A stretch of DNA of 64,000 nucleotides from Welwitschia mirabilis (taxonomy: Eukaryota). Where the stretch lies: positions 10,313,774 to 10,377,773 of the forward strand of contig JBOZIK010000001.1 in NCBI GenBank assembly GCA_051453625.1, given 5' to 3'. The position numbers and the translations under genes are program-made. Of this stretch, positions 1 through 64,000 are shown piece after piece (positions within the stretch are counted from its first letter, which is position 1; every line of letters begins with the position of its first letter). Below the pieces are notes generated by a model. It was not told the origin of the DNA, did no database searches, and was given only the letters and a program-made list of their open reading frames with translations.

Positions 1-1001
1 TTGGTCACAAAGGTCTTGTAGGTATAGGGGCTGGTGGACCAGCAAGAGATGTTCTGTGCATAGAACATCTTTCCATATTTTCTCTATGCATAGAAGTCTT
101 CATTCTATTCTAAACAAATCCAACTTTACTTCCAATGCTTGCTTCTCTAATTCTTCAGCTCTTCTCCACTTCTATTTGTTAGTCCTTTCACAGCACCAAC
201 TCCCACAATTCTAGCTTGTTCTTCTTCAAGCTTCTGAAATTGCTCTTGTTGTTCTACCTGGATAAGCATGTTTTTAAGGATATATTCTCCATAGTGAATT
301 AAGCACCTACTTCTTCGTTTTCTAATGAAGATTCAAGATGTTGGCTACTTGTGGAGTTGCTGATTGCTACACTCCACACATAGAAGCTTCGTCTCTTCCA
401 ATCGTGCCTTTGTCATCTCCTTCAGTTTCTAAGCATTTTCCTTAAATTTTTTATAACAATCTTAGCTCACAGTAAACTTGGCTAATGCTTGTTAGAATTC
501 AGATATTCAGGGATGATGGCTAGATTTTCTCGGCTATGCTTGCATGTGAATCTTTATGTAGTCTGAACTAAAGGCAGAATTTTCATCGAATTGTACAAGC
601 AATTCAATTGCAAAAAGCCGGTTTAGGTTCTAAATAATAAATTGTGTCAGTGCACGATTAAGATTGACTGGGGGATGACCATCACAGTCAAAATGAAAAC
701 GTCATGTGTTGCAACATAGGCAATGAAAAAGAATGAAAACCCAGTTATATTACAGATTATCGTTTCAATTTCAAACTTAGATTTTATCCATTTGACAGTC
801 GCATATAACTTCTACATTTAGTTGTAACTTCTGCAATTAGAAATTCTATGCTATAAACTTGTGGAGGTTATAACGTGACCAAAATTACGACACATAGCTT
901 ATTATCGTGCAAACTTTCATATGAATGCTGATAGAACGTAGCCATATAAGATTGCAAACGTATTGAAAGTTAAAATCGATGCTCAAGAGATTGAAGAATA
1001 C

Positions 1002-1191
1002 CAAACCCATTATCCACGAGATAATTAAATGTGTAACCGTCACAGGTATATGTAAACTTGCTGCTGTTGGAAGGAAGCTTCTGCAAGCACTGAATTGCAA
1101 TAGTGCTAAAGTTTCCCGTAAATGACGTGTACTCGGCGAGTACAACATCTCCCCTTGCGACAAAACTGTAAATCAATGTTTGCTGCCTCAT
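1002..1191 (-). CDS. VAMP72: First coding exon (longin domain) of a VAMP72-family R-SNARE, VAMP721/727-like; downstream exons lie beyond the left edge of the window
   Basis: ATG at 1191-1189 translates [63 protein letters not shown], the hallmark N-terminus of plant VAMP72 proteins. A phase-1 GT donor follows at 1001-1000 (TTTG|GTATTC). Confidence 0.93.
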
Positions 1192-1273
1192 GACTTTGTT
1201 TAGTCTCTGAAGGTTCAAAGGGACTTCAGATACAAAGCTCCGTTTTATCTCGCCTCAAATTGCAGGGAAACAG

Positions 1274-1920
1274 TCTGCTAAAAATTAAAAATGGCATAAG
1301 ACAAGTCAGCGTTAGCAGAAAGGGATAATTGAGCGACAAAATTGTCGCAACTGAAAGCGTCTCAAATGCCTAGATCCGAGATCAACGAAGAGGAAATGCA
1401 AGAAAAATTGGAAAATTAGAATATTTCCTGTTATATTTTGTCCCTTCAGTTGATGAAAGTATGAATCATGATACGGAATCACCATTTATTATTGATTGAA
1501 AATAAAACCTGATATGCTAACATCCGCTTATTGGTTAAACTAGGCCATTGCATCTACCGGAACCAATGAAAGGACAAATCAAACCCTAGAGCGAAGAAAA
1601 TTAGAATTAGGAAAGAAAAATAAATATTGCCCACCGAAACAAATGCGACAAAAGAAAAGCAGAATTCAAGATTTCTCTTGGCCGACTTTCGATCAAGCCA
1701 GAACCTGCGAGCACTAGTTGCCTTATTTGCGAAACGCAATGGCATGCAAACGAACTTCAAACAGGGACGTGAAGGACGGAAGAGAGAAACAAGAGCAGCA
1801 GAAACAGTTACCTTAAAAAGATGGGTGACTAACAGATACCATCATTTGCTAAACCAAAATTGCTTCGCGTCTTGGCGATGTCAAAAGGCCGACCGAAAGC
1901 GACTTCTGTAGCCTATATAC
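1274..1920 (-). promoter_or_regulatory. Putative promoter, 5'UTR exon and 5'UTR intron of the VAMP72 gene
   Basis: On the minus strand: TATATA at 1919-1914, a donor AAG|GTAACT at 1812/1811, and a U-rich tract ending TTTTTAGCAG at about 1290-1275. The region is CpG-rich compared with the flanking TE DNA. Confidence 0.5.
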
Positions 1921-2794
1921 TTAAAAATAAATAAATAAACAATTAAAATATATTATAGGTTTTGTTTTGAAACAATATATTATATGAGGTGATAATAACT
2001 CAAACTTGCACATTGGAGATAACACTTCTTTGCCCTAAACTTTGGGTAATGATTTAAATGTTTTACAAGGAGTGAAACTTGTCCGCTAGGGATGAGAGTT
2101 ATTTGTCTCAATGAGTGCGGCATTTGTTTATTACTATCGAAAGTTATATTTAGCCTACCCTAAAAAATACTAATCTACCCAGTAATTTAGGGAACTCATT
2201 TTAAAGTCTCTTTTAAATGAAAAGATGCAAGGTGTCAAGGCATTAAAGAAAAGTATAGAAGAAGCTCTTCATGATAGTAGGCTTCAGCCATCCACAACTC
2301 CATGTATAGCCTTTCTATAAATTCCACAAATTAATTGAGTTTATTTGCTTGTTCATCTTGCATAGTGTTTGTCATTTTTACCATTTTTAAAACTAGATTG
2401 TGGAGTTGGTTCATACTGGGGGGAAATATCTCAAATTTTGGCTAAGAGATGTCTACTAGTATTGCCTTTTGAATAAGGATACAAAATTAACCAACACCAA
2501 CTATCATTGACCTTGATTGAAGTCAATGTAGATCAATCCAATAGTGAATATGTCTCTCTCAAAACAAAAATTTTTTGGCATTGTTTTAACACTTGGGAAA
2601 GGAATAAAAAGTACATTTCTTCGTCTTTAATAGTGAATGAATAAGTATGATTAGGGCTTGAGAATTGGAACATGTAAAGATTGAGATCAAGTTGGGAAAA
2701 CATTTAACGATGTAGTGATTGGAGCCAAGTGGTAGCGTTATGCCTTCATCTCCTAAACAATTTCCATTTAAGGGTTTACCTCTCAGCCAACATA

Positions 2795-3540
2795 TATTGG
2801 TTATGCCATTAAGGTCACAATGAATCAAATAAATGTTATTAAGATTCTTGGTTTTTTTGACAAATTCATGTTAAAATTAATTACTTCAAAATTTGTTTTT
2901 TTAAAAATAGAGTTCATTGACAAAATCTTAATGTTAGAAGTTTTCTATGATATGAAATTAAGTAAATTCAAAGTTTTTTATTTTTTTAATGACATTCTAA
3001 TTGTATTTTCAAATATGTAAGCAATCATAATACATAGTGTGCATTCTTTTAAGTCATATGAACATATTGCAAATTTGTACATAATGGTATGTAATCTATT
3101 ATTAGTGTGATATGAATTCAAAAACTCGTTAAAAATCATAAACAATATGAAAACTCATTGTTTTATATCCTGAGCAATTTAATACCCCAAGTTTTTCACT
3201 GATTTGACAAATGAAGATTTCATGTTTTGCATACAAACTTTTCATCCACAAAACTCCATTCTTGAATCCAACCATTAGCTTCTAGAAGATAATAAGGTTA
3301 GAATCACACAAATAGAAAAAGGCAAAACCCCTGTTTTTTGTTATGTTTCTCTAATGGCAATTATGGCATGACAAAAATCTTGAACATGTGTTGTCATTTT
3401 TATTTTTGTCACATACATTACCACCATTAAGAAATCCTTGAAAAGTTTGAAAATAGCTTTTATTAAAGAAAATATATTATAGAAAACTTAGGGGAAAAAA
3501 GCTTTTAGAGCATATGATGCAAAAGAAAACTTCATTACAA
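2795..3540 (+). repeat. Direct repeat copy A1 (about 750 bp), possibly the 5' LTR of the copia remnant; the second copy is split into 6290-6427 and 14052-14670
   Basis: ttggttatgccattaaggtcac (2797) matches ttggttattccattaaggtcat (6292). 3000-3530 aligns by eye with 14140-14670, e.g. ataatggtatgtaat..ttattagtgtgatatgaa. Confidence 0.7.
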
Positions 3541-3559
3541 AATTTATCATTGCTCCATT

Positions 3560-6107
3560 CAAAATTTTCTTGTCCATTTAACACTCTAAGCTTGAGTGGA
3601 TGTAAGTATTTCATTACTTTTATTAATGATTATTCTCATATTTCTCATGTTCATTTCATAGCAAATATAAATCTCAAGCTCTATAATCTTTTAAAGTATT
3701 CAAAGGTTGGATTGAAAGAGAAACATGTTATAAAATCAAGTGCTTAAGGATTGACATAGAATGAGTATTTATTTCATGAATTTTAATCTTATTTAGAACA
3801 TTGTGGTAGTATTCGTCCATTCACAATTGTATGAACTCCTCAACAACATGGAATTACTAAAAAAAGAATTACTCCTTAGTTGACATGACTAGGACAAGGC
3901 TCTTTCGAGTGAATTTAAGCATGATCTTTTGGATTGAGGCTCTTAACATTACCAACTATCTATAAATTAGAATTATTACAATGCATCTTGATTGCTCGAC
4001 ACCCTATAAGTAAGGTTATGACATATAACTAAATTTATCTCACTTGCAAATTTTGGTTCGAAATACTTTGTTAAGAATGTTAAACCTAATCAAAATAAGT
4101 TAGAATTTAATTTAAGACCTTGTATTTTTCTTAGTTATTCTAGTAAAAGCATAACTCATAGATGTTATAATCTTATTTCCAATAAATTATTAGACAATTT
4201 TGATGTTAGATTTACTTTTAACAAGTTTTAAATACCTGATTTTGAATCTTCTAATTTTTATTATAATGGTTCTGATGAATCTACTAATGAAAAAAAGATT
4301 TATATTCTAGTTTGAGTTTTGATTTCAATCAAGGTCATGTTAAAAAGCATAATGAAAGTAAATCTAGAAATCACTTTGAATTATTATATCAAGATCTTGA
4401 CGATTAAATAAAGCATAGGAGATTGAAATCTTATCATGATAAATCTAGTATCATAGGTTGTAAACATGCTTCTGTGAGCATAAGAAGGCAAAAACAAAAT
4501 CTCTGTTCCCATGTTCTAATAGAGGTATGTAACACAATTTTGAAAGAACATTTGGACATAAGTTGAAAATCCTTGAATCTAGATGTTGTTCATTTCAAAT
4601 ATGCTATTAAATACCCTTATTAGGTAAAAAATATGAAAGGAGAGATTAATTAAATTAAAAATAACAAAACTTGGGTCCTTGTTCCTAGGCCAAAGAATAG
4701 AAATGTTACTAGCACAAGGTGTAGTTATTGAATTAATTGAACTAACTCCAATGATATAGTAATAAATATAAAGCTTATCTTGTTGTTCTTGGTTGTGTAT
4801 AGAAGATAGACATAGACTATCATGAAATATATGCTTATGTTACTTTTCTTGAATCTTTAAATGTTTTTCTTGCATATGTCTTGGAAATCTACATGATATT
4901 TGCAAATGATTATCAAATTAGCCTTCTTAAATGGGATTCTTGAAGAAAAAGTTTATATATCCCACATGTAAGGCTTGGTAAATAAAGGTGAGGAAGATCA
5001 TGTTTATTTACTTAAAAAACATTATATGGTTGAAATAAGCTCTTAGATCTTCATTTTCAAGATTAGATCCTTATTTGAAAAATCATGATTATAAAAGATG
5101 TTTTGCTAAAAATACCTTATACAAGAAAACCACAAAATATAGTTTCATATTTACCTTGATTTATGGTGATGATATAACTTTTGATGGTATAGATAAGTGT
5201 CTTGTTGAAAAAGTTTAAGATTAACATGAAAAAGAAGTTTGAAATTATAAATCTTGAAAAGTAATCATACTACCATGGGATTTAAATCTAGCAACTCTGA
5301 AGTGGCATATTATTGATTCAAAATAAGTATGTCTTTGATATGCTTAAAAATTCAATATGCATCAATAAAAATCTCTGTCCAATCCTGTGCTCAATAATCA
5401 TAAGCTTAGAAAATACATGGCTGATGAACATACATATAGATCCATGAATGGTAGCCTCATGTATCTAATAAAAAGAATAACTAACATAAAATATGTTATT
5501 AATTTTGCTTCAAGATCTATGTCCTCTCCTAAGAAACCATATATTTATTGCATGAAAAGAATCTAAGATAGTATCAATGGAACATAAATCATGGCTTAAT
5601 TTATGGATAAAATAAGAATACATAATTAATTAGTTATGTTGATGCAAATTGGATAACTAGTCTTAATAATAAAAAGATCACCACAGATTATGCCACGATG
5701 ATTGGTGGTAGTCTCTTTCTATGACTAAGCTAAAAACTATAATGTGGCTATTTCCACTATTGAAAACAAATACATGATTATACATTTAGCAAGTCAATAA
5801 TTAGTATGGCTGCATAAATGCTTTTCTGACATCATAGTTCTTATTGATAAGTCAATTCACTTTTTACATAATAGTTCTTCCATGATTGCAATTTCCTTAA
5901 ATCTTGTTATGCATGCTAGAACAAGACATATTGGAATATAGTTTGATTTCATTTGTAATCAAGTTGAAGATGGGCTTTTCATTCTTAATTATTTCTCTTC
6001 TAAATTATAGCTAGCAGATTTCTTTACAAAGGCTTTTGAGAAATAACATTTACAAGATCTAAGGGATAGATTTATAATCTGTGAAATTAAGGTCAAAGAG
6101 AGAGAAT
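3560..6107 (+). mobile_element. Degenerate Ty1/copia pol remnant (INT-RT-RNase H), gag/protease missing
   Basis: Motifs in copia order: SLSGCKYFITFINDYS and TPQQHG (INT); TWVLVPRPKNRNV, LKKxLYGLK-like and YGDDI (RT); MHARTRHI and LADFFTK (RNase H). A purine tract lies at about 6095-6107. Many stops and frameshifts. Confidence 0.88.
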
Positions 6108-6427
6108 CAAGGATAAAACACAAAAAAGTTGACTCCAACTATAAAAATGACAATAAGATCTCCATTTTTTTTTAACTATTGAGTATTGGTGTGAGTTTTC
6201 TTTTCAAGTTTTTAGTTAAATTTATATTCTTAATTATGTGTTTTTTACATGCACTATGGCCTTAATGTCAATAAAGAGTTTGAAAAATAAATTGGTTATT
6301 CCATTAAGGTCATGATAAATTGAATAAATATTTTTAACTATTAATTAATTTTAAATTCTTAATATTATTTTAATATTCATGTAAAAATCAATTAGTTTTA
6401 AAATTCTTTTTTAAAATAAAAAAGAGT

Positions 6428-9400
6428 TATTCGAGGCCAAGCTTTTATAAATAAAAACTAGGTCCTTCATTATAGAAAGATCCTACCGTTGTTCTTTCCT
6501 TAGGAATAATTCGTAATAAACTATAATTAAGTAAGCACAAAATCAAATGCAAATAATAGATTCAAAGAAAAATAAAGTAAAAACAATAATAAATGTTTAT
6601 AATAGATTAGAGATTAAGGCTAGAAATGAGCATAGCTCTCATAATCTAGCATGAACAAAATAGTATTGGAAAGAGTTCCTACAACGAAAATGGACTTGCT
6701 CTATTAGAAATTTTAATGTTTATCAAAGCTTGAGCATGATAACATAATATCATTCATCATATAAGTGTTAGTGATGACCTCAAGTCATCTTAACTCTTAT
6801 AGCATACATATATATAAGTACGAAAAGTAGAATGCAATTCCCAAAGTCCATTAAACATTAAAATAAACTATAGAATAAGATGTAAACATGAGAAAACCAC
6901 TCAAAAATAATATAAATCTCAACATATTTTAGTACAACAAGAAGCATAACAAGTATGTAAAACATCCACACTTGCTATCAAAAAGATTGCATGAAAGATT
7001 AACTACTATTTCTTCGACTTATTAAAAGCATTAAAAGTATGTTGCAAGTCACACTTAAAATGAAGAAAATAAGTTTAAGAACAGTAGAATTTTATTATAT
7101 AAAATAGAGCAAATCTACAATAGAAAGTAGAAAACATCAAGCTATAATTGAAATGTCATGCTATCCTTAAGGGCTAGCCCATCTTAAGAGAAAGATTTAA
7201 AAGTTATACATATAAAGCATTAGCCTCATCATGAAGTATAACAAGGTCGATTCCTTTCCAAGCATTTAAGATGTTACAAAGTAGGGTGTTTGGCCCTTTT
7301 TAAAGGGAACGTTAGGCTTGGAGTGGTTGGGGTTCTTTATCCTTTTGTGTTAGGTGGGGTTGTTGAGATTATTTATCTTCTAGTATTTGGTGAGGTGGTT
7401 GGGAATCTGTCTCATAGCATTTGGTATCTTCTACCAAAAATAATATGGATTATCATGATGAGTCCAACATATGGCCTTTGGAGTAGAACTCCCCCACGAA
7501 TTGGTGCCACTGCTAAATGTCACCAATGTTGTCATCGTTTTACGTAAGAAAGGTTATTTTATGACTAAAGGTAAGAGCTAATTTTAAAACAATAATTGAC
7601 TAGGCTCACAAATAGGAACCGATAGTTTTCCCATGGTGAAATCAGGATGTAAGTCTAAAATTCATTCTTCTAAAGAGAGTAGTACCACCATATAAGTAAT
7701 CAGTGTCGTCGATATTTTCTACTCAGTTAACTCTAATTTTGATTATGTGATCTAGAATGTAATACATAAGTTCGTGTATGACAGTAAAAGGGTAAAAGAC
7801 ATATTTTTATGATAAAATAATTCTTATGCTAAATTAGATTGATATACTTGAGATAAAGTGCAATAAAGAATGATTAATATGAAAACATTTCTAAGTAAAA
7901 ACATTCAATTAGAATGTGAAAGTAGTAAAGAATTGAAAATTATGGCTAATTTTTAGCAAAGAATGAGACATTAAAAAAAATTTTGAAGTGCAAATGCAAA
8001 AATCTCCAACCAAAGTTGAATCGTATCCTCAAAGTTTAAAATGATAGCAAAAATTAATGTAGAGGTTAAGAACAAATTGATGCAAACATTAGGACATAGA
8101 TCCTTTATTTCATGTTATTTTATTAAAACTAGTAAAAAGGAAAGAAAAACAATGCAAAAATATGCAAGATAGACCAACAATGCATAAAAAAAGGAAAATG
8201 CTAAAAGGTGCATGAAGTGAAAGAAATTTCTATGAGAAATGGCTAAGGCTTTACAAATCATTGTTATAGATGAAAGGAATAGATACAAATAAAAGATGAA
8301 AAGTTAAGAGGATAAATGTTAAAAAGAAGAAAGAGATAAAAATAAAGATGATGAAAGGAAATGTCAAAATGAAATGAAAAAGGAATGAAGACCAAGTTAC
8401 ATTCCACTTCTATACAATATCATGTCCTGCCAATGACCCAAGATGATTATGTATCTGAATGAGAACCTATGTGAAGAAATATAAAACGAACAAATTAAAT
8501 TCGTCAGTAGCACTGATGAGGTTTCATGACAGCATAGGTTTTCTATAACAGATGATTTTAACTTTATAAAAATGAACAAGGAAGGATGCAATGGTTACAG
8601 AAACATAACAAGAAGGGGTGATAAAATGACAAAAAGCCTTAGTTTGATAGAATTGAAGCTCAAGGATTGTTTGGTCTCAATGGTATTTTAGACTAACTTA
8701 GTCCTAGCATGATTCATGGAAAGAAGAATTTCATCACAATAAATACAGATGTACCTTTAAGTATGCTTTCTTATAGGGATAGAAGAGTATAATGATGAAG
8801 TGAATGGAAATGAAGTAAACAAAAATACAATTAAAACTTTATCATGCAGGCTATAAATAAAATAGACCATCATTTAAACTAATGACCTTATTTATTAGAA
8901 TTTTTCTTATTTTTTCAATTTTTTTAATGGTTCTAAATCTCATACAAGTGAGGTATCAACTAAGTAAACTTATGCAATTCTAAGAGTACTAAAGAAATTT
9001 TAAGTATAATCATTAAAGAAAGTAAACCATAGAAGATATCCAATTCCTACCTTAATTTCCTTTCCAATTTATCCTTCCATAATCATCAGTGCCTTTGTTT
9101 CAAGCATTTTGATCTTATTAGGCATCCAGTGTGATGACATTCTTCTNNNNNNNNNNNNNNNNNNNNNNNNNNNNNNNNNNNNNNNNNNNNNNNNNNNNNN
9201 NNNNNNNNNNNNNNNNNNNNNNNNNNNNNNNNNNNNNNNNNNNNNNNNNNNNNNNNNNNNNNNNNNNNNNNNNNNNNNNNNNNNNNNNNNNNNNNNNNNN
9301 NNNNNNNNNNNNNNNNNNNNNNNNNNNNNNNNNNNNNNNNNNNNNNNNNNNNNNNNNNNNNNNNNNNNNNNNNNNNNNNNNNNNNNNNNNNNNNNNNNNN

Positions 9401-12400
9401 NNNNNNNNNNNNNNNNNNNNNNNNNNNNNNNNNNNNNNNNNNNNNNNNNNNNNNNNNNNNNNNNNNNNNNNNNNNNNNNNNNNNNNNNNNNNNNNNNNNN
9501 NNNNNNNNNNNNNNNNNNNNNNNNNNNNNNNNNNNNNNNNNNNNNNNNNNNNNNNNNNNNNNNNNNNNNNNNNNNNNNNNNNNNNNNNNNNNNNNNNNNN
9601 NNNNNNNNNNNNNNNNNNNNNNNNNNNNNNNNNNNNNNNNNNNNNNNNNNNNNNNNNNNNNNNNNNNNNNNNNNNNNNNNNNNNNNNNNNNNNNNNNNNN
9701 NNNNNNNNNNNNNNNNNNNNNNNNNNNNNNNNNNNNNNNNNNNNNNNNNNNNNNNNNNNNNNNNNNNNNNNNNNNNNNNNNNNNNNNNNNNNNNNNNNNN
9801 NNNNNNNNNNNNNNNNNNNNNNNNNNNNNNNNNNNNNNNNNNNNNNNNNNNNNNNNNNNNNNNNNNNNNNNNNNNNNNNNNNNNNNNNNNNNNNNNNNNN
9901 NNNNNNNNNNNNNNNNNNNNNNNNNNNNNNNNNNNNNNNNNNNNNNNNNNNNNNNNNNNNNNNNNNNNNNNNNNNNNNNNNNNNNNNNNNNNNNNNNNNN
10001 NNNNNNNNNNNNNNNNNNNNNNNNNNNNNNNNNNNNNNNNNNNNNNAGTAGAAAAACCACCTTTTCTTTTCTTAATTCCAAATTAGAGATATCAAATGAA
10101 TGCAAGTCTTAATACAATAACTTAAAGATAAAGATTACTTACTCTTAAAAATAAAAAATCTATATAATCTCAACCAAAACCATAGAATGACAAATATGTC
10201 TTATTATTTCTTATGTAAAAAGGCCACTACCAATGATAGGTAAGTCTTATAAACTCATAGTATGATGAATGATGTGAGTGATCTATGAGCCTTATGAAGT
10301 AATGTTATGTTGAAAGAGATGTATGATAAAGCTTAAGGTAATAATTTCTTATTCTGTGATATGGGTGAAATGTGGGATTATGTATGTGAAATGGCTTCAA
10401 GTGATGATTATACATGCAGTAATGCTTGAATGGTTCCCTAAGAGAAACATTATCAAGTAAGATTAGTTTCATTACTAGTGGACCTACCCATCCTAAGTCT
10501 AATTTAAAAGAAAAATATGATTTAAAATCATGCATGAAACTAAAAATTTATCAACATAGGATTTTCCAAACTGCTACATGAAAAGAGGCTTAAGATGATA
10601 AAGGTTATAAGGTTTAGGAGTATGATGGCTAAGGTTAAATGAATTGTCATGATTTGGGAGGTTATCTACATATGTTTGCACACACAAGTCTATGAAATCT
10701 AAGAGGACATTAACGCAAGTAGTGAATTTTATGCTTTTAAGGTCTAAAATGGTCCATCCTTTAGCTTGTTTAGGTTTTTCGAATAATTCTTGCAAGCTAT
10801 TATCTTGAGAGAAAGACAAAGATGAGTTGGAAACCAAGGGATAAAATGAATGCTCACTGAAAGAATCATGCTTAAATAGTCATTAGAAAGTGGTTATAAA
10901 TCCAAGGAAGATTTGTTTTATTCATTAACACTTGAATCTTGCTTAGAATATGAAGATGAAATAGAATCATTTTGCTTATGAAAATGTGGAGAAGAAGGCA
11001 AAAGTTCTATAGAGGATGAACGAAGTATGGGTTTTTCTTTGATGTTCTCATCCTTAAATGACTTATCTTCAAATATGTGCCTTTCCTCAAGTGTATAGAT
11101 CTCATCAAGTTATTGCTCGTTCTTTAGATCCTCATTAGTTACATTTCCATTCTTATATGATATGACTTGGGTATCATCGATTTGACTATCTTCAATTCTT
11201 TTATGGTTTTCAAGACTCCTAAGATTAGGCTCATAAAGTGTAGAAAGCTTTTTCTCTTTTCATTGATTAAGTGTACTAATGATTTAAGCATTGGTTTGGT
11301 TTAATTGTTGAATACTTTGCTTAAGCCCTTACAAGGTGTAAGAGGTTTGTTGATTAATTTACATATAAGATTCCATGAACTTTTTAAGGATGTTTTTTCA
11401 ATGAAGATGAGGAGGATTATTGAGTATTGGAATATGAAGGGTATTGGTCAAATGATGAATAATATAAAATAGAAGATGAAGCATATTCATGGGAAAATAA
11501 AGAAGAAGGATTAGAGAGTGAGGGAAATTAATACATTGACGAGGAATAAGGATTATAATGGGTGGTGAAAAACATAGGATCAAGTTCTTTTAATTAAAAG
11601 TAAGGATTTTCAAACTCACGGTCATAAGGAGATTGATTTATGTATGAAGGAGGTTCCATATGTTGAGGATAATCCCTTATGATTTACTTAGTGTCAAAAA
11701 AAAATTTGGGGTAAAAAATGGAACGAGTTTTTTTTTTAAAGAAAGAATAAAGGGTTTACTTTGAATACTTCATTAGTCCAACACCTAGAAAATAGAGTAT
11801 TTTCATAATCAACATTAAGTTCCCTTTAAAGTTTTGAAGATGTTCTTTATAATTAACCATTAGGCTTAAGTTTTAAACATTTGCAATTCCATCATATTTT
11901 TTAAGGTATCTGATACTTGAAAAGATCAAGAGAGGTGGGATGAAGGTTTTGATAAAGTTTGGTAGTAAAAGTCATAATAAAGATGGTGATGCTAGTTACT
12001 ATTCATGATGGCACTAGCTGTTTTCAAAGAAATGACTCAAAAAAACAGGGAGTTGTGTTTTAGGCCATACAAAGTGATTTTTGTAATGGAAAATAGGAAA
12101 TAAGTGATTAAAAAAAATGTTGATGTAGATATGAAACAAAAATCACATGAAAATCTTAAAAAAATAAAAACTCAAATAAAACTAATGAAAATCCAAAAAC
12201 TGAATTCAAACATAAATAGAACTGAAAGTAAAATCTTCAGAAATGGAAAATGTAGAAAAATAAAGAGAAGGAAGAGGGTTCTTCTTTATTTTCATCATCC
12301 TTAATTTCTTTAGTTTTTTTATTTTTCATCACTTTGAACTTGGTTCTAGAGAAACTAAGTAGTAAAACCTACACAAACTAGTTAGCCTTACATACAAAAA

Positions 12401-14051
12401 GATTGATAGAATAGTAATATTTCATGTTAAAGATAAAAATTTTAATGAAAACTTAAAAGAACTAAAAATATGATCTAGTTTGGGTATCGCTAAAAGGTTC
12501 TAGTACGAACCATTAGAAAGTCCAAAAATAAAAGAAATGATGAAACTAAATGCAAAAACCCAAGACAAGTTCAACTATCATTAGAATAGGACCAGTACCA
12601 ATTATTAGAGAAAGTAGAAAACAAAAACACTAAAACTAATATGCAAGAGTAGAAAAATTTGTGTGACCCCTCCTAAAGCTATTGTGCCATTATCCATAGC
12701 AATAGCATTAAAAAATTATTTGAGGTCAAGCATTTACACATAAAAACTAAGTCCTTTTTTGTAAGAAGGTCCTAGAGTCATTTGATTTTTAGGGGTAATT
12801 CCTAATATGCTATAATAAAGCAAGAACAAAACTAAATGCAAAGAATAAATTCAAAGAAAAAGAAAGTAAAAACTAGAAGAAATTTTTATAAATGATTAGG
12901 GATTGAAGCTAGGAATGAGCATAGCTCTAAAAATCTAGCATGAACAAAATAGTGATGGCAAGAGTTCCTATAATAAAAATAGACTTTCTCTATTATAAAA
13001 TTAAAACTATTAAACTTTGTTACAGCTCTATCATAGCGACATAATATCATTCACTAAATGAGTATTGGTGAAGCCCTCAAGCCATTTTAGCTCTAATAGC
13101 ATCTCCTTAAAAGCATGAAAAGTAGGATGCAATTCCCAAAGACCTTCAAATATTAGTATAAACTATGGATTAAGATGTAAACATGAAGAAATAACTAAGA
13201 AATAATACAAATCTCAAATATTTTAGTCCAATGAGAAGCAAAATAAGTATGTAAAACAACCACCCTTACTATCAAAAAGATTGCATCAAAGATTACTATT
13301 ATTTCTAGAATTATGAAAAGCATTAAAAGTATGTTGCAAGACATACTTAAAATAAAAAGATAAAATCTAAGAATAATAGAATTTTATTAGATAAAATAGA
13401 GCAAAGATATAATAGAAAATAAAAAACATCAAGCTGCAACTGAAATGTCATGCTAACCTTAAGGGCTAGTTCATCCTAAGAGAAAGATTTATAAGTGAGA
13501 CATAGAAAGCATTAGTCTTAGCATGAAGCACAAGGTAGTTGGTTCTTTCCCAAACATCCAAGATGTTACAAAGTGGGGTGCTTAAGATTCTTCATCTTCT
13601 AGTATTTGGTGAGATGGTTGGGATACTGTCTCATGGAATTTGATATCATGTACTAGGAAAACAATGGATTGTTATGATGAGTCCAACATGTGGTATTTAA
13701 AATAGGATTCCTTCACCAACTAATGCTAGTGCCATATGTTACCAATGCTCCATTATTTTATGTAAGAATGTCATTTTACAGATGAAGGTAACAAGTGATT
13801 TTAATGTAGTAACTGATTGGGCCTGCAATTAAGAATAGATAATTTCTCCATGATGAAATTAGAATATAAGTCATTATTCTAAAGAGACCAATACCACTAT
13901 AAAAACATCATGGGGAAATACATAAATTCACATATGACATGAACAAATATATAAAACATATTTTTATGATAAAACAGTTAAATTAGTATCTTCACTTATG
14001 CTAAATTGGTTTAATATACTTAAGATAAATGTTTATTTTTACATGTTAACA
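6428..14051 (-). mobile_element. Degenerate Athila-type Ty3/gypsy LTR element (LTRs about 6428-7880 and 12717-14051), no intact pol
   Basis: Two diverged direct repeats of about 1.35-1.45 kb (tattcgaggccaagc at 6428 vs tatttgaggtcaagc at 12717, continuing to tgctaaatt..atatactt.agataaa). Beside the right LTR, 12693-12710 (tccatagcaatagcatta) is a transition-decayed reverse complement of the Athila PBS TGGCGCCGTTGCCGGGGA. A weak gag-like KKYDG occurs near 11900. Confidence 0.7.
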
Positions 14052-16402
14052 AGACACTCTTAATAAAATCTCCATGATCGAAGTTTTTAATTATGAAATT
14101 GAGAAAATTCTGTTTTTCCCTTAATTTACAAATTTCAATTGCATTTTCAAATATGAAGGTATTCATAATACACACTATGTATACTTTGAGTCATATTAAC
14201 ATATTAAACATTTGTATATAATGGTATGTAATATGTTATTAGTGTGATATGAAATTGAAAAAAATCTTTTAAAATCATAAAGAATGCATAAAATCATTTT
14301 TTAATCTCTTAAACAATTGAATATCCTAAGTTTTTCACTAATTTAATAGATAAAGGTTCCAGGTTCTACAAGTAGATTTGTTCATTTATAAAACATCATT
14401 CTTATATACTACCATTAGCTCATAAAATATGATAGGTTCTAGAATCATGTAAATAAAAAAAATGTTAAACCCCTTTTTTTGTTATTTCTTGCATGGTGAT
14501 TAAAGCATATTATAAATCTTAAATACATGTTGCTTATTTTGATTTTTTATCAAAGACATTAACCACCATCAAGAAATCTTTGAAAGGTTTAAGAATAGCT
14601 TTTATTGAAGAAATTAGATTGTGGACAATCTAGAAGAAAGATTTTAAAGTGTAGGATGTAAAAGATAACTTCCTTTTAAAGTAACTATATGCCATGCAAG
14701 ACAAATAATAGAGAAAGACTAATAAGGAATTCTTGTAGCAAGAAAACAAGTACATCAATGATCTCTAATGACAACATCAAATGAATTAACAAGCAGATAC
14801 CTAACTCATTTAAAATTATCTTAAGAAAAGAGTTGAAGATATAATCAAAAGGTCATCCATATTGATCTTATCACACTATGTAAAAGATCTCTTATCATAT
14901 CCAGGGCCATGAAAATGTTGGTCTTATGTGTGTTTTACCTTAACATGTTAGTTGTTAGATAAAAATGGTGAGATTAGTGGATTATACAGTACCTTAACGA
15001 ATTGAGTTCCTTCAATAATCTTAGTCAAGTTTACACTATTTGAGAATAAAATCAAGTAGGACAAGCTTAAAAATCCACATTCAATATTTTTTCCCTCTTA
15101 TTAACTACTCTTAATAGTATGTCTAATTCTAAAGTAATGTTGCACATGTTTAACTCTATAGAGGAAAATTTCTGTTGGGATATAATTAACATCATAGTCT
15201 TAATTAATCAATTTAAGATATAAAATCTTTAATTTGGACCTCAACATTACACTATGAAATTACTAACATGAAGATCAAGGAGTTTCAGGTGATTTTAAGA
15301 TCTCATTCTTATAAATTTATGTGATTAAGCTAAAAGCACTTATAAGCAAAATGCTTAGAATTTAACCTAGATGTTGTTAACATAAAAGCACACGAAGAGG
15401 AAAAGGGAAAAAAAGCTCAAAGAACTCATATCTAATCCTGACAAACAATGAAAATACATAGTGTTTGATAATCAACTAAACATAAGACATTCAATGTTAT
15501 TAGATAGTCATTAAAGATGAGGATAAAGCATTATTTCTCATAAGTAGCCATAGCCTAGTAAATTGGTCAATAGAGCCAGTCTTGAACATGTGCAAACAGT
15601 AAAACTCATCATGGTGCATGAGATTAAAACTATAAACGTAATATATTTAGCCATTATATAACTTAAATAAAGTAATCACCAAATAAATAATGCAATATAC
15701 TTCATATAAGACATTGTCATCCTTGGTTTAGGTGAAAAATATCTATTAAATATAAAGAATATTAGACACTGTATAGAAGATATAGTCATCCATAGTATAA
15801 AATTAAAAGTAACTATTGAATATAGGAATTTAATACACTTCACAGGAGATACAGTCACCCATGTCGTAAATCAGTTAAGAAAGCAACTATAAGTAAAAAT
15901 GTAAATACATATCATTTAATCCATAATATGAAGTAAATTACAAATAGATATTCTAATAGAAACCATAATATAATTAACAAAATGTAGCTAAGGCACTATA
16001 CTATTAAATAGTTTTTATAGAAGAATATCCTATGGCTTATACATTAGGAAATGTAACCTATTACGATTACCATATAAAGTTGTAGAATCAAATAGAAAAT
16101 CACATACAATTTCACATATAAGTATGTCTGAATTCTAATTATTTCTACTGAATGAAGAACTTAACAATATTATATCATGCAAGATATCACACATTTGTTT
16201 ATACTTATCTTTTATGCTTATTCGACCCTATTCTAGACGCACTTGACATGTGAATAAATCAATACAATGATGCATGCAGTTCTACTAGATATTTTGCATG
16301 ATAGAATAGTGTTAAAAAAATTTAGAACATCTACTCATATCTACTATGTGAAAAGAAGTGATATACAGAGTCAAAGAATAGGATGAGATGCATACAAACT
16401 CT

Positions 16403-19400
16403 TTTTTTTTTTTTTTTAATGAAATTTGGAAGAATTTTCATTACTAGAAATGTTGGGAGTACAAACTCTTTACAGAAACCGTACAGAGACTCATATCGGC
16501 AGGCATTCTGGAGAGAAAATGGACTGTAGTTAAAATGTTGTGGAGATAACAGTGATGATTATCCTTACCGAATGATAAGGTTCAAGGCTGGCAAGATTTA
16601 ATCTGAAAATTTCTGATCTCTACTCTTTGAGATACCCTAGTAACCTGCAACTTATAATTTGATCCATTTTAGAGGCTAAGCACTACCTTTACTAAAGGAC
16701 AAAAATTGCTCAAAGAAGCCTGACCGGTGCTGGAATTGTTCAATGGTTATAGTAATAAGGCTTGACTGAGGCTTGACAAGAGGGAAAAAAACCAATCAAG
16801 CCTTTTCCAAAAGCTCAGAAATGCCTAGTTGAAAACACATGCTCATTTTGTGAGGAGATTCATAGGTAAGTAGGAGAGAACCAAATGATGGGCTGCTTAA
16901 TGACCTGAACACTGAAAACAAATTATTCCAAATAAGACTAGTGGGCTACTCAGTGAATGGTATACAATCGAAATTGAGATAGGGTAGGGATCTGCCTTCT
17001 TTTTGTTGTCTTGGTTGGTAGACTAACTAGGGAAGCCTTATCATGGGAAAGGGTACTGAATGGTGACCTGCAGTTTCTTGATGCAATAAAACTCTTCTGA
17101 TATTTAAACAGGGCCCAAGAGGATTGAACCATCAGTTTATGGTGAGTCTGCTTTTGGCTAGCCCCTCTTAAATGACATATTTTGTATTTTTTAGCTGTGG
17201 CTAAGCCTCCCTTTTTGCCAAAAATGGAGTAGTAGCTCACATCTAGGATATTTAACTTATTCTTATTTCTTTTACTTAAATAGGAAAAAAAGACCAAAAG
17301 TACTTTGTCAAAATCAATTCTCTACCTTTGAGCCTACTACCTTTAATGGATTACAACATTTAAGTTAAATTCTATCTATATTAGCATGTGTTTTGTGCAA
17401 ATATTTAGATCAACAGGGTTTTGCCTAAGGATTTAAAGAATGCTTAAACATCAACTGCAACACCCTTAGTGATCACCAATCTAAGATGTAAAACTTACTA
17501 GATTCTCTGAAATGTAGATAAGTCATCAAAATATGATTTATCTATATTACTTCTTTAGTTCAACATAGATGTCTTCAACTCTATAGATAATTCTATCAAA
17601 TGAAGTAGNNNNNNNNNNTAATATCCTAATTTAGTATAGACATCTTGGACATTATAGGTCACTTTGGCTATGTGATGAAGTATATCTCAATATTGTAGAT
17701 GTATTTCTAATAGATGTATTTACATGGATAGATGTTTTTAGTTAAAATGTGTTTATCCTTCATGAAATCTACACTAAAAATTTTGTGTAATATGAAGTTG
17801 AGGTTTTGATTTAGATTGATCCTTTTTATAATTCAATGGTTTCTAATTTTACCTATCTACACATTAGACAAGTTACATTTAATAAGTTAAATCATCAAAA
17901 TTGGGATTTTATGAATAGCCTAAAATTAATAATTTAATTCCCATATATACAACTACATAGGAGTTATAGTTTAAAAAAGAAAAATACTCAACCATGAAAC
18001 AACAATAACTCTTATATAAATGTGATTTTAAAATTTTAAAAAAACATTAACGACTACATGCCACATATAATTTGATTTTCTTAAAAACTTCTAATCAAAG
18101 GTATAAAAGTGTAACTACTATATTGTGGTCTATATTTATGCAATTCTCATGTTCTTAAACAAATCCTCTCAACCAAAAATGTTTGCACAAAAACACATAC
18201 TCATATAAATGGAAGTCAATTCAAATGTTGTAACTCATCAAAGGCAGTAAGGCGAGAAGATAGAAAATTAATTTGAGAAAAGTATTTTTGTATTTTTCCA
18301 CTTAGGTAAATGAAAATAAATAATGATGTAATAAAATAATGAAAAATAAATACTAATGCAATGCTTATACTAAAATACAAATGAAAAACTACTCTAAGTA
18401 AAAGATCTACTTAATTACAAACCTCTATCATCAAGATCGGCCCTCATAATCTAGATTAATCAAGAAATACTGTTATCAAATTCTAATTAACATAGGCTAT
18501 AAGGCACATTAAATGAAATATAATGGAATGCAACTATTTTAGTTATGGAAATTCAATAAAAAATGAAATGTAAATACTAAAATAATAATATCAACCTTAA
18601 TAAATGTTACCCTTATGATTAGATCAATTATGAAACTATCACAAAATCATAACCAACATAAACCATAAGGGAGATACACATAATGAAAATTAAAAAAAAC
18701 TATTTTGATTAATCTCAAACTAAGCATTCACATACNNNNNNNNNNAGTATAAATATCTCAATAAAGAATACATATCTCAACACTAAGTAATATTTCTCTT
18801 TATAATAATGGATGAATCTCCTATCCTTTAATCTCTTATTACAATATTTTTAAGTGCTAAAGAAGATGAAAGTTAGAGTAAGGGAGAAGGTAATATTTAC
18901 TATAAGGAATATTTTAAAACTAAAAATCCTAATGACTTGGAGAAAATTCTAATAAATAAGAGGAACGCATGACACCATTACAAAATTAGATTTATCATTA
19001 CTTAGAAATAGGTATTATCTTGGCTATTGTTTGGATGACCATGGGGACAATTCCATATTAGAAAGNNNNNNNNNNNNNNNNNNNNNNNNNNNNNNNNNNN
19101 NNNNNNNNNNNNNNNNNNNNNNNNNNNNNNNNNNNNNNNNNNNNNNNNATGGGGATGACAAGCCTTTAAGTCCTTTTATTAAGTTAAATTAGACTTCTTA
19201 CTTGTTAGACTACTCCTTAGAATGTTAAGTATTAGAATTCACCTAAAATACCTTCAAATATACCAAAGATTATGCACTTCTCTGATCATTGCATTGACTT
19301 CCTATTATTGTAAAAAATCTATGTAAACCTATCTAAATATCCTATAAAATCACTTAAAATACCCCATAAAATACATACCATTTGGCATCCCAACATAGGC

Positions 19401-20360
19401 CATCACTTAGCCTTGTTAGTTCGAGATAAAGTAGGTAAATAATTATAATTATGAGTTAAATTGTTTAAGATAAAGCACTAACTAAGAAAAGGTAAATCAA
19501 GCTCAAAAATCTCATCATGTAGAAGAAAATTTCAAAATAGATAAATTGAACATGTTACCTTGGTAGAGGATGAGGCCATACTATAATCCTATGCATNNNN
19601 NNNNNNNNNNNNNNNNNNNNNNNNNNNNNNNNNNNNNNNNNNNNNNNNNNNNNNNNNNNNNNNNNNNNNNNNNNNNNNNNNNNNNNNNNNNNNNNNTCCA
19701 ATTGTGGATAAGCCTCCCTTTTTACCAAAAATGGAGCAGCAGCTCACATCCAGGAATACTATGATGAAGCTTCAGATGATCAACTGGCTAAAGAAGGGGA
19801 AGGTATGCTCTGTGCTTAGGTGCCTCCATGCTTGAAAACAATATAGACATCATCAGTTTTATTTCTAGCTTTAGGGGTTGGACCTCTATCAACTTTAGGA
19901 TCTTGACACTTGATCTAAGATAAATAGAAGGAATTAAATTAGTCTAATAGTGCCACTGACAACTCTGTATTCTGCTGGTTCAATTAAGTTTCATAGTGTC
20001 ATGTCTAAAATGGATTAATTTTTTGTGAGAGCAAGCAGAGCCCGAATAAAAGACAGGTTTCAGCTTCAAGCTGTATCTTCATAGAATGCTTCTTTTTTAC
20101 TTTACTTCATTTCATTTACAAGGGGGAATGTGAAATACTTCACTAAAGGTCCCTTTATGTTAGTGATATTATCTAGAAATAAAAAGGGGGAAGATATTCA
20201 TGAGCTGGCACCAGATACAATTTTTTCAAGTGTCTTTTAGTTTTTGGATCTCTGCCAGTTTGAACTGAAGAAGCAATTTGATCTCATTGGCTCTATGCTG
20301 GAATTTGAACTCTGAATGTCTGAAAGCCTTTTCATTTCACCTGGGCAACTAGCCTCTTTT
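16403..20360 (-). mobile_element. 3' part of a decayed L1 LINE ORF2 with poly(A) tail, interrupted by AT-rich DNA at about 17250-19700
   Basis: Poly(T) at about 16402-16417 on plus is the tail. Minus-strand remnants include a VxxGxx..W.D.W-like motif (about 20260-20225), a zf-RVT-like GGLxT..CHL (about 19710, 17200-17170) and YL*ISSQNEHVF resembling IWxxRNxxxF (about 16870-16830). Confidence 0.5.
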
Positions 20361-20969
20361 ATTTAGAATTTTAGAAATTTTTACTACTATGAATAATATT
20401 TCTTGGATATTAACCTATTAAAACTATAGTTTGCCTTAAGAGTACATTCAATCATCTGATAAGTCATACATGAAGAATAAGATCACTAGGATTCCAAAAA
20501 TTTTCCATTTAGATAACATGCCCTAAGCACAAATAAATAAACTATGTGAATGGGTATTATTAATGTTGCTAGAAGATGTAATACTTTCAAATACGAGTGG
20601 ATTATCAATTGAACATTATTAAAGAATATTTTATCCTTATAACCTAACAAATATTGAATGAAATGTTGTCTCTTGATCAATTACTTGGTTATACCTTATA
20701 TTAATGTTTTCACTTAAGACAACCACATATGTAAAAACATTTATTATTCCAACATGAGTTTCCAACTTTATGCCTAATAATAACAACAATAGTAGCAGTA
20801 ATAATATTTGTCTAATATCTTTGTTAAATATATTTTTACCTAAAATATCTAACATAATTAGTAGCAGTATCATTTTTTTGTGAGTTATTTAACCTAAATA
20901 GTAACTACCCTAGCTACATCATAACATTAAGAAAAGAAATAAATGGATGTCTCTATGTGCACGTCTGTA

Positions 20970-20993
20970 TGTGTGTGTGTGTGTGTGTGTGTG
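20970..20993 (+). repeat. (TG)n microsatellite
   Basis: Directly visible perfect dinucleotide run. Confidence 0.95.
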
Positions 20994-22642
20994 CATATAT
21001 AACCTCAAAGATTTAAATGAAAATGCATTTAGAGTAAAGACAATACTAAGATAAATCCTATTATGTTATAAACTACTACTAATTACCCAAGATATATGTG
21101 TACACACACATACCCCTCCTTCCCCCAACAACCACAACCACATACACACATACACACACATGCGTGCACGCGCGATAATTTGACATGGACTCCTGACATG
21201 AGTTGTAAACGATTCTTATTTATACTATTACAATCACATGTGTATAGAAAGTCATCTTACCTATCAACATAAGCAAGCCATAACACTATCCTTGGGGTTG
21301 ATCATTCTGCCTCTTCTATCAAGTTCACTCCATATCATGTTGATCCAACTTTGCACAATGTCTCATACGACCAATGCACTTAACTCATCTTATTTCAACT
21401 ATTAAGTGGAACAAAGGAAAGGATGATAGAGGTTGGGTTGATCAATCTTTCAAGGATGGAGAGAATATATTTTTTGAACATAGTTTACTCTTGTAGATTC
21501 TATACATTAGTTTCTACTCATAACAACACAATCCTATATGATTCCCAATTACTGGTGTAAAACATTATGAATGTTTCAAAATTATAAACATTTAACCATA
21601 TCACCTAATTTAAAGTAATACATCATCATTATGCTATTCATGATGACATGTTTAGTATTATGTGAGTCTATGTCTTTTTATGTTTATGTCTTCTTATGTT
21701 TACATCTTTTTGTGTTTGCATCTTTATTATGCTTATCCCCCTTTCATTTACTCACCTTGATTATTGCCATGTCTGTTCCTTTCTTTTGTGAGGAGTGTTA
21801 TCAACCTTGTGAATTTGAGCCTTTCTTGGTAATCTCTCTTGCATCCCATATACTCCTCGTTTTTTTTTTTTTTTTTATTTGTTGTTATGGCACTTGCACC
21901 TTCTTCTATTATTTATAATGTTAAGGTTCACTTTTATGAGTGAGCTTACCTGCTTTCCTACCTGTAGCGAACCCCTTTCCCCACTATGAAAGTTACACCA
22001 CCTTCTCTTACGTACCATCCCAGACCCACTCATTGAAATGTATTGCTCTTCTAGCTAGCAATTTTCCTTGTCTAAGTATCTATAGTTTTTTTTAAGAGTA
22101 TCACTAATCCAGAGTTACATAGTATTCACTGCTTTTACCCTCCTACCCCACTAGTAGTTACCATACAAAGAGGGAAAACATTAGCCAAGCACCATATCGA
22201 GCTAGCACCACATCAATAAGATACTAAGGTATTCTATGTATTAAAGTTGGCATCACCAATGTAGCCTTAATCTACCATGATTAGCTACTCAGGTTCAAGG
22301 ACAACATGATCAAATTAGCTTATGCCTCCCACATGCTATCACACATCACCACTTGGCAAAAGGGTTTAGATTAGTGGTGAAGAACGTTTGAGAATGGTGG
22401 CATGAAGAAAGAAAAAGAGTCAATGCCAATAAGGATGGTAATGATGATTATCATAGGTGGCCACTTTTCCCACCCTTCAAGATATTATATATTTATTATG
22501 ATATACATATATACATATACATATATATGTATATATATATTTTTTCTTTTTTTGTTTTTGAAAGGCTTTTTTTAAGAATCAAACTGACAACCACAAAGAC
22601 AAGGGAGCACAGTCCTATTATGAGGATGTCTCTTTAAAGAAA

Positions 22643-22645
<3 letters not shown>

Positions 22646-22713
<68 letters not shown>
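22646..22713 (+). repeat. (AC)n microsatellite, about 34 units
   Basis: Directly visible perfect dinucleotide run. Confidence 0.97.
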
Positions 22714-22715
<2 letters not shown>

Positions 22716-24060
22716 TTATGTGTTCATAATGTATACATGTCTGTATATATAGATTTTCTATACATACATACATATACTAAATATACATAATTATCTATCT
22801 ATAATTACTATATTTAACCTACCTATGTATTTCATTATGATATTTTATCCATCGTTATGCCCATAATACTAAATATACCTATAGAACACATCTTTAACAT
22901 ACTTAGTCAGGTGTATTTACTATGGCTGGCATAGATATCTTTTCTAAGTTTCAATAATTCTATATTTTAACATCTCCTAAGAGAATATGAACTTGTAGCT
23001 TTTAATGTACTAGTTGCTATTCAACTAAGGATTATGTATCCCAAAAAGTCATCTTTTTTCAACCAAGAAAAAAAACACAAATAGGGTAATAACGTGACTA
23101 CTTTTTTTATTTAATTATTATTATTTTGAAGATAATGTAAAGGAATTGACATCTCTAAGACATTTTCATGAAAAGTTAAAAGTAGGCATTTAATTCATAA
23201 ACTAGAAGAAGAATAATAAGTGAGCACATTTCTTATCACGGAATTTTACTAAGTTAGGAAACTTCTTTGACTTCTCTTTGATCATCTCCTATACAGGTTT
23301 AACATTGAAATAATACATGTGTCAAAATTGTGATTCTTGCTTGGAATTTGAGCATGTTAAGTACTAGCCTCTTATGCAATGGGAGTGGTACAAGTAGGTC
23401 TAGTTGATTTTAGTGATCCCAATTGATTACAAGTCATTTAATAATGTAAGTTAAGGCATAATGAGTAAGATAATAAAAATATCTAACACATATACTTACA
23501 TTAATTATGCATACAAAAAATACCTTTAAACTTTCTAGGGCAATGATGAAAATTACTTGGTTAGGAATGATATATTTGCATATAAATCTTATTGTTCCTA
23601 TATGAATCTATCACTTACACTTGTTTCTATGCAATGTTGCTTGGAATATTTTGCTACTTAAGAAACCAGAATTCCATCAAGCAATATTAAATCACATGCT
23701 ATCACATGTTCCTTATGAAAGCTAAGATCAAGTGTAATATATTTTAACATATCATTTTTTCAATTCAGTTAATCATAATCTATATTAGTGATATAGTTCT
23801 ATGGGCATAAGGAAAATTAAACATTTTAATTCACATAGCTCAAGAATTACATTAACATCATAATCATATCATAACATTAATAGAAAGTTTATAGCTATCT
23901 CTATTAGCATTTCAAAAAACATTATAGGATTAAAACTATTTATATTAGCATTTCACAAAAACAAACTAAGATACGGCTCTCTATATTAGCGTTTTATATA
24001 AATCATAATTAAGACCCTAATAATAATATAATTAGAAACTTAAGAAGTGTGGGTTGTAAT

Positions 24061-27000
24061 ATTCTCTCCTCCTTAGAACATTTCCTTTAGAAATGGAATG
24101 CTACAATATATACAAGTAATTATTTCTGATTTCATTCTCTAATTCCTAGGTGGCCTCTCCAAAGCCATGATTCTTCCATCTAATATTCAATTGTATAATC
24201 TTATAGTTCCATAGGATCTTTACTTTCCTTTGTAGAATTTCTATTGGTTCCTCTTGAATAGTACATTTATTTGATACTTGGAAATTGTTCCAATTTAAAA
24301 CATGTGTTGCATAAAGTACATACTTCCTAAGCACAGACACATAAAGAACATTATATAAATGTTCCAATTTTAAAGGAATAGGTAACTCATACACCACTAG
24401 ATCTACCCTTCTTAAAATATTGAATGGTTCTATGTACCTTGATGCTAATTTGGATTTTTTACACCTCCACATTTTTCATAGGTAAAATCTTAAGGAAAAG
24501 ATCACCACTTAATTCAAATTCTAAGGGTTGACTATGTTTGTTTACATACTTATTTTATCCACTAATTACTTGACTTAATATTTCCTTAATTATTTTTAAG
24601 TCCTTTTCTATGTTGTTAATTGTTTTTAGACTAATGAGAATCTTATCATCAAGGTCATTTCAAGAAGATAGAGTTCTCTGTATTATACCATACAAAGCTT
24701 CATAGGACACCATTTGGATAGAGCTATAATAACTTTTTTTACAACAAAATTCAACACTATGTAGCAGCTCATACCAATTACTAGGATGATATAATGTAGA
24801 TACTTATTGTAAATCTTCCAACACATGATTAAATCATTCTGTTTGTCCATCCATTTCAAGATGATGAGCTATGACTAAATTTAACTTAGTACCTAATAAT
24901 TGTTATAATGTTTACCAAAATCTAAAAGTAAAACAATCATTTCAATTATATATAGTCTTATAAGGTAATCCATGTAATTGAAAAATCTCTTTTAGAACTA
25001 ACCTTGTAGTTTACTTGACCAAGATCTTATTAGTAGTGGTTATAAAATGTGCTACTTTTGTTAATCGTTGAACTACTACCATAATCACATCATGCCTTAA
25101 TCTAGTCCTTGGAAATTTCACAATAAAATCCATGCTAATGATATTTCCTTTCCATTCAAGAATGTCACATGATTGTAATTCTCCACCTGTTAATCCATGT
25201 TCCACGTTGCCTGACTGATATGTAAGACACTTATTAACNNNNNNNNNNATGTACTACTTGTAACTAGGCCATCAAACTGACTTAGAAAAATCATGAAATA
25301 TTTTCATATTATAAACATTTCTTGAATATATCATGTTATGTATTTTACTTAGAATCTATTTTCAATTTATACCTTTTAGAGTGTACAAATTTCCCTTAAA
25401 TGTTAGAAATCCATTAAGAGTAAACTAAAAATTAGTTTCTAAGTTGTCTTGTTTAAATCTTCTATATTTTTCCAATGGAAATGCATCTTATTACAACTTC
25501 TAATTAAAATATTTGAGCCACCCATGAGCAATAAGAATCATAGATTTTACATATCTCCTTATACTTATTACATTAGCTATGTTGTTTCCTTTTCGTTCCT
25601 AGTACCTTATCTCAAAATCATATATGTTAAGCAATTATATTCATCTTCTTTATCTAAGATTGAGATGTGGTTGATTAAAAATATGTTTAAACTTTTGTGA
25701 TCTATTCAAACTTCCAATTCCTCTTCATATGAATAGTGTCACTATATCTTAAATACATGAAGTACTGTAGCTAATTCTAGATCATAAGTGGGATAGAGTT
25801 ATGTTTCCTTGATTCATAAGCAACAAATCTTCCATCTTACATTAAAACACAACCCTCCATAAAATGCATCTCTATATACAAAAAATGATATATCTTTTTC
25901 TAGCATGATTAACAAGGGAGGAGAAGTAATTACCTTCTTCAAGCTTTGAAAAGAATTTTCACATTTATTTGTCCATTTAAAATTCTTTTCCTTTTTTAAT
26001 AAATCTCTTAGAGGTACAACTATTTTAGAGAAATCCTTCATAAACCTTTGATAATAACTTATTAATTCTAGAAATCTATGAAATCTATGTACATTAGTCA
26101 CATTTTTAAATGTAGGCCAAGTCACTTATACCTTAGCTAGATCCACTTGGATCCTACTACTTGTGATAACATGGCAAAGGAAGTTGATTTATTGTTTCCA
26201 AAATTCACACTTCCTTGCACTAGAATAATGACAAAATAAATTGATTTCCCTTTTCTAAAAACCATACTTACTTGATTAGCATATAACTCATGATTTGTAA
26301 GAGTTTATAGGCCTATCTTTAAATGATACAAATGGTCTTCCCTTATTCTAGAGTACATAAGAATATAATCAATAAAGGTAATAACAAATTTATCTAAATA
26401 TGAAAGAAAATTATTATCCATTAAGATCATAAATAGTTCTAGAGCATTAGTTGATCCAAAAAGCATAATTGCAATTTTATAATAACCATAACATGTTCTC
26501 AATATTATTTTTAAAATATCCTTTTCTTTGATATGAAGTTAATGAAATCCTAACTTTAGCTCTATTATAAAGAAAAACTTTGTTTCTTTAAGCTATTTAA
26601 ATAGATCATTATTCCTTGGAAGTGAGTATTTATTATTGATAATAATCTCGTCTAATTATCTATAATCTATGGGGATCCTTAGTATGCCCTCGTTTTTCTT
26701 ATATCACTAGTGTTCTCCATGGTGAAGTACTTCTTAAAAAAATCTTTTATCTAAGATTTATTGAAATTGTAATTTAAGCTTCATAAGATCAGTAGGTGAC
26801 ATTCTATATGGGGCTTTAGAAATCAAGTTTGTTTAGGTAGTAAATTTATGGTAAATTCTATCTTCTTAACTAGTTGCGTAGAATGGAGTTCATTTGTAAA
26901 TAAATCCAGGTACTGTTTAACCACTGCAATGACTCATCTAGTTCTTCTAGTTCATATATCATCTATAATTAGTTATGTGATTATAGTTTAAATTTTACAA

Positions 27001-28600
27001 TTTCATCCCTTTTACCAAATCAAGTACTTTAATGCTATAAATAACATGTTTAGCATTAATTTTTAAATAGTTAAGTTTAATCCTTATTAAAATTTTCTTA
27101 AAAAATATTTATACTCAATTTTTATTATGGACAACATGTTAAGCCACTTGCTCTTTGATCAAAGGCATTATTTTTCAAGATACTCATACCATTGTCATAT
27201 CCATGGCACCATTAAAGCATGGTGAATTGTGTAAAAGTTGGTGCAAAGATTAGCTACAAGATAACAAAATAAAATCTATAAAGATTGGAAAATTTTAATT
27301 AAATTTTAAATAATCAAAAAATCTTCTAAAAGGATCTACTTAATTAATCTTAATAACTAAGTAATCTTACTTTGACAAAATTCAATGAACCTTAATGTAT
27401 GAAACATGTGAAATTAGATGTAAAGCTTCAACTCTAAGGATATGTAAGCATAATTTTCCTTAATAATTAAAGGTTTTGATCACTTCATAGTTCATTTTGG
27501 ACTCATTTATCATTTTTATAAGTATTATTGACATTCCTCTCCTCTTTTCCCTCATTTACCGTTGATCCTATTCTGTCTTTTAAGACTATGATAAGACCTT
27601 GTCTCATTATGAGGTCCTAAGCCTCTTTTCTTCCTTTTTAAGCATGTGAAAATAATTGGTTTATGAGGAAAATTCTTTATTAAGTCTAAGAACATTCTTT
27701 GTACTAGATTTTTGTTTATTATAATATTTTCGTTATTATTTAATGTAATTTGACTTTTCTTTTCTTTTTCCATCATTGATACATTTATCATTATTTACAT
27801 TATAATAGTCCATTTCAATTATTGTTTCACATCTACTTATTTGAGTTAAGTCACTTCAATATTTTATTAGGGTTTATTAGTATAGATAAGTATTAAAATG
27901 TTAGCATTTATAGCATATGTTATGCTTTTTTATACTTTTTCATACTTCTTTATCCATATTTGAATGGTAATGATATTTTAATGTGGTAAGTTCTTTGTTT
28001 ACATTTATGACATTTAAAATCTATAGTAGTTGATCTATTTCCTACCAATGTAAATCCTTGTTCCTTAATGATCTATCATTTTGGATTATGAAAATGATAG
28101 TGATTTTTGTGGTTTCCTTTATTTAGAATTTCTTTGTTATTTATCTTATGAATAATAATTTCTAGTGTTTATGAAGAGAAGTCTTTCATTATCATTTATT
28201 TTTTACATTTTTTGAAAACACATTTCATACTCTTCTTTTGATGACTTAATTTAAATAATTGTGAGCTTTAGAGTTCCCTTGCGATCTTATGAAAAAATAA
28301 TGATTAGTGTTTTCTATACTATAATTAATGGCCCTAGTTTTTACTTTAAAACTCCTATCTATGACTTGATTGCAAGAGTGTATTTCTAAGTATTATTTTC
28401 AAGATTAATTATTAAGGTATAACAAGTTTTTGACATTATTGCTATGAATTCTAATTGATGTTCCTTATCTCAATACAAAATATTTCATTTTTGTCATTTT
28501 TCTTTTCAGATTTTCTATCATCAAAATTATAAATTTTTTCTTATTTTAAGGAATATGAAGCATTTAGAGTAAAGCAGTATCTATATCTATAAAAAGTTCA
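24061..28600 (-). mobile_element. Degenerate Ty3/gypsy chromovirus (Tekay/Del type): RT-RH-INT-chromodomain, PPT and start of 3' LTR
   Basis: RT: YYKIAIMLFGSTNAL, FVITFIDYILMYS. RH: YPTYDLELA (about 25790). INT: ISMDFIVKFPRT..HDVIMVVVQRLTKVAHFI. GPY/F-like KLASRYIEPF. Chromodomain EEPIEILQRKVKILWNYKI..IRWKNHGFGEAT. PPT AAGGAGGAGAGAA abuts TATTACAACCC (decayed TG start) at 24061. The upstream (right) boundary is approximate. Confidence 0.9.
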
Positions 28601-28725
28601 CTATATATTGGCTATTTTAAATCTTGCATCTATTTGGGTTTATTCTTTCTTCTTTTTATTTTCATTAGCTATAAAAAGGATAGGGTTTTAATTTACTACC
28701 ATCCTATTACATACCTCCTTATGTC

Positions 28726-31700
28726 CTTTTTTTTATTTACTTTGAAAAAGAGCAAGAATATTAAACTAGAAAATGTACATAGAGGGGCGATAATTCCCTA
28801 ATTTCATAGGAGATTTTAGCTATTTAGAGAAAGGAAAAACATTCTATTAAAAGTTCAGAAATGGACTAGAAACAGAACAAAATTGGGAGTGAAAGAATCC
28901 TTAGGAAATAGACTAAAAATGAGAAACTGCCTATCTAGAAGAGTACTATGCATCAACTGCTGGGAAGAACTACTAACTAACAGACTGGGGGCGAAAAACC
29001 CCCTGAGTACTAGAAGTGAAAAACTTAACTTATGCTAGATAAAGACCTAAAAAGTGAAGGATTATTATCTTCTATAGAAAGAAAAAATATTACCATGGTT
29101 GTGTTTTAGTAAAAAATGACCCATTTCATCAAATAGCATCTCAAAAGCCTGATTTACCTCTTTGAATTCTTTAGCACCTACTAGATTTTTATCTAAATGC
29201 ACTCTAAGGGCTTTCTTTCTGTAGCTAGATTTAATGTCTTGAGGGAGGGCTCTGTGAAAGATTCCTAATATGATAAAGGGGCATCTCTTCAGTTCTTGGA
29301 TTGTTGCTAGTATAACTTCCTAATGTGTAGCATTTATATCTATGTCCTCCTAAGGGTGATGTTGCATTTACACTGAAGAAGAGTCTGTATTTAAATTTTG
29401 AACAAAACTAGGGCTTCTTTCTGGCTGAGGGGAGGCCTGGTTATGCCTTTCTTACTCCTGGGTATCGAATGATGGATGATCTTGAATTGACTTTTTATCT
29501 GTCTCTTGGGCTGCCTCCTAAGTTATCTCTTTGCTGGGGTAGGAACAAATTCGTCTCCTCTCTGTGGTCTAGGGGTAGAATCACCCCCTGTTAACTAGGG
29601 CTACCTTGTGCAGCATTTCCCTTAGATTGAGGAATTCCTTCCATGGTGTCTCTTCTCTTAGGAGCTCTTCTTGGTGGAGTCTAATATGGGCATCTTCACT
29701 GAGAAGGAGAAGGGACCTCTCTTACCCTGATTTCATTAGCTACTTGCTAAAGAGCTAGAAATAATCCAAAATATCTAGAGGAGTCTTTCCATCGAAGGGT
29801 CTAAACAAAAAAGAGAGGTAAATTCACTTCGAGCCCTAGGTATAGGGCTTTGAGAAATGTGAAGTAAATGCTTGAGAACTTAGAGCAATTCCTAGACTAA
29901 ATGAAATATAAGTCTACTAGCTCTGCACCTAAACCCCATGGGGGCAGTAGCATTTTTTGACTAATGTGCTCACTTGGTAACTTAGAAACCCCACCAAGGA
30001 AGAATTGAAGCACTTCACATTTCCCTTGGCTTCGAAGAGGAATCCTTTCTCCAGCTGTAGGGATCTCTAAGAGTCTATAAAGGGAATTTTCAATTATTTC
30101 ATTAGGGATTTTTCTATATGTTGTGTGCTCTCATCTCTAACACCTATAAAAGGGGGCGATATCGACCCCCTGATCTCCCTTAAGCTTGTGCAGGAGGATT
30201 TCCCATCCCATAGTGTGCACTTTTTCCCACAGGTCTAGGTAACCTTCAAAGAAGCCAGGGTTAAATAGCTCGATGGTGGGTGTAGCTCTCATTGCAAGTT
30301 TGATTTGAGAGTGATAGCATTTAATCCTCCTAGCAGTATTTAAATGAAATTGTAAGGGGGTGTTACTGAACATTAGATCATTTTTTATTCTTCAAATCTA
30401 CCAATACATCAAATGAATCCCATCATTTAAGGTAGTGTTAGAAAAGTTGCATGACTGGTAGTACTTCTTCATCATTGCTATTAATTCTTTGCTCCAAGTG
30501 CATTGATAAAATAACTAATGTATGGTTTTAGAACATGAATAGTAGACACGACAACTTGTTTCGACTTGAAACCCCCTCTTGAGCAGTTGATCTCTAGTTA
30601 GAACTCTATGATGATCTTTTAGCCAATAAGATACTTTAATTTTTTTTAGAATTTGACCCTTTCAATATTTCTTACAAGAGTTATATTTCCCATATTTCTT
30701 TAAAAGAATTTGTTTGTTTGAATCTGCTTAACAAATGTTTAAATCTAGAAGTTGTCTTTGAGCTTTGATAAAGTGTTTCCTCAAGTATAAATTGTAACAC
30801 CCCAACTTTAATTACCCTAATTAACCATAATATTTTTTTTGTATAGTTATTAACTATCATGCACAACNNNNNNNNNNNNNNNNNNNNNNNNNNNNNNNNN
30901 NNNNNNNNNNNNNNNNNNNNNNNNNNNNNNNNNNNNNNNNNNNNNNNNNNNNNNNNNNNNNNNNNNNTGGATTAAAGCTCCTTTGTAATTCTAGTTATTG
31001 CCTCCTGATTTTTCCCGGTGGTGGAAACATTAATTAAAATCCCTCATGATGAGTCATTTAGATTTATCTATCACTACCCACTGTAATTCTTTCAAGATAG
31101 AGGCTTTATCTTGATTATTTTATGGACTATAAATATTTTTTATAGTCTAGCCTTCTTCTTTAAGAAAAATTGTGATGTAGTTCTTACTGCTATTAATTAG
31201 ATCTGCCTCTTTTTTTGTGGAGATCATGAGACCTCTAGAATTATCTTGGGCTACATAGGTAAAGGAATTCCATTGCTACCTTAAACTCACTATTTTTATA
31301 CCTTTTTTTTACTTCTTGTAAATAAACTAAATCAATATTAAACTGACTAATAAGATTTCTTAGGGTCTTTTTCTTGTAGGAAGACCCTAATCCCCTGTAA
31401 TTCCATGTGAGACAATTCATTAGGGGCATTTTTGCCCCTTTCTATGTGTGTGACCTTTTGTTAGTGTATCGTCAATGATGTTTTAGGATCTATTATCCAC
31501 ATTATTTGTCGTTTTCCTTTCTCAAAGAATTTTATTGCTGGGCCTTCCTTTCATTTGAATTTTCACATCATTAGATTCATCACTATTTGGTGGTTACTAG
31601 AGGTCTTCTTCTTCAACAAGTGGTTGGAAAGGGTTGTGCTCCATTTCTTATACCTTCTTCTCCTTGCTATTCTTAGTTTCCTTGGGAAAATAGTAGTACT

Positions 31701-32968
31701 TTTCCCTGTGTTTTCCTTTCTTTGCTTATGTCGACATATGCTCAAATTATATCTGGTTTTCTCACAAAAAGTATAGGTTTTCTATTGCTTTTCCTTGATG
31801 TTAACCAACTATTTTCTACATTCTTCTCTTAAATGACCTATTCTAGCATAATATAAACATTTCTTTAGAAGAGAAACATCTTCCTGAAACATGCCTTAAT
31901 TTTCCACAAATATTATATGAGACTGAAAGATTTTCATAAATAACTTCAAGTTCATAAGTACCCCATTTAGATCTGAATTTTATGGATTGAATCTCTTTTG
32001 TATCCTTTAGGTTTATTCATATGCAAAATTTGGCCAGAATTAGTCTTATTTGTTTGACAATAATCCTATCTAGTTTGATCAGTTCACTAAACTANNNNNN
32101 NNNNNNNNNNNNNNNNNNNNNNNNNNNNNNNNNNNNNNNNNNNNNNNNNNNNNNNNNNNNNNNNNNNNNNNNNNNNNNNNNNNNNNNNNNNNNNTTTAGG
32201 TTTATTCATATGCAAAATTTGGCCAGAATTAGTCTTGTTTGTTTGACAATAATCCTATCTAGTTTGATCAGTTCACTAAACTAAGTAGCAATTTTTCTTA
32301 AGAGATCTTCATCCCAAAACTCCAATGGAAACTTATGAAAGTAAATTCAAATCAGTATCCTTTTAAATAAGTTTGGATTCGATTGCAACCTCGGTGTCCA
32401 TCTGGCTAGGGAAAGACCCCAAACCCTAAAGAACTAAGGTCCTCTTATGATTATTTTATCCCAATCTCATTCATTGTTCAACTGGAAAAGCACCAGCCCT
32501 TCCCACATAGTAATAACGTTGACTTTATTAACTCCCGTCCATTTAGCTGCCACACATTTACAGATCCAATCTATCCTTGGTCGTGGGTCAGATGAGATGA
32601 ACTTTCTGATTAAACTAAATTAAAGTTTCTTCTCAATCTCACAGTAGGCATCTTCATCAATGTACAAAACTAGGGATTTTCCTTCCCTGGCGAACTGAGT
32701 CTTCTCCATGTTGGAATCAAATCCTTTGAAAAAAAATCCTAAAAATAGATCAGAATTGATATTTTAAAAGATTATGCAACTTACTTGTAGAAAGACCATC
32801 TGCTAACTGATATCGCCCCTTGTACTTCATGACCAGGGACCGAAACTGCCCCCGCCAATCCATAGTCTTTTAAGCCTCGACTTCCTCCTGTACTCTAGAT
32901 TCATCGAACTCTAGTAGAGCTCCAAAACCCTAGCAAAGCCTCGATGTTACTTTCTTCTACTTAATCTC
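28726..32968 (-). mobile_element. L1-clade LINE: ORF1 (DUF4283 + zinc knuckle), ORF2 endonuclease, zf-RVT, extra C-terminal domain, poly(A); RT region absent at an assembly gap
   Basis: ORF1: LARWTP..FPLEFWDEDLLRKIA and GHLREEC knuckle. APE start MNCLTWNYRGLG..IDLVYLQEVK (31420). zf-RVT: VLTRDQLLKRGFQVETSCRV..TIH*LFYQC and YW*I*RIKNDLMF. Poly(T) at 28726-28734. Possible decayed TSD catacctccttatgtcct / catctctctatgttct. Confidence 0.85.
29560..30292 (-). pseudogene. Plant-mobile-domain/Transposase_32-like coding region at the 3' end of the LINE
   Basis: MRATPTIELFNPGFFEGYLDLWEKVHTMGWEILLHKLKGDQGVDIAPFY, then after one frameshift ENSLYRLLEIPTAGE..LLPPWGLGAELVDLYFI*SRN..FTFLKALYLGLEVNLPLFFV*TL, followed by a low-complexity P/S/R tail. 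The family call is from recalled motifs only. Confidence 0.55.
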
Positions 32969-33899
32969 CATCTCTCTATGTTCTTTATTCATTATTGATA
33001 GGTTGACTTATGCTTTATGTGAATATATTTTAGTTTCAACAAATTATTTTATTAATTATCTTATTTTAAATAATATAATTTTACATTTCTTAATATTAAT
33101 TTTTTCATGCTCTAAGCTTTAAATTTATTAGCATCTTTGGAATTTTTCAAGCTTTTAATTTTTTCGTTGGTATCATCCTTTGCACATTAGTGATATGTTG
33201 TGGGGGAATCCATTGATCTTAACCTCTTATGCATCATTAGATTATAGCCTAGGATGATTAAATCTGTAATGAATTTGATGAAGAGAAGAATTACCTTAAA
33301 ACACTTCTCAATTATTTTGATGAACATTCAATTAAGGCATTTTTCAAAGATAGTAAAAACTTAATATATTAGATTTAAAATAATAATTACTTTGATATTC
33401 GTTTAATGAATACAATTATGTTTGATAAAGATAGAGATAGTATTTATCCCATTTCTCTTAAGAAAACTTTAAGATATTTATGATTACTAGAATTCTTGGC
33501 TAACCCTTTTTATAGGGTTTTTTTCCTTCACACAAGGTGTTTTGAAATGTATTAAATATTATTAATTTTTTTCCCTGAATTCACTATCTAGATTAGAAGA
33601 TTTCTATGAAAATCTCTTGAATTTGAAGCCATGATGTCAACCATTTCATAAGGAGGTGAGCAAGAAAATGTGATTAGGAGGACAGTCTTTTTCTTCTTTT
33701 AAAATAAAAAGAAAAGCCTTAACTACATTTCTTAAATCATTATCAATTAGGCCATGAAGAGATCTAAATCATGATTTTTTAAAGAAAGACTTTGTAACAT
33801 ACCAAACTAATGGATTGAAATAAAAAATTCTAGATTTTACACTATTAGTAAGTTAATGTAATTGGCCTTGAGATCTATTAAGTTGATTAATGAAATATA

Positions 33900-36800
33900 A
33901 AAAAACATGTTCTATTTCATATTCAAATGATGTAAACTTTTCTACTTGGAAAAATATAATAAGATAGACATCTTTCCAAAGAAAATAAATCAATCAAGAT
34001 TTATTCAATCAAGAACAAGAAGAGACTAAGTGTGATTAAAAACTAATAGTTACACTAGCCTAAGTCGAAGGCTTAGGTAGGTGATTCATGGATGAACCAC
34101 CTACTTAACTAAACAATAATTTTATGTAATATTCTCTTGTGATGAAATAGCAATTTTGAAACAAAGTTCCATTATCAATAAATTATTAATTATACTATTA
34201 TTGAATAATATGAAATATTTGTTCCTATGTATTTTTACGCTTTTGGTTCTGCATGAATTTCCTCTAATATATTCCATTATATCATCCTTAAAAAAAAAGT
34301 TCACATGATATTGAGTCATGATCAATGTGAGAGGAGAGAGCAAAGCAAAGCATAGTTAACTACACCCCTTTAAAATGTATCTTCAAAAGGATAGATAGGG
34401 TGTATTAGTGGGAGTTACTTTTTGTAAAGGGTGTAACTTAGTCCAATCCCTTTCACAAATAACCTAGTTAGGTATGTGGCGCTTTACCCTTAGGTGTGCT
34501 TATTAGGCTAGGCATAAGTGAATGTTTATTTCTCCCTTCTACTGCTTAGGTAGTCGGTATGCCCTGCTTGAACCATAGTTCTGGTGTCATAGTATATCAT
34601 CACATCAAAATAAACTTTTAACATGGTATCAAAGCATTCCTACTATAAATTCCAACATGTTATCAGAGCTTATGGTCTTAATCTTGAAGATATAAAAGCT
34701 AAATCAAAATCAAGTTTGTTTGGAGTTAAAACTTAAGATATGGTAATAGAAAAGGAAGTTTGTTATTGAAGTGAAAGAAGTTATAACAGAACATTATAAC
34801 TATTAACAAAATAGAACAAATTCATTTATTTCATTAACTAAAAATGAGAATCAGATACTGGTTACAATGAAATAGAAGATTTAAATTAACATCATAACAA
34901 TTCATTTGAATTGATAAACTCTAAAAAGGAATAAAGTAAAGTAATTTTTCATTTAGTGGCAAGGTTTTAAAAGAGTAGAAAAAGATAAAGTAGCCACATC
35001 CTAGGATAACTAAATTTCTTCATTAATTTTGTATTAAGTGATTTGAGTTTTATTAAAGAATCAAAAGATGAATACATTAAAGAGCAATACTCTATAATCA
35101 TATTTGATGAAACTAAAAGGATAATTAATGAGTTTAGATATTAAAATTAATAACATTTAGAAAGAGCTATTCAGCTATAAATACCAAAATATCATGAATC
35201 ATTAATAAGTCATAACAAATTCCATTTGGAAATCAAAGCACTACAATCCTATATTGTGAAGTAGAAAAGGGTTTAATCTAATGGAGGAAGGACATGAAAA
35301 GCTAGTATTCTTGAGGTGTTCTGTAAACATCTGCCAAAACACATAGTGAAGAAACTATGAAACTGGGACGTTGATAGCATAGCTAATGTANNNNNNNNNN
35401 NNNNNNNNNNNNNNNNNNNNNNNNNNNNNNNNNNNNNNNNNNNNNNNNNNNNNNNNNNNNNNNNNNNNNNNNNNNNNNNNNNNNNNNNNNNNNNNNNNNN
35501 NNNNNNNNNNNNNNNNNNATTCATCCTATACTAAGCCTAATTGCAATTTCCTATTTATAGCATTGATTACTTTTGAAAGTGCAAATATAGGCGACTAACA
35601 CCAACTAATGTATTTGAAGGTTAAAATCAATAACATTCAGAAGAAATTGTCCAATTTCAAAATTCCACTGAGCATTAAAACATAAGAATAAGTTTCATAG
35701 AAGAAATAAAAGACTAAAATCCTATATTATAGAGTGATAAGTCTATTAATATAATATATATATATATATATATATGACATAAACATTAGCATAATTAAGA
35801 TGTTATACAAAATCTACCAATATACTTAGTGATGAAACTACAAATCTAGAAGTTGATAGCATAGATAATGTAATGTTATTCCTATTTATTAAAGATAAAG
35901 GTCTCTAATCACTATAGAAGTTTACTTATAAGTTAAAATAGAATAAAATATTTTATTTTTGCCATAATAAAACGTGATGTTCTACTTTCATCCTTCTTAT
36001 AATTTGAGACATTATTATGAATAAAATAATATTTTACAAAATAATGCTAACATCATTTCATTATACTTTCTTCAAATAAATATTATGGATATGTACTTTA
36101 GAATGTATAATTTCTAAGATATATTAAGCATGCTTTTCAAATTTAACAATAAAGTAGTTTTTCCTATCAAATTATGGCATATTAAATAAAACTCCAAATT
36201 TATTTTTAATCTCATGATGAAATATGCCAAATAATATCTATAAAGAGGGCAAAAAACCAACATTACCTTTTTTCATGGCTTACGAAGAAGGAAGCTCTGC
36301 AAAATGGTTTAGAATGATTTTGCAATACTTTGTAATCCTCCCATGTCTTATGAGTAAGTTCTTATAAATTATTATGAACTTATTGCAATAATGTCATTAC
36401 ATTCATTATTTTTCTCTTTTTGTTTCTTCATACTATATTGTTATATCAAGAACTGTACAAAGTTCAAACTCTATCATTACAAAGTGAGAATCAAAGGATT
36501 TAAAAACAAGAATTATATGCCTTCACAGCATAAGAAAGATTACAAATACCATTTAAACACAATCACTTTGTGTTATAATGATTCATAAAAAAAAGGGGAA
36601 TTCTTAGATTAGTGGTTCAATCTAACCTCTAATACTTGAAATTCATGTATCTTCTAATAAATGAAAAAGGTTGTAATTAAAAAGGTAATTCATGATATAG
36701 AAGACATCATAGCAATAAATTTTGACATTAGAAAGAATAAATATACTTTTTTAAAAAGTAGTAGCTAAAGAAAAATGAAATATAATGGCTAAAAACTTTA

Positions 36801-38470
36801 GTAGCAGTTAGAAAGAAATGAAAAATGATAATGAAACACTTTAGTGATAGCTAAAAAATAAAATAACAACAACAAAATACCTGATTAGTAGCTAAATGAA
36901 AATAAAAAATAATGGAAAAACACTTAAATAAGAGCTTAATAAGAAAGAGTCCTAGCACACTTGACTAAAAGAAAACAAAATCCTAATGCTATAGAAAAAA
37001 GAATGAAATAGAAAGAGAACTGAAGCAAAAGATGTAGGGATTAGATGAAGCATAAAACACCATCAAAGAGTTTCACTATCAAATTAAAGAACTTCATTAA
37101 AGACCAAGTCTAAAGCCTAAATCAGTTATTAATGCTAAGATAGAGTAATCTACACTATCTGAGAAGTCCTAAGAAACCATACTAGATGAAGTAAAAGTTG
37201 TCAAACTTGCTAGCAATCAAAAAGCTTCTGAATATTGCATAATGTTATTCATTCTCATTGAAGAAGACAAACTAGATCCTGAACATCTAATTTTAAAGTT
37301 GTTTAGTAAAATGTAGGATCTTGCTATTTTAAGTTAAAAGAAATTTTACCTTCTAAAATCTTGTCCTTATAAAAATTCATACTTTATTAAAATACTAGAA
37401 AAAGTAAAGTTATAATAGGTATTTTTGTTTGTATTTTACTTTATCCAAGGAATGAAATAAGCCCTTAACATGAAACAAATACTTTAGTTATCTACCTTAA
37501 ATAAATAATATTGATTACTGGATAAGTATTTTGCTAATTTAAATGGAATAGAAGGTAAATATATTGAATTAAGATAAAGTAATAAAAATGATTAATCAAG
37601 AAAAATTCTTAATACCTTAAGAGGTGAAAAATGTTTAAAAATATTGAAAGAGATCAAGTTTTTTAAAAAATCACTATCCAACTAGAAATTTTAGCTGAAT
37701 ATCAAATGATTTTCTTTGAAGGTACTAAAATACATATAAAAGAGAAGAAAGATAAGTAAACATAAAACAAGGAAATGAATATAAATCACTTTAGATGAAT
37801 AAAAACATAAGAAATCTAAAATTACATCTTAGAAGATGGATTATGTTAGATAAATCAAAAGATAACAAGTCTAAAAATACAATTTAAAAGATGAATAAAA
37901 TCAGAAGAACCAAGGATAAAAAGTCAGAAATTAAATTCCTCAAATTAAAAAGTCTAAGAGTAAAACCCAAGTTAAAATTAAAAAGAAATGTTAGCAAGTT
38001 AACATCATTGTCCTTAAGACAATTGTTAAGTTGGTTAATAAAACATGAAGAGACATGTTCTATTTCATATTCAAATAAAATAACATTTCCTAATGGGAAG
38101 AACACTATAAGATCAAGAATAATCAAGATACATTCAACCAGGGAGAAGAAGATATTAAGTATGACAAAGTACTTCTATCCACACCAAATGTTCATCTAGG
38201 GCTTTGATAGGTGATTCATTCATGAACCACTTGCTTGACTAAATAATAATTTTATGTAATATTCATCTTATAATGAAACAGAAATTTTGTAATAAGGTCT
38301 AATTATCAATGAATATTAATTACATTTTTATTAATTATATGAAATATTGGTTCCTCTAGTTTTATTTAATTTTTACTACTTATAAATTAAGTTTAATTAC
38401 TATTAAAAAACTAATAAAATATTTTGCATAAATCATATTCTCATACTTTCTCTTCCACATGAATTTCTTT
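33900..38470 (+). mobile_element. tRNA-Met-primed reverse-transcribing element remnant (non-autonomous LTR element or endogenous caulimovirid)
   Basis: Direct repeats at about 33900-34270 and 38050-38470. PBS-like TGGTATCAAAGC at 34624-34635 follows ...AACA, with a second copy TGTTATCAGAGC at 34658-34669. The interior is A-rich and decayed. Confidence 0.5.
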
Positions 38471-39149
38471 CAAGGTATTTCACATACAACTATGTGAAAC
38501 AAGAAATTCATATGGTAGTATCATAAATTACTATCATATTAAAACAAAATTCCANNNNNNNNNNNNNNNNNNNNNNNNNNNNNNNNNNNNNNNNNNNNNN
38601 NNNNNNNNNNNNNNNNNNNNNNNNNNNNNNNNNNNNNNNNNNNNNNNNNNNNNNNNNNNNNNNNNNNNNNNNNNNNNNNNNNNNNNNNNNNNNNNNNNNN
38701 NNNNNNNNNNNNNNNNNNNNNNNNNNNNNNNNNNNNNNNNNNNNNNNNNNNNNNNNNNNNNNNNNNNNNNNNNNNNNNNNNNNNNNNNNNNNNNNNNNNN
38801 NNNNNNNNNNNNNNNNNNNNNNNNNNNNNNNNNNNNNNNNNNNNNNNNNNNNNNNNNNNNNNNNNNNNNNNNNNNNNNNNNNNNNNNNNNNNNNNNNNNN
38901 NNNNNNNNNNNNNNNNNNNNNNNNNNNNNNNNNNNNNNNNNNNNNNNNNNNNNNNNNNNNNNNNNNNNNNNNNNNNNNNNNNNNNNNNNNNNNNNNNNNN
39001 NNNNNNNNNNNNNNNNNNNNNNNNNNNNNNNNNNNNNNNNNNNNNNNNNNNNNNNNNNNNNNNNNNNNNNNNNNNNNNNNNNNNNNNNNNNNNNNNNNNN
39101 NNNNNNNNNNNNNNNNNNNNNNNNNNNNNNNNNNNNNAATATTTCAAGG

Positions 39150-39960
39150 ATTTATGGGTGAAATTCCCCTAACATGATTTTGAATCATTAAAACCTATGA
39201 GTTTTTTCTATGAATCCTTAGAAACAAAAAGTGCGTAATTGGTTAAAATGATAAGTGAAGGAATATTTACATTTAAAAGATTTAATAAAGCTTTGGATCA
39301 ATTATAATACATAGATGAAAGTTTTAAAATTAAGAAAGGCCATTTAGGTCTAAGTACATATTTAAGCAAATCCAATCATCTAATAGAGTTATAGGTAGAG
39401 GCATTTATAAAATTAATGATGAGTTTGATATGAGTAAAAAACTTAATACCATAACTAAATACTTAGAACAACTTAAAACATCATAAACTAATAGGGATTT
39501 TAGTTATGTCGTTTATACTATTGATAAACATGAAACTAGTGAATGTTCTTCTATTCTTATCTATTAAGATGTAGTGGTTGAATAAGTGAATAGTTTATAA
39601 AGCGAGAAGATACTTTTCTAAGAGATAATAATTTTTCTTCCCTTTTACAAATTCATACAATCTAAAATGGATAAATCACTGAGGTTTTCTTGAAAAACTC
39701 AATGAAGTAAAGCATCTACTTCATACTAGCCAAACTCAAACTAAGCCATTAGAGGATGTTCTAAAGTAATTTATTAAAGTCCAAAGTATAAACAATAAAA
39801 AATAATCTAGGATTAACAAATAAATAACATGAACCTTTTAATAAGAAATGAATTTAACTTACTTAAACTACCTTTCTTATGTTTTCTNNNNNNNNNNAAA
39901 GTAAGGTAACCTTTTAGCTTGACTTATACCTAACTCAAGAGGAGTTAACATAGTTGAAGG
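39150..39960 (+). mobile_element. Athila-type gag remnant
   Basis: FYESLETKSA*LVKMISEGIFTFK..KALDQL, GIYKINDEFDM, and PFTNSYNLK..NH..FS* (consensus PYSNTYNPGWRNHPNFSW), then a KGxFPAQPxPNPRG-like motif at about 39900-39945. Confidence 0.75.
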
Positions 39961-40099
39961 TAAAGAAGATGTAATAGGGATTAATACTATCTCATCTTGT
40001 AACAAGGAGGAAAAATCCATCCTCCACTTATTCTAAGACTGCAAAAGAACTAGAAATTTCCTAGCATGCTTGCAAGTTACTCTTAGACTGATAGGATTC

Positions 40100-40800
40100 G
40101 ATATAATCAAGTCCAAGCCATAGTAATTAATGTTGTGATGCATTTAAAGATTCCATAGCACCATATTTTTTTAGAACTATCTGATCTCATCCTTTTTTCC
40201 TAATGCATACATCTCTCATCTATGGAAGGAATTCCTCTCGATAATAGACAAGCACCCAATCCATGAAACTATGATGCCTTTAAAGTATAAGCAGAATAAT
40301 GAACTATGAAAAACAGTTGCCTGATATAGGGAGGATTAGATGCTAAGGAGAATCCATGGCTTTCCTCATGTTAAACATTAAAGAATTTTTTCCTCATTAG
40401 AAAGGTCAATGAATGTCCTTCTAGAAAACGATCATAGAAATTTTAAGAATTCCATAGTAAAAGCCTCAGAAGTTCTTACAAAAGGGAAAAACCTCAACCT
40501 AGAGGGTGAAGAGAAATTATAGTAAGTCATTTTTTAGAGATCATTTGATTAAACTAAAAAGCATTCATCTAGCTAAGTCTAGGCCTTTTCATAATGGTAA
40601 CTATTTTATATAGAGAGGCAATCACATTAAGTTGAAACATCCATAATTTTTTTTTCTCATTTTTTAACATGTCTTCAAGATGGGCTTAAAGTGAATGCCC
40701 TGGCCTTTTTTCTCTAGTGTTTATAAAAAAAAAACTACTTAGTCCATTATTTGAGCCTTATTTTAAATTTATTAGAAAATGCACAAGCTAAAAACTAGCC
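40100..40800 (-). mobile_element. Possible highly decayed LINE RT fragment
   Basis: Minus-strand FNMRKAMD at about 40375-40350 resembles LDMxKAYD. Other motifs are barely recognisable. Confidence 0.25.
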
Positions 40801-42649
40801 TCAGCTATAGAACATACCCTTAGCTTCAACGTCAATACCTTTTTCATTGATATAGAGGTGGAAAAATAGGACAAATGCTCTAAGATGTAGTCCTTATTTT
40901 TGTTCCTGCTTCTCATCTGATAACTCATTAGAGTGTGCCCCCTTTTCTTCCCCTCCTTATGATTCCCACACCTCTTCTTTCCTCCACCACTTGTCCCTCC
41001 CTCTCCCTCCCCTTCTTACCTTCCCCTAGCCTTGAGAGCTTGTTCCTTATGTCTTCTTATCATTATTCCTCTTCTTCCCCATCCTCACCTATCATGCTAT
41101 CCTCTAATTCTAAGCTTTTTATTCCTCCTCATTTAGTGCCTTCTCCTAGTCCTTCTTCCTAATCACCTTCCCTTCCTTCCCTAGTTTCTTCAGTCCATCT
41201 ATCGAGCTTGTCCTAAGATCTTGAGAAATCTCTTGAAGGCTCTACTTAGCATCATTAGAACCTTTAACTAAGTTCCCATTTAAAAGTTTGGGCTTATAGC
41301 ATTATGTTATTAAGAAGAAAGCAAAGAAATGTCATCATCTACTCTATAAAACATATGCACCTTGACTGTGTGTAAGGCTCCGTTGCTCAACACATTAAGG
41401 TTGTCATCCAAACACAATAATTAAATGTAGTTGTCGAGGTCCTAAAGCACTCAAAATCTAGAGGAATGCTTCACAAGAAGTGCATTTGGAAATTATAACT
41501 CATAATTCTCAAGTGGCACAACTCTAGTTTCGTAGGTTTTATGTAGAAGAAATTTTATTTCCTTTTGAAGCTTTTTACTATTATAGGCTTTTTCAATAGT
41601 TTTACCTTACTTTATTTTCTTAGTATATCTCATTCGTTGGGCTATTATTGAATTGCATATAATTGGATAATATCACTATTATAGTCCTTTAGTTCTCCTC
41701 CCTAGGAAGGAAGCCATCTTCTTTTTGGTCGATCTTTATTATTTTTTTATGCTAGCCCTTGATTTTAATCTTGCAAATTTTATTAATAGAAGTGATCATT
41801 AATTTTTTAAAAATAAAAGGTACTTAGTAAGACCATCTTTATTTCAATTAAGTTTAAACCTTTAATATTATCCAAGTGGTTCTTCTTCGTAGTATTAAAA
41901 ACATATAACTTTATATTCATATTATTAAATAACATGTTAACCATCCCATTCATATAGTTGATTAAAGAGTTAAAAGTGACAAGGAATGGTCTATCTAAGA
42001 TAAGTAAAAATCCCTTAAGATTATCTTTTATTTCTAAATAATAAAATATATAGTATATTAATACTTATTAACTCATACCAAAATATCTTTTATTACTCTT
42101 TTCTGGATTTTTATCCAATAATTAGTAAGTGACAAAGTTATTCTAGTTTCCCTTAGTTCTTCTAATCTAGATCTATATTCAGAAAACATAAATATTATCA
42201 TTCATATGAAGGAAAATTCAAACCAACTTATTTGTAGTCTTGGAGAAATTCTAAAGAGCATAGGTAATAGGTCATAAATACTATTTCATAAAGTGGTAAA
42301 ATTTAAAAAGCCTAAAAATAATATCTTATAATAAGAAATGTCTCAAAGTAAAATGTAAACCATCATTTATAACTAGTATTAAGGCATAAAGGTGTACATA
42401 AAACTTGTAAACCAACCTTCTTAATAACCTATGAAATCTATGAAAGAATTCAAGATACTACTACCATATTTAAGTACCCAAAATCCCAAATTATAAAATA
42501 AAAAAAATATTGTAAGATTCTTCTCAAGTAATAAAAACACATTGCAATTCCATAATTTTCTTGAATATTCTCAATAGAAGTTTGTTTCAACATGATATCT
42601 GAGGAACTGTGTTTAATTTCCAAGAAAAGTGAGTTTTCATTATCCAAAT

Positions 42650-44956
42650 TTATGCTTAAAATATGAGAGTAAGGTTTTGACAATCCTTGAACCTAAAGTT
42701 AACATCAATGTCACATGTTTTTCTCATAATAGAAAAACTTTGAAACTATTTCAACTAAAACATAAGTTTATATAATTTAAACTTAGCTCAAGGTGGAGGG
42801 CTTAGCCAAAATACAAGTCTAATTTCTTTAACATGTCTAGGATCTACTACTTAGACCACACTTTTTTAATAAAATTTCAATCATGGATTAAAGAAAAAAA
42901 TTCTAGATGACATAATAAGTGGTGTATGGAAAAGAAAGGTAAGAATCAAATGGAAAATTAACTAGAAGAATTATAGAGGATTCCAAATAAATGCAACTCC
43001 AAAAGAAATGAAAGAATATTAAAACTCATTTTAAGAATTTAGTACGTATAATTGTAAATAGGTGAATAAATGTACAAGTAATAAAATTATCATAATATAG
43101 GAGAGGTTTTTCAAATAAGGATGGCTAGAAAATTTAAATTTAGAATAAAATTACTTATTATAACACTATTAGAAATGATAGAAATGAAACAAGATGATAC
43201 TATTTCTAAAGAGGGGCATGTTAATGGCTAGAAAAAGGAGACGCGAATATTAGGTTTTTCAACTATGAGATTCTAATAAGAAAGAAATAAATAAAATAAG
43301 ATAACTTAAAGGCAATGATAATAGGATTTATAAAGAAAATAACAACATGGCTAGAATTCTGGAAAATTGTTTAAAAAATATTTCATAAGAAAAGCATTCA
43401 AAATAAAGAGTTAATATCTTCTAAGAGACATCCTAATAATAGAGTAGTGCTCCTATGATGGAGTAGTTGTAAGTTTAATTCTTGAAAATGTATTTCAATA
43501 AATAAATAATGAACAAAATAACTCACAAATTTGAGTGATTTTAATATAAATAGGTATTAATATTTTAATGGAAGGAAAAATGAATAAACATAGTTTATAG
43601 CGTAAAAGATAAAGGAATCCCTTAGTTTACATTAATTATCACTTGGTTTATATGGATTTCTAGCATATTTTTATCCAGATTACTTAGATATTATCAAAAA
43701 GGATATAATATACGTAGCCAGAACATATGAAAAAAAGAAAATATATTACATATAGTATACAACATCTAGGTGACACTCATTTCCAAAAATACAAGGGTTG
43801 ATCTATTAGTAGATTTTAAATTAATCAACCTATATGATCAAATAAACAAAAATTTTCAAAAGAACTAATAGAAATAAAAAAATCTACCATTTATTACGTA
43901 AAGCTTTTAAGAACAAGACTTATTATAGTTCAAATTCTTCTAGCTTATGAAAATTTCCATTTAGCATAAGTCCATAAGATATCAAATTTTAACTTAAAAC
44001 CTAATTTTAACAAATATTATGACCATCCAATTTGGAGATATTTAGAGATGGTAATAAATAAAATAGATTTCTCAAAACAATGTGTAAAACAATGAAAGAA
44101 TGATATGTAATATTGAAATTTTTAATTGTTATGAACAACCAACCAAATCACCTTTTCCCAAGCTCTAACAACGTCAAATAGTAGGGCTTTGTTATCTTAT
44201 TCGTTTTTATCATTACAACAAAAGGTTTTCATTACATTATCTAAGACTTAGTATGAGACAATAATATCAAGGGCATTAAGGCAACCTTTAATTGTAATAG
44301 ATTTACATGGTTCTTTTTTTTTTTGTTTAAAGAGAGCTTAATTCATGAAAAACCATACTACTTACTAGAATCATTGGGTTGCTTAGCTAAGCCTTACCAA
44401 CGTGAGAGCTAAAAACATTTAGGAATCACTTATAACTTGTATCCAAAATATTGAATCTTGATCATAGGCATACCTTAGAAATAGAATATGAGCCACAAGC
44501 CAATCTCAATGCCCTAGGATTCCAACCTAAGACATTCAATCTCACAACTTATAGACATGGGTTGAGCTTGCTTCACTATGCATTAGGTTCATACACTTAC
44601 AATTTGTTCATAATGCCTTGCTATTCTTTGAAATAAATAAGGAGTTAAAGATGTAAGTCAAAATGTATTAAATGTTTTTTTAGAGGTAATAGAAGTAAAT
44701 ATAATCTTCCAAACAAAGATAATACACTCCTTCCATTTATTAGTGAATAGAGAAAGTGAACTCATAATCAAATAGCAGACCTCATAGTACATGATAGATA
44801 ACTTTAATCAAATTTGAAGATAATGTGAATGCAAAATATTAATTTTTGTAGTTAGAGTTTAATTAATTTTAAGTTTGTTATAATTGATTCTTGTTTATGT
44901 ATTGTTATCCATAAAGACCCTCAAGAAGGTAAGCAATGTTCTAAAAAGAGCAAAAA
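42650..44956 (+). mobile_element. Degenerate L1 LINE ORF2 (EN-RT-RNase H remnants)
   Basis: VTLISK..DFKLINL (TLIPK..DFRPISL), YDHPIWRYLEMVINKIDF (YDxxxWxYLxxVMxKMGF), LSYSFLS-region (LSPYLF-like) and HNQIAD (RNase H-like RExNxxAD) at about 44760-44780. An A-rich end lies at about 44943-44956. Confidence 0.6.
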
Positions 44957-45135
44957 GGATCATGTTTAGTATAATCTAGATTAATCAAGAAAACTTTATC
45001 CATGGAGTGGGAAAGGTTTGCAATCCATAGAAGATAGAGGACGAAAAGCATACAATATTTGACAAGTTAGTCCTAAAAGTGAACTTAAGTAGTTCATCAG
45101 CTATGATGAAAAATGTATACATATACATACATACA

Positions 45136-45137
<2 letters not shown>

Positions 45138-45169
<32 letters not shown>
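45138..45169 (+). repeat. (TA)n microsatellite
   Basis: Directly visible perfect run. Confidence 0.95.
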
Positions 45170-45172
<3 letters not shown>

Positions 45173-47149
45173 CACATTATGTTAACCACTTGAAACATTA
45201 CTCATGTAATGTTATGCTTCATGAGGCTCTCCAAATGATCTTTGAGTAAAAAAATAACAAAGTAAAATTCAAAATGAAGTGAAAATATAATCAATCCTTC
45301 ACTAGGTAAGGCTTAGAACTTAAAAAGGCCTAAAATCCTTGTTCTTGAAGAATGAACAAACTTTTTAAAGTAGCAATAGTTATATACATTATTGAGAAAA
45401 CAACCATTTATAAATAATTTGTAAATAATTTTTTTAAATCCAAACATTTAGAAATGCTTTGATTTTTTGAAAATCAACTATAAGTTGGAAAACAAAGAAA
45501 GAAAAATCTGCTCATGTAATGATTGAGATACATTTAATAATTACCTTGGTAAGAGAAGTAAAGACATAAGTATGTATGATTAGTATTAAAGTATTGAAGG
45601 GACTATGAACCTTGCTTATTACTTCTTATTAGAAGATAATTCTTCTAGATATTAAAATCATATTTAAAATGATTAGTTTCCTAATGGATTAATAGAAAAA
45701 CTAGTGGAATACTCATCCTCCACATAGAACTTTATGGGTTCAAAATATTTAGATGCCTTGCTTGGCATTAGTGTGGTCATGAGCATAATTAAATTATTCC
45801 TTTCAATGCTGTGGTAGTTGTACTCTAAGGAAAAGATATGGTTAGTAAAAGTTTCAAGTTTAACCCTGCTTAAAATGCCTAAGTTTATCTACAAATTTTT
45901 TTAATACTAAGAAAGCTCTTGTTTGTTATAAGCACTTTGGGTGTAATGTGAGATTTGAGATTATAGCTACTTAAGACGATGTGAAATCTATATATTATTT
46001 CTTATGTGGTTTTCAAATTGTGGAAAGGGTTGGTATCGCTCCTTCTCTATTTTAGAAACATGGCTGTTTATTTTAATTTTTGGCATGCCGCATACTAGGG
46101 TTAACGTTTTTATTTATTTATATTTGTGAAGACATGCCACTCAACTATATGTCTCTAACCGCTCATGTCTCTAGTTGATTATACTACCTCTTAGTTGTGT
46201 TAATATGGTATTCATTATGTGTTTATTATATTTTCAGGTTAAATGTGAAATTACAAAGTGTACTCATTAACATCAATAAAATAAATTGGAGGGGAAGAAA
46301 AGTTTATTCTTTTAAAAAAAAATTAGAAGTTTTATTTCATGGTATAAATTCCCATTAGATTCGTTTAAACAGAATTATATTAATTTTAAATCTTGATGGG
46401 GATAAGGGATATTGAACTCAAAACTTTTAGTGGATGTACATTCCCATAAAAGTACAACCACTATGATCACCTAGACTAATAATTTAACTGTGCTTAGGGC
46501 CTTACAAGATGCTAAGCAAGGAAGAGTTAACAGTTTCCAATTTGAATAAAAATGAGATTTCTAAACATATTCTTTGTCATCCACGTTCCATTTATGATTA
46601 GAGCAGAAGTTGAGCAAAGCAATGAAGATTGTTAACTTTTTTAACTTTGAAAGGTAGTAAATATGTTCCATTTGTCCACTTTAAAGAATCCCACATGAAT
46701 TTGCCATTACTAATTGGGTAGAGATTATGTTTGACAAAATCCTTTAGCTTGAAATGAGCAAGACACATTACCGTGGATGAACCATAATTCGAAAATCTAC
46801 GCATTGAACCCATTGCCCTTCGAAATGGATACAACTAAAGACACAATGTACGCTTAGGAAAAGGACATGCCATCGGACCATTCAACAAGGAAAGATGCTA
46901 TGGATTTAATTCTTAAAATATGGACGAAGAAATGTAAAATCTTGCCAATTTATAAAACAATGAATAAATCTCCATAGCTTGTAAATATGTTAAAACCATG
47001 AATACCTCGTATTTTAACCTTAAGTTGTTGAAGCTATCATTATACCTTTTTTTTTAAGGAAAATTTTTTCATTTATTTAAAAATAAAATATTTGGATTCC
47101 ATTTTTGTTCAAACTATCTACTATTTGAGGTTTTTTTTTCTTTGAACAT

Positions 47150-48044
47150 TCAACACGGATGTCAACATTCATTACAGTAACGACAAAACGTTTTAAAAAT
47201 TAATTACAGCTGGCGTTTGGAAAAGTACGCCGGACAAAAGCACGAGAGAAAAACCAGGAGAGTGGACCTATCAATGACGAAAGTAGAGTGAACGAATCAT
47301 TAAAGTGGGGAAAAGTTCATCCATCATCCCACGAAAAAGCACAGAAAAGCAAACCAAAAATCCTTTTCTTCGATTATTCTACCACATAAAATGTATTGCT
47401 CCGAGCATTTAGCGAAAACAATTCCAGCAAACCCAGATGCAATTTTTTCAAAGAAGACCACAATTTACAGTAAGAAAACCGGGGAGAAAACAAGCAGAAG
47501 TGAAAGAATCTTTCTTGAGCTTTTTCGCCCAAAAACTCCCTCGTCCTGGGCCGCGACGTGGAGATAACTCCCACTTCAGATCGCTTCCAGACCGTTGAGG
47601 AACCCCTCCGATTGATCTCTGCATCTATAAATGGACTGAGTGATAGCACTTGGATACAGTCTATCGCAGGATTGCTTGAATTCGTAGCTTCGCTGTGAAT
47701 TTTGATTGAACTTTCTGTGAGCATTGAAGTATTCGCTTCCGTTTTTCAGAGGGGCCACTTCTTCCCTGTCTGCTTTTGCTCGTAAAATATAATAAAGGGC
47801 CCTCGATTCTGGTCTCGTCCCGAATCTTTGCCCTACACGCAACTGGAGTGTATGAAAAGGCGTTGCAGAGTGTCCTTAGAGAGTATGCGTTTGTTGCTTT
47901 AGGAGGTCGTCAGCTGTCTTCCTTGGTTTGCCCTTGCTCCAAGTAGTGTGGCAGAGCAGCCAAGGGTTTCTGATTGCAGAATTTTTGCGCCTCTTTGTCG
48001 ATTTCGGATACGACTTGCTGAGATACACCCTTAGGGTTGCGAAA
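47150..48044 (+). promoter_or_regulatory. CpG-rich promoter/5'UTR region of the AMMECR1-like gene
   Basis: CpG and GC content rise sharply upstream of the ATG. Candidate 5'UTR acceptors at about 47902 (gctttag) and 47979 (attgcag). A telo-box-like TTAGGGTT lies at 48031-48038. Confidence 0.45.
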
Positions 48045-49755
<1,711 letters not shown>

Positions 49756-49876
49756 TGTCACTAATTTGGTGGCCTCCCATCTCCATTGAAGTTCAGCATT
49801 TTCAAACATTGTTCTTTCATGGCCATTAATAAGTTTTTTTTTGGGTAAATGGCCATAGCATCCTCTGAATGATCAG

Positions 49877-50107
49877 TCAATTCTTTATGGTCTAGATTTG
49901 TTTTTGAATTCAAAATGCTCTGTAACTTTTCATGCTTCCAGAGCATGATAACTGCTAACATTTGCAACAAAAATGCTGAGGGATGGGATGATTTATTTTG
50001 AGTCACAAAATGCTCTGCCAATTCTTTATGCTTTAGACTTGTTTTTGGATTCAAAATGCTCTGTGCTTTCATGCTTCCAGAGCATCATCACTGCTAATGT
50101 TTGCAAA
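49877..50107 (+). repeat. Tandem duplication (about 90 bp core, 140 bp period) in the AMMECR1 3' region
   Basis: caattctttatg..ttcaaaatgctctgt..ttcatgcttccagagcat..actgctaa..tttgcaa occurs at 49877-49970 and 50018-50107. Confidence 0.85.
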
Positions 50108-51037
50108 ACTTTACCGCAAATTTCATGATTGTCATCAAACTTTTTGTTCTGAATTTTTCTTTTACTGGCATGGCTTCCACTATTCAGTTCTATACTTCAA
50201 ATCTATGTGGGTGTTCTCGAAATCTATCCAATGCTAATGATTGGTGTGTTCACTGATCCTCCAATGCCCAATCCAAAATTTAACACTTCTTTAGCAAGAC
50301 CACTGTTTCTGGTTCTGATAAATTAACCTGTGCTAGGATAATGAATTTTAGCTTTTTTTGGAGGTCACTTTTACTATTACAAGGTTATTATGCAATAGAT
50401 CCCTTTCCCTGCAATTCTCAGTTAAAATATTGCTCTGGAAGTTATCTTCGGGGATTTTTTGTACTTCAACCAAAGAAAAAATGTATCAAGTAACCAACTT
50501 TTGTCAGGAACGTTTGTATTGTGCATTCTTCCGATAGCTGAAAGCATATGTCAGCTTTTATTGCTGTGATATCTTTTCTGAGGGTGCATGACATCTCTAC
50601 TGTACCTTCCTAAACTTCTTTATCAGTTATTTGCCACTACTTTTTTAAAACCCACTATTTGGAATCACCCTGTTTTCATTATCAGTGATCTGTTTCTTGG
50701 GCTGTTGTCATATGCTTTATGCCGATTCTGTCATTTTCTGGCTTCTATTGTTTTTGTTGTGCTGAGGAATGTCCTTTGCAAGCTGACAACTTTTAACGAA
50801 AATTATGTGTATACAAAGGTGAGTTGCATGTATGGATGGGACATAAAAGAAGTACATTAGTACATGATTCATCTGTTGGGTGGCTGAAGTGGTACAGGGT
50901 AGTTTAACTTCATCATTGTCGTCTTAGCATTTTCCTAACTAAAGTGGCTGGCTTTATAAGTTCTTTTATGTCGTCGTATCTCTCTCAAAAGCTAAATCAC
51001 CAACGACATCGAGATAAATTTATTGGTGGAAAGTCCA

Positions 51038-51503
51038 TTACTCATTTGTTAGTTTGCAGTGAGTGGGTTAGTAGATCCATTTTCACCACAACACAACAAA
51101 TCTTGTGGTTACCGAGAGAGGGGGAAAAAGAAATGAAAAAGAAAGTGAGAGAACAAGAAAGGGAAAGGTCCATAACTCCTAAGTTAAAATGTGCATTTAG
51201 ATTTGGCTCAACCCTATGATATGTATTGAAACCCTCAATTCTTTTTGCCCCCACCTCCCAAAAGGAGGGGTAGGGAGAGAGAGAGGCGGGGGGTGGAAGG
51301 AAGAGGGAAGAAGGGAGGGAGAGAGGGAGATGAAAAGGAGAGAAGAAGAACTAAGTTCTTACATGCATATGAATGGTTTGTAGTAATAGAAAAAGGATTG
51401 AAGAGACGACTCGGCTTTCTATAGAGAAAAACCAACCCACCACCCTGCTCTAAAATTTTTGGTTCCTTATCTCATGATGCAACTAAACAAAAATGTGAAG
51501 TAA
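51038..51503. mobile_element. Possible MITE with imperfect terminal inverted repeats
   Basis: ttactcatttgttagtttgcagtgag (51038-51063) is an imperfect inverse of ctcatgatgcaactaaacaaaaatgtgaagtaa (51471-51503). The interior is purine-rich and non-coding. Confidence 0.35.
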
Positions 51504-52019
51504 AAATAAAAACGAAATGTATTGCCAAACTTTGAAATATAGCTTTAATGGAGGCAAAATAGAAAAACTCAAATTTTATTCCTATTCCACTTCCCAAACC
51601 ATTAAATTCTATACATATTGTTCCTTGCTTCTTGTTACATATAGGAAATAAAAAGATTCCAACTTCCCATCATCAAACTCTGTACATACCCTTTTTTTCT
51701 TTTAGTTGCACATAGGAAATAAAACAATTCTAACTTCCTAGAAAATTTAAATGATTCCTATCCACCTACTATACATTGCCATCTTCATTACAACACATCC
51801 AACGTCTATAAATAACCTAAGCTTTATTATTTTTGTGTTTGAGCTTTGCAAGTTTTAGGTAACGACTCTTGCTTGTGTGTTAAGACATTCATGTTAGAAC
51901 ATCCCTCCATGAAATGCTACTTGTCCTCAAGTTGTTGTTCTATTGTCTAATAAATATCACATAAACTTTACATCTGTCTACAATTGTGTCTTCTTTTCCC
52001 TTGTAATCATTGGTTTGTT

Positions 52020-55000
52020 TTCATGAAATCTTTGTAATTCTATGATATTAAATGCCTTACTTATTCTCATTCCTTTGGGGAGGCTTATCTACATTAAACT
52101 TATTCTCATTCCTTTCAGGAAGTTTATCCCATACACATTATTTGGTATTTTTGAACAATCCAAGATTCCCTCGACCTAGCTACTTTGTGAAACATTTCTG
52201 ATTAAAAATCTCCTTGCTTCAATTCAAGAAAGCTCCTCTTATTGCATGCCCCTAACATTTTGAGTATCAAGATGTTGCTAAGGAACTTGTTGCGATGATT
52301 TGTGCAATGTTTCTATTGAGCTCACTTTGATTGATTTGAATAATTAGATTTCAAATGCCTACTTTCTAGATTAAAGATAAATGAGATATTTCTTAAATCA
52401 GGTTTAGAAAAATGTGTTTGACTTGTTTTAGATTAGAACAAAATGGCTTAGGATAAAGATATGGTTCTTAGGTCTTTTAATTTAAAATCTGAAAATGATA
52501 GGATATTCTAAGGAATTTAAGAAAACAATTCTAAAGATTGATTTTAGTAACTCCTAATGTTTTGAAAATAAAAAAAGATCTTATTTTTGCATGGATTTAT
52601 AAAGAAGGTAGTTTTAGAATGAAGTAAAATTTAGATCTAAAATAATAAAATAATAAAGAACTGAACGAAATGTTTACTTCAGAAATTTGACAAGGATTCG
52701 AATTAATATGATTTCTAAAACATGAATATTTAGACTCTATTTTCTGTAATCGGCTTTAAATCTAAAGCAAAATTAGAGATTTAATGTTTCAAAAAGAAAA
52801 ATGATATTTCCTTATTGAAACTAAATTTGAAACAAATACATAATGACTTTGAAAATATTATATCAGAATTTGACAGAAACCTAATTCGAGATGAATTCTG
52901 AACTAGAATAAACAAATTATAATCAGAATGCAAGTATGGTAGAACTAAGGACTATAAATTTCAGAATGGAAATAATCTTCTTAGAACTTAGTAAATCCTA
53001 AGTAGAAGAGTAATGACCTTGAAAATAATCCTAATAAATTGAAAACATAAATTTATTGAATTTGAAAATTGACTTACATGTATTAACTACTTTTAGAAGG
53101 GAATCAATTAAAACTAACAAGCTTTAGGACTTGATTTGTAATTTCCAAACTGTCAATTTGACAAGGATGATTTCAAGTGAGACTAACAAGCTTTAGGACT
53201 TGATTTGTAATTTTCAGTTTGTCAAATTTGACAAGGATGATTTTGGAATTACTTGGATCTAATGTTTGATACCTTTGAAAGGAACAATAAGGCTCTTTCA
53301 TAGAGATGCTGATGAGAAAAATGGGGAGATTTTAGGGGCTTCATTAAGATTTTGTTGAAGGTGGTTTTGGGTGGTTAGAGATTGATTAAAATTTTTGGCA
53401 GGCATGTCAAAAGACTTTTTGAACATGAATCTTTAACTTTTTCAAGTTTCTAACAACTGTGTACAAAAAGTTTGTTATTGATAATAGTGTTATCTATAAC
53501 ACAATTTTTAGAAATTCTATTTTCAGGTCTGTGTTTCTATTTTTAGAATTACATTTATTATTTCCATGATAAAATAAATTCTTCCTGAGGAGAATTAATA
53601 AATTTTCTTTACAATGCCCCCTTTTCCCCCAACTCCCACCTACAACTCCTCTTTATGATGGAAATTTTGGAATTTACGTCATAAAATTAAAGGAGTCAAA
53701 GACTTCAATCTTGCTTGGAATTAAGTGAGGATGGATCAATTAGAATGTCTCTAAGATTGTCTTCATTCATTATTTCTGACTNNNNNNNNNNNNNNNNNNN
53801 NNNNNNNNNNNNNNNNNNNNNNNNNNNNNNNNNNNNNNNNNNNNNNNNNNNNNNNNNNNNNNNNNNNNNNNNNNNNNNNNNATTGTCTTCATTCATTATT
53901 TCTGACTGCTTCTGAGAAACTGTCCTGATTAGATCTTCGAGGCCATTTCTTTCCATATAAGTTCTTATTTTATAGTGGTGGAATCTTCAGGTGTGAAGTG
54001 ACCCATCACTGAATGTGTAGCATGCCCCCAAAAGCTTTGATGATATCTAAATGAATAGAATGGATGATATGGTGGAACTAGTTTTATATATTCAACTTCT
54101 GGACTTAATCCTCTTGTAAGAGCTTCAAGATTTTCATCTATTTGATTTACATCGGTCGATAGTTTTGTCTTCTTTTCCATCGGAATCTTTGATTTATTTT
54201 CATGAAATCTCTATAACCTTAAACACCTTCCTTATTCTCATTCCTTTAGGGAAGTTTATGTCATAGATGTTATTTGGTATTTTGAACAATTCAAAATGCC
54301 CTAGTCCTTGCTACTTTGTGAAACATTTCTCTTCTAATTAAATTCTTCTTGCTTCAACTTAAGAAACCTCTTCTTGTTGCATGTCCCTAACATTTTGAGT
54401 ATCAAGATTTTGCTAAGGTACCTATTATGATGATTTATGCAACATTTCTAGTAGCCTGACTTTGATTGACTTGAATAATTAGATTTTAAATGTTTAATTT
54501 TTAGATTAAAGATAAATGAGATGTTTCTTAAATTAGGCTTAGAAAAATGCCTTTTATTTATTTTGGAATTGAACGAAAAAACTTAGAATAAGGACATGAT
54601 TCTTAGATTTTTTGATTTAAATTTGAAAATAATAGGAGACTCTAATGAATTTGCCAAAACAATTCTGAAGATGATTTTAGTAACTTCTAATGCTTTGAAA
54701 ATTAAAAAAGATCTTATTTTTGCATGTATTTATAAAGGAAGTAGTTATAGAATGAAGTAAAATGCAGATCTGAAATAATAAAATGATAAAGAATTCAAAG
54801 AAATGTTCATTTCAAAAATTTGACAAGGATTCAAATTAATATGATTTCTAAAACATGAATATTTAGATTCTATTTTCTGTAGTCAACTTTCAATCTAAAG
54901 CAAAATTAGACATTCAATATTTTAGAAAGAAAAATGATATTCTATGACTAAAAGTAAATTTGAAAAAGATACACAATGGCTTTGAAAATATTATATTAGA

Positions 55001-56540
55001 ATTTAATAGAAACCTAATTCAAGATGAATTCTAAATTAGAAGAAATAGACTATAATCCAAATGCAAGTATGACAAAAGTAAGGACCACTAATTTCGGAAT
55101 GGAAAATAATATTCTTAGAACTTAGCAAATTACTAAACAAAAGAGTAATGACCTTGACAATAATTCTAATAAATCGAAAACACAGTTTTATTGAATTTGA
55201 AAATTGACTTACAAGTCTTGACTACTTTTAGAAGGGACTCAATTGAGATTGANNNNNNNNNNNNNNNNNNNNNNNNNNNNNNNNNNNNNNNNNNNNNNNN
55301 NNNNNNNNNNNNNNNNNNNNNNNNNNNNNNNNNNNNNNNNNNNNNNNNNNNNNNNNNNNNNNNNNNNNNNNNNNNNNNNNNNNNNNNNNNNNNNNNNNNN
55401 NNNNNNNNNNNNNNNNNNNNNNNNNNNNNNNNNNNNNNNNNNNNNNNNNNNNNNNNNNNNNNNNNNNNNNNNNNNNNNNNNNNNNNNNNNNNNNNNNNNN
55501 NNNNNNNNNNNNNNNNNNNNNNNNNNNNNNNNNNNNNNNNNNNNNNNNNNNNNNNNNNNNNNNNNNNNNNNNNNNNNNNNNNNNNNNNNNNNNNNNNNNN
55601 NNNNNNNNNNNNNNNNNNNNNNNNNNNNNNNNNNNNNNNNNNNNNNNNNNNNNNNNNNNNNNNNNNNNNNNNNAAACACAGTTTTATTGAATTTGAAAAT
55701 TGACTTACAAGTATTAACTACTTTTAGAAGGGAATCAATTGAGATTGACAAGATTCAAGACTCGACTTGCAATTTGCAGACTATTAATTTGACAGGATGC
55801 TTGTGGAATTACTTGGATGTCATTTTCCATACCTTTGAAAGGAAGAATGAGGCCCTTTTAGAAAAATGGGGAGATTTTAGAGGCTTCATTGAGATTTTGT
55901 TAAAGGTTGTTTGGGGTGGTTAGAGATTGATCAAAATTTTTGGCAGGCATGTCAAAGGACTTTTCGAACATGAGTCTTTGATTTTTCCCAGTTTTTGATG
56001 ACTGTCTTCAAAAAGTCTGTTATCGATAATAGTGTTATTACAACAGAGTTTTTAAAAATTCTATTTTCAGAGCTGTGTTTCTCTTTTTAGAATTACATTT
56101 ATTGTTTTCATGATAAAATAAATTATTCTTGAGGAGAATTAATAAATTTTCCTCATAATTTCCCCCCTTTTATGATAAAAATTTTGGAATTTACATCAGA
56201 AAACCAAAGGAGTAAAAGGCTCCAACCTTGCGTAGAATTAAGTGATGATGAATTAAATAGAATTTCTTTGACATCGTCTTCATTTATGATGTTTGACTGC
56301 TTCTAAGAAACTGTCATGGTTAGACTTTTGAGGTTATTTTCTTTCCATACAACTTCTCATTCTATACTAATACAATCTTTAGGTCTGAACTCACTTATGA
56401 TTGAATGTGTAGCATGCCCCTTAAAGCTCTAATAATATTTAAATGAATAGAATGAATGATATGTGGAACTAGTTCCACATATTCAACTTCTAGATTTAAT
56501 CCTCCTCTGAGAGCTTCAAGTTTTTCGTCCAATTGATTTT
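52020..56540 (-). repeat. Tandem duplication of an about 2.2 kb unit (52020-54190, 54200-56540) in the 3' region of the Tat/Ogre element
   Basis: The two units are colinear over their length, with shared anchors catgaaatct, ctactttgtgaaacatttct, aaacatgaatatttaga, gaatgtgtagcatgcccc. The copies are clearly diverged. Confidence 0.9.
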
Positions 56541-56799
56541 AATTTCTTAGAGTTCTTGATTAATTTTTTGTAGAAGCTCATCAGCTTCAGCAAGCATATT
56601 TATCACATTTTTCCTGAATCCATGATTTGCAAAATTAATTAAATAAGACATCACGAAGCATCTAATCCAAAAATATCATAAAAAATTATGACAATTATTT
56701 ACATGAGAAATGAAGGCAGAAATCTCTTGAAATTTAAACTTTCAACAATAATATTTTTTTAAGTAATGAGAATTTATAGATTCCCTATCTTCGCTTCCA

Positions 56800-59700
56800 T
56801 TTAAATATTTTAATTTGTAATTTTCTTTATCATATTTTTGTAAAATAACTTAAGGTCTAATCCAATTTGGAGATAATTTGGATTTATTTTTTGTTAGTTT
56901 TATTTTCAAGATAAGATCCCCAACTTCAATTTTTTGATTTTTAACATTCTTATTATAAGCTTTTGTAATTTGTTTTTGATGAATTTTTTTAAGGTTTAAA
57001 TCTTGATTTCATTTTTTATTTTGGAGTTCTAATAGTGTAAGTCTTGCTTCTTTTTCCTTTTCTAATATTTCTAGTTATTTGATGAATGTTTTTATTGTTG
57101 GACTTCTAATTTTGTAGGGGAGAATTATTTTAGAAACATATACTAATCCAAAAGGTGTCAAACTAGTTGCTATCTTAATAGTTATCCACAAAACATAATT
57201 TAGTTTTTCATGTGAATTTTTCTTATCTTTTTGAATGAGTTTTTTAAGAGGTTGATGATTATTTTATTTGTTGATTCTACTTGGCCATTTACTTATGGGT
57301 ATTGAGGTGACGAAAAGGAATGTTTAATATCAAAGTTCTACAAGAAGTCATTTAACTCAGAAGATTTGAATTATATGTTATTATCAATGGTTAAGACATA
57401 AGATATTCCAAATGATGAATTGATATGATTTCTTTAGTTGTTTTTTGAAGTGGAACTTCTTCTATCCATTTTGAGAAGTATTCTATTGTAGTAAGGATAA
57501 ATGAGTGTGATTCTAATGATGGAGGATTAACTGATCCAGTAATATCTAAACCCCATTTTCTAAACATCGAAGTTGATTTGATTGGGAATGATTCATTTGA
57601 TGGTTAATACAAAATTGATGCAAAGATTTAACAAGTGTGATAGTTTTTGACAAAATTGAAACAATCCTCATTAATTGTTTTCCAATAATAAGCTGATCGA
57701 AGAATGTATAATGTGAGAAATTTTGTCCTCCTAGTATGATCCACATAAACCAAAATGGACTACTTTGAGGGTATAACATGCTTCTCATGATTTCAAGCAT
57801 CATAATAAGACCTCATTAAATGATCTCTTAAATGATTTATTTTGGATGAGGTAGAATCTTGTAGCTTAAAGTCAAAAGTTTCTCTTTTGGGCATTTGTAA
57901 AATTTTTGAGTAGCCTTTAATCTTTCAAATATTGTATTGTGTTATCATGTTATGCCATTCATCTCTTTGGATTGCATTCTTAATGATTCTTGAAAATTTT
58001 CTTGTTGAATATTCATGATTCTTTTGGCTTGTTGATCTTACAATTAGCTTTCATTGACTTTGATCATTTTTACAAAGTTATTCATCTTGGCATCATCGAA
58101 ACAATAGTTGGTAAGGCTTGCAAGATAATTTTTGGTCGTATTTTTTTCCTTCCCGTAATGTTGATTCAATTTCACAATTTTCTTCTTGTAATAATTTCTT
58201 CTTAACTTTGTCCAAATATTGTTGGAGAATTTTGATTTATAGTCATATATCCCTATCACTGGATTACCCATTAGTTGTGAATCTCTTATAATCTTTAAGT
58301 TGTGAAGTCTAGACTGAATGAAAATGTTGAGACTCTTAATAAGATTTCATACTCTGTTGTGTTATTAGTGCATGAAAACTTGAATTTTAAGTGTCATTGG
58401 TATGCAATATTGATCATTAAAGAAGAACATGGGTCTAGTGGATCCTTATGTTAATTTTTGGCTCCATTAAAATACATATATGTGTCCCATTGTTTCTTTT
58501 CTTCTAGAAAGTAGATTTATTTATCTTGGAATTCTTCTTTATTAATTCCATTTAATTATCATGACTCTTTTGTGGAGGATCTACAATTTGGTCAACTATG
58601 CATGTCCCTTTGATTAGTTTTTATGATTGGAAGTCTAGATCGAATTCTGCTAGCAAAGATAATTATGCGGTTAACCTTGTGCTTCCAATTAAGAACTCTA
58701 ATAAACATTTTAGGTCATTTTATCACTAACTACAATGGTTTTATTCCCAATCATGTAATGTCTAAATTTTTGAGAGGCAAAGACTAAACCTAAACATGTC
58801 TTTTGAAGTTAGAATAATTCTTTTGGTATTGATGTAAAGTCCAACTAATATAATATATGGGTTTATCCTTAAGATCTCAATCTCTTTGGAAAATCATTGC
58901 ACTGATTGAATATGGAGTATGAGCCAAATAAAGATGGAAGGGTTGAGTTGATTGAAGAGGGCTTAGTCTAGGTAGTGAACTCAATTATTTTAATCTTATC
59001 TAAGGATTCTTAACATTTTTTGTCTTATCAAAATTCAGAATTTTTCTTCAAAAGATGCATAAATGGCTTACATTTGTTTGTTAATATTGTGATGGATCTC
59101 TTTACTAATTAAAAATGCCTTTGTAAATATCTCACATCTTTTAGATTTCTAGACGATGGCATGTCAATGATTTCTTTGAATTTTTTGATATCAATTTCAA
59201 TTCCTCATTTTGAGACAATGAAGCTTAGAAATTTTCCATATTATACTCTAAAGACACATTTTTTTAGATCTAGACATAAATTGTATTACCAGGTAATCTT
59301 AAATAATTATGAAAGATCTCTTGGATGTTGGCAAGCTTGATATGATTTAACAACTATGTCATGGACATAATCTTCAACTATTTTATGAATCATATTGTGA
59401 AGTATGTATGTCATTGCTCGTTGATAACTTTTAGCATTTCCAAGTCCAAAAGGCATCGTGACATGGTAGAGTAATTCCCATGGTGTGATGAAGGTTGTTT
59501 TATGTTGGTCTTCAAGATTGATAAAGATCTAGTTGTATCCAGAGTATCCATCCATGAAGGATAAGAGTTTATATCCTATAGTATCGTTGACTAGGACCTT
59601 AATGTTGGGGAACAAATAATCATCTTTCAATGTGACTTTGTTTATCTTGAAAGTCATAACATGTTCTTATACTACCATTTTTCTTTTTAACAATGTCCAT

Positions 59701-60060
59701 GTTAGATGTCCACTTTGAATAATCAACTGGACATATAAATCCTACTATTAATAATTGTTGGATATCATGTTTTACTGCTACAACGATTGTTGGATTGAGC
59801 TTTCTTACTCTTTGTTTGATTGATATTGAATTGGGTTTTAAAATGATGTTATGCACAATTATTCTCTTATCAATTCCTAGCATGTCTTATAGTACCATAT
59901 GAAAATATGTAACTCGATCTTAGTTTGATTGGGCAATGATTTATTGATTTTGAACGATGTATTTGAGTCATTATTATCTATAAGAAGTGTGTTTTGACCT
60001 CTTGACATGTTAAGGAAGATTTTTACTTGGTCATTTTTAATTCTTTATTAGGTTTCATCA
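56800..60060 (-). mobile_element. Degenerate Tat/Ogre-type Ty3/gypsy pol: RT-RH-aRH-INT
   Basis: RT: MLGIDKRIIVH, LLSFMDGYSGYN*I, KTTFITPW..MPFGLGNA, YVHDIVVKS. Archaeal-type RNase H: WDTYMYFNGA, CTNNTTEYEIL, RDSQL. INT: GLCGSY, KWGLDITG, KLSPNWIRP*. Confidence 0.9.
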
Positions 60061-60631
60061 TAGTGGGAATCTTTTATCAAAGGTAAGTAAATTTGATCCA
60101 TGGAAAGATTATCATTATGTAACAACAAAAGGCTTGTATTTAAATAACATAACAAAGACTCATTATTGAAATCGAATTTTAGGAATCCTCAAAATAAATT
60201 CTCCATAATAGGAATATCCAACGATAATGAAAAGAGATTTATTATTAGGTAAAAATGTTATGATTTTAGAATATGTATATAGAACAAATATAAATATAAG
60301 GCTTTTAAAATATTTTATTTAAGGAGGGATTTGACAATACAAGAGCTTTTCGAAAGAATACAAACTTTTAGAACTTTCTTAAACTCCATAATTTCTTCTG
60401 TTGCATTCTGGACATTCATCATTTGATTGTGCTAAGGCTCTAGAAGATAGAGCGTAGTAAGCTATGGAGCATTTAGCAATGGAGACACGGCTAAACAGAA
60501 GGTAAATAGTAAGTTACTTGCATCGCTGGCCTTTTCCATTGTTGTCTTTTCTTTTTTTCTCCATTCTTTCTCTCGCTTAGGTTTTCTTCTTTCTTCATTT
60601 GGAAAATCTTTGGTCAATTTCAGTGTGATTC

Positions 60632-62790
60632 TTGCAAAAAGTAGGGATACACCATTATATTTTTGTTGTTAGAAGGATAAAATTATTTTCAGAGAATCAG
60701 ATTTTGAGAAGTCTCCCTTTTTTTAGAATATTTTATAGATTTATAGTTTTAGCACTAGAATCAAATTTAGAAGCTTTGTTTGAACTTGAAATTTCTGTGT
60801 GTGCACAAATCAAGCCAGAGGAAGGCAAAGGAATTGTTGTTAAAATGAATATGGAAGCTGTTGATAAGACAAACAATCATGTTTCTGCATTTAAAGAGAC
60901 ATCTACAGCGGATGAAATCAGCATTTTGGGGGTGAAAACCATTTCAACTCCGGCTTATGTTAGTGGATGTTTAAAGTGATCGACCACGCATGCGTTTTGG
61001 TGGCAAAAAAGAGTTGAGGTTATTAGTATTGAACTGAAAGAACGAAGAATTTATGAAGGTGAAATTTTAGAAGAATCAAGTCGAGGAAGCCAAAAGACAT
61101 TCTACAGAGAAGACTTCGACAATTTAGGTGTAACGGAATTGCTTGATTCTAAGCTTAGGTGGAAAAATGCCCTTGAAAGCACAGGTTTGATTGATCTAGT
61201 CCTTCACCCTTATGAACGAGTATTGCACTCTCACATTATTTCCGAAATGGCTGACACTTACTTAGAAACGGATGACATCGTTAGGTTTACCTGGAATGGT
61301 CAATAGGTGAGGATTTCCATTGATAAGCTCTAGGAGGTTTTAGAATTAGGGATGGTGATTTACAAATTCAGAAGGGTGGAGAAGAAATTGTTACATTAAT
61401 AAAAAAATAAAGTCTGCATATTTTGGTTATAGATTAGGCAATTCTTGTAACTATGGAACTTTAATGAATATTTGTTGCTCGAGAATATTTGAAAATGATC
61501 GCCCAAACTCAGTTGGAGTACCATTTTGGACTTTCAAAATTCTACATGATATAAGGAAGGTTTGTTTTCCGAATGGTGGACACGGTTGTGAGGAAGAATT
61601 TGTTGTACGTTATTGAGTTCCAAGAGAAGCCACAGCTATAAGCTATATCTTCCTATACGGTTTTCATTTGAATGCTCTATTTTTGATATTTTTGAGTCGA
61701 ACCGATAGACTAAATAGCAGTATTCCAGTCAAACGTAGTGGTATTTTTCTTGGCAAAACTTGGCAATAAGGGGATTAATTTGTTTCCTATTGAGGAAAGA
61801 GAAAATCGTGATCTTAAAAGGAAATCAAAATTGCAGTGTCCCATTGACGACTCTACAATTTTTTGTCCAAAGGAAACATTGGCTACAAAATTATTATCCC
61901 TTAAAGTTCGGAATTCAAAATGAGAATCTGCAGCATGAGGATGGCTTTGATAACTTACAATCTACACTTTATAATTTAGAGTGCATTATTAAGATTGCTT
62001 GCACACATAATAAGTTAAATTATTTTGGTGCATTTTTACTTTTCTTTAACAGTTGCTGTAAGATTTTGATTACTTTCAATTTTGATTACTAGATATGAAC
62101 GTTATCACTTCAAGTTCAAAGGCCATTCCCTTAGAAGATATGAGAGGTATATTTCAATTTGCAATGTGAAGTTTTGTTTATTCTATTTATTTAGATTTGA
62201 TTATGAGGATGAACTGGGAAGCTGCAGTTTGAGATGTGAAAGCGATCTTTAAAGGAGAGAAGCCTTCTTTCTTTTTGGTAGCTGATGCAGTAGAAGAATT
62301 GGAAATGAAATGGTAAGCATGGAAGAGTCACCTATCTAATCTAATCTTAGAAGACCAGAATCTGCAAATCTGTTCTTTTTTCAAAAGTTCATTGAGTGAC
62401 CTTTTCTTTGTTCACAGGGCGACTAATGGTTTACTGCTTAGGGGTAAGACTTTAAAAAAGGATTTAATTGAGCTTAGGTCAGAATTGAAGGATTCCCATA
62501 TTAAAAACTTATTTTCAGGAGAAGAATGTGCAAAAATATGAAGCGGTCTGTGATGCTTCTGATGATAGTTCAAATTCTATAGAATTGAGAAAGGTTCCTA
62601 AATCTAATGCCTTCCTTCGAAAAGAAAATGCAATCTTGCTGAATCAAATCGAATAAAGGAATAATGAGATAAAGTGTTTTGTGTTAAAGTTGGAGTCAAA
62701 ATTGGAACTTACTGGTGATCATTCTATTAAGACGACCTCTATTGAAGTGGAGAATTTGCATTTTGGTGCCTACTTTGTGTCCATTGAAAG
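60632..62790 (+). pseudogene. Antisense extra ORF (PMD/Transposase_32-like domain plus C-terminal coiled coil) between PR and RT of the Tat/Ogre element
   Basis: One frame runs from 60632 to about 61400 with only three stops (TGA, TAG, TAG), each one C-to-T change from Arg/Gln: ..WKNALESTGLIDLV..HIISEMADTY..VRFTWNGQ*VRISIDKL*EVLEL. A later heptad-rich segment reads FLRKENAILLNQIE*RNNEIK..LKLESKLE. Confidence 0.55.
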
Positions 62791-62813
62791 GTTTCAAATA
62801 AATAAATGAGATA

Positions 62814-62842
62814 GAGAGAGAGAGAGAGAGAGAGTGAGAGAG
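62814..62842 (+). repeat. (AG)n microsatellite
   Basis: Directly visible, nearly perfect run. Confidence 0.9.
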
Positions 62843-63639
62843 ATTTAAATCTTGCACTTATTGAAAATGAAATTTTAATTTTTTTAGGTTAATTTTGATT
62901 TTTGTTGATGCTAATCTTGTTGTCTTGTGCAGAGTTGGCAGACATTTGTATGGGCATCACTGAAGGACACTTAAAATATTGTTCAAGCTTTTAGACTCTT
63001 TTCTTGCATTCTTTGATTGTTATGTTTGATGTTTCCTTTAAAGTTTTATTTACCATGACACAATGGCTGTTCAAAACATTTGAGATCCTTTTTTAAGGTT
63101 TATTTGNNNNNNNNNNNNNNNNNNNNNNNNNNNNNNNNNNNNNNNNNNNNNNNNNNNNNNNNNNNNNNNNNNNNNNNNNNNNNNNNNNNNNNNNNNNNNN
63201 NNNNNNNNNNNNNNNNNNNNNNNNNNNNNNNNNNNNNNNNNNNNNNNNNNNNNNNNNNNNNNNNNNNNNNNNNNNNNNNNNNNNNAAAATTTTTATTACC
63301 CTTTTTTGTGTGAATTTTATTAACATACATGATTTGGGATCAAGGATTATTTGTGAATTTTATATTTGGCCTTATTGGAATTTTTTTTTTGTTTTTATAA
63401 ATTTGCCCTTTCTTTGTATATTTTCAAGATTGGCAACTAATTATTGAACAGGCTTTTCTAGGTTCAATTCAACAATGGATGATCACGAATTGATCATATT
63501 TTAAAGGGATGTGAATCTTGTTCGTCAACATGAACTTGTAGTAATGGGATTAGGGATTGTTTGCATTTATCTTTTGTTGATGCACCTTTATCATGGTTGT
63601 CATTCATTTTAATCGTTGTTGGAATAGTTATACTTCTTT

Positions 63640-63900
63640 CGAATTGAACTCTTCTTTAGAATTATTGCTAGAGCTTATTGTTTGATTGGACAAGGAAATC
63701 ATGGCTTTTGAATCATAAATCCAAGGTCTTTTCAATAGTAAATTAAATGATGAGGATGATTCCACAACATGAAATTGAGAATTCATGTCGTTCTTTCTAT
63801 TTTCATTTCTAAACATATAGTTCCTATGGAAGATTTTTTTTTTTTTTTTGGTCATCAAATCTACTAATTGTAATAGCATTGCTCAAGTTCATTTGATCTT
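63640..63900 (-). mobile_element. Tat/Ogre-type aspartic protease remnant
   Basis: FHVVESSSSFNLLLKRPWIYDSKAMISLSNQ matches the Tat/Ogre consensus FxVxDxxxSYNxLLGRPWIHxxxAVxSxxHQ. Confidence 0.8.
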
Positions 63901-64000
63901 GTTGGAGGCAGTCTAAAGTAACAAAATTTAATTTAGGCCCATAAGCAATGAATGATCTCTTAATTTTATTTTCACCAGTGTTGAGTATGATATAAAGAGG

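Follow-up and report, generated by a model that had tools for sequence, protein, structure and literature searches.

A plant L1-type LINE lineage with probable coding sequence beyond the usual end of ORF2: an orphan domain, a charged linker and a J-like domain

In one lineage of plant L1 retrotransposons, coding sequence probably extends far past the usual end of ORF2, into an orphan domain, a linker and a J or J-like domain. The order after zf-RVT appears to be an orphan domain of ~185 aa, a charged linker of variable length, a J(-like) domain at the C-terminus, a short 3′ untranslated region and an A-tail. We describe this arrangement from a window of 64,000 nucleotides of Welwitschia mirabilis DNA (GenBank assembly GCA_051453625.1, contig JBOZIK010000001.1, positions 10,313,774 to 10,377,773; coordinates below are those of the window unless L001 is named) and from L001, an environmental (metagenome) contig whose LINE is far less decayed than the window copy. 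The layout is common to these two very diverged copies and is a family feature. Both readable copies (n = 2) are broken, and an intact frame through ORF2, domain and J segment is seen in neither.

A six-frame Pfam scan, combined with a reading of the open reading frames, identified the window stretch on the minus strand as the 3′ half of a decayed L1-type LINE. An ORF1 remnant at 32212..32565 carries DUF4283, as is typical of ORF1 in plant L1s (PF14111, E = 1.8e-16). The start of ORF2 persists as an APE-type endonuclease remnant at 30970..31441, which reaches only 16.7 bits against PF03372 (E = 0.0064; curated cutoff 24.5) and is identified as such because of its place between ORF1 and zf-RVT. 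An assembly gap of 100 N (30868..30967) occupies the expected place of the remaining endonuclease and the reverse transcriptase (RT), and the six-frame scan gave no RVT_1 match for this LINE. The zf-RVT domain of ORF2 lies at 30485..30700 (PF13966, E = 1.9e-7 and 9.6e-8; 32.1 and 33 bits, cutoff 27.5), in agreement with an earlier note on this DNA, which had named a zf-RVT ahead of the additional domain. It is followed in the same frame by an ORF2 tail (..YW*I*RIKNDLMF..IKLA; 30293..30484) that is open across the junction and colinear with the tail of L001. Next come the orphan domain (29738..30292), which keeps the ORF2 frame with five in-frame stops and has relatives by phmmer, tblastn and BLASTP, and a linker (29278..29737) that is short here and spans ~550 codons in L001. 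The J domain (29125..29277) is succeeded by the 3′ untranslated region (28735..29064), which is multi-copy and in which stops are spread about evenly across the frames (7, 9 and 11 in ~110 codons). The 3′ end of the element, recognised from its sequence and from a fall in contig depth, is a terminal A-run at 28727..28734. All these features, the gap aside, are on the minus strand. The element is a dead, deamination-worn copy of a plant L1-type LINE, and blastn and tblastn found no further copies of it within the window.

The earlier note had held that ORF2 reads without interruption into an additional domain, and the sequence bears this out. A stop-free frame of 84 codons (30391-30137) runs from RIKNDLMF across the junction and into MRATPTIELF..GWEILLHKLKG..APFYRC. 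The stretch W*I*RIKNDLMF is present in the window as described, as are LLEIPTAGE.., LLPPW, YF and FLKALYLGLEVNLPLFF. A frameshift that was said to precede LLEIPTAGE is not there: APFYRC and LLEIPTAGE share one frame and are parted by two stops, TAG at 30139 and TGA at 30133, after which in-frame stops recur at 29899, 29803 and 29749. Across 333 codons, the domain frame holds 9 stops versus 24 and 30 in the other frames, where base composition would lead one to expect ~22.

The same architecture is easier to read in L001, which presents DUF4283 (Pfam, E = 4.6e-20), an endonuclease of the Exo_endo_phos_2 type (PF14529, 9.1e-8, over its cutoff), RVT_1 (2.2e-18), zf-RVT (1.6e-5; 25.9 bits, under the 27.5-bit cutoff), the same extra domain in frame, a charged linker and a DnaJ match (3.6e-7, 30.6 bits). 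An A9 run lies ~150 nt past the stop of its J ORF. There is no similarity between the window and L001 at the DNA level. Protein similarity is frame-specific, at 40-45% for ORF1 and 30% for the extra domain; tblastn gives 40% identity for ORF1 (E = 2e-22) and 30% over 158 aa for the domain (E = 4e-12). When window and L001 are each read in one single frame, one colinear BLASTP alignment takes in zf-RVT, the tail and the extra domain (window nt 30601-29738 versus L001 nt 5003-5878; 297 columns, 25% identity, E = 1e-16). Neither copy has a stop between zf-RVT and the domain, which share one frame in both, and in L001 the frame across the junction is open at 5213-5389. The zf-RVT-to-domain junction, for which the earlier note had proposed looking in other copies, thus recurs in a diverged LINE and is not unique to this locus. 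Because so distant a copy has the same layout, we regard it as a real, if unusual, family feature and not a chance juxtaposition. Further, protein similarity confined to one frame, with none in the DNA, implies that selection preserved the module as the lineages drew apart. Comparison of the two copies supports the extra domain as part of this LINE family, probably read in frame with ORF2.

The same junction in L001 bears directly on another reading, that a truncated LINE has come by chance or nesting to abut an unrelated element such as the 5′ part of a Ty3/gypsy retrotransposon with pol at 27000-24300. Such a pol does lie downstream on the same strand (RVT_1 at 26700-26275, RNase H at 25975-25676, SH3_Tf2-1 at 24472-24317), but the repeat ends sharply at the A-run (28734-28727), ~1.5 kb before it, and 28700-30860 has no LTR-like repeat partner. 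Nesting within the gypsy element is contradicted by both the L001 junction and the drop in depth at the A-run, and we consider juxtaposition of any such kind very improbable.

That drop is pronounced. The whole stretch up to the A-run is multi-copy in the DNA runs, with more than 13,000 pieces from run X1 and more than 12,700 from X5 matching 28737-30860 at no less than 80% identity. Contig depth is 2804 (X1) and 4683 (X5) over 28737-28815, compared with 80 in both runs over 28658-28736, a fall of ~35-fold and 58-fold respectively, where summed contig depth does not count copies and X1 or X5 may be the window's own source sample. Among the loose ends listed for the X1 and X5 contigs, there is no cluster near ~30300. 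Raw RNA reads also match the stretch at no less than 80% identity, at low depth (115 in X14, 36 in X17). The poly(A) of the earlier note amounts to an A-run of only 8 nt, yet one that matches the 3′ edge of the repeat. A target-site duplication around the element was not found in either copy. In the window, the sequence after the A-run has no upstream repeat of at least 10 nt with at most one mismatch, except for one mismatched 10-mer, and by the same measure the sequence after the A-run of L001 has none. This absence is weak evidence, since both copies are old and neither has a defined 5′ end.

In L001, the density of stop codons is also low well beyond the orphan domain. The domain frame contains 4 stops in 378 codons versus 22 and 40 in the other frames, and the frame of linker plus J domain contains 10 in 659 codons versus 37 and 76, the expected rate being 0.072 per codon. 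This indicates that ~2.75 kb past zf-RVT was formerly coding, which weighs against the idea that domain and J segment are a mere passenger. LINEs transduce 3′ flanks, and a single event of 3′ transduction or template switching could have brought in such a passenger, of no service to the LINE, from a host gene or another element. In keeping with this, both J copies lack HPD, and clusters of reads in both RNA runs match only 29143-29190 and then consistently diverge (loose ends 9 and 11 in X17, 5 at 29190 in X14), which suggests that an expressed locus elsewhere carries the same J-domain segment. Nevertheless, the module occupies the same place, in the same order, in two LINEs with no DNA similarity and 25-45% protein identity, which argues for its retention through a long divergence of active lineages. 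The domain also sits in the ORF2 frame in both copies, behind a stop-free junction. We therefore think a passenger origin unlikely, and favour a module that belongs to the coding sequence of the lineage.

The orphan domain has few relatives. An exhaustive phmmer search of 1.84 billion representatives returned only two short ORFs, P0001 (E = 5.3e-24) and P0002 (E = 4.3e-4). P0001 is an ORF derived from transcriptome data of Welwitschia mirabilis; it is 58% identical to the window domain over residues 1-90 and begins at the same Met. In a word-index protein search restricted to near lengths, the window domain retrieved nothing and the profile retrieved P0001 and P0002 only. No longer protein matched the profile among 7998 scored candidates of that search, which is weak evidence. 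A search of genome contigs for loci related to the L001 ORF gave none, as did one of viral contigs for loci related to P0001. The lineage is seen in a very GC-poor, gymnosperm-like genome and in one environmental contig.

Pfam offered no family for the domain at E ≤ 1 in its window, P0001, P0002 or L001 versions. The earlier note had likened it to the plant mobile domain (PMD) or Transposase_32, an identity for which we found no alignment-based support, as Pfam, hhalign and Smith-Waterman comparisons all gave no match. Neither PMD (PF10536) nor Transposase_28 (PF04195) matched at E ≤ 1 in the domain or in any scanned part of the window, and the ESM Atlas gave no lead to either family. An RNase H-like identity is likewise unsupported, because no RNase H family (RVT_3 or RNase_H) matched the LINE in 27001-33300 on the minus strand or in L001. 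The best hit of a profile search against PDB sequences, a ribosomal protein at E = 0.68, was taken as noise. AlphaFold2, run on the three-sequence alignment, gave an unusable model (mean pLDDT 37.5, pTM 0.30). The domain is predicted, with low confidence, to be mostly helical.

It is conceivable that the domain is a very distant member of Transposase_32 (PF20167) or ATHILA ORF-1, captured from an accessory ORF of a Ty3/gypsy Athila-like element, though we hold this only tentatively. PF20167 is described as related to Athila ORF1 and as present in an extra ORF of Athila in a passage of PMC11728184. It is also the nearest named family by ESM Atlas features for both halves of the domain, where feature scores are, by the rules of the tool, a lead and not evidence. 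Among clusters with a Pfam name, one of PF20167 comes closest to the N half (P0001; score 0.89, the family being present in 49% of members), with ATHILA ORF-1 next at 0.88; for the C half (L001 5627-5941), a PF20167 cluster ranks sixth at 0.90, and 9 of the 30 matches fall in that set. Yet the shared features number 156 and 153, whereas same-family matches share at least 170 in 9 of 10 cases according to the tool, and recognition of the C half, at 2260, is under the tool's mark of 2300.

Direct comparison with this family was made through a control member, L023, which scores 47.9 and 54.1 bits where the gathering score is 45 bits. L023 was found by back-translating a short motif, LVREFYAN, which had 45 matches in genome contigs; the 10 of these that were scanned with Pfam had been picked because their GC was low and their ORF long, and one, L023, proved a true PF20167 member. 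Four matches of the motif in viral contigs were due to chance. By eye, the domain shares the pattern GW..L....FY....(V/F)R(G/K)..(V/I)P with L023, which is a reading and not a test. The PF20167 model itself had no match at E ≤ 1 in the four versions of the domain, alignment of the three-sequence profile with both halves of L023 by hhalign gave a probability of 0.2%, and Smith-Waterman scores against L023, judged by 300 shuffles, had z between -1.1 and 1.2 in all six comparisons. With profiles as thin as these (Neff 1.6 versus 1), the comparisons have little power.

The best-identified part of the extra module is one that the earlier note did not mention. What had been described as a disordered tail after the domain is not featureless, since the +1 frame encodes a J domain of the DnaJ type (PF00226) at nt 29277-29125, inside an ORF at 29319-29065, which scores 39.4 bits (E = 6.4e-10) where the cutoff is 27.8. 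The window and L001 J domains align with each other (E = 3e-5), including a C-terminal extension, H..H.H..IF, past the generic core, and phmmer aligns them with solved J domains of DnaJ/Hsp40 proteins at E ~5e-6. HPD is the motif that is needed for stimulation of Hsp70. Its place is between helices II and III, where the window has CAT TTA GAT (HLD) and L001 has TAC TTG GAC (YLD). Among the rows listed, the majority letter of the genomic contigs turns TTA into CTA and so retains Leu (29196 A>G; 3785 of 4348 depth in X1); with 821 further rows outside this listing, a Pro variant may exist among the contigs.

How the module would be translated is less clear-cut than its presence. From orphan domain to J domain the frame shifts by +1 in the window and by -1 in L001, and since the offset differs between copies, the J part of a single fused ORF stays putative. 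The linker between them is poorly shared among genomic copies, with a depth of 110-210 in 29448-29605 compared with hundreds to thousands on either side. An alternative to a fusion with the ORF2 protein (ORF2p) is that the module was translated as one or two downstream ORFs, an ORF3 from a conserved Met with or without a separate J ORF. A Met opens the domain in the window and in P0001, which is annotated as complete from that residue; L001 aligns an M with it, and the J module is off the domain frame in both copies. However, zf-RVT and the domain lie in one frame with no intervening stop in both LINEs, offsets of +1 and -1 are more readily explained by indels in dead copies than by conservation of an overlapping ORF, and the first Met in the J frame of L001 comes only ~70 codons in. 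On balance, we find separate downstream ORFs doubtful and prefer a continuation of ORF2.

We propose that translation yields the orphan domain fused to the C-terminus of ORF2p, and that the domain would act in cis on the element's own ribonucleoprotein (RNP). The J(-like) domain may engage host Hsp70 for RNP assembly, remodelling or trafficking, by analogy with viral J domains. Because HPD reads HLD or YLD, it may instead bind Hsp70 without stimulating it, or serve otherwise. The functions given here for the module are putative, and the anti-silencing role suggested in the earlier note is speculative. A more specific proposal, of plant L1s with a three-part ORF2 module that combines a domain related to Athila accessory ORFs, a charged linker and a J-like domain that ties the element to Hsp70, seems to us improbable as a whole.

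To our knowledge, domain gains by LINEs are rare, and each recorded gain, that of an archaeal-type RNase H by plant L1s being one, altered the way in which the element completes its life cycle. Such gains are informative, and this lineage appears to keep ~2.7 kb of extra coding sequence past zf-RVT. If the full proposal were true, it would represent domain exchange between classes of retroelements as well as the first co-chaperone encoded by a LINE. A retrotransposon that supplies an Hsp70 adaptor itself would be a counterpart of viral J proteins, and would provide a direct handle on how plant LINE RNPs use chaperones. If the orphan domain were related to Athila accessory ORFs, LTR and non-LTR elements would be seen to take accessory functions from one shared stock, perhaps functions directed against silencing by the host. 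The result also points transposable element libraries of GC-poor gymnosperm genomes to an unannotated protein family.

Among known systems, the closest are the L1-clade LINEs of plants, which have an ORF1 with DUF4283 and zf-CCHC and an ORF2 that comprises an APE endonuclease, RT and zf-RVT, with RNase H added in some. The elements described here resemble them in the type of ORF1, in the order of endonuclease, RT and zf-RVT as read in L001, in a 3′ end rich in A and in being multi-copy. Plant L1s reportedly gained RNase H at the C-terminus of ORF2 (Smyshlyaev et al. 2013), and so provide a precedent for a domain added at this end. They differ in that here ORF2 runs past zf-RVT into the orphan domain, with a J domain after it and no RNase H match. 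Neither 'DnaJ' nor 'PMD' occurs in the main text of an L1 survey (PMC5203782). The main texts of open papers that were searched describe no LINE with a PMD, Transposase_32 or J domain, and no J domain encoded by a retrotransposon.

Transposase_32 and ATHILA ORF-1 (PF03078) of Athila elements are likewise accessory domains of plant retroelements. They are of similar size, the PF20167 profile having 177 positions, and come nearest among named families by language-model features in both halves. In contrast, the carrier here is a LINE and not an LTR element, the domain continues the ORF2 reading frame, and there is no similarity by HMM, profile or pairwise comparison. PMD proteins such as MAIN/MAIL1, and Transposase_28, are alike only in the theme of plant accessory domains borne by transposable elements.

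With J-domain proteins, the likeness lies in a canonical sequence across helices I-IV, and both copies score over the Pfam cutoff. They depart from these proteins in having HLD or YLD in place of HPD, in the position of the domain at the C-terminus beyond a long charged linker, and in having a LINE as its source. Viruses also possess J domains, as in the T antigens of polyomaviruses. The resemblance to these viral proteins would lie in the idea of a genetic parasite that brings its own J domain in order to use the Hsp70 of its host.

The minus-strand element in the window is a decayed L1-type LINE. An ORF1 remnant with a DUF4283 domain (32565-32212; PF14111, E 1.8e-16) is followed by an endonuclease remnant (31441-30970; PF03372, E 0.0064, below the cutoff), a 100-N assembly gap at the place expected for the reverse transcriptase (30967-30868), and a zf-RVT domain (30700-30485; PF13966, E 1.9e-7 and 9.6e-8). 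The earlier note had read the zf-RVT frame onwards into an additional domain, and this is borne out: from the YW*I*RIKNDLMF side into MRATPTIELF..GWEILLHKLKG..APFYRC, 84 codons run without a stop (30391-30137). The frameshift that it placed before LLEIPTAGE, LLPPW and FLKALYLGLEVNLPLFF is not needed, as this block lies in the same frame with two stops between. The orphan domain (30292-29738, about 185 residues) lies in this frame, in which 333 codons include 9 stops; the other two frames have 24 and 30, and the window is 30% GC. What had been described as a disordered tail holds instead an overlooked J domain (PF00226, E 6.4e-10; 39.4 bits, cutoff 27.8), some 400 nt 3′ of the orphan domain in an 84-codon ORF in the +1 frame (29319-29065). 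A non-coding stretch of about 330 nt then leads to the 3′ end of the element, where the proposed poly(A) is present as an A-run of only 8 nt (28734-28727). Within ORF1, a further 100-N gap (32095-32194) lies between 89-bp direct duplicates (32006-32094 and 32195-32283, 98.9% identity); since these flanks look like overlapping contig ends, the gap is probably an assembly artefact.

No second copy of the element was found within the window. The read-through orphan domain, used as the phmmer query in an exhaustive search of 1.84 billion representative proteins, matched only two. The first, P0001, is a 91-aa ORF labelled as from a Welwitschia mirabilis transcriptome, which starts at the same Met and is 58% identical over residues 1-90. 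The second, P0002, is an 86-aa ORF (39% identity over residues 123-184) on the metagenome contig L001 (13.9 kb, 34% GC), which has a much better preserved LINE on its plus strand. Pfam finds in it DUF4283 (4.6e-20), the endonuclease Exo_endo_phos_2 (9.1e-8), RVT_1 (2.2e-18) and zf-RVT (1.6e-5, slightly under the cutoff), with DnaJ (3.6e-7) towards the 3′ end. The orphan-domain homologue comes after zf-RVT, in the frame of that domain, and before DnaJ. The junction is therefore not unique to the Welwitschia locus, a possibility that the earlier note had raised: a single colinear BLASTP alignment of window 30601-29738 with L001 5003-5878 spans zf-RVT, the ORF2 tail and the orphan domain (297 columns, 25% identity, E 1e-16). 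The two LINEs have no similarity at the DNA level, yet their proteins are similar frame by frame (ORF1 40-45%; orphan domain 30% over 158 aa, E 4e-12), so they represent two old, separate lineages that have both kept the module. In L001, the 378 codons of the zf-RVT and orphan-domain frame include 4 stops where the alternative frames have 22 and 40, and the frame of the charged linker and J domain has 10 in 659 (alternatives 37 and 76), low densities that mark former coding frames. The orphan domain stands in the ORF2 frame, with no stop between, in two independent copies, and the module belongs to the LINE lineage as a conserved part that was once coding. The architecture of LINE, orphan domain and J domain is well supported.

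Logan contigs of the DNA runs X1 and X5, aligned on 28500-30860 at 80% identity or above, gave 13,401 and 12,757 pieces respectively, and cover the stretch fully from 28737 upward. Summed contig depth, which is not copy number and comes from runs of which either may be the assembly's own sample, was, among the rows listed, in the thousands for zf-RVT, 630-2200 for the orphan domain, 110-210 for the linker (29448-29605) and 8000-15000 for the J domain. It falls from 2804 (X1) and 4683 (X5) at 28737-28815 to 80 in both runs at 28658-28736, coinciding with the A-run. Among the rows listed, no cluster of loose ends marks the junction of zf-RVT and orphan domain. Beside the gap at 30868, an AT-rich piece of about 45 nt (30793-30837), with loose ends on both sides, reaches depths of about 524,000 (X1) and 395,000 (X5) against thousands nearby, which may come from a short repeat of very high copy number or from low complexity of the sequence. 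Raw RNA reads on the stretch are thin and mostly below 90% identity (115 in X14, 36 in X17). Clusters of RNA reads match only 48 nt of the J domain (29143-29190), beyond which they diverge and their flanks agree with one another (X17: 9 and 11 loose ends, agreement 1 and 0.98; X14: 5 at 29190, agreement 0.86). This suggests an expressed locus elsewhere with this segment, possibly a gene for a host J protein or a copy that was exapted.

Directly downstream of the LINE lies a Ty3/gypsy pol remnant on the minus strand (24317-26700), with RVT_1 (26700-26275, E 3.3e-8), RNase H (25975-25676) and the integrase domain SH3_Tf2-1 (24472-24317, E 3e-11); no pair of LTRs belonging to it emerged from self-comparison of the window. 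A different LTR retrotransposon is represented by an integrase fragment at 4022-4228 on the plus strand (PF25597, retroviral polymerase SH3-like domain, E 1.6e-12). Four direct repeat pairs are probably paired LTRs or TE copies in tandem: 52099-53109 and 54231-55244 (84% identity), 6417-7291 and 12709-13583 (80%), 2922-3536 and 14065-14675 (75%), and 33845-34226 and 37991-38355 (73%). Four plus-strand ORF pieces at 48423-49752 match successive parts of AMMECR1 (PF01871, profile 31-166, best E 5.5e-9) and have the look of an intron-containing gene or pseudogene of the host. A minus-strand ORF at 973-1254 with the start of a Longin (regulated-SNARE-like) domain (PF13774, E 6e-7) could be one exon of a VAMP/longin gene of the host.

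The J domains of the window and L001 are 30% identical (E 3e-5), and their alignment takes in a common start (RC..) and a His-rich extension past helix IV (H..H.H..IF). That of L001 also matches solved DnaJ/Hsp40 J domains (E about 5e-6). The HPD tripeptide is altered in both copies, to HLD in the window (CAT TTA GAT) and YLD in L001 (TAC TTG GAC). The majority letter of the genomic contigs among the rows listed turns TTA into CTA, still Leu, and a Pro variant may exist. The codon differences at this site are C-to-T changes, and PMC8275611 attributes the GC-poor Welwitschia genome to long-term deamination; active ancestors may therefore have carried HPD, or may not. Going from orphan domain to J module, the frame shifts by +1 in the window and by -1 in L001, which implies an indel in at least one copy; the J part may once have been continuous with ORF2 or may have been a separate ORF.

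The identity proposed for the orphan domain, PMD, Transposase_28 or Transposase_32, drew no Pfam match at E<=1 in any of four versions (window, P0001, P0002, L001), nor did RNase H or any other family, and PDB sequences gave no match. AlphaFold2 on the three available sequences yielded an unusable model (pLDDT 37.5). In ESM Atlas features, PF20167 (Transposase_32) is the nearest named cluster to the N-terminal half (0.89), followed by ATHILA ORF-1 (0.88); for the C-terminal half it is sixth at 0.90, with 9 of 30 hits in that set. A PF20167 member was sought through a short motif, which gave 45 chance-level hits on bacterial genome contigs. One of the ten scanned with Pfam, L023, is a full member in two frames (profile 2-72, E 1.8e-12; 75-177, E 2.4e-14). 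Comparison with it lends the Transposase_32 likeness no support: hhalign of the three-sequence profile against both halves gave a probability of 0.2%, with thin profiles and little power, and Smith-Waterman scores, also of little power, did not exceed shuffles in six of six comparisons (z -1.1 to 1.2). With neither Pfam, PDB, hhalign nor Smith-Waterman support, we call the domain orphan. Kinship with Transposase_32 or ATHILA ORF-1 is a lead, and a rather doubtful one; what it would mean if true can be seen from PMC11728184, which describes PF20167 as related to Athila ORF1 and as present in an Athila element of sunflower, within an additional ORF. The L023 coding region itself (770-2034, minus strand) is of plant type on a contig filed under a Planctomycetota MAG, with 34-39% GC against 57% at the locus start, and is probably plant DNA that was assigned to the wrong bin or joined into a chimera in assembly.

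By inference, ORF2p would have the orphan domain at its C terminus, and the domain would work in cis on the element's RNP. Viral J domains link to host Hsp70, and on that model the J-like domain would tie the RNP to the Hsp70 of the host. Should HLD be ancestral, the J-like domain may bind Hsp70 but not stimulate it, or may have a different role. The putative anti-silencing function suggested earlier for the orphan domain is possible.

Described plant L1s end after zf-RVT or have an RNase H domain added. LINEs carrying PMD, Transposase_32 or J domains are not described in the open-access texts searched, and 'DnaJ' and 'PMD' are absent from the main text of PMC5203782, a survey of L1 elements. 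By its ORF1 type, domain order and 3′ end, the element is a plant LINE of L1 type, but its lineage differs from those described in that the coding sequence is about 2.7 kb longer, as seen in L001.
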